A DNA stretch of 64,000 nucleotides from the NCBI GenBank assembly GCA_963664325.2, contig CAXXDQ010000008.1, positions 64,001-128,000 of the forward strand, written 5' to 3'. Shown here piece by piece: positions 1 to 64,000 of the stretch. The stretch is from Desulfomonilia bacterium. Lineage in GTDB: Bacteria > Desulfobacterota > Desulfomonilia > UBA1062. The stretch's first letter is position 1; each line of letters opens with the position of its first letter. The position numbers and the translations under genes are program-made. The notes below the pieces were generated by a model. That model was not told the DNA's origin and searched no databases. It saw only the letters and a list, made by a program, of their open reading frames with translations.

Positions 1-278
1 TGGAGATCGGGATCACCCTGTCGACGGAGCCGGAACTGATTCTGCTGGATGAGCCCACGGCAGGCATGACGCGTGAGGAAACGGAACATGCCATCAGCAT
101 GATCGACCGGGTCACGAAGAATCGTACCCTGGTTATTATCGAGCATGATATGGATGTTGTATTTTCCCTGGCCGATACGATTTCCGTTCTTCACTACGGA
201 ACCATTCTCGTATCCGGTTCTCCCGAGGAGATTCGGAACGATCAGCGCGTCAAGGACGCTTATTTGGGGGAAGGATAA
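1..278 (+). CDS. livG: Branched-chain amino acid-type ABC ATP-binding protein (LivG-like), 5' partial
   Basis: LLDEPTAG, IIEHDMDVVF and C-terminal VKDAYLG motifs; lies directly upstream of the LivF-like gene. Confidence 0.85.
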   Translation, partial: EIGITLSTEPELILLDEPTAGMTREETEHAISMIDRVTKNRTLVIIEHDMDVVFSLADTISVLHYGTILVSGSPEEIRNDQRVKDAYLGEG

Positions 279-280
279 CC

Positions 281-988
281 ATGCTGGAAGTCAGGAATAT
301 TCATAGTTACTACGGGAAGAGCCATATCCTGCACGGGGTGTCCCTTGAATTGAAGGAAGGGGAAATGGTCTGCCTGCTGGGCCGTAACGGGGTCGGGAAA
401 TCGACAACGCTGAAAAGTATCATGGGCGTTGTCCAGCCGAAGGAGGGCAGCATCCGGTTTAAGGATCAGGAGTTGATCGGGCGGGAACCTTATGAAATTG
501 CCCGATTGGGAGTGGGTTACGTTCCCGAGGACCGGCGGATTTTCCGGAGTCTCACGGTTCATGAGAATCTGCTGATGGGGATCAAGAGCGGCAAGAGTCA
601 TGGCACCGGTGAAGCCTGGACGGTGGAGCGGGTTTACAAGTTGTTTCCGCGTCTGGAGGAAAGACGGAATAACAAAGGCGGTCATTTGTCCGGCGGAGAA
701 CAGCAGATGCTGACCGTGGTCAGGACCCTGATGGGCAATCCGCGGGTGATCCTGGTGGATGAACCCACGGAAGGTCTGGCGCCCCTGATCGTGAAGGATG
801 TTCTGGAGATGCTCTCCACGGTCCGGGAGTCGGGCGTGACGGTTTTGATGGTGGAGCAGAACTTCAAGGCGGCCATCAAGGTGGCGGATCGTTTTTATAT
901 CATGAGCAAAGGGCAGATGGTTTTCGAGGGAGATACTGCGGCCCTTATGGCTGCCGAGGATATCAGGAAAAATTATCTGGAAGTGTAA
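281..988 (+). CDS. livF: ABC ATP-binding protein (LivF-like)
   Basis: Walker A GRNGVGKST, LSGGEQQML, DEPTEGLAP, VEQN. Confidence 0.9.
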   Translation: MLEVRNIHSYYGKSHILHGVSLELKEGEMVCLLGRNGVGKSTTLKSIMGVVQPKEGSIRFKDQELIGREPYEIARLGVGYVPEDRRIFRSLTVHENLLMGIKSGKSHGTGEAWTVERVYKLFPRLEERRNNKGGHLSGGEQQMLTVVRTLMGNPRVILVDEPTEGLAPLIVKDVLEMLSTVRESGVTVLMVEQNFKAAIKVADRFYIMSKGQMVFEGDTAALMAAEDIRKNYLEV

Positions 989-1018
989 ACCAAAATTAAA
1001 AAAACAGGAGGTCGATTT

Positions 1019-2234
1019 ATGAAAAGAAAGATGTTCCAAAGTATCTGTGTGCTGTCCGTGATGCTGATGCTGTCGCTGCCGTTTGCTGCCATGGCCCAGG
1101 ACACCATGAAGGTCGGTGCCATAGAACCTCTGTCAGGGACTTTTAAGGATATCGGCGAACGGTATATCGAGGGACTCCAGTACGCGGTGAAGACCATTAA
1201 CGAGAGCGGCGGCTTGTTGGGTAAAAAAGTGGAACTTATCCTGATCGATTCCGAATTGAAACCGGATGTGGCGACACGAAAGGCACAGAGCCTGGTCATG
1301 AAGGATAACGTAAAGTTCTTCTGCGGCGGTACGGGAAGCTCCGTGGGCGCCGCCATGTCTCAGTTTGCGGAAAAGCAGAACCTGCTTTATTTTACCTGGG
1401 GTCAGGAAGCCGCCAATATGACCAACGAGAAGTGCAACAGGAATTTTTTCCGGGCCTGCGCCAATACGGATACCCATTCTTATGCCATTGCCTATCTGAT
1501 GGCAAAAAAAAGGGTACAAAAAAATAGGGATGATCGCCCAGGATTACTCTTTTGGCAAGGAAGCGCTGGCGGCTTTCAAGAAAAAAATGGCCAAGATCAG
1601 CCCCAACACTCAGATTGTGGCCGAACTCTATCATCCGGCCGGCACGAAAGATTACGCCCCTTACATCAGCCAATTGATCAGCGCCAAGCCCGATGCGATC
1701 TTTACGCCGAACTGGGGCAATGACCTGACCTTGCTTCTCAAGCAGGGCCGGCCTATGGGCATGAAGCAGAAGGTTTTTTCCTATTTCATCAACGATGAAG
1801 TCATGGTTAAATCGCTTGGCGATGACAGCCTGATCATCGGCGATATGGGCGCGGAAGTCTACACGCTTTCCATCCCGACCAAGAAAAACCAGGAATTTGT
1901 CGCTAAATTTTACAAAGAAAAGGGATTTTATCCGACATGGTGCCGCGGCAAGGCTTACACGGCATTCATGTTTTTCGCCGAAGCGGTCAAAAAAGCCGGA
2001 TCACTGGACGTAGGCGCCGTCATCAAAGCCTGGGAAGGCCTTTCCTATGAGGGGCCGGCAGGTGTATGGACCATGCGGGCCTGCGACCACCAGGTACAGG
2101 CGCCTTTCTGGGCTTTTGAGCATGTCAAGAAAAACAAGTTTTTCAATCACGCCTATATCGGTCCTTCCACGATGATCCCCGCCAAGGAAGCGGAAGCGCC
2201 GTGCGAGGAGACAGGCTGCAAAATGAAGAAATAG
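1019..2234 (+). CDS. ABC substrate-binding protein (Peripla_BP_6 type), split by a frameshift near the A-run at ~1504-1525
   Basis: Signal peptide, GGLLGKKVELI, QDYSFG; ORFs 1019-1723 and 1530-2234 form one protein. Confidence 0.85.
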
Positions 2235-2246
2235 TGAGGAGTAAAG

Positions 2247-3720
2247 ATGATTACAGGAAATCAGTATAAAGAAAGAATCGCCAAGTTGAGGCCGAACGTT
2301 TATCAGAAGGGGAAGTTGGTGGACCGTTTCGATCCGACGATTCAGGGCGGGATCAATGTCATGGCGGCCACGTATGACTTTGCCTCCGAGCCCGAGTTCA
2401 GCGGTGTCGGTGTGGCGACCTCCCATATCACGGGAGAGAAGATCAACCGTTATACCCATATCCATCAGACCATGGAGGATCTGCTGAACAAGCAGAAAAT
2501 GACGCGCCTGTACTGTCAGGAAGTGGGCGGCTGCATTCAGCGCTGCATGGGGATCGATGGGTTGAATGCTTTATCCATCGCCAGTTATGATGCGGATGTG
2601 AAGCATGGCACGAGCTATAACAAGAATTTTATCGAATTCATGAAAAAAGTGCAGGCGGAGGATCTCTCCCTGGTTTGTGCCCAGACGGACGTGAAAGGGA
2701 ACCGTCCCTGGCGTCCCGGAAAACAGCAGGACCCGGATCTCTATCTGCGGGTTGTTGAGAAGAGGCCGGATGGGATCATTGTTACCGGGGCCAAAGCACA
2801 TAATTCCTGTTCCGCTTATGCGGATGAGATTATCGTATTGCCACACGCGAAACATGGTTGCCGATGAAGGCGACTGGGCGGTGGCTTTTTCCATACCGGC
2901 CGACTGGGAAGGGGTGACGATCATCAATGGCGCTTTTTCACCCCCGCAGCGCAAGAAATTGGATGCCCCTTACAACAAACTGGGTATCTCTCACTCTCTG
3001 ACGGTATTCGACAAGGTTTTCATTCCCCGGGAGCGGGTCTTCCTGTGCGGGGAAACGGAGCAAGCGGGCAAAGCAGCCCTGTTTTTTGCCTTGTACCATC
3101 GCCATAGTTATTGCGGCTGCAAGGCGGCCTTGTCGGAGATCTTTACGGGCGCTACAGCGCTGGCGGCGGAGTACAACGGCATCGCGAACGCCCAGCATGT
3201 GCGGCATCAGTTGGCGGAGATGATTCAGATCGTGGACTTGATTTATGCCGCGGGTATTGCCGCAGCCATGAATTACACGAAGGCCGGTTCGGGCACGGCC
3301 ATCCCTGACACGAACTACTGCAATGCAGGGCGGATGCTGGCGGGAGAGGCGATTTACGGGGAATATGAAGCGTTGGCTGCGATCGCGGGCGGGCTGGCCG
3401 CGACGCTACCCCACGAGGAGGATTTCTATGATGAGAAGCTGGGTCCCTACCTGGAGAAATACATCATGCGGAATCCCGAGATTTCAGCGGAGAATCAGCA
3501 TCGGGCTTTTCGTCTGTTTCAGGACATGATGTCATCGGTGTGGGGCGGCCATAAGCTGATCGATGCGCTTCACGGCGGCGGCTCGCCGGTGATCGAGAAG
3601 GTGGCCATTTATCGTGATCACAATATCGAGCATTCCAAGAGTATTGCGAAGAAGCTGGCGGGCATTCCCTACGAAGGCTCGACGCGTGGCATCTTCCGGG
3701 AAAAGCGCTCCTGGTATTGA
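2247..3720 (+). CDS. 4-hydroxybutyryl-CoA dehydratase-like (AbfD/HpaB family) FAD/4Fe-4S enzyme, frameshift near 2845
   Basis: CIQRC and HRHSYCGCK Fe-S ligand motifs, AQTDVKG, GAKAH, HGGGSP. Confidence 0.8.
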
Positions 3721-3775
3721 TCGGATAGGTGCTTTTCACGGTAAAAGCAATTGAGGACTTCATTTAATAAGTCAA

Positions 3776-3803
3776 TTCGGGAAGGCGCTTATGCCTTCCC
3801 GAA
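3776..3803. terminator. Intergenic hairpin TTCGGGAAGGC/GCCTTCCCGAA
   Basis: 11-bp perfect inverted repeat between genes; no clear U-tail. Confidence 0.45.
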
Positions 3804-3893
3804 AATCCGATAACCGGGTTGCCCGGCCGTATCGGACGGTTTTGCGAATCGATTGGCTCCGAGGACAGGAGCGTGCGACAGGAGAAGTTTGCA

Positions 3894-5187
3894 ATGGAGA
3901 CAATAAAACCGGGGCCGCTTTCCGGCCTGACGGTACTGGATTTTACATGGGTTCTCGCGGGGCCTCATGCCACGAAAACGCTGACCGACATGGGAGCCCA
4001 TGTCATTAAAGTTGAACACTACAAAAATGGAACCAATGAACGGGCACAAAATCTCCGGGTTCAGCATAATGGTGTGATCCAAAGTTCCTACCACATCCAT
4101 CTGAACCGAGGGAAAAAAAGCACCTGCATCAATCTCAAGCATCCCAAGGGAATCGGAATCATCCATGGCTTGCTCAGGAAAAGCGACATCGTGATTGAAA
4201 ACTTTGCCCCGGGGGTTATGGACCGATTGAAGTTGGATTACGACTCAGTCAAGAAGATTAAGCCGGATATCATTTATTGTTCCATTTCTTGTTTTCGGCC
4301 ATTGGGGTCCCTACAGCCATAAACCGGGTTATGATGTCATTGCTCAAGCAGCAAGCGGATGGACAAGCCAAAGCGAGCCTCCTATCATGGCGCCTGTTTC
4401 GATCGGCGATACAACGGCGTCCATGCATGCCTGCACTGCCATCCTGGCTGCCGTCTATAACAGGATCATGACGGGGAAAGGACAAAACATCGATATCTCC
4501 ATGGTGGACTGTCTGTTCTCACTTCACGAGAATGCGGTTCCCTGGTTTTTTATCAGTGACGCAGCGGGTAATCCGGTCAGGATGCCCAGAACGGGTCAGA
4601 AAAGCCCGGCCAATGCCCCTTACGGAATCTACAACGCTAAAAACGGGTGCATTGCTATTGCCAGTCTCACGGCTAATCGCTGGCCGCAGCTCATTGAACT
4701 CATGGGACCGGAATATGCCTGGCTGAAGGAAGATCCCCGGCTGCAGGATCCTGCCAGCCGTATCAGTATGGAAAATGCGCCGCTGATTCATGAAGCCTTG
4801 GAGAGCTGGGTCCAGTCGCAGGATTCCGTCGAGGAGACCGAGAGAAAATTGGAGGATGCCGGGATTCCCTGTTCTCGGGTGAAAGACTTGATCGAACTGG
4901 CAACAGAGGACCCTCATATGGAGGCGAGGGAAATGCGGCCCGAGAGGTATCAACCCTTTATCGGGAACATGAAGATGTACGGCAGTCCTTTGAAATTCTC
5001 GGAAACGCCTTCCACGATTCGTGGATATGCGCCTCTCCTGGGAGAGCACAATCAAGAAATTCTCTCGACCTTTCTGAATTACTCTGATCGGGAGATAGAG
5101 TCGCTCTATCAAGAGGATGTTCTGTATCACGCTCCGGAAGTAGAGAAGCTGCCGGATGAATTGAAAAAGGCAAATAAACAGGAATAA
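3894..5187 (+). CDS. CaiB/BaiF family III CoA-transferase, frameshift near 4290
   Basis: GPLSGLTVLDFTWVLAGP, LNRGKKS, ENFAPG, IGDTTAS, APLLGEHN. Confidence 0.9.
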
Positions 5188-5735
5188 GGCATATATTGAG
5201 CGCTCAGGCAGAGGGACGGCTCTTACTGAAGCGGTACGGAGGCTGGGCACGTGGGAACATTAACCGCAAAAACAGCATGGATCACGGGAGGGGGCACCAT
5301 GTATTGCATCCAGGCCGTGCTCCCCGCCATGAGATCCGGAAGGCATTCATATCTCTTCCCGGGCGGACCGGATATGACACACACTATTCGTTCATAGGAA
5401 GTCCTGCTCTCCAGACCGACGTCTGCTGAGCAGAACCCCGCCTGCACCCGTATCTATGATGAATCTGCCGTTTTGACTGCCCAGGGCAACCCGGGGAATA
5501 AAAGAAACGATCAACGCGGTATCTCCGGCTCCGGTTGCATAAAGAACGCCGGCGCTTGTCATCACCCGTATGCCGGCTCCCCGTCCGGATCGGGAAGACG
5601 GGAAGACCATGCCCAGGGTAGCTGGAAGGTTGCCGCCGCCCCATGGATAAAGCTTCAGGATTCAAAGAGAAACATCCTCAACAGATCGCTTCAGTCCTCC
5701 TTTCCCATGCCTCACACACCCTGCCGTGAAAACAC

Positions 5736-5789
5736 TTGACAAAGAAAATTTAATTCTATAATAAGAAACATCATTTCGCAATACGGAAT
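5736..5789 (+). promoter_or_regulatory. sigma70-like promoter plus putative IclR operator
   Basis: TTGACA(5736)-15 bp-TATAAT(5757), then imperfect palindrome ATTTCGCAATACGGAAT (5773-5789) just before the IclR gene. Confidence 0.5.
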
Positions 5790-5796
5790 ATAAAAC

Positions 5797-6585
5797 ATGG
5801 CGGATACAAAACCCGGAAACCTTGTGCAAACCATTGAACGGGTAGCGGCCATCCTGGATATCGTGGGCCGCAATGCCCAGGGCATCGCCATCAAGGATCT
5901 GTCCGCAAAACTGCATCTCCCGAAAGGCACGGTCCATCGGCTCCTCTCCTCTCTCGCCTATTTCGGATATATCCGGCAGGATGCAAAAAAGAATAATTAT
6001 TTCCTAGGATTAAAACTTCTTGAGCTGGGCAACCTGATTGCCGATCAGCTCGATCTCCGAAGAATAGCCAAACCCCTGCTCCTGGGCCTCGTTGAGAAAG
6101 TCCGCGAAACGGCTCATATGGTGATTCTCGAACGGAACGAGGTTGTGTACATCGATAAAATCGAAACGGTACAGGACACCAGCGCCCTCAAAATGGTGTC
6201 TCGCGTGGGTTCAAGGAACCTTGCCCACAGTTGTGCCGTGGGAAAGGTGCTTCTGTCGCACCTCTCTCCTGATGAACTCGATAAGTTGATTGCGGAAAAG
6301 GGGTTGCCGCAGAAGACCGAGCATACCATAACGGATACCGTCATCCTGAAAGAACACCTGGTCACCGTGAAAAACCAGGGGTTCGCCATTGACAATGAGG
6401 AAAGCGAGATCGGCATCCGCTGCGTTGCCGCCCCCATCTTTGACGGCAAGGGCAAGGCGATTGCCGCAATCAGCATTTCCGGTCCCGCCTTCAGGGTCAC
6501 GATCATGCGGATCCAGGATGCGATCGTCAATGATGTCATCAAGACGGCCTCGGACATCTCGGACCTGCTCGGATTCACGGGGTAA
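5797..6585 (+). CDS. IclR family transcriptional regulator (KdgR-like)
   Basis: N-terminal HTH LPKGTVHRLL, HSCAVGKVLL, GIRCVAAPI; adjacent to kduI/kduD. Confidence 0.9.
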   Translation: MADTKPGNLVQTIERVAAILDIVGRNAQGIAIKDLSAKLHLPKGTVHRLLSSLAYFGYIRQDAKKNNYFLGLKLLELGNLIADQLDLRRIAKPLLLGLVEKVRETAHMVILERNEVVYIDKIETVQDTSALKMVSRVGSRNLAHSCAVGKVLLSHLSPDELDKLIAEKGLPQKTEHTITDTVILKEHLVTVKNQGFAIDNEESEIGIRCVAAPIFDGKGKAIAAISISGPAFRVTIMRIQDAIVNDVIKTASDISDLLGFTG

Positions 6586-6708
6586 GAGGAACGGCAGGCA
6601 ACACAGAAGAGGAGGCGGGGAAGACCAAGTTTGGGAGAGGCAAGGAATTATGACCATCAAATGATGAAGGGCGGGTCTTTCATCAATCATCACATTAAGG
6701 AGGGGAAA

Positions 6709-7698
6709 ATGAAAAAACTGCTGGTCACTGTCTTATTGTTTGCCCTTGTTTGTTGCGTTTACGGCACGGACGCCGGGGCGGCAGCCATGGAGATGAAACT
6801 GGGGCATTTTGCCGCCGATACCCATCCGGGGAACCTGGCGAGCAAAATGTTCGCCGATGCCGTTTTCAAGAGAACGAACGGTCAGATCAAAATCACCACT
6901 TACCCGAACAATGCGCTGGGATCGCCCCCGGAAGTCCTGGAACAAAACATTCTCGGCGCCGTGGACATGAGCCTGCCCACACAGGGACAGCTCGGGAAGT
7001 ACTCCAAAAAATTCAACTGCGTCATGCTTCCTTTTGTTTTCAGCAATTACGCCCAGGCGGATAAGGTCCTGGACGGGCCTTTCCTCAAATGGGCCGTTGC
7101 CGATCTCGACAAGGCGGGATTGGTATTCCTGTCGAACTGGGAATGGGGGTTCAGGAATCTGACCAACAATTTGCGGCCCGTCAAGAATCCCGAGGATGCC
7201 AAAGGACTCAAAATAAGAACGCCGCCAGAATTGCCGACCCAGGCCGCGATGGAAGCGCTGGGCGCCGTTGTGGCCACCATCAATTTCAACGAACTGCAAA
7301 TGGCCCTGAAGCAGGGCGTCGTGGACGGCCAGGAAAACCCCATTGCCGTCATTTTTGCGAATAAGATTTATGAGACCCAGAAATATCTCACCATGACGGG
7401 CCATAATTACAACACCATGGTTCATGTCATCAGTAAAAAAACCTGGAACAAGCTGACGCCGGAACAGAAAACCATCCTCCATGAAGAGAGTAAAAAGGCC
7501 GGGGACTGGATGAAAAAAGCTGTCCGGGACGCCGAAGCGGACCAGATAAAACAATTGCAGAAATTCGGCATGCAGGTCGTCTACCCGGACAAGGCCAAGT
7601 TCAAGGCCCTCATGAAACCGGCCTACGACCGGATGAAGGGAATCGCCGGTGAAGACAATATCGGTGCATTCGTCAAAATGGTGGAAGCAACCAAATAA
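6709..7698 (+). CDS. dctP: TRAP transporter substrate-binding protein
   Basis: Signal peptide, WGFRNLT, KGLKIR, GVVDGQENP. Confidence 0.9.
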   Translation: MKKLLVTVLLFALVCCVYGTDAGAAAMEMKLGHFAADTHPGNLASKMFADAVFKRTNGQIKITTYPNNALGSPPEVLEQNILGAVDMSLPTQGQLGKYSKKFNCVMLPFVFSNYAQADKVLDGPFLKWAVADLDKAGLVFLSNWEWGFRNLTNNLRPVKNPEDAKGLKIRTPPELPTQAAMEALGAVVATINFNELQMALKQGVVDGQENPIAVIFANKIYETQKYLTMTGHNYNTMVHVISKKTWNKLTPEQKTILHEESKKAGDWMKKAVRDAEADQIKQLQKFGMQVVYPDKAKFKALMKPAYDRMKGIAGEDNIGAFVKMVEATK

Positions 7699-7730
7699 TA
7701 ACGGCACAAGAGAAAAACGGGTGAACTGAC

Positions 7731-9014
7731 ATGTTAATCCTGTTCATTTTCCTGGTCCTGCTGATCCTCATCATGATCGATCTTCCCATTGCTGTTGCCA
7801 TGGGCCTGACGGCGATTATCTTCTTCGTCGGCCTGGGCGACAGCTCGTTGCTGACCATGCTGCCCCAGCGAATGTACGCCTCCACCACGGGCTTCACCCT
7901 CCTGGCCATCCCCTTTTTCATCCTGGCCGGGAATCTGATGAACAGCGGCGGCGTTACGAGCCGGATCTTCCGCTTTGCCAAGGCCCTTTTCGGCCATTTT
8001 ACGGGCGGCATGGGGCAGGTCTGCGTGGTGGCGAATGTCATCTTTTCCGGCATGTCGGGCTCGGCCATCGCCGATGCGGCCGGGTTGGGGCAGGTCCTTT
8101 ACAAGGCCATGATCGACAGCGGGTTCACGCCGCGCTTTGCCGCCGCCATCGTGGCCGCCGCCGCCACCATCGGTCCCGTCATCCCGCCGAGCATTCCTTT
8201 TGTCCTTTACGGCGCCCTCACGGGCGTATCCGTCAGCGCCCTGTTTCTCGCCGGATTCATCCCCGGCATCCTGATGGCCATTGCCATGATGATTGCCATC
8301 TATTTTCTGGCCAAACGCCGGAATTTACACCGGGAGCCCAGGGCCGATTTCAAAGAGGTTGTGGCCAGCATCAAGGGGGCGTTTCTGGCCCTCCTGACGC
8401 CGGTCATCATCATCGGCGGCATCCTTCTGGGAATATTCACGCCCACGGAAGCGGCGGTTGTCGCGTCTCTCTATGCATTATTTCTGGGGTTTTTGTATAA
8501 GGATCTCACCCTGAAGGATTTGCCCCGCATCTTCTGGGTCACGATCCGGCAGACGGTATCCCTCATGTTCATCATTGCCGCTGCCGGTTTCTTCGGCTGG
8601 TTTACCATCTATCACAAGATCCCGGACGAGATCATCCTGAGCCTGACCGGTTTGAGCATGACATCCGCTAGTGTCATCGCCATTGTCATTTTCATTGTCC
8701 TGATTCTGGGCATGTTTCTGGAGGGCAATGCCATCTTCATCCTCACCATCCCTTTTTTTGCCCCCATGTGCCGCCAATTCGGGATCGATCTGGTTAATTT
8801 CGGCGTCGTCATGACCCTGCTCATCATGATCGGCAATCTGACGCCTCCCGTGGGCATGTGCCTGTTTGCCGTATCGTCCTTCAGTAAAGTCACGCTGGGC
8901 GAGCTGTCGAAGGAAGTCTGGCCTTACATCATCGGCATATTGCTGGTCACGATCCTCATTGCGTATGTTCCTGCCATCGCCCTGTTTATCCCGAACGTCA
9001 TGGGGGGAAAGTGA
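7731..9014 (+). CDS. dctM: TRAP transporter large permease
   Basis: LLAIPFFILAG, GMSGSAIADAA, IPPSIP, TPTEAA, LTPPVG. Confidence 0.92.
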   Translation: MLILFIFLVLLILIMIDLPIAVAMGLTAIIFFVGLGDSSLLTMLPQRMYASTTGFTLLAIPFFILAGNLMNSGGVTSRIFRFAKALFGHFTGGMGQVCVVANVIFSGMSGSAIADAAGLGQVLYKAMIDSGFTPRFAAAIVAAAATIGPVIPPSIPFVLYGALTGVSVSALFLAGFIPGILMAIAMMIAIYFLAKRRNLHREPRADFKEVVASIKGAFLALLTPVIIIGGILLGIFTPTEAAVVASLYALFLGFLYKDLTLKDLPRIFWVTIRQTVSLMFIIAAAGFFGWFTIYHKIPDEIILSLTGLSMTSASVIAIVIFIVLILGMFLEGNAIFILTIPFFAPMCRQFGIDLVNFGVVMTLLIMIGNLTPPVGMCLFAVSSFSKVTLGELSKEVWPYIIGILLVTILIAYVPAIALFIPNVMGGK

Positions 9015-9046
9015 TCGTTGGCCATGCTTTGCGAAAGGACCTGCTT

Positions 9047-9541
9047 ATGAATCTGTTAAAACAAATCGACCGGATCATCCTGAAGGTGCTCAAGGCCGTC
9101 TCGATTGCCTGCTTCATTATCCTGACCGTCCTGGTTGCGGCCAATGTCGTCATCCGGTTTTTCCCCGTCGTATCCCTGCACTGGTTCGACGAGATTATCG
9201 AACTCGTGGTGGCGGCCCTCATTTTTTACGGCTCTGCCGCGCTCTGGATTACCCGGGAACATTTCAGCGTGGGGGACTGGATCGGGAAACGCCTCGCCCC
9301 GAGGCCCCGGCACGCCTATCGGCTGGTCGTCGAGTTGCTGGCGCTGGGCTTTATCGTGCTTTTTTTCCATTATTCCTATGCCCTGACCGCTTCCGCGGAG
9401 GATGTGACCAATGCCTTCGCCATTCCCAAATGGATTCTCTATGCCTGTCTTCCCGTTTCCGCAGCGATCATGATGATTTATTCCGTCCGGAACATCCTGG
9501 GTGAACTGGCGGGAATCCTCAAACATCAAAGCAGCGCGTGA
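9047..9541 (+). CDS. dctQ: TRAP transporter small permease
   Basis: About 4 TM helices, W-x-DE and EH motifs, position in the TRAP operon. Confidence 0.85.
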   Translation: MNLLKQIDRIILKVLKAVSIACFIILTVLVAANVVIRFFPVVSLHWFDEIIELVVAALIFYGSAALWITREHFSVGDWIGKRLAPRPRHAYRLVVELLALGFIVLFFHYSYALTASAEDVTNAFAIPKWILYACLPVSAAIMMIYSVRNILGELAGILKHQSSA

Positions 9542-9586
9542 GGCAAAAGCGCCTCCCCTGCCGGAAATACGAGAAAGGAGCGTAAA

Positions 9587-10417
9587 ATGGATATTCGGTA
9601 TGCCTTGCATGCGGATCATTTCAAGATGCTGACCACGGGAGAGGTGAGGAAACATCTTTTGATCGAAAACCTTTTTGAGAAAGACAAGGCCAGTTTGGTT
9701 TACAGCCACGTGGACCGGATCATTGTCGGCGGCGTTATGCCCGTTGACGGGAGCGTGGCGCTCGGTGTGACCAAGGCCCTCGGGGTCGATTATTTCCTGG
9801 AGAGACGGGAAATCGGGATCATCAACATCGGTGCCGACGGGACCGTGGTCGTCGATGGCGCGGACTATCGCCTGAAAAAGAAAGAGGGCCTCTACGTGGG
9901 CATGGGCGCCCGGGACATCGGTTTCCGGAGCGACGACCAGGCCTCACCTGCCAAATTTTACTTCAACAGCGCACCGGCACACGCGCAGTGGCCGACCGTC
10001 AAGATCACGAAAGAAAATGCCAACCGCCTTGACCTGGGCTCGGACGAAGAGGCCAACAAACGGACCATATATCAGCTTATCCATCCCGCTGTCCTGAAAA
10101 GCTGCCAGCTCGTGATGGGATTTACGGAACTGGCGACGGGAAGCGTCTGGAATACCATGCCCTGCCACACCCACGACCGGCGCATGGAAGTCTATTGCTA
10201 TTTTGAGATTCCCGACGGAGCCGCGGTTTTCCACATGACCGGGGAGCCGCAGGAAACGCGGCACATGGTGGTCAGAAACGAACAGGCCGTTATTTCGCCG
10301 AGCTGGTCGATCCATTCCGGCGTCGGGACAAAAAATTATACGTTTATCTGGGGGATGGTGGGAGAGAATCAAACCTTTACCGACATGGATGAAGTCCCCA
10401 TGTCATCACTTCGATGA
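9587..10417 (+). CDS. kduI: 4-deoxy-L-threo-5-hexosulose-uronate ketol-isomerase
   Basis: YSHVDRIIVGG, YFLERRE, WNTMPCHTHDRRMEVY, SPSWSIHSG. Confidence 0.95.
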   Translation: MDIRYALHADHFKMLTTGEVRKHLLIENLFEKDKASLVYSHVDRIIVGGVMPVDGSVALGVTKALGVDYFLERREIGIINIGADGTVVVDGADYRLKKKEGLYVGMGARDIGFRSDDQASPAKFYFNSAPAHAQWPTVKITKENANRLDLGSDEEANKRTIYQLIHPAVLKSCQLVMGFTELATGSVWNTMPCHTHDRRMEVYCYFEIPDGAAVFHMTGEPQETRHMVVRNEQAVISPSWSIHSGVGTKNYTFIWGMVGENQTFTDMDEVPMSSLR

Positions 10418-10436
10418 TCCCGGGAAAGGGAGGTGC

Positions 10437-11201
10437 ATGATGATCCTTGATCAATTCAGACTCAACGGCAAGACAGCCATCGTGACAGGCGCCCGGACCG
10501 GCCTGGGGCAGGGTATGGCCTGCGGCCTGGCAGAGGCCGGTGCCGACATTGTGGGCATTGATTTGACCGGCATGGAAGAAACGAAGAAGGCCATCGAGGG
10601 CCTGGGCAGGATTTTTTTGCCCGTGGAAGCCGATCTTTCGGATATACGGGTCATTGACGGCATCATGCAAAAAGCCGTTGCCGCCTTCGGCAAGGTCCAT
10701 ATCCTGATCAACAACGCCGGCATCATCCGCAGGACCGACGCCATCGAATTCAGCGAACAGGACTGGGATGAGGTCATGAATATCAACCTGAAAACGGTTT
10801 TTTTCTTTTCCCAGGCCGTGGCCCGGCAATTCCTCAAACAGGGCGGCGGCGGAAAGATCATCAATGTCGCATCGCTCCTTTCCTATCAGGGCGGAATCCG
10901 CGTCCCCTCCTACACGGCAAGTAAAAGCGGGGTCATGGGCATCACCCGGCTTATGGCAAACGAGTGGGCCGCCCATGCCATCAATGTCAACGCCATTGCG
11001 CCCGGCTATATGGCAACGGATAACACGGCGCCGCTGCGGGCGGACCCGAAGAGAAGCAGCGAGATCCTGGGCCGGATACCGGCAGGACGCTGGGGGTTGC
11101 CCGAGGATCTCAAAGGCGTGGCGGTCTTTCTGGCGTCTGCCGCCTCAAGCTACATAAACGGCTATACGATTGCCGTGGACGGCGGGTGGCTTGCGCGGTA
11201 A
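10437..11201 (+). CDS. kduD: 2-dehydro-3-deoxy-D-gluconate 5-dehydrogenase
   Basis: SDR with QGGIRVPSYTASKSG and C-terminal VDGGWLAR; follows kduI. Confidence 0.93.
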   Translation: MMILDQFRLNGKTAIVTGARTGLGQGMACGLAEAGADIVGIDLTGMEETKKAIEGLGRIFLPVEADLSDIRVIDGIMQKAVAAFGKVHILINNAGIIRRTDAIEFSEQDWDEVMNINLKTVFFFSQAVARQFLKQGGGGKIINVASLLSYQGGIRVPSYTASKSGVMGITRLMANEWAAHAINVNAIAPGYMATDNTAPLRADPKRSSEILGRIPAGRWGLPEDLKGVAVFLASAASSYINGYTIAVDGGWLAR

Positions 11202-11387
11202 AGTGACGTCGCTCAGGCCGCCGGTCCTGACATGCCCTATCCGGCACGTCTGTCCGGAATTCGGTACGAGCAAAAAAATCCAATGCCGTTGATTTCAGCG
11301 CCTAAAGTCAACGATATTGCGGTGAACTTCGGGCACTACCTTGGTACTACGTGTACGCTTTGACGCTTTGCTTTTAGTGCTTTGCTT

Positions 11388-11404
11388 TTGGGGCCGGACC
11401 AAGT
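11388..11404 (+). repeat. Family-B element end (degenerate) TTGGGGCCGGACCAAGT
   Basis: Similar to GGGGTCGTACCAAGT at 22133 and the reverse complement at 14173-14192; preceded by GCTTTG micro-repeats. Confidence 0.5.
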
Positions 11405-11452
11405 GACGTGGATTAATTTTCTTATGATAGACATATAGCCCCCTGCTTTATA

Positions 11453-11806
11453 TCATAAAAAAACCTTGTAGCTGATATTCAGGACCTTCCCCAGACGCTT
11501 TGCCATTTCCTTGCCAATGGGACGCTTGCCGTTTTCCATTTCGGAGATATGGCGCTGAGGAATCCCGATCAACTCGGCGAGTTTTATCTGTGTTAAGCCT
11601 TCCCGGTATCTTGACCCGGCCAGGGCCTTACCGATCAACTGGACTTCGGAACATTCAGGATACGCATCCCGCCAGGGAACGGCGTCGGATGTATCCTGAA
11701 ACCCCAGGGGTTTCAAGGTTTCAATGGCGGCCGCCATGTTCACAACAGGACCAATGAACCGTAGTTCAACGGTTTCAGTAGGGCGCTTTTTCGTGTGTGC
11801 CTGCAT
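11453..11806 (-). CDS. XRE/HTH antitoxin-like regulator (HigA-like)
   Basis: GLTQIKLAELIGIPQRHISEMENGKRPIG HTH; downstream of the RelE-like gene. Confidence 0.8.
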   Translation of the reverse strand: MQAHTKKRPTETVELRFIGPVVNMAAAIETLKPLGFQDTSDAVPWRDAYPECSEVQLIGKALAGSRYREGLTQIKLAELIGIPQRHISEMENGKRPIGKEMAKRLGKVLNISYKVFL

Positions 11807-12053
11807 ATGTCACCTCAATCAGTTTTATCTCTTTATTCATGACCTCCCATATTGCCACATAGGTCGGATGACCTTTCTTCAAGTGGCAATGGTAGCGGTT
11901 TTCGGACAGGGCGCTAAAATTTGGCCAGTCGCCCCGGATCGGCCCATTCGCTTCCATGTCCTTTTTCAATGCAACGAGAAGGTTCTGAACCTTTATCGGC
12001 AATTTTCTGACTCGTTTATTCAGCGACCGTCTTTCTGTAACCGTCCATATCAT
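11775..12053 (-). CDS. RelE/HigB-like toxin
   Basis: 92 aa basic protein with YHCHLKKG and YAGTHEKAPY; toxin-then-HTH order. Confidence 0.7.
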   Translation of the reverse strand: MIWTVTERRSLNKRVRKLPIKVQNLLVALKKDMEANGPIRGDWPNFSALSENRYHCHLKKGHPTYVAIWEVMNKEIKLIEVTYAGTHEKAPY

Positions 12054-12485
12054 GGCTCAATCCTATACCAAAAAAAAGTATAAGGCAAACGATTTCTGTT
12101 TATGGAATGGGGGAATGGGGGGGGGGACCCAATGCCCCATTCCATCTATTCATCCATGATCGGCGAATGAGCCCGAAGCGGTTTTTCTGACGGGGCCAGC
12201 TTTTACTATCTGCACGGATATGTACCCAAAATGAGTTGACGGCAAGTCTAGCTGCAATTTCGGCACTATCGGACAAGACAAAAGTGCTCAATACCATGGT
12301 ACTCAACGGCATTGTGCATTACCTAATATTTTTTGGCAGAAAATGGGGCTTTTGACAAAAATACGTCAGCGTCGTACGTGTTTTTGAATTTCTTATTGAA
12401 ATCAAATAGATGAAGCCTTTCGCATGGGAAAATTTTTTTTGCCTGTTTTTTCACCAATAATAGCAGGCCAGTATGAGGTCGTTTC

Positions 12486-13954
12486 CAATGTCATTGACTT
12501 AACGAATGGGTTTATAGGCGTAATAGAACTCCCTTTGGTTTTTATGGTCCCTTGGAAAGATTCTGCCTGCTCTGACGGGTTCTTTAGATCGAACAAATAA
12601 GCTTAGTAATTTATTTATTAAATCCAGAAGGTTGTGATGTTTAAAGAGGAGGACGATGGTGTCTTTCATTTTGGACAGGGCCTGAGTGACATTGATTTTG
12701 TAAGGATACTTTTTGGCATCGACTTGCTGATCGATGATATCCTGTGCCGGGAGAGTGAGAGCAGCCGTTATGTTCATGGCAAACATTTTGGCGTGGAAAT
12801 CCTGGTATATGGATTCGATGGTTTTGCCGGAGAAATTTTCAATTTGGACACGTTGCTTTGCCGTTTTAAAGTTTTCTTCAGCCATCCAGCGCAGGTGGTA
12901 GAGTTTTTTGAAAATACCATGAGGATAGCGCTTCGTGTCCATAAGTGAAGTGACCAGGATTTCGGTTTTTCCACCTTTGAGTTTCACTCTGATGGCGCGT
13001 ACCTGAAAAGGAACGATGGAGAGGTTTAGTTCATTACATTTTTTACGGGAGACCACGCTTGGATACAGGGTGATGATCTGTTCTTTATCCTGGGATAAAA
13101 AGAAGTTTCTGACCGAATCCCAATGAGCCTCCTTAATCCTGCTACAGAAATGCCCACCTTTGGCAAGAATCAGGGCGAAAAACCAGAATGCCGGGTAGCC
13201 TCTATCCAAAAGAACCAGGTCCCCTGTTCTGAACTGCTCTGCATGTGAAATGGCCAGAGATCTTTCTCCTTGCTCTTTTGGACAGATAAGAGCATCAACG
13301 ACAAGACCGTTTAAGACATCATGTAGCTGAGAGATTCTGGCGACAGGGCATTCACCACCCCTGTTTGAATGCCACACGCCGAAATGATCGGCAATCTTCC
13401 TGATTCTGGGGATTCGGACTGTTGAGCCATCGATGGCCATCAAGCGAAACCCTTTCCATTTCCGGCAGGAAAAGTGTTCATAGAAAAAGGAGATCAACTT
13501 CCGGTTCAGCGCGATAAAAGCTTGATGGCGAAGTTTTCTTCGGGCTTTGGTGAAGGCGCTTTTCGTGACCCTTCTTTCCGCCGTGTCTTTTTCATGAATG
13601 ATCTTGAAAAAATAATCCAATTCATCCTGAATGGAGCCCTTGATGAGATTAATGAGGAAAAAGATGATGGTGTGGAATGGAAGAATCCGTTGCCGGACAA
13701 AATCATTAGGACAGCGGCGGAATTGATCTAAAAAAGTTTGGGAAGTGATAATATTTTTAAGAAATTCAATAAGATTGGCACAATTTTTCAAACGCAGGTT
13801 CCATGCCACCTTGACCGTTTGTTTGAAGAATTTTTGACATTATTTTCTCCCTCCCGGAATTATTTTGCCTTCCATCAAAACCATGGCAAATATATCATAA
13901 CTACATGTATTTGCAAGCTAAATAAACAATTTATCCCTTAAGTCAATGGCATTG
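12486..13954 (-). mobile_element. IS4-family insertion sequence, copy 1 (1469 bp)
   Basis: 17-bp TIRs CAATGTCATTGACTTAA / TTAAGTCAATGGCATTG; 10-bp TSD AGGTCGTTTC (12476-12485, 13955-13964). Confidence 0.92.
12499..13809 (-). CDS. IS4-family DDE transposase
   Basis: AIDGST, LLDRGY, and a YREK-like motif YHLRWMAEENFK. Confidence 0.92.
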   Translation of the reverse strand: MAWNLRLKNCANLIEFLKNIITSQTFLDQFRRCPNDFVRQRILPFHTIIFFLINLIKGSIQDELDYFFKIIHEKDTAERRVTKSAFTKARRKLRHQAFIALNRKLISFFYEHFSCRKWKGFRLMAIDGSTVRIPRIRKIADHFGVWHSNRGGECPVARISQLHDVLNGLVVDALICPKEQGERSLAISHAEQFRTGDLVLLDRGYPAFWFFALILAKGGHFCSRIKEAHWDSVRNFFLSQDKEQIITLYPSVVSRKKCNELNLSIVPFQVRAIRVKLKGGKTEILVTSLMDTKRYPHGIFKKLYHLRWMAEENFKTAKQRVQIENFSGKTIESIYQDFHAKMFAMNITAALTLPAQDIIDQQVDAKKYPYKINVTQALSKMKDTIVLLFKHHNLLDLINKLLSLFVRSKEPVRAGRIFPRDHKNQREFYYAYKPIR

Positions 13955-14161
13955 AGGTCGTTTCCAAGGTCATGGAGTTAGGCCCGATGGCTCCCCTCTT
14001 TGCAAAGAGATGGTGTCATGGATGAAAAATAATGACGGCGTTTTACGTTTCATGTCCACCGCCTATGACGATGAAGAAACCATTTCATTTTTTCTGGTCA
14101 AAAAACATGATTTAAAACCCTAAATAGGCCATTTATTTAAATATTAACTCATGATTTCCAA

Positions 14162-14192
14162 TACTTAACTTGTACTTAACTTGGTCCGACCC
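14162..14192 (-). repeat. Family-B element end with tandem micro-duplication (TACTTAACTTG x2 then GTCCGACCCG)
   Basis: Reverse complement matches GGGGTCGTACCAAGTTAAGTA at 22133. Confidence 0.7.
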
Positions 14193-14347
14193 GTTTGATG
14201 TCGTTTCCTCCTTTATTTGTCGTCTACCAGCCATCTTCGTAACTTAATTTCGTTTTTAAAATCCGGATCATATGGGTGTATTGGGGGCAATCCCAATTTT
14301 GACAATATTTTTTTGAAATGATCAGGGCCGTCTTTACTTGTAACGAA

Positions 14348-14455
14348 TGAAACATTGGGGTCAGCCCTTGACACGATGAAACATTGGGGTCAGTGAAACA
14401 TTGGGGTCAGCCCTTGACACGGGACAATATGCCTTCCAACACCTTCATTTCCTCG
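14348..14455 (+). repeat. Three tandem family-A ends (TGAAACATTGGGGTCAG); the last continues into the transposase 3' sequence
   Basis: Matches the 3' end of the Y1 transposase element starting at 19475. Confidence 0.9.
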
Positions 14456-14495
14456 ATCTGTATTGGTGTCCGTCTCCTCTTTTATTCGCCTCCCA

Positions 14496-15341
14496 TTAAG
14501 GGGACTTGGCAAGACGGAATCCTATATTTGCGTATCTTAAATCTTGACCGCAAAAGTGTCTTTTTATTGAAGTACAATCCTCTGCGCTGCTTATAGTACT
14601 GCCACCCCTGATACCCGCAGTTGAACCTGAATCGAAATCTTCACCCGAATATTGCACCCACTCAAAGACATTGCCTGCCATATCATAAAACCCCAAATCA
14701 TTTGGCTTCTTCTTTCCAACAGGATGATTTTTTCCTCCGGAATTTTTTTCGTACCAAGCATAATGTTCGAGGTCTTCAGTTTTACTTGTGCCAGCCCATC
14801 TTTCTTTTTTACCTCCACTGCGAGCTGCGTATTCCCATTCGGCTTCTGTTGGCATGCGATAATTCTGACCAGTTCTCATGTTTAATTTATGGATAAATTC
14901 TTTTATTTGGACCCAACTTACGTTTTCCACCGGGCATTCATCACCACAATTATCAAAATAAGACGGATTACCCAGCCATTTTTTTAATTGCTTATATATG
15001 CCGATAAAACTCAATTCCGTGGTGCTATTATTGGGTGTGTCGCTTAAAAAGCCCATCACTTGTTTCCACTGCCTTTGTGTAACTTCGTATTTTCCAAGAT
15101 AAAAGTCCCCAAGACAAACTTCTTTGACCGGTTCATTATTATAATTTTGTTGATCGACATATGTTAATGTTGCACCCATCTGATAACAGCCGCTTTTCAC
15201 GAGTATAAGCTCTATGGGTTCAATTTTACTTGGCGCCATGATCCAGACGGCAGCACAGGCAATAGAGATAAAAGCAATAAACAAGAACATCTTAAATACT
15301 TTTCTCGGGCTTGTAGGGTCGAATTGCTTGATTTTATGCAT
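14496..15341 (-). CDS. Formylglycine-generating enzyme (SUMF1/FGE-sulfatase) domain protein with N-terminal TM anchor
   Basis: KYEVTQ, CPVENVSW, RMPTEAEWEYAAR, DMAGNVFEW, IGFRLA; low GC. Confidence 0.9.
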   Translation of the reverse strand: MHKIKQFDPTSPRKVFKMFLFIAFISIACAAVWIMAPSKIEPIELILVKSGCYQMGATLTYVDQQNYNNEPVKEVCLGDFYLGKYEVTQRQWKQVMGFLSDTPNNSTTELSFIGIYKQLKKWLGNPSYFDNCGDECPVENVSWVQIKEFIHKLNMRTGQNYRMPTEAEWEYAARSGGKKERWAGTSKTEDLEHYAWYEKNSGGKNHPVGKKKPNDLGFYDMAGNVFEWVQYSGEDFDSGSTAGIRGGSTISSAEDCTSIKRHFCGQDLRYANIGFRLAKSP

Positions 15342-15609
15342 TTATATTGAATTGAATTGATTGTTAAATCTTATTGATAAGCACTCACTTTTTGAGGAAG
15401 GACTATAAGTAAAATGTTATTGTATGTCAAGGTAAAATTTCTACAATATTTAATGGTGATTGTAAATGCTTGGTGTAGTTCTGCCGAAGAGGGCATCATT
15501 TTTATAATTTGCCGCTTTTTTCGATGTTCGAGGAACTGCATTGGGGTCACCCATTAAAAGGCAGCTGTCAAGAGAAAAAAATACTTCCTGCACAATGAAG
15601 AGCTGTATT

Positions 15610-15766
15610 GGGGTCAGTCCTTGACACAGGACAATATGCCTTCCAACACCTTCATTTCCTCGTGCAAATCCGGATTCGTGGTCATTTCTTTTGCGAATCG
15701 CTGATAGGCTTTCGCTACCGCCGCTGTTCCCATACCCGTCAATGTCCCATGTCAAGGGCTGACCCC
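15610..15766. mobile_element. 157-bp non-autonomous (MITE-like) derivative of the Y1 element
   Basis: GGGGTCAGTCCTTGACACAGGACA + transposase 3' end (~129 bp) joined to TGTCCCATGTCAAGGGCTGACCCC. Confidence 0.88.
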
Positions 15767-15776
15767 TTTGCGTCGA

Positions 15777-17660
15777 TTAAAAGGAGAAAAGGGTCCCATC
15801 TTCAAAGCGGCGGAGAAAGTGTCCCACGGAAAAGCCGCGTAAGAGTTTCGGCCAGTAACACCTCATTCCGCCATCTGCAGCAATCTGTTCGCCGGACCAC
15901 TGCATCATCTGTTCGAGTTTCTCCAGGTCCAGCGTCCGTGCCGCCAGATCGGCCTTTTTCATGCGGGCCAGCTCGGCAAGGGCCTCTTCCCTTTGCTTTT
16001 CAAAGTGGATAGGAAAGTCCGCCGCCTGGAGACCCCGGCGCTGCTCCGTGCGGACCTGTTCCGGCAGCCGGCCGACCATTGCATTACGGATCAGCGATCT
16101 GGGCACGCCCTTTTCGCAGTAGTATTCGACAGGCACGGAAAGGCAGAATTCAATCACTTTCCGGTCCGCGGTCGGATCAAGCCTCGAAATGCCTGTTAAG
16201 CGCCTGAACGCATCATAAACTGCTCCGACTTCAGGCCTGCGTAAATGGAGAATCCGCAACGCACTCGGGGAACGTTCATTGTTCCGGTCCAATGCCATGG
16301 AATCAAGTCCGTGACGATGGGCGAATTCGCGCCGGATCATGGAGTAGTCAAACAATCCTCTGGTGTTGCCTCGCGTTCTATTAATAAGACCGCGAAGTTC
16401 CAGCGGAATCCATGGAGTTAACGCTTCGTAAACGATACCGGGCCAGCGACGCGAACCGTAATGCCGCATATCCCGGGCCAGCCTGGTCATCGCCATAAAG
16501 CGTCTTTCTGATGCGAGCAGACACAGTGCCAGCCGGCCATTATAACTGATGCTGATGTTTCCTAAAGTTCCGACCAGGAGGGTGTCGAGTTTGAGTTGCC
16601 GCGCTTGCAGGCTGCTCTCATAGATCCAGTCATAGTTTGCCGGATTAAAGATCGGCTCCATCAGCTCCGCACTGAAGAGGTCCATCAATGCAAAGACGGA
16701 GTGGCGTCCATGGCGGACAAGAACATGGTCCACATTCGGCCACATCGCGGCGACCGATGCGGCGGCCTGGCCTTCGTCACAAAAACGCCCGGCGAGATCG
16801 GCCTCCGGGTGCACCGGGACCGCTGTGAAGGCATGGAGACGGCGGTTTTCATTGTTCAGGATTTCCGCAGCCAGGGAGGTTACGGTGGAGCTGTCCAGAC
16901 CTCCGCTCAACAGCGCGCCTGCGTCGGCACGAGCGGGCAAATGGTCACGGATAGCTTGCGTGAGTACATCCCGCAGCCCATCGGCATATTCCCTGGAATC
17001 CTTGAGATGAAGCGGCGAAATCTTTTCCGGGTGCCAGTAAACGTCTCGCGCAATTCGACCCTGCTCGAAGCTAAGGACGCTTCCCGGTATCATGCGATAG
17101 ACGTTTTCGAAGAAAGTGCTGTCGCTTCCGACATGGGTCAGGGAAAGCCAGCGGGCCAGGTAGTTTTCATTGATGCGGGGAGTCGTCCCCGCTGCCGCCA
17201 GCAGATCACGCAGGTCCCTGGCAAAGAAAAATGATTCACCGTGCTGCGCATAAAAAAGGGCAAAGCTTCCTTCCGGCCCGCATCCCAGCAGTAAGCGGGC
17301 TGCGGCCTGATCCCAGAGGGCAAAGACAAACTCTCCTTCGAGATATCCGGGAAACCCGGCACCCCACCTCCGGTACGCGCGAAGCAGAAGTTCCGGCTCG
17401 CTCAGCGGCCCTGCATCAAGTTGGGCGGCCAGTTCTCTTGAATTGCAGATCCTGCCGTCAAGGAGGATGCCAAAGTCGTCGGCACAGGCGCTGAAAGACT
17501 GTGCCTGAAGCTCGAGACGATAATTGCCCAGCTGGCAGAGCCGAACTGAACGCGCCTCCCTGATCCCTTGCACAGCGCCTTCAATCCCGACACGAGCCGA
17601 GACAACACCGCAGAAAGACGAAGGTTGCATGGCGCCTTCAGGTGGACTGGTTTGAATCAA
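15777..17660 (-). CDS. Lasso peptide isopeptide-bond-forming cyclase (asparagine synthetase-like, C protein)
   Basis: LSGGLDSS ATP motif, DPTADRKVIEFCLSVP; adjacent to precursor, PqqD/RRE and kinase. Confidence 0.85.
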   Translation of the reverse strand: MIQTSPPEGAMQPSSFCGVVSARVGIEGAVQGIREARSVRLCQLGNYRLELQAQSFSACADDFGILLDGRICNSRELAAQLDAGPLSEPELLLRAYRRWGAGFPGYLEGEFVFALWDQAAARLLLGCGPEGSFALFYAQHGESFFFARDLRDLLAAAGTTPRINENYLARWLSLTHVGSDSTFFENVYRMIPGSVLSFEQGRIARDVYWHPEKISPLHLKDSREYADGLRDVLTQAIRDHLPARADAGALLSGGLDSSTVTSLAAEILNNENRRLHAFTAVPVHPEADLAGRFCDEGQAAASVAAMWPNVDHVLVRHGRHSVFALMDLFSAELMEPIFNPANYDWIYESSLQARQLKLDTLLVGTLGNISISYNGRLALCLLASERRFMAMTRLARDMRHYGSRRWPGIVYEALTPWIPLELRGLINRTRGNTRGLFDYSMIRREFAHRHGLDSMALDRNNERSPSALRILHLRRPEVGAVYDAFRRLTGISRLDPTADRKVIEFCLSVPVEYYCEKGVPRSLIRNAMVGRLPEQVRTEQRRGLQAADFPIHFEKQREEALAELARMKKADLAARTLDLEKLEQMMQWSGEQIAADGGMRCYWPKLLRGFSVGHFLRRFEDGTLFSF

Positions 17661-17710
17661 CCGGTTTATTTTGCGACACTTCTTTTGAAGCTGAATTTCC
17701 AGCGGCCACG

Positions 17711-17866
17711 CTATGAAAAATGTAAATCAATATCAGATGATGGATCTACGAACCCTTCTTCGGTTTGATCCACGTCCATTTCCTCAAACGCTGGTGTCTG
17801 CCACGGTTTAAGTTCCGTTACTTCCTTGTTTGGGGAGAAAATCACAAGGCGAGAGTCTTCTTTCAT
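17711..17866 (-). CDS. Lasso peptide precursor (paeninodin-like), 51 aa MKEDSRLVIFSPNKEVTELKPWQTPAFEEMDVDQTEEGFVDPSSDIDLHFS
   Basis: AGGAGG RBS before ATG 17866; WxxP leader motif (KPWQTP), Thr near the leader end, Asp ring acceptor, C-terminal Ser. Confidence 0.8.
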   Translation of the reverse strand: MKEDSRLVIFSPNKEVTELKPWQTPAFEEMDVDQTEEGFVDPSSDIDLHFS

Positions 17867-17944
17867 GTTTCCTCCTGAAGGCCTAATCAAAGGCGATTTT
17901 GAAAAGTGGATGTTGGCACTACCTGCACACCCGAAACGTGGCAA

Positions 17945-17974
17945 AGGATATCGGAGCTGCCATCGTGCTGTCAA
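17945..17974 (-). promoter_or_regulatory. Putative internal sigma70 promoter for the precursor gene
   Basis: TTGACA-18 bp-TATCCT on the minus strand. Confidence 0.4.
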
Positions 17975-18019
17975 GGAAAAGTTACGGCATCATGGCATTA
18001 TTGCATGATTATATGTTGT

Positions 18020-18310
18020 TTATACGATAGCGATCAGCCTCTTGGCGATCATGCCTTTCAAAAAATCCGCCACACCTGTCCGGCATTGCTCCTCTTCCAC
18101 CCTGTATTCAGTCAGCAGCGCCGCCACGATATCCTTCATGGCGAGCGGTTTTTCGATCAAATCCCAGATCCGGCTCGCCACAGCGTCCAGACTGTAGTAT
18201 TTTCCGTTTTCAATGCTCATCATCACCCATTGGCCGTCCATGTCAGTGGCAACGATCCCGGCCGCACGAACCACTAAGGTATCAGCACTCAGTATCTGCT
18301 TTAATGTCAT
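18020..18310 (-). CDS. PqqD/RRE leader-binding protein (lasso B1)
   Basis: MDGQWVMMSIENGKYYSLDAVASRIWDLI...EYRVEEEQC pattern. Confidence 0.9.
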   Translation of the reverse strand: MTLKQILSADTLVVRAAGIVATDMDGQWVMMSIENGKYYSLDAVASRIWDLIEKPLAMKDIVAALLTEYRVEEEQCRTGVADFLKGMIAKRLIAIV

Positions 18311-19349
18311 TCTTCAAATATCCTTTACTTTTCGCATGGTTAGGGTTAGCGCCGGAAATAGGTCCCGCCATCAGTTCCTCCACCAATTGCGCCTGTTTCG
18401 CAACGGAAAACTTTCCGCTGGGCCTCAGCAAACGGCAGACCTGAATCTGCTTCGACACGACCGCGCAACGTCTAAAATGCTCTGTTTTTAAGCCCAGCCC
18501 GGCCAACAGAAATCGTCGATAGGTATGCCTGAAGAGCACCGCGATTTTGTCCGGACCCGCGAGCCGAATCATGGCGGCCTCGGGACGGTTCTCGGCCCGC
18601 AGTTCAAAGATCGACGCCAAACGGATTGGATTCCGACAAAACCCCGTGTCCACGGCCACGGCATATTTGTCCATCCCTGACAGGATCGTCGGAAACGCGC
18701 TGACATCCATTCCCATATTATCCGCGCTGTCTTTCCACAGTTTCTGCTGCGGATAGCCGGGTTGCACGCAGGGCACATTTCCTTCGCCTATGGTTACGAC
18801 CGACACGTCATCGCTCAGAAAACCGGAGCCGCGATCCCGCAACGCCGCCACCAGGGTGGACTTACCCGCCCCGGAAGTTCCTGTAATGATTGCGGCTTGC
18901 CCTTTGATCTCGACGGCGCTTCCGTGGATCGGCAAAACCCCGCGCTGCATGAGCAGAGCGCCGAAAGCCGTCCCGAGAAGGAATAATCTGATCCTGCGGG
19001 GTTCAGCCGCCTGATCGGGCTCTACAACGATTCGCTTTCCGTCGGCGACATAGTAACGGCCCGCCTGCGCCGCGCGGAGGAGAAACTGGTTTGCGGCCGC
19101 CTGATAACGGTCATTGCTGACCAGTGCTTCCGGAATTTCCTGCGGTGTTTCGCCCAAAACGATCCGCACATCAGGAACCCCCTCCGTTGTTTCGAGCTCG
19201 TGGAAGAAGATATCCGAAGCGATATTCACGCCGAACGCCCGGAAAAGGAAAGGCTGTCCGCGGCCATGGATTGTTCGTCCCCCATAACCCGGGGTATGGA
19301 TGGCCTTCGATTTGAGATCTCGCAAATCCGAGCATTGTTGAGGATTCAT
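18282..19349 (-). CDS. HPr kinase-like lasso peptide kinase (PadeK-like)
   Basis: PIHGSAV, P-loop GTSGAGKST, FLSDD; within the lasso cluster. Confidence 0.82.
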   Translation of the reverse strand: MNPQQCSDLRDLKSKAIHTPGYGGRTIHGRGQPFLFRAFGVNIASDIFFHELETTEGVPDVRIVLGETPQEIPEALVSNDRYQAAANQFLLRAAQAGRYYVADGKRIVVEPDQAAEPRRIRLFLLGTAFGALLMQRGVLPIHGSAVEIKGQAAIITGTSGAGKSTLVAALRDRGSGFLSDDVSVVTIGEGNVPCVQPGYPQQKLWKDSADNMGMDVSAFPTILSGMDKYAVAVDTGFCRNPIRLASIFELRAENRPEAAMIRLAGPDKIAVLFRHTYRRFLLAGLGLKTEHFRRCAVVSKQIQVCRLLRPSGKFSVAKQAQLVEELMAGPISGANPNHAKSKGYLKNDIKADTEC

Positions 19350-19404
19350 ACTGCTAAACTTACCGGTATTATTTGATAAGATTCGCTGTGCTGTTTTGTC
19401 GGCG

Positions 19405-19434
19405 AGTATAAGTGAGACCTCGTGGGAATGTCAA
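19405..19434 (-). promoter_or_regulatory. sigma70 promoter of the lasso operon
   Basis: TTGACA-18 bp-TATACT on the minus strand. Confidence 0.6.
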
Positions 19435-19474
19435 CCCAAAATTGACCACCCCTGAGTGTGATGGCGAGTGTGAT

Positions 19475-20525
19475 GGGGTCAGCCCTTGACACGGGACAAA
19501 TTGCCCTCCAACACCTTCATTTCCTTCTGCAAATCCGGATTCGTGGTCAGCTCTTTTGCGAATCGCTGATAGGCTTTCGCTACCGCCGCTGTTCCCATAC
19601 CCGCCAATAAATCGCCAATCTCCCGGTTGGTGGCGCTTGTATGTTTTTTCAGAAGATAAAGGCATCTTCTCTTGATGTCATTTCGCTCCCTGTTTATCAC
19701 TGATTTCAATGTAAGTCCGTAATGAGAACATAATGCTGAAACAATCTCCTCCGGCAGCAGTTTTGCACGCAAAATCCTCCGGTTCGATATGTCTGCCTTT
19801 GTCAGTCGTATTGCTTCTATCTTCCTCAATACTTCTTTGATAAAATCCGAACCGCCAAGAATAATTCCTCCGTAGACTTTCTTAAAGGGGCTTTCGATTT
19901 CCCCTCCCAATGCACTCTCCACAAAGGACTTGTACTTCGTTTTGGCCGCATCCGGATTGGACTCAAGCATTGCCAGAATGGTTGTGGTGTCGACAAGACT
20001 GTCGCTATTCATCGTCGTATAGGCATTGTAGCTGCTGTATGGATAATCTTCCGGTTTTTCCACTATCTTCGCCCGAACGGGATTAAGGTGCAGATATCTG
20101 CTCAATTCAAGAAGGTAGCTGTCTCTTTCAACGACGATTGATTTGAACCGGCCTTGGAAAAGATGGCCACTGCGCTTTCTTTTAATATTGCCATACGTGG
20201 TGTAAGAACCGTTTATATAATGCATCACCTTGCTGAGATTCTTCTCCGGTGTCTCAATAAGCAGATGATAGTGGTTCGTCATAAGGACGTATCCCCGGAT
20301 AATGACCCCATATTTTTCCACGGCAGCCGCAAGGTATTCCTTGAATTTTTCGTAATCCCTTTGGCTAAAGAATATCTTCTGACGCTCATTTCCACGGGCT
20401 GTCACATGGAAAATTGCACCTTCGTATTCAATCCGTAACGGTCTTGCCACTTTTTCACCGCCAATCAATGGCCAGGAAATATGATGGTTTGTCTTGTGAA
20501 ATGTCCCATGTCAAGGGCTGACCCC
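19475..20525 (-). mobile_element. Y1/HUH (RAYT-like) transposase element with 24-bp terminal inverted repeats (1051 bp)
   Basis: GGGGTCAGCCCTTGACACGGGACA ... TGTCCCATGTCAAGGGCTGACCCC (1 mismatch). Confidence 0.85.
19479..20468 (-). CDS. Y1_Tnp HUH transposase (REP-associated tyrosine transposase-like) with C-terminal HTH
   Basis: ARPLRIEY, HVTARGN, MTNHYHLL (HUH), GHLFQGRF, YLHLNPVRA, YPYSSY; probable true start at GTG (VARPLR). Confidence 0.9.
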   Translation of the reverse strand: MIGGEKVARPLRIEYEGAIFHVTARGNERQKIFFSQRDYEKFKEYLAAAVEKYGVIIRGYVLMTNHYHLLIETPEKNLSKVMHYINGSYTTYGNIKRKRSGHLFQGRFKSIVVERDSYLLELSRYLHLNPVRAKIVEKPEDYPYSSYNAYTTMNSDSLVDTTTILAMLESNPDAAKTKYKSFVESALGGEIESPFKKVYGGIILGGSDFIKEVLRKIEAIRLTKADISNRRILRAKLLPEEIVSALCSHYGLTLKSVINRERNDIKRRCLYLLKKHTSATNREIGDLLAGMGTAAVAKAYQRFAKELTTNPDLQKEMKVLEGNLSRVKG

Positions 20526-20532
20526 TTTGCTT

Positions 20533-20833
20533 CCTTGCTGAGATTCTTCTCCCGGTGTCTCAATAAGCAGATCGATAGTTTCCGTCATAAGGACGTATCC
20601 CCGGATAATGACTCCATATTTCTTCACGGCAGCCCGCAAACGTATTCCTTGAATTTTTCGTAATCCCTTTGGCTAAAGAATATCTTCTGACGCTCATTTC
20701 CACGGGCTGTCACATGGAAAATTGCACCCTCATATTCAATCCGTAAGGGTCTTGCCACTTTTTCACCGCCAATCAATGGCCAGGAAATATGATGGTTTGT
20801 CTTGTGAAATGTCCCATGTCAAGGGCTGACCCC
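20533..20833 (-). repeat. Tandem partial duplicate of the transposase 5' end plus TIR
   Basis: Repeats ~20230-20525 with several indels; ends ...AAGGGCTGACCCC. Confidence 0.85.
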
Positions 20834-20859
20834 TTTGCTTCTGCATTTTCTGGTCTCTT

Positions 20860-22090
20860 TCGTGAGTTATCAATGTGATTATTCTTAATCGCTGCGCAAA
20901 TCAGGCAACAATCTCAAGTACGGGTTCTTACTCGGAAATTTGTCATCGGAAGTCATTATCCCAATCGTAGCCATACGGGATGGTGCAATGGGTACAGTAT
21001 ATTTCATCTATGCGGTGAGCCATCGTGGACACGGTGAACGTCTATCAGCCATGTTGACGACTTCGTTACCCCCAGCATACTCCCCATCCGGCGAAACGGC
21101 TGCACTGAATCGATCAGAGCCGCCATCGAGATACCCTGTCTGATGGTTTCCGTCCTGTGCGAATAGAGATAATATTTTCCCGCAAGGCCGGCTGCTCGTA
21201 AAAAAGAGACGTTGTGCCGTCTTTACTCAACAAGAGGCTTTTGATAGGAGGATGTCCCTTTTTCAAAAAGATGGTAGGGCCGCTGGGGTAAAACATCTCC
21301 ATGCCTTTCATGGTGAGAACGCCAACGAGGTAAACGTTATTCTTTCTCGCTTCTTCCCAGTATCAATCCTCTTTTGCTGGCATTAGGCGCTCATCGTTTC
21401 GGCATGACGTTAGTCCGGGGAAAGGCAAAGGGTCAGTTCTGCATAGTAGAGGAACTTCTCGTCATCGCCGGGGAATATAACAAACGCTAACCCATATAGG
21501 AAGTATTCATAGAATGCGTCAGACTGGGTTTCTTTTCGCCTGTTTCCAGATATCCACTTCCCAGGCGTCGTATCCCGATGCCGGTGTTCCACGGCCCTGT
21601 CTTCCTGATGCGGCTGGCACTTTCACATACAGGACCTTCTTCCCGGATTGTGAGAAAATGCCGGGTATAGAGCTTAGGGAAAGGGCTGGAGGTGAGTTTC
21701 CGGTAAAGTTTTTGCCATCTGTATCCATGACGGCAATCTGCATCTCGCATTAGATCGAAATTTTTTTCACCTAACGGGTATGGTACGGAAAAGACGTAAT
21801 TTTCGATCCCATCATAGGAATACTTTCGCCATGGTCCAGCGTTGCTCCTTTCGGCGGCGGCTGGTAGGCGTTGCCAGTTCTCCCGTTTGCAAGATCATAG
21901 ACCTGAATCTGGCAGTCTATAATCCCGGCAACGATCAAAAAACAAGTTTCTTACCATCGTGTGAAAAACTGAGATGATCAATGGTGATCTTTTATTTTAT
22001 CTGTCATGGCACAGTCGCACAACCTCCTATAGACATTGTTAAAATAGAGACGGGAAGAATAAAAAATAACAACAACAATTGTCTCGTCAT
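20860..22090 (-). pseudogene. TolB/PD40-like beta-propeller lipoprotein, heavily frameshifted
   Basis: MTRQLLLLFFILPVSILTMSIGGC lipobox at ATG 22090; fragments SFSHDGKKLVF, MQIAVMDTDGKN, FSQSGKKVLYVK; 3' end approximate. Confidence 0.6.
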
Positions 22091-22132
22091 TTGGCTGCGT
22101 GTCTGAAGTATCTGGGGCGGAAATAGCAATTT

Positions 22133-22153
22133 GGGGTCGTACCAAGTTAAGTA
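22133..22153 (+). repeat. Family-B element end GGGGTCGTACCAAGTTAAGTA
   Basis: Inverted match to 14173-14192. Confidence 0.7.
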
Positions 22154-22274
22154 GCTTAGATATCTCAGGTGATATTCCATGTTAACCCCCTGTTTTTATG
22201 CCCAAAATCATCATTTTTGGCGTCAAAATGAACATCTTCACAATGGCACGGCCATCTCCCAGCTCACTGGATCT

Positions 22275-22616
22275 TTATCCTCTCTTCATTGGCCGGCTGC
22301 GGGGCCGAGATATCGATAGAATGCCGTTGGCCGCTTCATAACGGCGGATGAGGTTGCCCAGCATGACGGCCATGCGCTTTGCCGTCTTCAACGATACGGC
22401 CATTTTGGCTTCTATGCGGACGGTTTTGGGATCTATGGATGAATTGCCGAACAGAAATACGACTGCTTCCGGCCCGAAGCCGATGTTGAAGACGCCCGCG
22501 TATTGCGTTTTCACGCCTTCCTCGATAAACCGGACCGGCGTTTGCCCCGGCCCGTCACCTTCCTGTCTTTCCGCTTTTTGCCTTTGCTTATCCTGTGAAT
22601 TGTCGTTTTGGTCCAT
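22275..22616 (-). CDS. DUF3467-like protein, copy 1
   Basis: YAGVFNIGFGPEAVVFLFG, SLKTAKRM; near-identical to 25047-25418 with a C-terminal frameshift. Confidence 0.65.
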   Translation of the reverse strand: MDQNDNSQDKQRQKAERQEGDGPGQTPVRFIEEGVKTQYAGVFNIGFGPEAVVFLFGNSSIDPKTVRIEAKMAVSLKTAKRMAVMLGNLIRRYEAANGILSISRPRSRPMKRG

Positions 22617-22973
22617 GATACCAAGCTCTCCCTCTTATTTTTTCACGTTTGGGTTGTCTCTGTAAGCATATCAGCCACTCGGATTGTGTTTATTTTTAAA
22701 GGACTTTTATTGTTTTTTCCGGGTAACGATTGTGACAAGAGCGTTAAAACAAATAAGGTATCATTTAACACTATGCCGAAAATGACATAATGAGTTTTTT
22801 ATGTCAAGGGAAAATTTCATCATTTTGACTCATTTAATATCAAAGGTATGTAATATTATAATTGATAAAATGTATTAAATATATTACCAATACCTTGACC
22901 TAGGTTTAAAACATCAGGATCAGATTGATAAGAATAGCAATTAATGTATTGCGGAATGCTTTGATTGGCTTTT

Positions 22974-23035
22974 TAACACGGCGCTGCTGCGGCCGGAGCC
23001 GAAAAGAAGCAGCGAGATCCTGGGGCGGATACCGG
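22974..23035 (+). repeat. 62-bp diverged copy of kduD internal sequence (11021-11082)
   Basis: TAACACGGCGCTGCTGCGGCCGGAGCCGAAAAGAAGCAGCGAGATCCTGGGGCGGATACCGG vs TAACACGGCGCCGCTGCGGGCGGACCCGAAGAGAAGCAGCGAGATCCTGGGCCGGATACCGG. Confidence 0.85.
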
Positions 23036-23308
23036 ATGAGCAAAGAACGGATATGTACGCAAAATGAGTTGACGGCAAGTCTTGCCGCAATTTCGGCACT
23101 ATCGGACAAGACAAAGATGCTCAATGCCATGGTACTAGGCATTACCTAATATTTTTTGGCAAAAAATGGGGCCTTTGACAAAAATACGTCAGCGTCGTAC
23201 GTGTTTTTGAATTTCGTATTGAATTCGTATAGATGAAGCTTTTCACATGGGAAAATTTTTTTTGCCTGTTTTTCCGCCAATAATAGCAGGTCAGTATGAG
23301 GTCGTTTC

Positions 23309-24777
23309 CAATGTCATTGACTTAACGAATGGGTTTATAGGCGTAATAGAACTCCCTTTGGATTTTATGGTCCCTTGGGAAAGTCCTCCCCGTCCTGACG
23401 GGTTCTTTAGAGCGAACAAATAAGCTTAGTAATTTATTTATTAAATCCAGAAGGTTGTGATGTTTAAAGAGGAGGACGATGGTGTCTTTCATTTTGGACA
23501 GGGCCTGAGTGACATTGATTTTGTAAGGATACTTTTTGGCATCGACTTGCTGATCGATGATATCCTGTGCCGGGAGAGTGAGAGCAGCCGTTATGTTCAT
23601 GGCAAACATTTTGGCGTGAAAATCCTGGTAAATGGATTCGATGGTTTTACCGGAGAAATTTTCAATTTGGACACGTTGCTTTGCCGTTTTAAAGTTTTCT
23701 TCAGCCACCCAGCGCAGGTGGTAGAGTTTTTTGAAAATACCATGAGGATAGCGCTTCGTGTCCATAAGTGAAGTGACCAGGATTTCGGTTTTTCCACCTT
23801 TGAGTTTCACCCTGATGGCGCGTACCTGAAAGGGAACGATGGAGAGATTCAATTCATTACATTTTTTGCGGGATACCAAGCTTGGATACAGGGTGATGAT
23901 CTGTTCTTTATCCTGGGATAAAAAGAAGTTTCTGACCGAATCCCAATGAGCCTCCTTAATCCTGCTACAGAAATGCCCACCTTTGGCAAGAATCAGGGCG
24001 AAAAACCAGAATGCCGGGTAGCCTCTATCCAAAAGAACCAGGTCCCCTGCTCTGAACTGCTCTGCATGTGAAATGGCCAGTGATCTTTCTCCTTGCTCTT
24101 TGGGACAGATAAGAGCATCAACGACAAGACCGTTTAAGACATCATGTAGCTGAGAGATTCTGGCGACAGGGCATTCACCTCCCCTGTTTGAATGCCACAC
24201 GCCGAAATGATCGGCAATCTTCCTGATTCTGGGTATTCGGACCGTCGAGCCATCTATGGCCATCAAGCGAAACCCTTTCCATTTCCGACAGGAAAAATGT
24301 TCATAGAAAAAGGAGATCAACTTCCGGTTCAGCGCGATAAAAGCTTGATGGCGAAGTTTTCTTCGGGCTTTGGTGAAGGCGCTTTTCGTGACCCCTCTTT
24401 CAGCAGTGTCTTTTTCATGCATGATCTTGAAAAAATAATCCAATTCATCCTGAATGGAGCCCTTGATGAGATTAATGAGGAAAAAGATGATGGTGTGGAA
24501 TGGAAGAATCCGTTGTCGGACAAAATCATTAGGACAGCGGCGGAATTGATCTAAAAAAGTTTGGGAAGTGATAATATTTTTAAGGAATTCAATAAGATTG
24601 GCACAATTTTTCAAACGCAGGTTCCATGCCACCTTGACCGTTTGTTTGAAGAATTTTTGACATTATTTTCTCCCTCCCGGAATTATTTTGCCTTCCATCA
24701 AAACCATGGCAAATATATCATAACTACATGTATTTGCAAGCTAAATAAACAATTTATCCCTTAAGTCAATGGCATTG
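23309..24777 (-). mobile_element. IS4-family insertion sequence, copy 2 (1469 bp)
   Basis: Same TIRs and same TSD AGGTCGTTTC (23299-23308, 24778-24787). Confidence 0.92.
23322..24632 (-). CDS. IS4-family DDE transposase
   Basis: 436 aa, 8 visible substitutions versus copy 1. Confidence 0.92.
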   Translation of the reverse strand: MAWNLRLKNCANLIEFLKNIITSQTFLDQFRRCPNDFVRQRILPFHTIIFFLINLIKGSIQDELDYFFKIMHEKDTAERGVTKSAFTKARRKLRHQAFIALNRKLISFFYEHFSCRKWKGFRLMAIDGSTVRIPRIRKIADHFGVWHSNRGGECPVARISQLHDVLNGLVVDALICPKEQGERSLAISHAEQFRAGDLVLLDRGYPAFWFFALILAKGGHFCSRIKEAHWDSVRNFFLSQDKEQIITLYPSLVSRKKCNELNLSIVPFQVRAIRVKLKGGKTEILVTSLMDTKRYPHGIFKKLYHLRWVAEENFKTAKQRVQIENFSGKTIESIYQDFHAKMFAMNITAALTLPAQDIIDQQVDAKKYPYKINVTQALSKMKDTIVLLFKHHNLLDLINKLLSLFVRSKEPVRTGRTFPRDHKIQREFYYAYKPIR

Positions 24778-24955
24778 AGGTCGTTTCCAAGGTCATGGAG
24801 TTAAGGATGATTCCTCTCATGTCCTCCGCCGGCGGCGGATATGAGAGGAATGCCTTCAGTTAATCGCATGAAGGTGATCTCCGGGCATTACTTTGGCCCT
24901 GCCTTCATCCCCCCATTATGCGCATCATCGCAATCCAGCCACATACTGAAACAAC

Positions 24956-25013
24956 GGGGTCACCCCTTGACACGGGACATTATGCCCTCCAACACCTCCA
25001 CCTTCTGCAATCC
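24956..25013 (+). repeat. Diverged family-A end fragment
   Basis: GGGGTCACCCCTTGACACGGGACATTATGCCCTCCAACACC, preceded by TGAAACA as at 14348. Confidence 0.85.
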
Positions 25014-25046
25014 TGTATCCGTAGTTTTGCAATGTCGCTTTCCCGC

Positions 25047-25418
25047 TCACTGGATCTTTATCCTCTCTTCATTTGCGGGCTGCGGGGCCGAGATATCGAT
25101 GGTGCCGTTGGCCGCTTCATAACGGCGGATGAGGTTGCCCAGCATGACGGCCATGCGCTTTGCCGTCTTCAACGATACGGCCATTTTGGATTCTATCTGC
25201 ACAGTCCTGGGGTCCAGGGATGAATTCCCGAAGATAAACAGCACCGCATCCGGTCCGAAGCCGATGTTGAAGACCCCGGCATACTGCGTCTTGACGCCTT
25301 CTTCGATAAACCGGACCGGCTTTTGCCATTGCCCCAGTCCGTCATCTTCGTGTCTTGCCGCTTTTTGCTTCTGCTTGTCTTGGGCCCTCTTTTCTATATA
25401 AAATAACGGCAGCCGCAT
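25047..25418 (-). CDS. DUF3467-like protein, copy 2
   Basis: YAGVFNIGFGPDAVLFIFG; start uncertain. Confidence 0.65.
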   Translation of the reverse strand: MRLPLFYIEKRAQDKQKQKAARHEDDGLGQWQKPVRFIEEGVKTQYAGVFNIGFGPDAVLFIFGNSSLDPRTVQIESKMAVSLKTAKRMAVMLGNLIRRYEAANGTIDISAPQPANEERIKIQ

Positions 25419-25444
25419 CAGCTGAATTCAGGGCATAAATTTGA

Positions 25445-25473
25445 TTGACAATCCTACCGGTGCAACCTATAGG
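25445..25473 (+). promoter_or_regulatory. sigma70-like promoter
   Basis: TTGACA-17 bp-TATAGG upstream of the carbamoyltransferase. Confidence 0.45.
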
Positions 25474-25489
25474 AGGACCAAGAACCTGA

Positions 25490-27370
<1,881 letters not shown>

Positions 27371-27371
27371 C

Positions 27372-28407
27372 ATGAAAAAGGCTATTGCCGTCATATCCTT
27401 CAATATCCTGATGATTATTCTGATCCTGGCCCTGTTTGAGGGGCGCCATGTATTTCCTTGTCCGCCATCCCGGCATCGTACAGAAATGTCCCAAGGGAAT
27501 ACGGAACAGTATCGGCTATCTGTATGCAACAGGCGAAAGGCGGGTCATTCAATTTATGCCGGATTGTGCCCGTTATGACAGTACTCTCGGCTATACGCTT
27601 AAGCCGGGCAGTTGCCGCTTTGCCGCAACGGAATTCGGCAATGCCTACCATATCAACCCGAAAGGCCTGAGGGATGACGATGCTTCGCTGTCCCATCCCG
27701 ATGTGATTGTCACCGGCGATTCCTATGCCATGGGCTGGGGTGTGGAGCAAGATGAAACCTTCGCTGCCGTTCTGGAGAGAAAGAGCGGCCTCAAGGTCCT
27801 GAATGCGGGTATCGCCTCCTATGGAACGGCCAGGGAAATGCTCATGCTCGGTCGCCTGGACACAACGCATCTGAAATCTTTAATCATCCAGTATTGCGAA
27901 AATGACGAGGACGAGAACAGAGCCTTCCTCCAGCAGGGGAACCGCCTGCAAACCATGGGACCCGACGAGTACCGGCAGCGGGTGGTACAAAATATGGAGG
28001 ATAAGCACTACTACGCAGGGAAGTATCTCATCTTCAAATGGGACAAGAAATGGCGGGAAATCAGAGCGCCCAAAGCAGACAAAAAGACGCCGGGGCCGGA
28101 TGGAAATCCTGATGATGTGGATCTGTTCCTCAACGCGCTCCTTCACAGCCCCGTGGATCTGTCAAAAACGCGCATTATCGTCCTGGAGGCTGTCGGGAAG
28201 GACGATTTCGATCGGACGTTTGTCCGCCGGCTCATGGAAAAAATCAAGACCGGCCAATATCCCCCCCACATCAAAAACATGATGACGCTGGATACGACCA
28301 AGTTTTTAACAAGAGACCATTACTACGTTCTGGACGATCATTGGCATCGTGGGGGCCATGAAGCTATTGCCGATGCGCTCTTGAAACTTATGCAGGAAGT
28401 GCGTTAA
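27372..28407 (+). CDS. SGNH/GDSL hydrolase-like membrane-anchored protein, frameshift near 27445
   Basis: GDSYAMG, LNAG, C-terminal DDHWHRGGH. Confidence 0.75.
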
Positions 28408-28503
28408 AGAAATGGATGAACCTGCCAGGGTTGAAGAGATAAAGAATCAGTGATAATGAACTCCCATAAAGTCATCATGCATTAGGAAGGAAAACAACCG
28501 GCT

Positions 28504-28650
28504 ATGGAATTGCTTTTGGACCTCTGGAATTTTTTGAAGGAACGCAAGAAATGGTGGCTGCTGCCCATGATCGTCATGCTCCTGCTCATCGGGCTGCTGA
28601 TCTTTTCGAGTTCGTCGGCCATCGCGCCGTTTATCTATACGTTATTTTGA
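28504..28650 (+). CDS. DUF5989/SxtK-like small membrane protein (48 aa), not in the ORF track
   Basis: MELLLDLWNFLKERKKWWLLPMIVMLLLIGLLIFSSSSAIAPFIYTLF. Confidence 0.85.
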   Translation: MELLLDLWNFLKERKKWWLLPMIVMLLLIGLLIFSSSSAIAPFIYTLF

Positions 28651-28651
28651 T

Positions 28652-29017
28652 ATGACAAAACTGGAAACCTCCAAGACCTTAACGGTTCTTTGCCTGGCCC
28701 TGCTTATCGCCCAGGCCCTGTTCGATACGAAGTGGCTTCTCTGGCTGGCCATTGCCCTGACTTTGGGCAACGCCTGCGACAGCCGGATTACAACATCTAT
28801 TGCCGGATATTGGATGCGATTTGCCGCCTTTATCGGAAACATCAATTCCAAAATCATCCTTTTTCTCCTGTTTTACCTGGTTTTGACGCCCATCGCCTTT
28901 CTCTACAGGATCTTTAACCGGGACCAGGTGGAGCATTTCCGTAAAAACCGGCAGCAAACCTATTTTGAAGATATCAAAAAAAACTACGGACGGAAGGACT
29001 TCGAAAATTTATGGTAG
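28652..29017 (+). CDS. SxtJ-family membrane protein
   Basis: WMRFAAFIGNINSKIILFLLFYLVLTPI motif. Confidence 0.8.
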   Translation: MTKLETSKTLTVLCLALLIAQALFDTKWLLWLAIALTLGNACDSRITTSIAGYWMRFAAFIGNINSKIILFLLFYLVLTPIAFLYRIFNRDQVEHFRKNRQQTYFEDIKKNYGRKDFENLW

Positions 29018-29937
29018 TTCCCGGCGAATTTGACAAATGGATGGCCGAACGGTCTTTTCATATGCAAAAGCTGATCATCTCGGGCATCGATAATCAGCCT
29101 GTTCTGAGCATCAACAAACCGGAAATGGCCCAGGAGGAATACTGCCTTTTCCACAGACGTGTTGCCGATGGCGACACCTATCTGGATCGCTTGCACCAAC
29201 GGATCACTGCGGCAATAGGAACCAGGGAGGCCTTCCCGGTTGTGCGATTTGCGGACGGAGAATATGCCTTTTATTTCGAAAGCCTGGCTTGTAATGGCCT
29301 CTACCGGCAGGCCGAATCGGTTCAGCACATTAAAAATGCCCTGCCGTTTCATATTGAAGACCTGAAGACATTGACCGCCTCCGGTCTTATTGCGCCGCTC
29401 GTCTTTCCGGGAAACGTGGCGCCCAGGAAAGCGGGTGTTTTCTCTTTCCTGAAAAATTGGAAAAAAGAGCCCTCGGCCTCTACATTTCTGACCTTTCTCG
29501 ACCGGCACGGCATATCCCTCACTGGGGAGAACTATCTGCCTTTTTATGCTGTTTACGCATACCTGGCCTCCAGTCGCTTTGCCCGCGCCGTCGATGGCAA
29601 GAAGATATGCATCCTGAATTCCGAAACGAATGCCCAAGCCGTGAAGACCTGGTTTGAAGCCTTTTCCAGCCATCCGGATCTTACTTTTGCCGACCTGCCC
29701 GCAGAATATGTGGCCACCCAATGGTTGTCACAGCGAAAGAACGTGCTGCGAAATATCCCGCGGGATACGGATCTCTGCATTGTCGGCGCCGGAATCGGCG
29801 CCCTGCCGGTCTGTGTGGATGTGTCGAAAGAATTGTCCATCCCGGCGGTGGATGCAGGTCATGCGCTCAATATGATGAACGACCGAGTAGATAAGTCCAA
29901 CGGGGCCAGGCTGTACAGCATATGGAAGACCCCCTGA
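29011..29937 (+). CDS. Putative GT-D fold (DUF1792-like) glycosyltransferase
   Basis: VVRFADGE near the N-terminus; IVGAG and AVDAGH near the C-terminus. Confidence 0.5.
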   Translation: MVVPGEFDKWMAERSFHMQKLIISGIDNQPVLSINKPEMAQEEYCLFHRRVADGDTYLDRLHQRITAAIGTREAFPVVRFADGEYAFYFESLACNGLYRQAESVQHIKNALPFHIEDLKTLTASGLIAPLVFPGNVAPRKAGVFSFLKNWKKEPSASTFLTFLDRHGISLTGENYLPFYAVYAYLASSRFARAVDGKKICILNSETNAQAVKTWFEAFSSHPDLTFADLPAEYVATQWLSQRKNVLRNIPRDTDLCIVGAGIGALPVCVDVSKELSIPAVDAGHALNMMNDRVDKSNGARLYSIWKTP

Positions 29938-31076
29938 AAAACTACCGGCGCCTCTTGCGGATCTGGCTGAACGACCGGCGCCTGGCCCGTGAGGGGAAAC
30001 GCTACCGCCGCCTGTTTAGCGACAGGAACATGGCCATTCCCGATGAAGCGACGATCCGTCGGCACGTTTCGACACAATTTCCTCATATCCGGCCTAAGCC
30101 CAAGGGGCAATTGCGCATTCTTACCATTCATCATCATTACAACTGGGAGAATACGGCCTTTATTCCCGCTCTAGCAGCCTTCGGTGCTGTCGATCATTAT
30201 GACTGGATGACATCTTTTCGCAGCCACCTGACCCAATGGCATCGTTCCCTGGCACAGGCCATGAACGTAGACCTTCTCCGCAGGGTCAGGACCCTTGCTG
30301 ATGAGAAAGGCATCGATGTCATCTTCACCTATCTCTCGGGGGAGCAGGTTCTACCGGAGACGATGATGACCCTGCAGGCCTTCCGCATTCCCATGGTCAA
30401 TCTGGCCCTTAACGACAAGGAAAATTTCGTGGGGAAGATCCGTTCGGGCCGGGCGATGGGGGTCCGCGACATTTGCCGTTTCTTCACCCTCTGCTGGACG
30501 AGTACGGAGGATGCGCTGGAAAAATACTGCGTGGAGGGCGCCCTGCCCCTCTACCTTCCCGAAGGGGCCAATCCCGACCTCCACAAACCGATGGATGGGG
30601 AGCAGACCATCGATGTTTCCTTCATCGGACAACGGTATGGGAATCGCGAAGACATCATCAAACGGCTGCAAGCGGATGGCATCCATGTAGAAGCCTATGG
30701 GTTCGGCTGGCCGAACGGACCTCTCGACACGGAAGCCATGGTGGCCCTGTATGCCAAGAGCCGCATCAATCTCGGTTTCGGCGGCGTCATCAGCCATACG
30801 GGCACCTATTGCCTGAAAGGGCGCGATTTTGAAGTTCCGATGAGCGGTGGTCTTTATCTGACGGAGCACCATCCGGAACTGGCCAAAGTCTACGATGTGG
30901 GTGGGGAGATCGTCACCTACTCCGGATATGCAGACCTGCGGGATAAGATCCGCGATTTACTGGATCATCCGGATAAGGCCCGAGAGATTCGCCGGCGGGG
31001 CTTTGAACGCGCCCGCCGGGAACATGCCTGGGAAATGCGTTTTGATAACATATTCAAATTGCTTGGTATTATTTAA
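29922..31076 (+). CDS. CgeB-family glycosyltransferase
   Basis: DVSFIGQRYGNR, YAKSRINLG, GRDFEVPMSGG. Confidence 0.8.
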   Translation: MEDPLKNYRRLLRIWLNDRRLAREGKRYRRLFSDRNMAIPDEATIRRHVSTQFPHIRPKPKGQLRILTIHHHYNWENTAFIPALAAFGAVDHYDWMTSFRSHLTQWHRSLAQAMNVDLLRRVRTLADEKGIDVIFTYLSGEQVLPETMMTLQAFRIPMVNLALNDKENFVGKIRSGRAMGVRDICRFFTLCWTSTEDALEKYCVEGALPLYLPEGANPDLHKPMDGEQTIDVSFIGQRYGNREDIIKRLQADGIHVEAYGFGWPNGPLDTEAMVALYAKSRINLGFGGVISHTGTYCLKGRDFEVPMSGGLYLTEHHPELAKVYDVGGEIVTYSGYADLRDKIRDLLDHPDKAREIRRRGFERARREHAWEMRFDNIFKLLGII

Positions 31077-31605
31077 CCTGGTATTCCTGAATCAGGCCGA
31101 TGATTCTATCGATATCCGCTTTTGTCACTTTTCCTTTGTAAATATAACGGCATATTCTTTGTTTATCCAGCATGATGATATTCGAGGTCTTCTTCGTCAG
31201 GTTCCAGAGATTGAGAACGGCATAATCAGGGTCCATCAGGATGACGGCCTTTGTTTCCTCCTGCTTGCTCTTGATCATTGTTTTGAGCACGAAATTAGGC
31301 ACGACGCTGTCCTTCAGATTGACAATGCCGAGGCCTTCATAGAATTTCTTATCGATTTTTCCGCTCTCCCTTGCCGCTTTCAGTGCATTTTGCAGATCGT
31401 TGTTCAAATCTTTGGAGCCGGGATCTGCATAAAAAACCACCACGACTTTATCCTTATATAAAGGCGATTCCAGGGAGTATTCCATACCTGTAGGATCTTT
31501 CAGTCTGAAACCGGCTGCTTTGTCTCCCACTTTGACATCCGCAGCAAAAGAAACAGCGACTAAACAGAACACCAACCAAGTCACGATGCACAGTCTTTTT
31601 TTCAT
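31069..31605 (-). CDS. YtfJ-like thioredoxin-fold exported protein
   Basis: Signal peptide, VGDKAAGFRLKD, VVFYADP, no CxxC. Confidence 0.6.
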   Translation of the reverse strand: MKKRLCIVTWLVFCLVAVSFAADVKVGDKAAGFRLKDPTGMEYSLESPLYKDKVVVVFYADPGSKDLNNDLQNALKAARESGKIDKKFYEGLGIVNLKDSVVPNFVLKTMIKSKQEETKAVILMDPDYAVLNLWNLTKKTSNIIMLDKQRICRYIYKGKVTKADIDRIIGLIQEYQVK

Positions 31606-31755
31606 ATCCCCCGCTCCTCTCATTTTTCCACGGATATTATGGGAAAAGCCTGTGATTATCAAGAGAAATATCGTCTCTTTGTATCTTATTGGAAAAAAGA
31701 TGGCGATTATGTTAGAGACTTGAAAATCACTTCAATATCAAGGGGGATATATTAT

Positions 31756-33217
31756 ATGCGGAATCTGGGACAGATGCTGGAAGAAACTTGTCGGGCCTTT
31801 GGCGATCGTCTCTTCATCATCCATGAAAAGAGCCGCCTGACGTATCGGGAATTCAACCAGGCCGTCAACGCCCTTGCCAACCACTTAGTCAACCGGGGGA
31901 TTAAAAAGGACGACAAAGTGGCCATTATGCTGCCCAACTGCCCGGAATTTATCATATCCTACTTCGCCGCGCATAAAATCGGCGCCGTTGCGGTTACGCT
32001 CAATATTCTCTCCACGGCTTATGAATTGCGGCACCTTCTCGGCAACAGCGACGCGAAAGTCCTGATTACAATCGATGCCTACAACCGGCGCTATGAAGAC
32101 ATAAAAGGCGACCTTCCTTTATGCCGAGAAATCATCACAACGTCCGGCATGAATGTTGAATCGGCATTTACGCTGATTCTGAAAAATAATCCCCAAACTT
32201 TCGAGATCCCGGACATAACCCCCGACGATGCCGCTGTTATGATTTATACGGCCGGCTTGACAGGCAAACCTCTGGGAGCTGTTCTGTCCCATCATAACCT
32301 GCTGACCCAATCGGAGCTATTGCGCTGGTTTTTTCATGCTGATGAACAGTTCCGCGGCCTGGCCGTGATCCCTTTTTTCCACTCCTTCGGCGCTGTCGCC
32401 AACATGCTGGCCATCATGCGCATCGGCGCCAGTGTCGTGCTCCTGGAACGTTTTACCCTTGACAGTATCTTCAATGCCGTCGAAAAAGAAAAAGTGACGT
32501 ACACCTGTGCCGTCCCAAGGCTTTTTCTCGGCATGCTTTTTCATCAGGGGGGAGAAAAATACGATATGTCGTCCCTGAAGTTCTGCGTCACCGGCGGCTC
32601 CCCGATGCCGCCGGACTTTATTCCCGTTTTCAAAGAAAGGTTCGGCGCCACACTGGTCGAAGGTTACGGTTTGACGGAAGCTTCCCCGGTCTGTACGGTC
32701 ACACGCCTCGATCTGCCCCTCAAGCCCGGTTCCATCGGTACGGTTGTCGCCGGCACCAGGGCCAGAATTGTCGATGAATCCGGCCGTGATCTGCCGGTCC
32801 ATACGGAGGGCGAGCTGATCATTCAAGGGGACAACGTCATGAAAGGATATTACAAAAACGAAGAAGCGACGCGCCAGGTCATCAAAGACGGCTGGCTGTA
32901 CACCAGCGACCTGGCAAAGATGGATGAAGATGGTTACGTTTTCCTCACCGGCCGCAAGAAAAGAATGATCATCACCAGCGGTTTCAATGTCTATCCCCGT
33001 GAGGTGGAAATCGTACTGGAAATGCATCCGGCCGTAGCTGCGGCCAGGGTTAATGGCCAAGGAGGACTTGATGAGAGGGGAAATCGTCAAAGCGCAAATT
33101 GTCCTGCGCCCCCAGGTGTCGGCTGATGAAAAAGAAATCATGCGCCACTGCCGCGTCTATCTGTCGTCCTATAAACTGCCCAGAGAGGTGGAATTCGTCG
33201 AACAATTGGCGGGGTGA
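31756..33217 (+). CDS. Long-chain acyl-CoA synthetase (FadD-like), frameshift near 33055
   Basis: YTAGLTGKP, EGYGLTEASP, GFNVYPREVE, YKLPREV. Confidence 0.9.
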
Positions 33218-33247
33218 AATTGGGACTTTCCCGTCCCGTAAAGCGAT

Positions 33248-33338
33248 AAAAAAATAGCCGGGATCGGAAAATCCCGGCTATCGACAATCGATTATTGAAA
33301 CAGAGGGCAAGTTATTCAAACTGCCCTCTGTTTTGTTT
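33248..33338. terminator. Two hairpin terminators between convergent genes
   Basis: ATAGCCGGGAT/ATCCCGGCTAT and AAACAGAGGGCA/TGCCCTCTGTTT with A/T tails. Confidence 0.7.
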
Positions 33339-33342
33339 GTGG

Positions 33343-35571
33343 CTACGCCTGGCAGACTTCCACAGGCGCTTTTTCCTCCTCCAGGCCCATGGCCTTCCAG
33401 ACGATTTCGGCAATATCCAGAGCCGTGACGCTTTCTTCCTTGCCGTGGCTCTTGATGCCGTCACTCATCATGGTCAGACAGAACGGGCACCCGACGGCAA
33501 TCGTATCGGCTTTCACATCAATGGCCTGTTTGGCCCGGGCATCATTGATGCGGTCGCCGTGCTCTTCCATCCACATGCGGGCGCCGCCGGCACCGCAGCA
33601 GAAACTCTTGCCGAGGTTTCGTTCCATCTCTACAAGCTGCAAACCCGGAATGGCTTTCAACGCCTTACGGGGCTGCTCATAGACATGGTTGTAACGGCCC
33701 AGGAAACAGGAATCATGATACGTAAATCGTCCGTCAACGGGTTTCCTCAATTTAATCTTGCCCTGGGCAATGAGGTCGGCGATAATTTCCGAATGATGAT
33801 AAACCTCAAACTTTCCGCCGAAGTGCGGATAATCCTTCTTCAGGGCATTATACCCATGGGGGCACGTTGCGATGACTTTTTTGACGCCGTAGGCATTCAT
33901 CACTTCAATATTAGCCTGCGCCATAGTCTGATAGAGGTATTCATTGCCGCCTCTCATGGCCGAATCTCCGCAGCAGCTTTCTTCATTTCCCAGAATCCCG
34001 AAACTGACGCCCGCTGCCTGCAGTACCTTGGCCAGGGCCACGGAGACTTTTTTGCCGCGGTCATCAAAGGATCCGGCGCATCCGACATAGAACAGGTATT
34101 CCACATTCGGATCTTCCGCCAATGTTTTCACACCTAATTCCTTTGCCCAGTCTGCCCGAAGATGCGATCCCACACCCCAGGGGTTGGAATTGTTTTCCAT
34201 ATTCCGGTAAGTCAGTTGCAATTCGGCGGCAAAATCGGCTTCCATGAGGACCTTGTACTGTCTCATGCCGATAATCTTGGGAACGTGCTCTATGGCTGCC
34301 GAGCAGTTTTCCATACAGTACATGCAATTTGTACAGGCCCAGAGTTCATCCAGGTTGATGACCTCACCGACCAGTGCTTTTTCCGTTGGCGCTGGGACGG
34401 GCGGCAGATTGGCATCGACAATCTTATCCAGTTTATCCAGCCACTGCAGTGCCGTTTTCGCCTTGCTGCACTTCGCCTGCTTCGTTTCATCGCCTTCGGC
34501 TTCGCTCACTTCGGCGAGCAGTTCCGCCTTTTTTGCGGCTATGGCAGCCGGTGCTTTCTCTACCCAATAGCTCTTCAGATCCTGAATCATCTTCTTTGGA
34601 GAAAGAGGTTTCCCCGTCAGGTAAGCCGGACAGCCGTCCTGACACCGGCCGCAGCGTGTGCAGGCATCGGCGTCAAAGACCTGTTTCCAGGTAAATTCCT
34701 CCAGGGTTCCCACACCAAAGGCCTCGGCATTTTCAAAGTCCCTGATGGGTTCCACGGTCCCCGTCGGTTTCATCGTGGCCATGAAATAGTTCGCCGGTGT
34801 TGTCACCAGATGGAGCATTCGTGAGAAGGGAATATAGGCGATGAACCCGAGAGCGATAAAGGTATGAATCCACCAAAGCGCTTTGTGCATGGCCAGTGCG
34901 GTTGCCGTTTCAACACCGGCCAAGGCCTTGGCCAAGGTCCATCCGACAAAGGACCAGACTTCCCAGGGGGTCTGCTGCCACGTGACATGTATCCTCATTG
35001 CTTCAATAAAAAAGCCTGTGATGATGATGCCGGCAATCAGTAACAGGACAATGGCATCGTCTGGTGTGGAATCGGATTTTCCCCGATAGCCCAAACGTTC
35101 CGGCTTGGTCAGATAACGCCGGTCAATGGCGATGAATACGCCGATCAAAACGGCCAATCCCGCAAAATCCATAAGAAACGAGAAAAAAAGATAAAATTTC
35201 CCGGTCAGAAAGGGAACGTGGAGCGGCTCGGCTACATGAAATTCCGTGGCATCAAACGCCGCGCCAAAGAAAAGGACAAGAAACCCAAAGAAAATCAACC
35301 CGTGCATGATGCCCGGGAAAAGATCCTGCAAAACTTTTACCTGTAGAAGACCATTGCGCAGGAGATTCTTGATGCGATCGTTTCTGTTATCGGTTCGATC
35401 TTCCGGCTCCGGTTTGCCGATGGCGGACCACATGAGCCAGCGGCGATAGAGTCCGTAAGCAAATATTACAAAGGCGATTCCTGTAAACAAAAACAGAAAC
35501 AGCTCAAAATGCTGAGCATTCCAAAAAACCTCCCTGCCTTCATGGCCTATCTTGAACTGTGATAGCTCCAT
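33343..35571 (-). CDS. Membrane Fe-S oxidoreductase (DUF224/HdrF-like; ETF:menaquinone oxidoreductase type)
   Basis: NarI-like TM domain, CTRCGRCQDGCP, CTNCMYC, two CCG domains; directly downstream of etfBA. Confidence 0.88.
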   Translation of the reverse strand: MELSQFKIGHEGREVFWNAQHFELFLFLFTGIAFVIFAYGLYRRWLMWSAIGKPEPEDRTDNRNDRIKNLLRNGLLQVKVLQDLFPGIMHGLIFFGFLVLFFGAAFDATEFHVAEPLHVPFLTGKFYLFFSFLMDFAGLAVLIGVFIAIDRRYLTKPERLGYRGKSDSTPDDAIVLLLIAGIIITGFFIEAMRIHVTWQQTPWEVWSFVGWTLAKALAGVETATALAMHKALWWIHTFIALGFIAYIPFSRMLHLVTTPANYFMATMKPTGTVEPIRDFENAEAFGVGTLEEFTWKQVFDADACTRCGRCQDGCPAYLTGKPLSPKKMIQDLKSYWVEKAPAAIAAKKAELLAEVSEAEGDETKQAKCSKAKTALQWLDKLDKIVDANLPPVPAPTEKALVGEVINLDELWACTNCMYCMENCSAAIEHVPKIIGMRQYKVLMEADFAAELQLTYRNMENNSNPWGVGSHLRADWAKELGVKTLAEDPNVEYLFYVGCAGSFDDRGKKVSVALAKVLQAAGVSFGILGNEESCCGDSAMRGGNEYLYQTMAQANIEVMNAYGVKKVIATCPHGYNALKKDYPHFGGKFEVYHHSEIIADLIAQGKIKLRKPVDGRFTYHDSCFLGRYNHVYEQPRKALKAIPGLQLVEMERNLGKSFCCGAGGARMWMEEHGDRINDARAKQAIDVKADTIAVGCPFCLTMMSDGIKSHGKEESVTALDIAEIVWKAMGLEEEKAPVEVCQA

Positions 35572-35628
35572 ATCGCCTCCAAAAAAATGGGGGAGCGGTT
35601 TTCCCGCCCCCCCTGATGAATGTCATTT

Positions 35629-36600
35629 TTAAGCAAGGAGTTTCTTAACCTCTTTGGTCACTTCAGGGACCACTTTGAAGAGATCGTCGACAACACCGTA
35701 GTCTGCTTTCTGGAAAATGGGCGCTTCGGCATCTTTATTGATAGCGACGATAAATTTCGAAGAACTCATGCCCGCCAGATGCTGAATGGCACCGGAAATA
35801 CCGCATGCGATATAGAGATTGGGGGAGACAACCTTTCCCGTCTGGCCGACCTGATCGGACTGGGGCCGCCAGCCCGCATCGACTGCCGCACGGGAAGCGC
35901 CGACTGCCGCACCCAAAAGGGCTGCCAATTCTTCAAGAATGCCGTAACCCTCGGGGCCTTTCATACCGCGGCCGCCCGATACGATCACATTGGCCTCGGC
36001 CACATCGATCTTGCCCGCCGCTTCTTTTTGCACTTCCACGACCTTTGCTTTTACATCGCCGACAGCAGCGTCAATTTTAATAACCTGGGCAGCCTTGGCA
36101 TTTTCCACGATGGTAAACACATTGGGCCGCAGGGAGGCCATCTGGGGTGATCCTGAAACCACCACTTCACCGAAGCACTTGCCCGCATACATGGGCCGGA
36201 TGGCCAGCAGTTTCCCGCCGTCGATCTTAACATCCGTACAATCCGTTGCCATGCCGGTAGCCAATTTGCCCACCAAAGCCGAAGACAGGTCCTTGCCCAG
36301 GGCAGACGCGCCGAGAAGCAGAATCGCGGGATCGTTCTCTTTCACCACTTTGGCGATAACGGTGGCATAGCCGCCTGTTGAGTAAGGTTCAAGAGCGGCA
36401 TCGTCCGCCACATATACTTTATCCACACCATATTTTCCAAGCTCGGCGGCCATGGCTTCCACACCCGAACCGCACAGAACGGCGCCGACCTCATCACCAA
36501 GCTGATCCGCCAATTTCCTGGCCGTGCTGGCCAATTCGAAACTGACCTTTCTCAAGGCGCCGTCCCTCTGTTCTGCTACTATCCATACACCTTTTGCCAT
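35629..36600 (-). CDS. etfA: Electron transfer flavoprotein alpha subunit
   Basis: SGGRG, GASRAAVDAGW, QVGQTGK, GISGAIQH. Confidence 0.95.
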   Translation of the reverse strand: MAKGVWIVAEQRDGALRKVSFELASTARKLADQLGDEVGAVLCGSGVEAMAAELGKYGVDKVYVADDAALEPYSTGGYATVIAKVVKENDPAILLLGASALGKDLSSALVGKLATGMATDCTDVKIDGGKLLAIRPMYAGKCFGEVVVSGSPQMASLRPNVFTIVENAKAAQVIKIDAAVGDVKAKVVEVQKEAAGKIDVAEANVIVSGGRGMKGPEGYGILEELAALLGAAVGASRAAVDAGWRPQSDQVGQTGKVVSPNLYIACGISGAIQHLAGMSSSKFIVAINKDAEAPIFQKADYGVVDDLFKVVPEVTKEVKKLLA

Positions 36601-36629
36601 TTTCACTTTCCTCCGTGATCAAGAATGAA

Positions 36630-37413
36630 TTAAATAACCTTTGCCTCTTCCCTAAGGAGCTTCACCAGCTCAGCCGCTTTTCCTTCGGGCGTATCATCAG
36701 CGCAAATGATCTTTCCGGGAGGTCTTGCCGGAGGCGGTACGAATTTAACGACCTTGGACTTCGATTCCCCTGCAATGCCGAGAGCCGCCGCATTCTTCAG
36801 ATCAACCGGTTTCTTCTTGGCCTTCATGATCCCGGGCAGCGAGGCGTAACGAGGTTCATTCAGCCCCTTGGTCGCCGTGGTCGATCACGCAGGGCAGGGC
36901 GGTTTCGATGACCAACTGGGCGCCTTCGATAGGCCTGACTGCTTTGGCCGACGCGCCGCTGATTTCCAGCTTTGACACCATGGTCACCTGAGGAATGCCG
37001 AGGAGTTCGGCCAAAATGGAGCCAATCTGGCCCGGAATCATCGTCAATCGCGCGCTGTCCACAGAAAATGATGAAGTCATAAGGTCATGCCTTTGCTGGC
37101 AGCAGCAAGCGCTTCTGCAGTGGGCATAGGCATCGGCATTGTACAAAGCCGGGTCATCAATATGGATACCCTTCTCAACGCCCATGGCCAATGCGGTGCG
37201 GATGGTCTCCATGGCTCTGGCAGGGCCGATGGATACGATGGTAACATCTCCGCCAAGTTTCTCTTTCAGTTTAAGGGCTTCTTCGACACCGAATTCATCA
37301 TAGGGGTTCATAACCCATTTGATGCCGCCCTCTTCGATTCCCGATCCGTCACCTTTGACTTTGATCTGGGCTTCCGTATCCGGAACTTGCTTTACACATG
37401 CAACAATATTCAC
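36630..37413 (-). CDS. etfB: Electron transfer flavoprotein beta subunit, frameshifted
   Basis: CVKQVPDT, NPYDEFGVEEA, IMKAKKKP. Confidence 0.92.
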
Positions 37414-37491
37414 ACCTTCCTCCTTCCCGAATGCCGGTCGGCAACCGCCGAAGCGCCATTCAGCGTTATAAAATTGGGTTCTAAAATAAAT

Positions 37492-37516
37492 GGGGGCGGA
37501 TGTGAAAACCGCCCCC
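37492..37516 (-). terminator. Hairpin terminator after acs
   Basis: GGGGGCGG/CCGCCCCC stem followed by an AT-rich tail on the minus strand. Confidence 0.55.
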
Positions 37517-37526
37517 GGTATCAATC

Positions 37527-39499
37527 TTACAATCTGTTCTTCACGATATCGTCAACAACCGGATCGGATCGGCCAATGTTGAAGTATCACCCAAGTTGGA
37601 GATATCATTGGCGGCAACCTTTTTGAGGATTCTTCTCATAATCTTGCCGCTGCGGGTCTTGGGAAGTCCGTCGGCCCACTGGATTTTTTCCGGTGTCGCA
37701 ATGGGTCCGATCAACGTCCGGACATGGGCCACCAATTCTTTCTTCAGGTCGTCAGTTTTCTCGATGCCGCTCTTCAGTGTGACATAGGCGTAAATGGACT
37801 GGCCCTTCAGGTCATGGGGATAGCCGACAACGGCGGCTTCGGCCACTTTGGCATGGGCCACGAGGGCGCTTTCCACTTCCGCCGTGCCCATACGATGGCC
37901 GGACACATTGATGACGTCGTCGATGCGACCCGTAATCTGATAGTATCCGTCCTTGTCTCTGCGGCAGCCGTCGCCCGTCACATAGTAACCGGGGAACTGC
38001 TCGAAATAGGTTTCCTGGAAACGCTTGGGATCACCATACACACCGCGCATAATGCCGGGCCAGGGACGTTTGATGCAGAGGGCGCCGGAGGCTTCCGTTT
38101 CCTTGAATTCCTTGCCTTCGTCATCGACCAGAACCGGCTCGACACCCATGAAGGGCATGGTGGCCATACCGGGTTTGATGTCAATGGCGCCGGGCAATGG
38201 GGTAATGAGGATGCCGCCTGTTTCGGTCTGCCACCAGGTGTCCACGATGGGACATTCGCCGCGGCCGATCACATTATAATACCAGTTCCAGGCTTCGGGG
38301 TTGATGGGTTCACCGACCGTGCCGAGGATTCTCAGAGAGGAGATATCGGCTTTTTTCACCCAGTCATTGCCTTCCTTGGCCACGGCGCGGATGGCGGTGG
38401 GGGCCGTATAGAAGATATTGACCTTGTATTTTTCGACCACTTTCCAGAAGCGGCTGACATCGGGATAGTTGGGCACGCCCTCAAACATGACGGAGGTGGC
38501 GCCGTTGGCCAGGGGACCGTAAACGATGTAGGAATGACCCGTGACCCAGCCGATATCGGCGGTGCACCAGTAGATTTCGTTTTCCTTATAGTCGAAGATC
38601 ATCTTGTGCGTATAGGCCACATAAACCAGATAGCCGCCGGTGGTGTGCATGACGCCCTTGGGTTTGCCCGTCGAGCCGGACGTGTAGAGAATGAAGAGGG
38701 GATCTTCCGCATCCATCCATTCGGGCGCGCATTCGGCGGAGGCCTTTGCCATGACATCATCCCACCACAGGTCGCGGTTAGCGTCCCAATTGACTTTGAT
38801 CTTGTCGCCGACGCGTTTCACGACGATCTGCTTTTCAATGGAGGGGCAATCCTTGATGGCGGCATCGGAACTGTCCTTCTGGGGAACGGCCTTGGCGCCG
38901 CGGAACGTGCCGTCGCAGGTCACGAGCAGTTTGGACTGGCAATCCTGGATTCGGTCGCGGAGGGCGTCGGAGCTGAAACCGCCGAAGACGATGGTGTGGA
39001 TGGCGCCGATGCGCGTACAGGCCAGCATGGCAATGGCCAGTTCGGGAATCATGGGCAGAAACAGCGTAACACGGTCGCCTTTCTGGATACCCTGGGCTTT
39101 CAGGACATTGGCGAATTTACAGACCAGTTCGTGGAGCTCTTTGTACGTGATGGCCCGGTCATCGCCCGGTTCGTTGCCTTCAAACTGGATGGCAACTTTA
39201 TTGGCGCGGGTTTTCAGGTTTTTGTCCAGGCAGTTGTAAGAAACATTGAGTTTCCCGCCTTCATAAAATTTCACGTAAACGGGACCCTTTTTGATGTCAA
39301 AGTTATAATCCATAACTTTTTCAAAAGGTTTGAACCATTCGACATACTCTTTGGCGATTTCCGCCCAGAAAGCATCGGGCTCTTCAATCGAACGTTTCCA
39401 AAGTTTGTCGTACGCCTCCCGACCGCTGACATAGGCCATGTTCTTGACCTTTTCCGGTACGGGATAGATATCCTTCAACTGTACTTTTTCATCTGCCAT
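37527..39499 (-). CDS. acs: Acetyl-CoA synthetase (AMP-forming), small C-terminal frameshift
   Basis: [31 protein letters not shown]. Confidence 0.95.
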
Positions 39500-40275
39500 A
39501 TGATTTCACTACCTCCCATTTTCTATTGCTTTTATTTTTTTTTACGGTTTTTTTGTTCCTTGATTGAATTTAAGCCCGCAAATCCTGAACCTCGGTCACT
39601 GTCAATGCGAAACAATATCGCTGAAAGATTCGAGGGGACAACATCTTGACGCGCTTGCAGTATCTCAATATGCCTTTAGTGTCAAGAAATATTTTGCGAT
39701 TTTTGCCCTTTTCGCCTCCCGAACCGGGAGAAGGGAACGCGTGTTGAAAATACCAATGGCATTGCGCAAATGTGTCTTTATCAACACACCGGACTGTGTC
39801 GGGATTTCCCTTTTTCCGGGAGCCGGCAACACAGTCGATTAACATTCCAATATTAAGATATGCAACAGAGTCCCTATCCGCAGCTATTTATGTCATCATG
39901 AGCGATTCTTTTATTTTTCAGCCAGTTACAACGATCATACCCTTGCTGGCTCCATCATTCGGGGATTGAGGGGGATTCCGGCAATGGTCAATCATCAGCT
40001 GGGTGTCCATGCCATGGTCGTCCTGGTACACGTGTTGCATTCGACAATTCTGACGAAAGCCTTTTCTTAAGGCGGCAATTTTTGTCGAAAAGCTTGACGA
40101 CAACCGGACGGGGTGTTAAGGTGCCGGGAATTCAAAAAGCGAAAGGGGGAGGATAAAGGCACGGAATCAAAAACATGATTAAGTTGTGAAGCGGACGTTT
40201 TCAGCGTTCTCCCGAAACATGCCCGGGGAGAATCAAACAAAACAAACAAAGGAAAAAGCGTTTTAGGAGGAAAAA

Positions 40276-41895
40276 ATGAAGAGATTTTTATTAGTCATGC
40301 TATCGCTGGGGCTGCTCGCGGCCTTTGCGATGCCCGCTGCCGCCGTTGAGTTCAAGATCGGCGGTACGTGGTATATGCAGGGATTCTACATGGACAATTA
40401 TTCCCTGTTGGACAAGAACACCACGTATCCCTCGGATCCGTCCTGGGGCACCAGCACCTACGCCAACACCAACCGTAAAATGAACCGTGGCGCCATTGCA
40501 ATGTATACGCATAAATTGACACTGCGTCCCATGGTCCAGATTGCGGAAGGTCTTTCCTTCCATATGCAGATGGATGCTTTGGAAGGCGTGATGGGCGATC
40601 CCACCTGGACGAACGGCACCCAGACCAACCAGCGGACGAGCAACCTGACGTCCAGCCGGTCCAGCATCGGCGGCAATGCCGCTCTGGTGCAGGAAAATAT
40701 TGAATTTGAACAGGCCTTCATCAAATTCAAGACCGGTATCGGCCAGTTCACGGCCGGTTATTTCTATCCCACGATGGACTTCTTCGGTACCCAGTTCCTG
40801 CAGCAGCCCTATACCCGGTCCGCCATCTCCTTGACGAACACCTTCGGCCCCCTGACCCTCACCGCCGATATCGTCAAAATGCGTGAATGGAGAAACCGGA
40901 GCTTCTACGGCGGCCAGGCCGGAGCAAATCTCATTACCAACCTGCCCACCAGCTACAATACGGCCCAGAGCAACGGCGTCAACAATGATGCCGACGGCGA
41001 TATATACGGCCTGTACGGTATTTTCAAATTCAAACCCGGCGAAGTCGGTTTGGCTTTTGAATACTGGCGGGATTCCGGGTTCAAGGCAATCCCTGGTTTA
41101 GTGACGAACCCGATCGGCGGCGCTGCCAACACCAATGGTTATGTTCTGCAGCTCAACAGAGTCAACCCCTACACGAAATTACGGTTTGGGCCTGTCTACA
41201 TCGAAGCGGAAGGTTACTACAGCTTCGGTAGCCTGATGAAATGGGAAACCGTCACGGCCGCTGGTGCACAGCAGCCCCCGGATATTACGCTCAGCGCTTT
41301 CGGCGCCTATGTCAATGCCCAGGTCGATGTGAAACCCTTCTTCGCAGGCTTGAAGTTCATCTACAAGAGCGGCGACGACTATAAGAACGCCGACAAGCGG
41401 ACAGGCGGCATTGCGACACTGTACGCCGACGACTACGGCACACCCGTTGCCGGCACCCTGATCCTCTACAATACCGACTATGCCGATCCTCTGGGCTTCG
41501 CCTACGGAAACGCGACGGTTCCCGTTGCGCGCTACATCGACAACGTCTGGTTCTATCAGCTCTATGCCGGTATCAACCCCACGGACAAGCTGAATATTAC
41601 AGCCAGGGTCTCCTACGCAGTAGCAGACCAGAAGCCCAAATCAGCTTACGGTGCCACAGGTGCATTGAAAGACCTGTATGGCAATGCTGTTGCTGCTCCT
41701 GGCATCAAAGAGTACGTATCGGATAAATATGGTACGGAAGTTGACCTCGTTGCCAACTACAAACTGTTTGACAATCTGACCTACACGGTCGGCGGCGCCT
41801 ACCTGTTCGTCGGCGATTACTTCAAGGGATACGATGCAGATGCGAAAATTAAGGACAACTACCTGCTTATGCACAAACTGACCTTAATGTTCTAA
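40276..41895 (+). CDS. Outer-membrane beta-barrel porin
   Basis: Signal peptide, alternating aromatic strands, GTEVDLVANY, C-terminal Phe. Confidence 0.75.
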   Translation: MKRFLLVMLSLGLLAAFAMPAAAVEFKIGGTWYMQGFYMDNYSLLDKNTTYPSDPSWGTSTYANTNRKMNRGAIAMYTHKLTLRPMVQIAEGLSFHMQMDALEGVMGDPTWTNGTQTNQRTSNLTSSRSSIGGNAALVQENIEFEQAFIKFKTGIGQFTAGYFYPTMDFFGTQFLQQPYTRSAISLTNTFGPLTLTADIVKMREWRNRSFYGGQAGANLITNLPTSYNTAQSNGVNNDADGDIYGLYGIFKFKPGEVGLAFEYWRDSGFKAIPGLVTNPIGGAANTNGYVLQLNRVNPYTKLRFGPVYIEAEGYYSFGSLMKWETVTAAGAQQPPDITLSAFGAYVNAQVDVKPFFAGLKFIYKSGDDYKNADKRTGGIATLYADDYGTPVAGTLILYNTDYADPLGFAYGNATVPVARYIDNVWFYQLYAGINPTDKLNITARVSYAVADQKPKSAYGATGALKDLYGNAVAAPGIKEYVSDKYGTEVDLVANYKLFDNLTYTVGGAYLFVGDYFKGYDADAKIKDNYLLMHKLTLMF

Positions 41896-41939
41896 GTTTC
41901 CCTTTGCCTAGCGCATAAGACGCGCAACGCGACATGACA

Positions 41940-41970
41940 GAGCCCCGGGGGCGCACCCCGGGGCTTTTTC
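41940..41970 (+). terminator. Rho-independent terminator
   Basis: AGCCCCGGGG-GCGCA-CCCCGGGGCT followed by a T-run. Confidence 0.85.
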
Positions 41971-42121
41971 TTTGCTTTGTCCCGGTTTCCTTTTCATCTC
42001 GCCATTGACAAACAGGGGATGTCTCTCTTATAGGTATCCCAGATTTTTTAAATTCTACATTTCAGGCCATGACGGGAAAGTCATGCGAATGGTAATTCAT
42101 TTAGGCTGAGACGTAACGTTT

Positions 42122-43192
42122 ATGCATGAAAATACCGTGCTATGTTTGTTTGTGTTTCTGCCCCTTCTCTTCGGCGGCGGACTCCTGCTCTTTGCCCGGC
42201 GTACAGACCGGAGCGGTCAACCGGTCCGATGGCCCCGGCTCGTCATGGGCAATCTGCTGGTCCTCCTGTTTCTCGTTTCGTTTTTGCCTCCGGCAGGCGA
42301 GATCTATTACCGCTTTTTCTATGATACCACCGATGCCCTTTATTACACCAAGGTCAGCCAGCGCTGGTTCCAGCGACATTGGCACACAAACTCGAACGGC
42401 ATCCGGGACAATATGGAATACCCGGCGCCATTGACGCCGGGCAAGCGCCGCATCACGTTCATTGGCGATTCCTTTACCGCCGGTCACGGCATCCGGGACA
42501 TTGAAGACCGCTTTGTCAATCGTATCCGCCGCGCCCATCCCGAATGGGAGGTGCATATGATCGCCATGCCGGGCTTCGATACGGGCAATGAACTGGAAAG
42601 TTTTACACGGCTGCTGCAGGCCAACTACGAGGTGGACATCGTCGTACTGGTCTATTGCCTCAACGACATTTCGGATATGATGCCGGAATTCTATGACGCC
42701 GTCAATCGCCTGAGAGCCGATGCCCGTCAGAGCGGCTGGCTGCAGCGTAACAGCTATTTTGTCAATATTCTTTATCACCGCCTCAACGTGCGGCGGGAGC
42801 CGATTATGAAGGATTACTTTTCCTTTGTCGGAGCAGGTTACAGAGGCCCCCTTGGGGACCGGCAGAAAGAGCGGCTCAAAGCCCTGCACGATCTCGTTCA
42901 ATCCCATAAAGGCCGGCTCGTCGTGGTGACCTTTCCTTTCCTCAATGCACTCGGTTCCCGTTATGATTACCGGGACGTTCATGCAATGCTGGACCGTTAT
43001 TGGCAGACATTGCACGTGGCCCATCTGGATTTGCTGCCCCTGTATGAACATCTGCCGCCGCAAAAAATGACGATCAGCCCGTATGATGCCCACCCGAACG
43101 AGTATGCCAGCCGTTTGGCAGCCGATGCCATGGATGCCTTTCTGAGCACCCTGCTGACCGGCAAACCTGCCGGCCCGGCAAAAGCGCCTTGA
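42122..43192 (+). CDS. SGNH/GDSL hydrolase family membrane protein
   Basis: GDSFTAG, YCLND, DAHPN. Confidence 0.8.
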   Translation: MHENTVLCLFVFLPLLFGGGLLLFARRTDRSGQPVRWPRLVMGNLLVLLFLVSFLPPAGEIYYRFFYDTTDALYYTKVSQRWFQRHWHTNSNGIRDNMEYPAPLTPGKRRITFIGDSFTAGHGIRDIEDRFVNRIRRAHPEWEVHMIAMPGFDTGNELESFTRLLQANYEVDIVVLVYCLNDISDMMPEFYDAVNRLRADARQSGWLQRNSYFVNILYHRLNVRREPIMKDYFSFVGAGYRGPLGDRQKERLKALHDLVQSHKGRLVVVTFPFLNALGSRYDYRDVHAMLDRYWQTLHVAHLDLLPLYEHLPPQKMTISPYDAHPNEYASRLAADAMDAFLSTLLTGKPAGPAKAP

Positions 43193-43239
43193 CCGTCATG
43201 CTGCTTCATGATATTTTAATGCCATAAGGATGATGAATC

Positions 43240-43443
43240 ATGCCCCTTTATGACTTTGAATGCACAAAATGCGGCCATACCTTTGAAGCCTTCTTAAAGA
43301 TGAGCGATCGTTACGATGAGATGCCCTGCCCGCAATGCGGCGCCATAAACCCCAGGAAACTCGTAACCCCCTTCCGGACGAATGCCTGGTCTTCCTTTCT
43401 CGACAAAATGGAAAGAAAAATCAGCCCGGAAAAGTTCAAATGA
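43240..43443 (+). CDS. FmdB-family zinc ribbon protein
   Basis: MPLYDFECTKCGHTFE...CPQCG. Confidence 0.9.
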   Translation: MPLYDFECTKCGHTFEAFLKMSDRYDEMPCPQCGAINPRKLVTPFRTNAWSSFLDKMERKISPEKFK

Positions 43444-43452
43444 GAGGCTGTC

Positions 43453-45088
43453 ATTAAGAAAATATTCGGCAATCTGAACGGTCTCGGCGCCCAGCAGATT
43501 CGGCGCATCGAACAGATTTACCGGCGCCAGGTCCCGTCCGACCGTATCGTCACCCACGAATTGGCCCGCTACATGACGGAAATTTCAAGGGAGATCAACC
43601 GTCAAATCGGTGTTCTCATCAGCCGCCGCGGGGATATCGAATATGTGCTTGTCGGTTCCCACCAGCAAATTTACATCCCCGGCCTTGACGGATTCCGTTC
43701 CTCTTCTCTCCGTTTTAAGGGATTGCGGCTGGTTCATACCCATTTGCATCAGGAAAAACTGACCGATGACGACTTGACCGATTTGGCCCTCCTGCGTCTG
43801 GATTTGGTTTGCGCCATCGCGGCTGAAGAAGACGGCCTGCCCGGTATTGCCCATACGGCCCACCTGATTCCGGAAAATCCGGAAGGAAAGTACTGGCAAT
43901 TCCTTCCGCCTGTTCGTCCCGCCGATATGCCTGTCAACTTTGCGGCTTTTATTACCGCTCTGGAAAACGAATTCAGCCGTACGCAGAAGAGCCGCAAGGT
44001 AGAAGCCACGGACCGCGCCTTGCTTGTCCGGGTCGAGACTAACACCTCGGGAGAGGGAGATAAATCCCTGGAAGAATTAAAAGAACTGGCCAGATCCTGT
44101 GATGTGGAAGTTTTCGATGCCGTCATCCAGCACCGGGAACACCTGGATCCCAAATATGTCATGGGGAGAGGAAAACTGGCGGACGTGGTCATCAAGGCCC
44201 TGCAAATGGGCGCCAATCTCCTGATTTTCGATCATGAACTGACCTCGGCGCAAGTCCGTTCCATCGCCGATTTTACGGAGATGAAGGTCATTGACCGTAC
44301 CCAGGTTATTCTCGACATTTTTGCCCAGCGGGCACACAGCAGGGAGGGTAAGATTCAGGTGGAACTGGCCCAATTGAAGTACCTCCTGCCGCGCCTGGCA
44401 ACCAAGCATACGGCCCTGTCCCGTTTAACAGGCGGCATCGGTGCCAGGGGGCCGGGTGAAACGAAGCTGGAAATCAACCGGCGGCGGATCCGGGACCGGA
44501 TAAACAACCTGGAAAAGCAGATGAAGGAGATTGAAAAAGCCCGGGGCCAACGACGCGTCAAGCGGGATAGAATGGGGCTTCCCATCATCTCCATTGTCGG
44601 ATACACGAATGCCGGCAAATCCACACTCCTGAATGCGCTGACCCAAAGCCGTGTCTTTACGGAAGACCGCCTTTTTTGCGACCCTGGATCCCAAAAGCTC
44701 ACGCCTGCGCTTCCCAAAGGATACGGAGGCGATCATCACGGATACGGTAGGATTTATCAGAGACCTGCCCCGTGATCTTTTTGCCGCTTTCCGAGCCACC
44801 CTGGATGAGCTCCATGAGGCCCATCTTCTCCTCCATGTCGTGGATATCAGCAATACGGGTTTTGACAACCATATGGCCGCCGTGGCTAAAATACTGGAGG
44901 AGCTTGACATCAAAAGTAAACCGACCATCCTTGTTTTTAACAAGCAGGACCGGTTCCCCGACAGCGAGCTCCTCAATGACCTCTGTATGCGCTATCAGGC
45001 CGTGGCCATATCGGCGCTGGATGAAACGACACTGCCGCCACTCGTAGAGAAGATGGAAGCCTCACTCAAAGCTTTTCATTATGATTGA
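43453..45088 (+). CDS. hflX: GTPase HflX (long form), probable ATT start, frameshift near 44675
   Basis: GIGARGPGETKLE, GYTNAGKSTL, FATLDP, DTVGFI, NKQD. Confidence 0.92.
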
Positions 45089-45127
45089 TGGTTTCGGATC
45101 AGTATTGCAACTTTTTCAGGGTACGTT

Positions 45128-46958
45128 ATGACTGAGCGTTCACTTAAAAAGCGACTCCCCGGTTCTCCTGGTCTGTCTGGCCCTTGCCGCGGCCATCGCG
45201 GCACTTTACGGCCAAACCGGGCATCACGCTTTTGTAGACTTCCGACGATGAGGAAATACATCGTTGCCAATCCCCCATGTAAATACGGGGCTTACGGCGG
45301 CCAATATCTTCTGGGCCTTCAGCTCAGCCCATTCCAACAACTGGCACCCACTGACCTGGATTTCCCATATGGCGGACGTCGCGCTTTTCGGTCTGCAACC
45401 TGCCGGCCATCATCTCGCCAATGTTTTCTGGCATACCGTGAACGCCCCTCCTCCTGTTTCTCCTGCTGGTCCGCATGACCGGCATGCTCTGGCAGAGCGC
45501 TTGCGTTGCCGCTTTGTTTGCCATCCACCCCCTGCATGTGGAGTCCGTCGCCTGGGCGGCTGAACGCAAGGATGTTCTCAGTGCCTGCTTCTGGCTTTTG
45601 ACGATTTGGGCGTATCTGCGTTACGTTCAAAGCCGGACTTGGCAGCGCTACGTCATGACCCTGGTCTGCTTCGCTCTGGGTTTGATGAGCAAGCAGATGC
45701 TGGTGACGCTGCCTTTTGTTTTATTACTTCTTGATTACTGGCCATTGGGGCAAATGACTGCGGGGCAGGCGATTACTCCTGTCGGCAGCGGTTCACAGGC
45801 GCAAGAAAGCGCTCCTGTAAAAAGTGACGGGAGGAAAAAAAAGCGGTACCAGAAGCAGCCTGAATCCGTGCCGCAGACGGCAACAGCTGCCGCACCCGTT
45901 GCCGGAATCCCCTGGCATATGTTGCTTGTCGAGGAAAATCCCTTTTTTCATTCTTTCCATACTGGCCAGCGTCATCGTTTTTCTGGTGCAGCTCAAATCC
46001 GGTGTCCTTTATAACCTGAATCCGTTTCCCCTGCCGCTTCGCCTGGAAAATGCAATCATGAGCTATATTGGCTACCTGGGCCAGATGTTCTGGCCCATCC
46101 ATCTGGCCGTCTTTTATCCCCATCCTCTCGATACGCTGCCGTTGTGGAAAACGCTGGGAGCATTTGGCCTTCTGATCCTGGTGACGGCCGCATGTTTCAA
46201 ATGGGGAAGGGGGAAGCCCTATTTAATCGTCGGATGGTTTTGGTATCTCGGAACGCTGGTGCCCGTGATCGGCCTCGTGCAGGTCGGCGTCCAGGCCATG
46301 GCCGACCGTTACACCTATCTGCCGCTCATCGGCATCTTCATCATGCTGGCTTGGGGGATTGCGGACCTTTTCGGGGGATGGTCATACCGCAAATTTTTTC
46401 TAACCGCTCTGGCAGCAGTTATTCTCATCCTGTGCGGTATACAGACATGGAAACAGATCGGGACCTGGAAAGACGCCGTTGCCCTGTATAGCCATGCGGG
46501 CCCGGGCGGTCCCTCACAATTACTGGGCCTACAACAACCTCGGCGCCGCCATTGCTCAGGGAAATCTGGACGCCGCGGAACCCTATTTCTTAAAATCCCT
46601 GGAAATTATGCCCATGTATCCCGGTGCCAACAAAAACATGGCCATCCTCCTCTATAAAAAAGGCCGCTATCGGGAGGCCGTTCCTTTTGCGCAAAAAACA
46701 TTGATGATGCAACCCGCAAACCCGGAATACCTTGTGATCATGGGGTCTCTGTGGTTGAAACTGGGCCGGGTTGACGACGCTGTCGCACAGTTTGAAAAAG
46801 CCCTGCAATTACATCCCGCCTATGCCGATGCCCGTGAGGCGCTTCAGGAAGCGCTGGCGGAAAAGGATAAACAGCGGGGTGAAGGCAAAAAACTAAATAC
46901 GGGACATGGAAAACGGATAGGTCACATAACCCCCTTGTACCACCCGCCATCGATCTGA
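45128..46958 (+). CDS. TMTC-like GT-C membrane protein with C-terminal TPRs, frameshifted
   Basis: [38 protein letters not shown]. Confidence 0.8.
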
Positions 46959-47715
46959 ATGGCAGCACCGGTTATGTACCCCGCCTGTTCGGATGCCAAA
47001 AAAGCGACCAGGGCGGCGAATTCTTCCGGTGTCCCCCAGGCGCCCCATGGGGATGGCTGCCTCCCATGTCTTCATGACAGCCTCCGGTGAAGTACCTTCT
47101 TTCTCCGAAATCGTCCGGGCCAGTTTCCGCACCCGGTTTGTCAGCGTATAACCGGGACAGACGCTGTTGACGGTGATGCCGTAAGGGGCCAGTTCGTTGG
47201 AAAGACTTTTGGCCAGGCCAATGACACCGGAACGGACCGTATTGGACAGGATCAGGCCGTCAATGGGCTGCTTGACGGATATGGAGGTCATATTGATGAT
47301 CCGTCCCCATTTTTTTTTCTTTCATCACCGGAACGGCTTCCCGGGTCATGATAACAGTGCTGAGCAGGTTCAGACGGAAACCGGCAAGCCAGAGCGCATC
47401 GTCAATTTCCAAAAAAGAAGTGGAGGGCGGTCCGCCGGCGTTATTGACCAGAATATCCAGCGTTCCGAAATGAGCCAGCGCATTACGGACGAAGCGGCGT
47501 GCTTCTTCGGCATTGGTCACATCGGCGGGAATCGCCAGGCATTCACCCCCTGTTTCATTTTCTATGAAGGCAGCCGTTTCCGGAAGAGCCGGATCATCCA
47601 GTGCGCAGATGGCCAGCCGCGCGCCTTCTCTCGATAATGCCAGCGCCGCGGCCCGGCCCAAACCCATGCTGCCGCCGGCAACCAGGGCGACTTTGCCCTT
47701 CAATCCCAGATCCAT
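46922..47715 (-). CDS. SDR family oxidoreductase, frameshifted
   Basis: [26 protein letters not shown]. Confidence 0.85.
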
Positions 47716-47757
47716 AATGCACTCCTTGTTTTTTTGACCCTCTATATCAAATTTCTA

Positions 47758-47786
47758 TTGACATCTCTATTACTTTGATCTAGTGT
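47758..47786 (+). promoter_or_regulatory. sigma70-like promoter of the por operon
   Basis: TTGACA-17 bp-TAGTGT. Confidence 0.5.
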
Positions 47787-47958
47787 ACGCAGAATTTTCG
47801 GCAGTGAGGTTTCCTGGAACATGAACGGCATGAGCAGTAGTGGGCATCTGGCAAGATTGAACGGATTGTTGCGCCTGTCTCTTCTTTTGATGGGATCAAA
47901 CCCATCACCCGTCGTTTTTTTAGGAAAAGCAAGATACACTCCAAAGCAAACAAATCCT

Positions 47959-47991
47959 AAAGGCCATGGGTTGAAAATCCGTGGCCTTTTT
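47959..47991 (+). terminator. Leader terminator/attenuator hairpin upstream of porC
   Basis: AAAGGCCATGGGTT-GAA-AATCCGTGGCCTTT(TT), 14-bp stem with two G-U pairs. Confidence 0.7.
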
Positions 47992-48013
47992 CAATTTAAA
48001 GGGGATGGATGAC

Positions 48014-48586
48014 ATGATGTATGAAGTGATTTGGCATGGCAGAGGCGGTCAGGGTGTCGTCGTCGCTGCGCAAATGCTGGCGGAGGCCGCTTATTTCGAG
48101 AACTTTAAAGGCGTTACAGCGACACCGACCTTCGGCCCGGAGAGAAGAGGTGCACCGCTGACGGCTTCCACAAGAATTTCCCGCGATCCCGTCCGGACTT
48201 TCTCTCAGATCCAGATGGCGGATATTACGGTGGTCCTTGATGAAAGCCTTTTGAAAGTCGTCGATATTCTCGGTCGTGTCAAAAAAGGAGGTCTGATCAT
48301 CATCAATACGGCTCTACCCGTCGATGCGATCGACCTGAAAGGCGACTTCGATCTTGCCGTTGTCGATGCCGTCTGTATCGCCCTGAAGCATCATTTAACC
48401 AAGGAAGGGGCGCCGGTCGTCAATACGCCTCTCCTGGGGGCCCTGGCCAAAGTATCGGGATGGGTTTCCCTGGAAAATATTGAGAAAGCCTTAAAGCACA
48501 AGCTGTCACGTGAACATTTGGCCCGGAACCTTTCGGCCGCCAAAACGGCCTATGACGAGACGCAAATAAATAACCGGAAGAAATAA
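48014..48586 (+). CDS. porC: 2-oxoacid:ferredoxin oxidoreductase gamma subunit
   Basis: HGRGGQG, FGPERRGAP. Confidence 0.9.
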   Translation: MMYEVIWHGRGGQGVVVAAQMLAEAAYFENFKGVTATPTFGPERRGAPLTASTRISRDPVRTFSQIQMADITVVLDESLLKVVDILGRVKKGGLIIINTALPVDAIDLKGDFDLAVVDAVCIALKHHLTKEGAPVVNTPLLGALAKVSGWVSLENIEKALKHKLSREHLARNLSAAKTAYDETQINNRKK

Positions 48587-48615
48587 TTGCTGTTTAATAA
48601 CGTAAGGATATTTCT

Positions 48616-48912
48616 ATGAATAAAAACAAAGATGAAAATATTTCCGCCATGTGCACACTAGCCGTGGGAGAAGCGGGAAGAACGGGTGATTGGCGGAGCC
48701 TCCGGCCCATCATCGACCATATGAAATGCATTCCCTCGCTGAAGAAAAAAACCGCCTGCATGCTTTGCTGGCTTTACTGTCCCGAGGGCGTCGTCACCGG
48801 CACGATACCTGTGACCATCGACCTCGATTACTGCAAAGGATGCGGCATCTGTGCGGAGGAATGCCCGGCCAAGGCCATCAATATGGTAAGGGAGGATCAA
48901 TGCCATGAGTAA
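48616..48912 (+). CDS. porD: 2-oxoacid:ferredoxin oxidoreductase delta subunit (4Fe-4S)
   Basis: TGDWR, CWLYCP, YCKGCGICAEECP. Confidence 0.9.
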   Translation: MNKNKDENISAMCTLAVGEAGRTGDWRSLRPIIDHMKCIPSLKKKTACMLCWLYCPEGVVTGTIPVTIDLDYCKGCGICAEECPAKAINMVREDQCHE

Positions 48913-50120
48913 TGTTCAGATCATGACGGGAAACACAGCTGCTGCCATGGGCGCCAGGCTCTGTAATGTGCAGGTGGTGGCTGCTTTACCCCATCACACC
49001 CCAAACCTCCCCTGACGGAAATGCTGGCCCAGTATATTGAAGGCGGCCAGATGAAAGCTGAATATGTGCGCGTGGAAGGCGAACATTCGGCCCTTACGGG
49101 TTTGTATTGCGGCTTCTACTGTCGGCGCCAGAGCTTTCACGGCCACAAGCGCCAACGGCCTCCTGTATATGCATGAACAAATCCATTGGGCCGCGGGCTC
49201 CCGCCTGCCCCTGGTTATGTGCTGCGTCAACCGGGGCGTCGGAGCGCCGTGGACTATTTTCAACGATCAACAGGATTCCATTGCTCAGCGGGATACGGGG
49301 CTGGATCCAGATATACTGCCGCAATAACCAGGAAATCATCGATACGCTGATCCAAGCCTACCGGATTGCCGAAGCGGTCTATGTTCCCGTCATGGTCTGC
49401 TACGACGGATTCATCCTGTCCCACACCATGATGCCCGTCGATATACCCGATGCAGCCCTCGTCAAGGAGTTTTTACCGCCTTACCGGCCCCATACATTCC
49501 TCTCGCAGGATGATCCGCGCACCATCAATCCCGTCCTGTTCCCGAACCGGCGCGAAAATGCCGCCGGCATTCTGTGCGATGGCTATATGGAAATGCGTTA
49601 TAAACTCCAGTCGGCCCTGGAAGGCGCCAAAACGACCATCGTGAACACGAATAACCTCTACGCGGAAACATTTGGCCGCGATCACGGCGGCATGCTTTGG
49701 GAGTATATGACGGGAGGATGCGGAAATCGTGATGGGCCGGCATGGGCTCCATCGCCAATGAAGCGACGGTGGCTGCAGATATGCTCCGCGCAGAAGGCAT
49801 CAAGGCCGGTGTCGTCGGGATTCGTGTCTACCGGCCGTTCCCTGCGGAGGACGTGCGGCAGGCCTTTCAAAAAGCCCAAGGTCATTCACTTGTTTGAGAA
49901 AGCCATCAGCTATGGCTATGAAGGCGCCCTTTGTTCTGATTTGAAAGCCGCATTTTACGGAAGCGATGTGAAGGCCCCCATTTATAGATACATTGTCGGC
50001 CTGGGAGGTCGGGATGTGCAACCCGCAGAATTGACCGAAGCTGTTAAATCAAAAATGAATGCCACGCCGGATGTAAAATCGCAAGATCCGATTGCATGGC
50101 TCAATTGCCGTACGGAGTGA
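48905..50120 (+). CDS. porA: 2-oxoacid:ferredoxin oxidoreductase alpha subunit, frameshifted
   Basis: YPITP, EGEHSA, ATSANGL, DGFILSH, GLGGRD. Confidence 0.88.
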
Positions 50121-50124
50121 AACG

Positions 50125-51093
50125 ATGCCTGAAAATCTCTTTAAAATAAATGAAAAAGAATATATCCTGCCCGGGAACCGCGCATGCCAGGGCTGCAGCC
50201 TGTCGCTTGCCTACCGCATTGCTTTGAAAGCCCTGCGGGAAAATACGATTATGACCGTATCGGCCAGTTGTCTTTGCGTTCTTCACGGACTTTATCCCAG
50301 TACACCCGTCAAGCTGCCCTGGCTTGAACAGTTCCTTTGCCAGCACCGGTGCGACAGCTTCCGGTCTGGTGGCGGGACTGCGGGCGCTAAACCGGGCCGA
50401 TGAAACCGTTGTGGCCTTTGTGGGTGACGGCGGCACATTCGACATGGGCATTCAATCCTTGAGCGGCGCAGCGGAACGGGGAACCGATTTTATTTACGTC
50501 TGTTACGACCAACGAAGGCTATATGAATACGGGAACCCAGCGATCCAGCGCCACCCCCATGGGGGGCATTGACAACGACGACGCCTATTGCCACCAAGCA
50601 GCAGCACAAGAAAGATTTCATCAAGATCATGGAAGCCCATGACATCCCTTATGTGGCAACAGCATCGCCATCCTACCCCGTCGACCTTTATGATAAATTC
50701 GTCAAGGCCAAGAAAATTAAGGGGACTCGTTATATCCATCTGTCCATCCCCTGCCCGCCCGGATGGGGCTATCCTCCGAAAGATACGATTAAGATGGGAC
50801 GTTTGGCCGTGGAAACAGGCATTGCTGCCCTGTTTGAAGTTGAAGACGGGAAATTCCGTTTCACGGGCCGTAGTAAATCCATGGCGGAACGGGGCAACCG
50901 ATTACCCGTTGTGAATTTTCTGGAGAAACAGGAGCGCTTTCAGAAAATGAATCTGGCCCAGATGCAGCAATTTCAGCACTGGGTGGACAGCAAATGGCAG
51001 GAATATATGCGGCGTGGCCCAGGGAATCCGGGGCATGAATTTTCTTTCAGCTTGTGGTGCGAGATTGAACGTTCCGGGGCACTGACCCGATGA
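50125..51093 (+). CDS. porB: 2-oxoacid:ferredoxin oxidoreductase beta subunit (TPP-binding), frameshifted
   Basis: ACQGC, GDGGTFDMG, PCPPGW; 3' end approximate. Confidence 0.88.
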
Positions 51094-53208
51094 AGAAGCC
51101 ACGTAAGTCGCTTCCCGGTAAGGAAAAAGAACAGGGGAGGAAGAAACGAATCCCCTGGCCCTTCCTATCCATCGTACTGATATGCCTGGTGGGCATTATC
51201 GCATATTCGGACTCTTTCAATTGCTCCTTTCATTTTGATGACAGCTGGAACATTGAAAATAATCGGTCTATCCGTGACCTTGCTAATTTCAGTGCGTGGT
51301 GGGACTTTTGTTCCCAGCCGTCCCATCGGTTATCTGTCATTTGCCCTGAATTATCATTTCCACCGGCTTAACGTGTGGGGGTACCACCTTGGCTAATTTA
51401 GCAATCCATATCGCCAATGCCGTCATGGGTCTGGTGGCTGATCATGCTGACCATGACGACAGCAGTCATGAGCACCCGGTCCATAAGCAGACATAAACAG
51501 CCCCTGGCACTTTTTGCGGCTTTGCTGTTCGTATCCCATCCGCTGGCCACGCAGGGCGGTAACGTACATCGTGCAGCGGCTGGCTTCATTGGCCACGCTT
51601 TTTTATCTGCTATCGCTGGTTTTGTATGTCCGTGGCAGGCTTGGCGAGACCCGCCATGAAGGAAGGCGCGTTCAATTTTTTGTACCTGGGGGTCCCTTCT
51701 GAGCGCCGTCCTGGGAATGCTGACCAAAGAAATCGTTTTTCACACTGCCATTTGCCATTATCCTGTACGAGTTCTGCTTTATACGAACCGATCCAGGGAG
51801 GATCAATTTTAAAGACCGGAGCATGCTGATCCCCGGCATTATGCTGGGCCTGTTTATCATTATTTTTTTCCTCAATTTCTCCTTTGAGATATTTAATCCG
51901 GTACTCCCCATTCTCGATCAGGGTTATGATTACACCATAACGGCATGGGAATACTTTTGTACGCAGTTTAAAGTCGTCCTGACCTATCTCAGGCTGTTCA
52001 TACTGCCCATCAATCAGAATCTGGACTATGACTTTCCGATTTCCCATCGTCTTTTGGAATGGCAAACGCTTTCGAGCCTATTGACCCTGGCAGGGATTCT
52101 GGCACTCGCAATAGGGCTGTTCCGCAGGTACCGGCTGATTTCGTTCGGCATATTCTGGTTTTTTTTAACCCTGTCGGTAGAATCAAGCATCGTCCCCATT
52201 TCTCAGAATGTGATCTTTGAACACCGGACGTACCTGCCGGGGGCTGGGTTTTTTCCTGGCCCTGACCGGTGCAGTCTTTTATTTCCTATGGGATAGGCTC
52301 AGACTTGTTGCCTGGGGAATTCTCGGGATCCTTGTACTAACCAATACGGTCTTGACCTTTGAGCGCAACAAAGTATGGAAAAAGTGAATATACCCTGGCG
52401 GCGGACTGGCGTAAAAAAATCTCCGAATAAACCCAGGCCGTTATGCCAGTATGGACTGGAAACGGCCAAAGCGGGGAATGCATCCGAGGCGATGGAATGT
52501 TTTAATAAGGCCATTGCAATCAATCCGCACTACCATCTGGCCTACTATTATCGCGGTAAGCTAAAAAGTGGACGCCGGGGATTCCCAAGGTGCTTATCAT
52601 GACTTTACGGAGGCGTTGCGGATTGAGCCCGGAGTTTGCTTACGGACATTATCGTCTGGGCATGGCCCTCGCACAGCAGGGCCATTTGAAAGAAGCTGTC
52701 ATTCACTGCCAGCATGCCGTCCGGCTGAAACCGGATTATGCCAATTTTCGTAACACATTGGGGAATGTTTTGGCTGCTTCCGGAAAAATGGAGGAAGCGA
52801 TTGCTCAAATTGAGGAGGCCATCAGACTGGAGCCTGATGCGGGGGGACGGCTATTTTAACCTGGGCAATATTCTTGCCAGACATGGGAAACCGGCAGAAG
52901 CCATTGCCTGCCTGCAGGAAGCAGTGAAGCTCGATCCTCAGTCAGCGGAATATCATAACAGTCTGGGTGCGGTCCTTGCTTCTCAGGGAAGGATTGATGA
53001 AGCTGTGGACCAGTTCCGGGCATCCCTCCGCATCAACCGGGTGCTGTCATGGTTTATAATAATCTGGGAAGGGCTTGTGGTCCTGCAGGGACGCATTGAT
53101 GAAGCCATTCAGAATTTTCACGAAGCTTTACGCCTTGATCCCGGCTTTAAGCCGGCGCAGGCCAATCTGAAAGATGCCTTAGCGTTGCGGGGGAAAAGTA
53201 AAATCTAA
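51090..53208 (+). CDS. Second TMTC-like GT-C/TPR membrane protein, multiply frameshifted
   Basis: FHFDD, HPLATQ-VTYIVQR, FEHRTYLP, multiple TPRs. Confidence 0.75.
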
Positions 53209-54500
53209 TGTCCCAGCGTTTTTCAGAATTAAATCGCATATTTCCGGGCTGACCCGCGATTGGCGGCCATAGCGTCCGCCCCGCTTGTCCCTTGCAGGCA
53301 AGCATTTCCGGATCTTTAAGGGCTGCCGTGATGCCTTGCAAAAGTTCCTCTTCATTGTTAACGGGAACACCGACGCCGATAGATTCCAACAACTTCTTTT
53401 CGTCAAGAAAATCCTCCATGGAAGGGCGTAGAAAACCATTTTCCCCCAGGCTGCAGCTTCGAGGATATTCTGGCCTCCTTTCGGCACCAAGAGCCGCCGC
53501 AAAAACACGATCGTTGCCAGAGCGTAATTTTGAACAGTTCCCCGATAACATCAACAACAACGACCCGTTCCTCCCGTCGTAATCGACCGCTGTTCATCTC
53601 CGTCACCGCGATGCAATCAGGGAAACCGTTTCTTCTGGCGAGATCCGTCACAGCCGTCCCCCTTTCGATATGACGGGGGACGATGATCAGTTTCATATCC
53701 GGATACAGGCCGAGAAGTTCCCTGTATCCTTCAAAACGATAGTTTCTTCACCTTCATGGGTGCTGCCGGCGACACAAAACCGGCTCGCCGGATCGGATAT
53801 GAAACCTTGCCGCCGTTTCTTCAGCCAGCGCTGCCGAAACGCGTGCGGCGAGGCCATCGTACCTTGGCATTTCCCAATACGCTGACCCGTTCCTTCGGCA
53901 TGCCGATTTTATGGATCCTCTCGGCATCTGTCCGGGAGATCATGCCCATTTTGTCAATATGCCGGAGTGTGATCGCCAAAAAAAAACGGGTGGCATGGTA
54001 GCGTTTAAAGGAACGCGGTGAAATACGGCCATTGACCATGACAACCTTGATTCCCCCAGGCTTTGCAGGTCCCGATAAAGTTCGGCCACAGTTCCGTCTC
54101 CGTAAGGACAAAAACAATCCGGACGGACGCGGCGCAGGAGCTTTCGGACCGTCCACGGTAAATCGAGGGGATAATAAATGACGGCAGATGCCTGGGGGAT
54201 GATATTTCGCGCCATTGTCTGGCCCGTTTCCGTGCTTGTGGAGACCACAATACACGCATCCGGCAGTTCCGCCCGCAGGGCGTTCACAATTGGGGCGGCA
54301 GCGGTTACTTCGCCGACCGATACGGCATGGAGCCAGATACGGGGATGGCCATCGGTATTACACATATCCGGCTGGGTTCCCAAGCCGAATTTTGCACCCA
54401 GGCTCTGCCGGTATTTCCCCGTGGCCAGCATCACCACGGCATAGTAAGGGGCCCCGATGAAGAGGGCTAAAAGCAGTAAGATATTATATAGAAGAATCAT
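53205..54500 (-). CDS. waaA: 3-deoxy-D-manno-octulosonic acid transferase, frameshifted
   Basis: WLHAVSVGE, ETELWPN, NGRIS, AGSTH, PRHIER, GGQNILE. Confidence 0.88.
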
Positions 54501-54574
54501 CGCCCCATTGACCATAAAAGATTGAAACAGCCGTACACGTTGACAGGATATCACGGATGTTGTATACAATCGAC

Positions 54575-55143
54575 ATGAGAATCATTGCCCCTTCAATACT
54601 TTCCGCCGATTTCAGCCGCTTGGGCGAAGAACTGGCTGCCGTGGAAAAGGCCGGAGCGGATTGGATCCACATCGACATCATGGATGGACACTTTGTGCCC
54701 AATTTGACCATCGGTCCGGCGGTCATCGCATCGCTGCGCAAAATACCCGTCTGCCTTTTGATGTCCACCTCATGATCACCAGCCCGAACGCTTCATAGAC
54801 GCCTTTGCCGACGCCGGTGCCGATGTGATCACGGTTCATGTGGAGGCAGCCAGCCATCTGCACCGCACGATCAATCTCATCAAGAGCAAAAGGCATCAAG
54901 GCCGGGACTGTCGCTGAACCCGTCCACCCCGCTTTCGCAGGCGGAAGAGATCCTCGATGATCTGGACCTTCTCCTGATCATGACGGTCAATCCCGGCTTT
55001 GGCGGCCAAAAAATTCATTGCCTCGATGCTGCCCAAGATTCAAAAGGCGCGCCGGATGATTGACGCCGCTAATGCCAGCGTCATCCTGGAGGTGGACGGC
55101 GGGATTACCGTGGAAAATATAAAAACCGTCTCCGCTGCCGGCG
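54575..55143 (+). CDS. rpe: Ribulose-phosphate 3-epimerase, frameshifted and 3'-truncated
   Basis: [37 protein letters not shown]; lacks the terminal VAGS motif. Confidence 0.85.
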
Positions 55144-55277
55144 ACTCCCAGCTCATGAGCAAGCTGGCGCTCTGTAGGCAGCTTGGTGCCCGGCTTGGCA
55201 TGGTTGAAAAAGATCTTCAGGGAAAGGGCTCCCACCACCTGTCTGTAAGGCTGCTGATTCTTTGTGCGCGGGTTCAT
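55140..55277 (-). pseudogene. Truncated GntR/FadR-family regulator (N-terminal wHTH only)
   Basis: [18 protein letters not shown], then runs into the antisense of rpe. Confidence 0.65.
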
Positions 55278-55633
55278 CCCGCTTTACTGACAACTGATTG
55301 CTTACCTTTGCCATTGCATGCCCCTTTCCCTGCACTGCAGTCGCTGCGGATTTTGCCGTAATACGGTTGATGAATTTAACTATACATCATAATTATGGCC
55401 TTTTCCAAGCCAAAAATATACACAGGTATGATTAAAAACCATATAGCTACACGGCCGGCAGTTAATGTTAAACACGTAATCCGGCGGTAATAAATCTTTG
55501 ATGAAAATATGCTTGACTAATGGTTGATCAATTCTTTACCATTTATTTTCATAATACATTTTAATGACAAACGGCAATAAGAACGTAACGACAACATTCT
55601 CATCTCCATATTGCGATTCGAGAAGGGGGTTGA

Positions 55634-57096
55634 ATGCGGGACGTATATATCATCGGGGCGGACACCATCAAGTTCGGCAGATATATGGATAAAAGCATCA
55701 AGGACCTGGCCGCCATGACCGCAACAGGATGTCTCAGAGATGCCGGTCTTGAACAAGGATGCAATCCAGGCCATATGGTTCTCGAACGCCGGCTGGGGAG
55801 ATAAGGGCCAGACCACAATCCGGGGCCAGGTCGCCTTGAAACCCATGGGCATTGACGGCATTCCGATCACCAATGTTGATAATGCCTGTGCAGGCGGTTC
55901 AACCGCCCTGCATAATGCCTGGCTCGGAGTGGCTGGCGGCCTGTACGACATCACACATGGCCATCGGTGCGGAAAAGCTCTATCATTCCAATAAAATGGC
56001 CGTATTCATGGGATTTCTGGGCGGGATCGACGTCGAGAATATCATTCCGATCATCAAAGAACTCTCTGCCTTCAAGCTTACCGATGCTGAAAGGGCTGTA
56101 ATGGAAAACTTCAAGCAGTGTTATCAGGACCTGCCGTCCTCCGACGGTAAAAAGAACGTGAGGCATAAGGAATCGTCCTGGAAGAAATTTCGCGACCGTT
56201 TCACGGCAGCAATAATGCTGGGAGAACGTGTAGGCTATTGACACCCATTTGGCAGCTGGTCAAAATAAGCTCTGGGGACCATTCGCCCTTCATGGATGTC
56301 TACGGCTATGCCGCGCGCCACCATATGCAGCGATATGGCTCGACAGTGGAGCAGCTGGCCATGGTGGCCTCCAAGAATCATTTCAATTCAACGCTCAATC
56401 CCAATGCTCAGTACCCGGTTCGAGGTCCCGGTGGAAAAGGTCCTGGCTGACCGCATCGTGTCCTGGCCGCTGACCCGCGCCATGTGCGCACCCATAGGCG
56501 GACGGTTCCGCTTCGGCCATCCTTTGTTCGGGCGACATGGTTAGAAGGCTTGGTTTGTCCGGACAGGCGGTTAAAAATCAGGGCCTCTATTCTGGGTTCA
56601 GGCAAAAAAACTTCATTTGATTCGGCGGAACCAGAGATCGGAGAGCGCTTGGGGCAAACAGGCTTATGATCGCGCAGGCGCCGGTCCTGGAGATATCGAT
56701 GTGGCCGAGGTCCATGACGCGACGGCCTTTGGCGAGATCCTGCCAGGCCGAGAACCTGGGATTCTGCGCAAAAGGAGAGGGGGGTATCCTGACCGAACAG
56801 GGTGCAACAAGGCTGGACGGTTCCATTCCAATCAACACAAGCGGCGTCTAATCTCTCGCGGACATCCCATCGGCGCCTCCGGCCTGGGCGCAAGGTGCAT
56901 GAACTGGTCACGCAGCTTAGTGGAAACGCAGGGAAACGGCAGGTTAAAAATGCCAGGCTGGCCCTGGCTGGAAAACGGCGGCGGGGCTCTGGGTACAGAA
57001 GAGGCGGCCATGTGCATCCATATCCTCGAGGCCCCCATCCCTCTGAACTCTGTGCGGCTTCGGCCATATGCATGTTTTGTGGATACATGTTTTTGA
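55634..57096 (+). CDS. SCP-x-type thiolase, frameshifted
   Basis: [36 protein letters not shown]. Confidence 0.88.
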
Positions 57097-57183
57097 AAAT
57101 ACATTTTATATACAATAAGGGAACCCGCTGATACAAAGAGTTTGCGGTTGAATCGCAGCAGGAAAAATTGAAGGGAGGGTGGC

Positions 57184-57980
57184 TTGGGCAAGACAATAGA
57201 AAAATGATTCATCCTCATACAACACGGTTGTGCAGACATGTTCAGAAGAGGGACAGGGAAAGACAGGCGCTCTCTCTCCAGAAACTGGAGAGTGGACTTC
57301 AGTCGAAAAGACCATATATGAACGCCGCAGCGTACGCTGGTACAAAATCCGATCAGGTGCCCGAGCACCTTATCCGAAGAATACTTGAAGCAGGGCGCTT
57401 CGCACCTTCAGCCGGCAACTCGCAGCCCTGGAAATTCATAGTGATCAGGGATAAAGCCATACTGGAGGAGATGGAGCGTGATGTTCTGCGGACCTGCAAA
57501 ATCTTTCGCTTTTTCCTGGATTGGAGGAGGGCGGGCCTGATGGGCAAGGTAAACTGGTTCTACAGCCAGATTTTTATAAGGCTCCTGCCCAATGAACTTC
57601 ACCCCATACCGCTGGGGGCTATCTTCCTGATTGCGGAGGGCAAATTGAAACTGTTCCATGATGCGCCCACAGTGATCCTGATACTGAAAGACAGGCGCGG
57701 GGTCGGAAATCCCGATCTCGACTGCGGTATCTGCGGCCAGAACATGGTGCTCACCGCCAGCAGCCTGGGACTGTCAACATGCTGGGTCGGCCTGATTACC
57801 GCCCTCATGAAATCCTATGTCCGCTTCAAGTGGCTGAGGCGTCTGAACATTTCATATCCATATCAACTGGTCGAGGGTATCGCCGTAGGCTATGCCAGGG
57901 GCAATCCTAATAAGACTGTCGAGCGCGAGCTGCACGAAATTGCCTGGTATGAGAGCGGCGGGTGCACGATTACCTATTAG
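57184..57980 (+). CDS. Nitroreductase family protein, N-terminal frameshifts
   Basis: ERRSVR (alternative frame), APSAGNSQPW, GLSTCWVG; start approximate. Confidence 0.8.
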
Positions 57981-57989
57981 GAGGAAGGA

Positions 57990-58346
57990 ATGTCCAGGAT
58001 GAACATTATCGACCGTCTCGTCATACCCACATATGATAATGTTGCATATGCCCATACCGGCCGGGTTACTATCGACCCTGCAAGGTGCAACGGATGCGGA
58101 ATGTGTGTGACCATCTGTCCCGGCAAGGCCCTCTTTATCGCAGGGCATGGTAAAGAGAAGAAGGCCCGGATGGAGCCGGATTTTCCGCAGTGCATGTCCT
58201 GCAACGACTGCGCGGCCATGTGCGACCGCGGGGCCATCTCGGTCAGCATGACCTATGATTTCGGCTACAGGTTCAAGATACTGGACCGATGTGAAATGAA
58301 GCCGCCGCGCCAATTTACCAAGATAAGCCAGGGAGCGGAAAAATGA
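57990..58346 (+). CDS. 2x[4Fe-4S] ferredoxin-like protein
   Basis: CNGCGMCVTICP, CMSCNDCAAMC. Confidence 0.9.
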   Translation: MSRMNIIDRLVIPTYDNVAYAHTGRVTIDPARCNGCGMCVTICPGKALFIAGHGKEKKARMEPDFPQCMSCNDCAAMCDRGAISVSMTYDFGYRFKILDRCEMKPPRQFTKISQGAEK

Positions 58347-60061
58347 CTGAAAACAAATTGAAAGCCGGAATTCATACGGCAAAGCTCGGCTTCAGCATTG
58401 TCCGGTCAATCGGAGCATTCCTCGTTGATGAATGGCGCCGCGGCACCCTGCTGACGAACCTCAAGGGTCTCTCGTCGCGTGATATCAGGGAGGATATGTC
58501 ATGGGCCGAACTCCTTCAGGAACGCGCATGCATCGTGCCTGACAAACCCTTTCTCCTGTACAAGAAGGAGCGTTTCACCTATGCCGGGATGGATGCCAAC
58601 GCCAATCGCATGGCCAATTATCTTCTGAGCCGCGGCGGGGGCAGGGGACTTGGCGTCGGGATCTTCATGAAGAATTCGCCGCGCTTCCTTGACGTGTTCT
58701 TCGGCGCCCAGAAAATCGGAATGTATGTAGTGACGCTCAATCCCGAACTGAAAGGCGACGGGCTCAAATATGTCATAGAACACAGCGACATCAGCTTTCT
58801 TGTCCTGGATGCCGAACTCCTGGACGGATTTACACCGGTCTCCTCAGCCGTGAATCTGAGGGGCGTGATCGTCAACGATATCGAGGAGGAGAATCAGGGT
58901 TTCGGCCTGCCAACCGGTGCAATTAGGCTCTCACAGGCCTACGGTCCCGAAGTGTCGGCTGTTAAACCTGAGGTCCAATACGACAGGAACGATATGTGCC
59001 TGATCATGTACACATCCGGAACCTCGGGCCGGCGCAAAGGGGTCGTGTACCGCTATCGCAATACCGCGGTCAAGAAGCTCTGCATCATGGGCCGCATTCT
59101 CGTGTCATCCGATGATATCTGCTATACCCCGCTGTCCCTGATCCACGGCAATGCCCTGTTCCTGACAGTGACCACGGCCCTGGCGGCCAAGGCCACCGTG
59201 GCGCTGTCGCGCAAGTTCTCGGCCAGCAGGTTCTGGGATGAGGTTCGCGAATATAACGTCACGACCTTCAACACCCTGGGGTCCATGATACCGATCCTGA
59301 TGAAACAGCCGCCACGTCCTGACGACTCAGACAACAGGGTGCGTTTTGTGCTCTCCGCCGCCTGTCCGGCCGAGATGTGGGGTCCCTTCGAGAAGCGTTT
59401 CGGCGTCAAGATATATGAGGGATACGGCGCCGTGGACGGAGGAGGCAAAGGCATAATGAACTTCGGTACTGCACCTGTTGGGTCCCTGGGGAGGCCCATG
59501 CCCGGGATCGGGACTCTGCGCATTGTCGATGTTCAGGGACTTGATGTCCCGCCGGGCGTACCCGGAGAGCTTATCTTCAAGGTCAGCGGTTCAAGCGGCA
59601 AGGTGGAGTACTACAAGGACGCTGATGCCACCAATGAGAAGGTAAATAACGGATGGCTCTATACCGGCGATCTGGTGCGTGCAGACGCAAATGGCTACCT
59701 CTACTTCGTCGGCCGTAACACGGAATCCATGCGTCACGGCGGCGAAAATGTGAGCGCCTATGAGGTCGAGCATGCTATCATGGAGCACCCGGCAGTTGAG
59801 GATGTAGCTGTGTATGCCGTACCTTCGGGTCTGGCCGAGGACGATATTATGGCCTCGATTAAACTTGTAAATAGCGCATCTGTAGGACCTGAGGAACTTA
59901 TTGCCTTTATGCAGGACAAGCTCGAACGCTTCGCAGTCCCCCGATATATACGTTTTGTGGAAGAGTTCCCCATGACCAACACGCACCGCATCATTAAGAA
60001 AGAGCTCGAAGGTATAGGAGTTACACCAGATACATATGACGCCCGGAAGGACAGGGGGTGA
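58343..60061 (+). CDS. ATP-dependent acyl-CoA ligase (CaiC-like)
   Basis: YTSGTSG, KFSASRFW, YTGD, GENVSAYEVE. Confidence 0.9.
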   Translation: MTENKLKAGIHTAKLGFSIVRSIGAFLVDEWRRGTLLTNLKGLSSRDIREDMSWAELLQERACIVPDKPFLLYKKERFTYAGMDANANRMANYLLSRGGGRGLGVGIFMKNSPRFLDVFFGAQKIGMYVVTLNPELKGDGLKYVIEHSDISFLVLDAELLDGFTPVSSAVNLRGVIVNDIEEENQGFGLPTGAIRLSQAYGPEVSAVKPEVQYDRNDMCLIMYTSGTSGRRKGVVYRYRNTAVKKLCIMGRILVSSDDICYTPLSLIHGNALFLTVTTALAAKATVALSRKFSASRFWDEVREYNVTTFNTLGSMIPILMKQPPRPDDSDNRVRFVLSAACPAEMWGPFEKRFGVKIYEGYGAVDGGGKGIMNFGTAPVGSLGRPMPGIGTLRIVDVQGLDVPPGVPGELIFKVSGSSGKVEYYKDADATNEKVNNGWLYTGDLVRADANGYLYFVGRNTESMRHGGENVSAYEVEHAIMEHPAVEDVAVYAVPSGLAEDDIMASIKLVNSASVGPEELIAFMQDKLERFAVPRYIRFVEEFPMTNTHRIIKKELEGIGVTPDTYDARKDRG

Positions 60062-61110
60062 ATGCAGACTTTATGGAGTATAAATACTTAACCGCCAGAC
60101 AGGTTAACGCTACGCTCTGGGTAGAGATCAACAACCCGCCGGTTAATTTCCTGACCACGGACTTACTGGAGGAGCTTTACGGTCTTGTGAAAAAGGTCCG
60201 TAAGGATGCCTCAATCAGGGTCTTGATCCTCACCGGAGGCAGGGATGATTTCTACATCATGCATTTCTCAATACCAGAACTCCTATTGCTGACCATGCAC
60301 AACCGGAGGTTACTCCTGAACATACTTGTTGAATTCAGACTCACCAGGTTGCTTCTGAGCTATGCCATGACACTGATGAACTGGCTCATGGATTGTTCCC
60401 CCTGGTACGAAGATTTTGTCCTTAAACTTGCGAAACAGATAAGGGGCTATTCAACGAGCGTCTTCCTGTGGCTGCAGATGACAAGGTTCTACCATGCCGT
60501 GGAGCGCCTGAACAAGGTGACAATCGCAGCTATTAACGGCTCCTGCAACGGCGGAGGCACCGAGCTGTCTGCCTGCTTCGATTTCAGGTTCATGATAAAG
60601 GACCGGGACTACACCATCGGCCAGCCCGAATGTCTGGTGAGCATCGTACCCGGGGGCGGTGGCACCCAGCGGCTTCCGCGGCTCCTCGGCAGGGCCAAGG
60701 CCCTCGAAATGATGCTGAGGGGCCATCAACTGACTCCGGAAGTGGCCAAACAAATCGGTCTGATAACAGACATGTTCGATAAAGCGGAATTCTGCAGCAA
60801 GGTGCAGGAATTTGCTGATCTCATGAGCGTCAGGCCTCCCGTGGCCGTCGATGCGATAAAGCAATGCGTGCTCAGAGGCATGAACACAACACTGCGGCAC
60901 GGGCTCAGCATCGAACTGGCGCAGAGCGTACGCTGCCTCGATACCCGGGATACTGTCATGGCCCTGGCTGCCTACGCACAGTATATAAGTGAAAATATCG
61001 ACCCGATTGATTATCAAAACATTAAGAGCCAAGAGGTTAACGATATACTGCGCACGACCATCTATAATCTGGAACAGGCGCGAATATTCAAGGAGTTTGA
61101 AGGCAAGTGA
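60058..61110 (+). CDS. Enoyl-CoA hydratase/isomerase family protein
   Basis: NPPVN, AINGSCNGGGTEL, GQPE, PGGGGTQRLPRL. Confidence 0.88.
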   Translation: MNADFMEYKYLTARQVNATLWVEINNPPVNFLTTDLLEELYGLVKKVRKDASIRVLILTGGRDDFYIMHFSIPELLLLTMHNRRLLLNILVEFRLTRLLLSYAMTLMNWLMDCSPWYEDFVLKLAKQIRGYSTSVFLWLQMTRFYHAVERLNKVTIAAINGSCNGGGTELSACFDFRFMIKDRDYTIGQPECLVSIVPGGGGTQRLPRLLGRAKALEMMLRGHQLTPEVAKQIGLITDMFDKAEFCSKVQEFADLMSVRPPVAVDAIKQCVLRGMNTTLRHGLSIELAQSVRCLDTRDTVMALAAYAQYISENIDPIDYQNIKSQEVNDILRTTIYNLEQARIFKEFEGK

Positions 61111-61182
61111 GACCTGCATAATTCGGCAGGTATTATTCTGCATATGAATGCAGCGGGGTATGCTTACTGGAAGGGAGGAGTT

Positions 61183-62692
61183 ATGATTTTGCCAAGGGAA
61201 TCCCGATCTTTATTGAACCGCGAACCGTGTTTCGAGGACAGCTATTTGAGCCTGCAGTCCATGCCGCGACTGCCCAGAGGCATGCTGAAAGAAACAAAAG
61301 CCGCCCTTGTCCTTGCCAGGAAATTCAGTAATGAAGTTATCAGGCCCCTGGCTTTGGAGGCGGACCGCCAGACGTACGCTGACCCTGAGTACCTTCCCTG
61401 GGACCTGGTGAAAAAAGCCAATGAATGGGGATTCTACACCATGTTCATCCCGAGGCTCTTCGGTGGACAGGGGTACAATATGCCTTCATCTGCCTATGTG
61501 GTTGAGGAGCTTTCTTCGGCCTGTGTCGGTATCGCCAATGTGGCCTTCGTACACTACCTGGGCGTGGCCGGGATTCTGGCCTCCTGGAATTTTTCCCTGG
61601 CCAACAGGATATTCAGAGAGGTGGCTGAAGGGCAGAAGACCGGCAGGCCCTGTATAATCTCACTCGCCATCACCGAGCCGGGCGCAGGGACTGATGTGGA
61701 GGAGAACGAGCTGATCGACCGGGCGCGCCTGAATTGCCATGCCCAGAAGGTCAAGGGCGGATACATCGTCAACGGCAATAAGATCTTTATTTCCATGGGG
61801 CATGTTTCGACCTGGTGCTGTCTCGTAGCCTATACCGATCTGAAAAAACCATCGGAAAACACCATTGCCTTTGCTGTCAAGACCGGGATCAAGGGCTTTT
61901 CCTTCGGCAAGCACGAGGACAAGATGGGCCAGCGGGTCTGTCCCGCCAGTGAGCTGGTCTTTGAGGACTGCTTTATCCCGGATGAATTCGTACTGAGCTG
62001 TTCCAAGGATATTGAGGCTTCAGGGATGCGAACGTTGCGGGAGGTGGTGGAACAGTACATCCAGTACGTGGTTGAGGTGACCAGACCGGCGGTAGGTGCT
62101 TTCGGCACGGGTGTAGCTAGAGGGGCCTATGAAACGGCACTGAAGTTTGCCAGAGAAACCGAGGTGGACGGCAGGCTGCTAATCAATCATGAATGGGCCC
62201 AGGCCATGCTGGCCGAGATGTATAAAAATGTCGCAGTCGGCCGGCTCGGTTATGCCGAGGCCAACTATGCCAACTCTCTTGCGGGGGGGGATCTACAACA
62301 TTCTGCAGTTGAAACCTGTCTATTATTATCTGAAATATGTACCGCAGGCCATTCTTGACCGCTTGATAAGCCCGCTCTTAGGCTTGAAAATAATGCCGTG
62401 GATCATTCGCAAGCTCTTCGTGGACGGACAATCCATTAAAGAGCAGAGGCGCTGCACCGGGTGGGCTTCCCTGGCCAAGATAGTGGGGACGGATATGGGC
62501 GTTAAAAACAGCCAGATGGCCCTGGAGCTAATGGGCCAGGCCGGCCTGCGGCATGATCGCGGGGCCGAGAAAATCCTGCGGGATTCCAAACTGCTGCAGA
62601 TTTATGAGGGTTCCAATCAATTGAACCGTATCAATCTCTTTGCCAACCTCATCGGCTGTTCATATCCAGAGGTCAGGGTGTTTGAAGAATAA
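61183..62692 (+). CDS. Acyl-CoA dehydrogenase, frameshift in the G-run at ~62283-62290
   Basis: AITEPGAGTD, NGNKIFIS, KMGQR, RDSKLLQIYEGSNQ. Confidence 0.9.
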
Positions 62693-62707
62693 ACGGGAGA
62701 AGGAAAT

Positions 62708-63833
62708 ATGTTAACGAGCATAAAATGTGAACTCAAATCGTTTGAGGACCTTGCGCACAGCTTTGCCGTCAAGGAACTCTCAGCCAACCGCGACGCCAAC
62801 GACCGCTACCCTTTCGGGCCGTTCTTTGAGACGGTATTGACCAAGGCCCATGAGGTTGGGATTCTTGGTGCAACACTCCCGGAAAGGTGCGGCGGCATCG
62901 GCCAGGACATGAGCGCCCTTTGTGTTATTCTTAAGCATATCTGCGAGGTGGATGCCAGCCCGGGAGGCATCATCTTCACAAATGCCCTGGCGCAGGAAAT
63001 CATGCTTGCAGCCGGGTCTCATGATATCCTTTCCGGCATCATGACTCAGGCAGCAGATGCCCGGTCGGCCCTGATCGCCTTCCCGGCCTTCTGTAATCCC
63101 TCGGAGACCCGGGGCACTATCGAGGCCGTTAAGTATGATGATTCTTATGTCCTCAATGGAATCCTTGAATATGTCGTCCTTGGTTCTCTGGCAGGTCATG
63201 CCCTGGTGCCGGCGCGCATTACAGGCCGGGAGGGATATTCATTCTTTCTTCTTGACCTTGCGGATGCGGGGCTTTCCGTCAGTGCCCCCATACTCAGCCT
63301 GGGCCTGCTTGCCTGCCCGGCCGTGGACATGAACATTACACGAGTCAAAGGCACGTGCATAGGCAGGGGAAGGCGGGGGCGCCGGGTATTTTGAGCTCGC
63401 TTCCGACCGCATGCACGCAGCCGCCGCTGCCATTGAGTGCGGGATCATGAAGGGTTCCTTTAAGGAAGCCCTGGCTTACAGCAGGGAACGATTCCAGGGC
63501 GGCCGGGAGATCATCAACTGGTCGAGCCTGCGCATGCTGCTTGCCGATATGGCCGTACAGGTCATGATTGCGGAGATGGTTGTGTCTGAAGCCGCCCTGG
63601 CCGTAGAACAGCAGGAACTTATGTGGGCGATATCTTCCAGGGCCGCGGCGCTGCATCTTGCAGAGCTCGCCTGCAAGCTGACAACCGACGGCATACAGGT
63701 CCTGGGCGGAAACGGCTACATGAAGGACTATGGCCAGGAGAAGCGCTTCAGGGACGCCAAACAGGCACAATCCTTCCTTGGACTGGCGCCCATGCGCAAG
63801 CTCGGGCTGGTGAGCACAATCGTCAAAGAATAA
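62708..63833 (+). CDS. Acyl-CoA dehydrogenase (second subunit-like), frameshift near 63365
   Basis: RFQGG, IQVLGGNGYMKDYGQEKRFRDA. Confidence 0.88.
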
Positions 63834-63848
63834 AAAGGAGCACAGCCT

Positions 63849-64000
63849 ATGCGCAATGCAGTCATAACAGGAGCCGCTTCGGGACTTGGACGTGAACTGG
63901 CGATAGGCCTGGCCAGGCGCGGCTGGAAAATACTCGTCGCAGATGTCAACCATGCTGGCATGGAGCAAACCCTGGCCTTGGTACGCCGGGCAGGAGGAGA
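63849..64000 (+). CDS. SDR family oxidoreductase, 3' partial
   Basis: MRNAVITGAASGLG. Confidence 0.8.
   Translation, partial: MRNAVITGAASGLGRELAIGLARRGWKILVADVNHAGMEQTLALVRRAGG

Follow-up and report, generated by a model that had tools for sequence, protein, structure and literature searches.

TIRtrons and the locus

TIRYT proteins and the elements that encode them, TIRtrons, have been described previously (Di Nocera et al., 2013; PMC3733652) and were placed in subclass 2.1.2 in a later classification (Quentin et al., 2018; PMC6006769). The passages of these papers that deal with TIRtrons report repeats that start with GGGGWSAS and occur singly, as dimers or in groups, and give a C-terminal HTH of the Bac_DnaA_C, HTH_23 or HTH_28 type as a trait of subclass 2.1 (PMC3733652; PMC6006769). 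TIRYT elements are very common yet almost unstudied: more than 7,600 of the 8,000 candidates examined scored as homologs, and no biochemical work on TIRYT enzymes was found in the literature searched for 'TIRYT'.

Here we analyze a locus in a 64,000-nucleotide stretch of DNA from a Desulfomonilia bacterium (the window), for which a preliminary description had proposed an integron-like platform that captures gene cassettes between GGGGTC-type ends. Judged from its sequence, the element in this locus is a TIRtron encoding TIRYT, a kind already described. We consider it likely, with a probability of about 0.7, that the ends are the terminal inverted repeats of this one TIRtron plus local debris in a horizontally acquired, rearranged island, and that the proposed cassettes are the DNA between breakpoints. 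The anatomy of the locus, the family membership of its element, the duplications and the distribution of the ends elsewhere were observed directly. The intact element and the repeats that define its ends (family A) are as follows.

19475..20525, minus strand: intact TIRtron of 1,051 bp with 24-bp terminal inverted repeats (pair I5, 96% complementary)
19475..19498, plus strand: left terminal repeat, on the 3' side of the gene (17-mer scan, repeat pairing)
20502..20525, minus strand: right terminal repeat, on the 5' side of the gene (17-mer scan, repeat pairing)
19479..20468, minus strand: TIRYT gene, a 329-aa ORF with a RAYT-like HUH Y1 nuclease and a DnaA-domain-IV-like HTH
14357, 14403, 15610, 19475 and 24956, plus strand: family-A ends (17-mer scan)
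ending at 15766, 20525 and 20833, minus strand: family-A ends (17-mer scan)

The stop codon of the TIRYT gene falls within the left repeat, the right repeat (20502..20525) includes a TTGACA motif directed toward the gene, and alignment suggests codon 7 (GTG, about 20450) as the translation start. The protein matches Pfam Y1_Tnp (3.4e-13) and passes the NCBIfam REP_Tyr_transpos model (84 bits; cut-off 80); its match to Bac_DnaA_C (1.2e-4) is under the Pfam cut-off for the single protein. A PDB search with the single TIRYT protein gave 0 hits, and a profile of 19 homologs matches DnaA structures (domain IV) at 4.5e-8. Residues H66, H68 and Y125 are invariant across 19 aligned sequences; following the pattern of the family, we take H66 and H68 to be the HUH histidines and Y125 to be the catalytic tyrosine. 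Full-length homologs elsewhere are 43-69% identical, and 42 of 49 have both repeats at fixed distances, in elements that span 1,010-1,100 bp and have the stop codon within the downstream repeat. On this point the preliminary description was right: the ends are those of an HUH Y1 enzyme whose gene is part of the locus.

That such ends exist in the window is equally clear, as a scan with the family-A 17-mer (up to 3 mismatches) gave 9 matches compared with 0.15 expected from shuffles, and 9 matches were reached in none of 100 shuffled windows. The ninth match, at 6378, differs at 3 positions and seems to be a chance hit. An 8-nt partial end, noted earlier at 14386, is also visible. The true length of the repeat is 24 nt, with 96% complementarity between plus- and minus-strand copies (pairs I4-I7), and its start, read directly as GGGGTCAG, fits the GGGGWSAS majority type given in the TIRtron passages of PMC3733652 and PMC6006769. 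A single repeat forms no significant hairpin and folds no better than shuffles (z about -0.5 to -0.8). When the whole 4.3-Mb assembly was scanned for the end, a step also suggested in the preliminary description, every one of the 8 copies (2 mismatches at most) was inside this locus and none were scattered elsewhere.

As presented in the published passages, TIRtrons agree with this element in three respects: the Y1 protein is RAYT-like and has a C-terminus resembling Bac_DnaA_C; the gene is flanked by long terminal inverted repeats with a GGGGWSAS start, the downstream one overlapping the 3' end of the gene; and additional repeats are single, dimeric or grouped. The locus differs from those passages in that all copies of the repeat family lie within one 10.6-kb locus and in that a gene is enclosed by two directly oriented copies. 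For the repeat, those passages give an 8-nt consensus, whereas in the present sample a 24-mer is conserved across phyla.

Comparison with other systems

RAYT proteins with their REP/REPIN sequences share the nuclease superfamily of this enzyme, which scores above the cut-off of the NCBIfam RAYT model, and they also have inverted copies of a short repeat flanking the gene and non-autonomous doublets able to fold as hairpins. Unlike these systems, the single repeat in this locus is not a significant hairpin, its tip reads GGGG with no GTAG tag, there are 8 copies in one locus compared with hundreds that are dispersed, and the protein has an extra HTH domain. We do not assign the locus to the RAYT/REPIN systems because of the lack of a hairpin and of a GTAG tag and the confinement of its 8 copies to one locus.

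Elements of the IS200/IS605 family (IS608 type) share HUH Y1 chemistry with this enzyme, so a single-strand mechanism would be the natural expectation. In contrast to that family, the locus has inverted-repeat ends rather than subterminal hairpins on one strand and lacks a tnpB gene, and the protein scores 21.9 bits with the transpos_IS200 model (cut-off 55); this score and the inverted-repeat ends place the element outside the family.

The likeness to an integron is in the co-oriented accessory genes, which include toxin-antitoxin (TA) pairs in other genomes, with one conserved short site between them. Unlike in an integron, the sites are found here in both orientations and few units are independent, and no integrase-type tyrosine recombinase (IntI) was found among the ORFs of the 9-28 kb region scanned with Pfam. 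The IS91/ISCR enzymes are HUH enzymes that are able to carry adjacent genes by one-ended events; they have two catalytic tyrosines and dissimilar ends, whereas the cargo here is bounded by a second copy of the same end. Ends of the Tn3 type were considered for the GGGG start and dropped in favor of the TIRYT assignment, with which the Y1 gene and the published consensus agreed.

Derived copies of the element

Most other family-A ends are in sequences that align with the intact TIRtron or with each other.

15610..15766, no strand assigned: MITE of 157 bp, an internal-deletion derivative with both terminal repeats and no transposase gene
20533..20841, minus strand: tandem duplicate of the 5' part of the TIRYT gene with the right repeat (20810-20833) and 8 nt of outer flank
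14348..14455, plus strand: stuttered left-end remnant (repeat families D4, D6)
24947..25010, plus strand: diverged left-end remnant, a segmental duplication copy
12474..13984, minus strand: IS4-family insertion sequence, copy 1 (NCBIfam transpos_IS4_1, 166.6 bits; cut-off 115)
23297..24807, minus strand: IS4-family insertion sequence, copy 2, in the duplicated block 23047-24803

The MITE consists of about 134 nt of the left side of the TIRtron (15609-15743 against 19474-19608, 92.6%) joined to the right repeat (15741-15774 against 20500-20533, 97%), and as single-stranded DNA its two arms pair. The end at 20833 is included in a 308-bp tandem duplication (20228-20533 against 20533-20841, 95.5% over 310 nt), in which the duplicated 5' gene fragment carries 3 stop codons (tblastn). 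The stuttered remnant contains, in order, a 9-nt flank, 20 nt of the end, 8 nt, a full end and 32 nt of the 3' end of the gene, so that 14357, 14386 and 14403 are a single micro-tandem of the 9-nt flank plus a partial end; this architecture recurs in a stretch from another genome (L159). The diverged remnant aligns with the stuttered one (14394-14447 against 24947-25000, 89%, including 9 nt of outer flank) and with the intact left end (19475-19532 against 24956-25010, 86%). It is the last part of a block duplicated in order (11021-11082, 12214-13980 and 14394-14447 against 22974-23035, 23047-24803 and 24947-25000), whose IS4-bearing portion is 96.2% identical over 1,767 nt; by these alignments, the remnant at 24956 was copied along with IS4 in a segmental duplication.

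Because of the tandem and segmental duplications, the ends of the locus are mostly non-independent. Judged by alignment, once duplications are removed the locus comes down to a single intact element with one MITE and one or two remnants of the left end. The same applies to the flank pattern of GACCCC followed by TTTGC, which does occur three times as had been reported, two of the three being a tandem duplicate.

Accessory modules between the ends

The modules that adjoin the ends include the following.

11453..12053, minus strand: putative toxin-antitoxin pair, an HTH_3 antitoxin and an upstream 92-aa partner without a family match
14496..15341, minus strand: FGE-sulfatase-domain gene (Pfam 2.4e-39)
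15777..19349, minus strand: lasso-peptide cluster with an HPr-kinase-like gene, a PqqD chaperone, a candidate precursor and a cyclase

The presence of unrelated accessory modules next to the ends was correctly noted in the preliminary description: the HTH antitoxin, FGE-sulfatase, lasso and Y1 genes and two DUF3467 genes were all confirmed, and all are on the minus strand. Its TA pair holds for the antitoxin, the toxin partner having no family match; its 'orphan tail' has no family match either, and its 'TolB-like' lipoprotein was not confirmed, six short ORFs tried in 20940-22180 matching 0 Pfam families.

The modules differ sharply in GC content, and their boundaries and GC steps coincide exactly with repeat tips at 15609/15610, 15766/15767 and 19474/19475. 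The FGE gene, of low GC (36-44%), sits between two left-type ends in direct orientation; at the left border of this unit there is no tip on the cargo side, and 56 nt of end and inner sequence are duplicated. The lasso cluster (GC 54-61%) looks truncated, 11 bp from a tip, and a B2 protease for it (PF13471) was not found in the genome. Island genes are all on the transposase strand, and both flanks are on the opposite strand.

No counterparts of the modules were found in relatives. In a DNA search of the 9-28 kb region against 40 relatives, matches were confined to the Y1 gene, the right-flank carbamoyltransferase gene, the 34-nt repeat at 15543 and short conserved motifs in genes. The flanking carbamoyltransferase and KduI genes were not found with the queries used in three genomes of the same genus and two of the same family, and no empty site was definable. 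An Rfam scan of the 9-28 kb region gave 0 families, and the window has 0 tRNA genes as island borders.

Ends in other genomes

More than 116 stretches from various phyla contain the same 24-mer, in most cases as a solo end or a short dimer. Among 80 stretches from other genomes, there were 57 with a solo end, 11 with a dimer of 51-188 bp and 8 with a full element, and only one had three ends; gene-holding arrays are rare among stretches with the 24-mer. Five genomes have 2-18 dispersed ends each, in neighborhoods that, like this locus, are islands with many TA pairs and IS elements. A class-wide search (up to 2 mismatches) detected the end in just 4 of 122 genomes, a number that does not allow spacing statistics. 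No transposase remnant was detectable alongside 82 of 112 ends, so simple decay of full copies is not an obvious source of solo ends. Local reiteration of ends, apparently without genes, is seen in L159, L155 and L157. An ATGAAAC flank is common to the window and L047; these are 2 of about 200 ends, and the match may be due to chance.

Origin of the locus

In the reading that we favor, the debris would comprise the internal-deletion MITE, the tandem duplicate of one end, the stuttered left-end remnant and the remnant copied with IS4, and the 'cassettes' would lie between insertions and rearrangement breakpoints, not having been captured by the enzyme. The HTH domain is predicted to bind the repeat and the Y1 domain to nick one strand at the tip, beside a purine- and A-rich flank; ends would be re-copied locally in the same strand orientation, and deletion or recombination at end copies would fuse unrelated DNA. 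The integron-like capture platform is not supported, since one element plus debris is left when duplications are set aside, only 1 of 80 stretches has three ends and the element is of a described type. Several observations nevertheless count against the reading that we favor: the exact coincidence of tips with module boundaries and GC steps, the lasso cluster that looks cut 11 bp from a tip, the single strand shared by all island genes, the recurrence of direct end-gene-end units in other genomes, the 82 of 112 ends that have no transposase remnant beside them and a left-plus-right dimer of roughly 65 bp in contigs. The locus offers a compact natural series comprising the complete element, its MITE, the stuttered ends and the gene that two direct ends enclose. 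This series, together with the 24-mer found across phyla and the purine-rich flank, provides concrete substrates for an in vitro test of cutting and joining.

An unlikely alternative, and the one that fares best, is that a Y1-driven cassette system, a Y1 analogue of the integron that acts on direct ends, uses the ends as its recombination sites. A gene and one end would be excised as a single-stranded circle and inserted at another end, and arrays would be extended on the downstream side of the transposase gene. Two direct ends put both recognition sites on one strand, so single-strand excision would be possible, and published passages on IS200/IS605 relatives describe movement via single-stranded circles. 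Direct end-gene-end units are found here and in three other genomes (L039, L047 and L026). For example, this locus has the order right end, Y1 gene or remnant, left end, co-oriented gene and left end, the gene being FGE; L039 has this order independently, with a nucleotidyltransferase ORF that spans tip to tip and finishes on the stop codon of the repeat; in L047 and L026, TA pairs lie between direct ends. In addition, the cargo is co-oriented with the position that a Y1 gene would occupy, tips coincide with GC steps, and the 24-mer is conserved while the sequence on both sides is unrelated. Against this alternative, no excised, circular, unit-skipping or empty-site form was seen in the contigs of three runs from one sample (contigs drop rare forms), identical cargo in two contexts was never found, and the duplicated 56 nt at the tipless left border of the FGE unit fits duplication equally. 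Arrays are rare elsewhere, and the densest other cluster, the one in L159, has spacers of 31-374 bp. Moreover, 13 of 18 ends in one other genome and 7 of 9 in another are on one strand, a bias that alone would suffice to make neighboring ends direct. If the enzyme does act on direct ends, this would be a new gene-capture route that moves TA pairs, a nucleotidyltransferase and an FGE gene, and would account for most 24-mer copies being bare solo sites amid unrelated DNA; if it does not, what remains is a commonplace collection of mobile-element debris.

It is improbable that the left end of the MITE (15610) and the right end of the element (20525) move a 4.9-kb unit of lasso cluster plus transposase as a composite transposon. 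These ends are in the correct inverted orientation with the transposase inside, and the lasso cluster has no ortholog among 121 genomes of the class (best match 31% identical), but the unit has two extra internal ends and a cluster that looks truncated, and no second copy or other context of it was found in the genome or the sampled stretches.

We regard an assembly artefact (indel errors, mixed strains or chimeric joins at repeats in a long-read metagenome assembly) as very improbable: many window genes are split by frame shifts, and 21020-21520 is uncovered by short-read contigs and flanked by a variant haplotype with about 5% differences, but short-read contigs confirm the key junctions, crossing 14422/14426-15658 (the FGE unit, two runs) and 15742-19504 (the lasso cluster, run X1) with 0 differences, and the element design agrees with 42 of 49 independent homologs. 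A left-plus-right dimer of roughly 65 bp, at a depth equal to that of the locus, is in the contigs of two runs, its outer flanks being unresolvable from unitigs. A back-joint of 19500/19504 to 15740 in contigs of runs X2 and X4 may reflect the lasso segment in circular or tandem form, an in situ mini-MITE variant or another organism's element.

Other repeat families and Y1 paralogs

The window also has repeats that are distinct from family A.

14173..14192, minus strand: family-B repeat, a separate low-copy family (pairs I15, I25)
22133-22153, plus strand: family-B partner, 95% complementary to the 14192 copy
11388-11409, plus strand: weaker family-B partner, 84% over 19 nt
15543..15574, plus strand: solo end from a different repeat family (other copies: C3:1031378, C7:57207)

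The family-B ends at 14192 and 22133 agree with the preliminary description, and that at 11388 is a weaker match. Beyond the window, its contig carries two further copies (C8:1286 and C8:2537), which flank two TA pairs. The repeat at 15543 had been taken for a partial family-A end, and its copies assign it to the other family; relatives hold 34-nt matches to it at 91-94%. The genome also contains four Y1 paralogs. No flanking inverted repeats were found for P4, while P1-P3 each have their own, with a MITE-like pair near P1 and a solo end near P2.

A TIRtron in the locus

The locus contains an element of an already described kind, the TIRtrons or TIRYTs, a name given to RAYT-like genes that have a long terminal inverted repeat on each side (Di Nocera et al., 2013; PMC3733652). 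The window repeat, GGGGTCAG, agrees with the consensus GGGGWSAS that the part of that study drawn on here reports as common to many TIRtron repeats; the same part describes repeats that overlap gene ends and copies that are single, dimeric or grouped (PMC3733652). In the portion used of a later classification, most TIRYTs are placed in subclass 2.1, and 2.1.2 members have a Bac_DnaA_C-like C-terminus (Quentin et al., 2018; PMC6006769). The features concerned are:

19475-20525, 1,051 bp: TIRtron element, gene on the minus strand, bounded by the inverted end pair 19475/20525
19479-20468, minus: TIRYT gene (Y1_Tnp and Bac_DnaA_C), the only gene of the element
15610-15766: MITE, ~134 nt of the element's left (gene 3') side plus the right repeat, from self-comparison

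In the element's protein, a Y1_Tnp domain is accompanied by a weaker match to Bac_DnaA_C. Its score of 84 exceeds the NCBIfam cut-off of 80 for the REP-associated tyrosine transposase model, whereas its score of 21.9 with the IS200 model is well below the cut-off of 55, which separates it from IS200/IS605. When the protein was aligned with 18 homologs (40-71% identity), the HUH histidines H66 and H68 and also Y125 (motif around LSRYxHLNP) were invariant; a profile of these 19 sequences matched the DNA-binding domain of DnaA structures (4.5e-8), and a PDB search with the single protein gave zero matches. The stop codon of the gene sits within the left repeat, which therefore itself encodes the C-terminal residues SRVKG.

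In a word-indexed protein search, 8,000 candidates were examined and over 7,600 of them scored as homologs; of the 120 listed, nearly all contain both domains, and their source annotations read transposase or RayT. Both repeats occur at the same fixed distances in 42 of 49 full-length homologs (43-69% identity) taken from metagenome contigs, with 0-7 mismatches to the 24-mer and element lengths of 1,010-1,100 bp; seven fall outside this design, four of which are cut by a contig end. The window's own genome encodes four further Y1 proteins of TIRYT type (P1-P4). Paralogs P1-P3 each have their own flanking inverted repeats, with a MITE-like pair near P1 and a solo end near P2; such repeats were looked for around P4 and none was found. 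A related repeat occupies ~20 more sites across five contigs of this genome.

Repeat ends and duplications

A 17-mer of the GGGGTC-type end (family A) matched the window nine times at ≤3 mismatches, versus 0.15 matches expected from shuffles. Eight of these lie where the preliminary description had placed ends, and the ninth (6378, 3 mismatches) looks like a chance match. The full repeat is 24 nt long, with 96% complementarity between plus and minus copies, and the genome scan that had been proposed as a check found all eight copies (≤2 mismatches) inside the locus, in an assembly of 4.3 Mb and 9 contigs that is 95.6% complete. Because of this excess over expectation, this complementarity and this confinement, the ends are real and no product of chance.

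Self-comparison revealed that the end at 20833 is part of a 308-bp tandem duplication in which 8 nt of outer flank are repeated too. In addition, an ordered block (11021-11082, 12214-13980 and 14394-14447) recurs at 22974-23035, 23047-24803 and 24947-25000; an IS4 lies within segment 12214-13980, and the end at 24956 is inside the duplicated block, the copy taking in 9 nt of flank beyond it. The ends at 14357, 14386 and 14403 form a single micro-tandem, in which a 9-nt flank precedes 20 nt, 8 nt or all of the end. With duplications removed, the independent content is a single intact element together with one MITE and either one or two remnants of the left end.

Stuttered ends, with a 9-13-nt outer flank reiterated together with 2-26 nt of repeat, were seen in two unrelated genomes:

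14348-14421: window
2020-2130 and 3890-4060: L159, a stretch from another genome

Such reiteration points to a process that restarts several times, or switches template, at the tip.

The motif at 15543, formerly read as a partial family-A end, is instead a solo end of a different repeat family. This 32-nt repeat (15543-15574) has other copies at C3:1031378 and C7:57207 of the same genome and several relatives have 34-nt matches to it at 91-94%; at C7, the copy is ~130 bp from, and inverted to, a paralog-type repeat end. Family B is an additional low-copy repeat, whose five copies are confined to the contig of the window. Two of these, at C8:1286 and C8:2537 (stretch L229) outside the window, are in inverted orientation and flank two TA pairs, one BrnT-type and one ParE-type. 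Two DUF3467 genes (22259-22595 and 25042-25382), 86% identical in DNA, bracket the second IS4 block.

The same 24-mer in other genomes

An exact search that used one genome per species gave a lower bound of more than 116 stretches with the 24-mer. Hosts among the matches listed include Thermodesulfobacteriota, Nitrospirota, Spirochaetota, Clostridia, Thermotogaceae, Dehalococcoidales, proteobacteria and one archaeal bin. Within the window's class the end was found in only 4 of 122 genomes, which fits horizontal spread.

End content of the 80 stretches kept
Single end: 57
Dimer of 51-188 bp: 11
Full element, one of them interrupted: 8
Two ends in direct orientation: 3
Divergent pair of ends: 1

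Three ends were present in a single stretch, the full element L039. Sequence flanking the 24-mer is unrelated between copies on either side, with a purine-rich outer flank (A is 50-63% at positions -1 to -3, against a 27% background), and 82 of 112 ends adjoin no detectable transposase remnant in a search that misses remnants shorter than ~20 residues. Five other genomes contain 2-18 dispersed ends apiece, with a strand bias. Neighbouring ends in these genomes pair up as recurring MITE-like units, and the islands that carry them abound in TA pairs and IS elements.

Island modules and the cassette interpretation

Every island gene is encoded by the minus strand, and the two flanks by the plus strand. 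GC content changes from 36-44% in the FGE module to 54-61% in the lasso cluster and 44-45% in the element, with the changes located at the MITE and the element's left tip. The lasso module is:

15777-19349, minus: lasso-peptide cluster with an HPr-kinase-like gene, a PqqD chaperone, a weak precursor candidate and a cyclase

Between the stop codon of the cyclase and a repeat tip lie 11 bp, and the cluster therefore looks truncated there. It contains neither a B2 protease nor a transporter, and searches of the genome for the B2 protease and Transglut_core3 families found neither. No cyclase ortholog was found in 121 other genomes of the class (best match 31% identical), and the queries used did not find the island's flanking genes in same-genus genomes, which leaves no definable empty site.

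The preliminary description proposed that these ends serve a Y1-driven, integron-like platform for gene capture, an interpretation that found no support in the tests run and that we regard as unlikely. Module borders do fall at tips, and cargo and transposase share orientation. The order in the window (right end, Y1 gene or remnant, left end, co-oriented gene, which is FGE in the window, left end) was found independently in L039, and TA genes lie between direct ends in stretches L047 and L026. Two direct ends would also place both recognition sites on one strand, as a single-strand Y1 enzyme would need. However, independent ends are few, duplications account for several, and gene-holding arrays are rare elsewhere; the densest other cluster, in L159, has spacers of 31-374 bp (judged from end spacing) and the same flank plus partial-end stutter as the window. 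Direct neighbouring ends can arise from strand bias alone, and contigs of three runs from one sample contained no skip or circle of an end-bounded unit. The cassette reading is nonetheless a live minority one that merits a bench test.

In L039 (94-1977), a left end is followed by a PolyA_pol-head nucleotidyltransferase ORF, a left end, the TIRYT gene and the right end; the 300-aa cargo ORF starts 1 nt from one tip and ends at the stop codon of the next repeat (C-terminus SRVKG). The TA genes of L047 (2228-3260; Gp49-like plus antidote) and L026 (136-2162; HicA/HicB plus CopG) are transcribed in the direction that a Y1 gene would have.

Short-read contigs span 14422/14426-15658 (two runs) and 15742-19504 (run X1) with 0 differences, so these key junctions are real. 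In contigs of two runs (X2 and X4), 19500/19504 is connected back to 15740 through 5-10 intervening letters, which gives a ~65-bp left-plus-right dimer at a depth equal to the locus. The dimer may represent the lasso segment in circular or tandem form, a mini-MITE replacing the element in a co-occurring strain, or another organism's element. Positions 21020-21520 lie outside short-read contig coverage, and a variant with ~5% differences and several small gaps flanks this hole (region 20845-22365). The supposed TolB-like gene of this region is represented by fragments without a Pfam match. Genes at 1019-5187 and 25502-27309 (a periplasmic binding protein, HpaB, a CoA-transferase and a carbamoyltransferase) are split into two or three frames, probably through assembly indel errors, or are pseudogenes. 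Frame shifts interrupt many window genes, a pattern indicative of indel errors in a long-read assembly.

Possible function of the ends

For the TIRtron, the HTH domain would bind the repeat and the Y1 domain would nick its tip; ends could then be copied in direct orientation, 17 bp to ~1 kb apart, by re-initiation or by one-ended events acting locally, and deletion or recombination at end copies could fuse unrelated DNA. A lone repeat folds no better than shuffles, and in single-stranded DNA the MITE's arms base-pair with each other (whole fold z = -1.9). In the predicted fold, the tip together with an A-rich flank can fold into a 5-bp stem whose loop has 5 unpaired bases, and the paralog repeat family allows an equivalent stem in a shifted position, making this stem a candidate structural feature and a lead.

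The upstream repeat contains TTGACA, and several relatives have a good -10 hexamer 17 nt later, so the repeat may double as the gene's promoter, in which case the element would carry that promoter in its own end; at the -10 position of the window copy, the hexamer is poor. In the upstream ends of L032, L041, L048, L064 and L078, all from other genomes, TTGACA is followed after 17 nt by a TAAGAT- or TAATAT-like hexamer.
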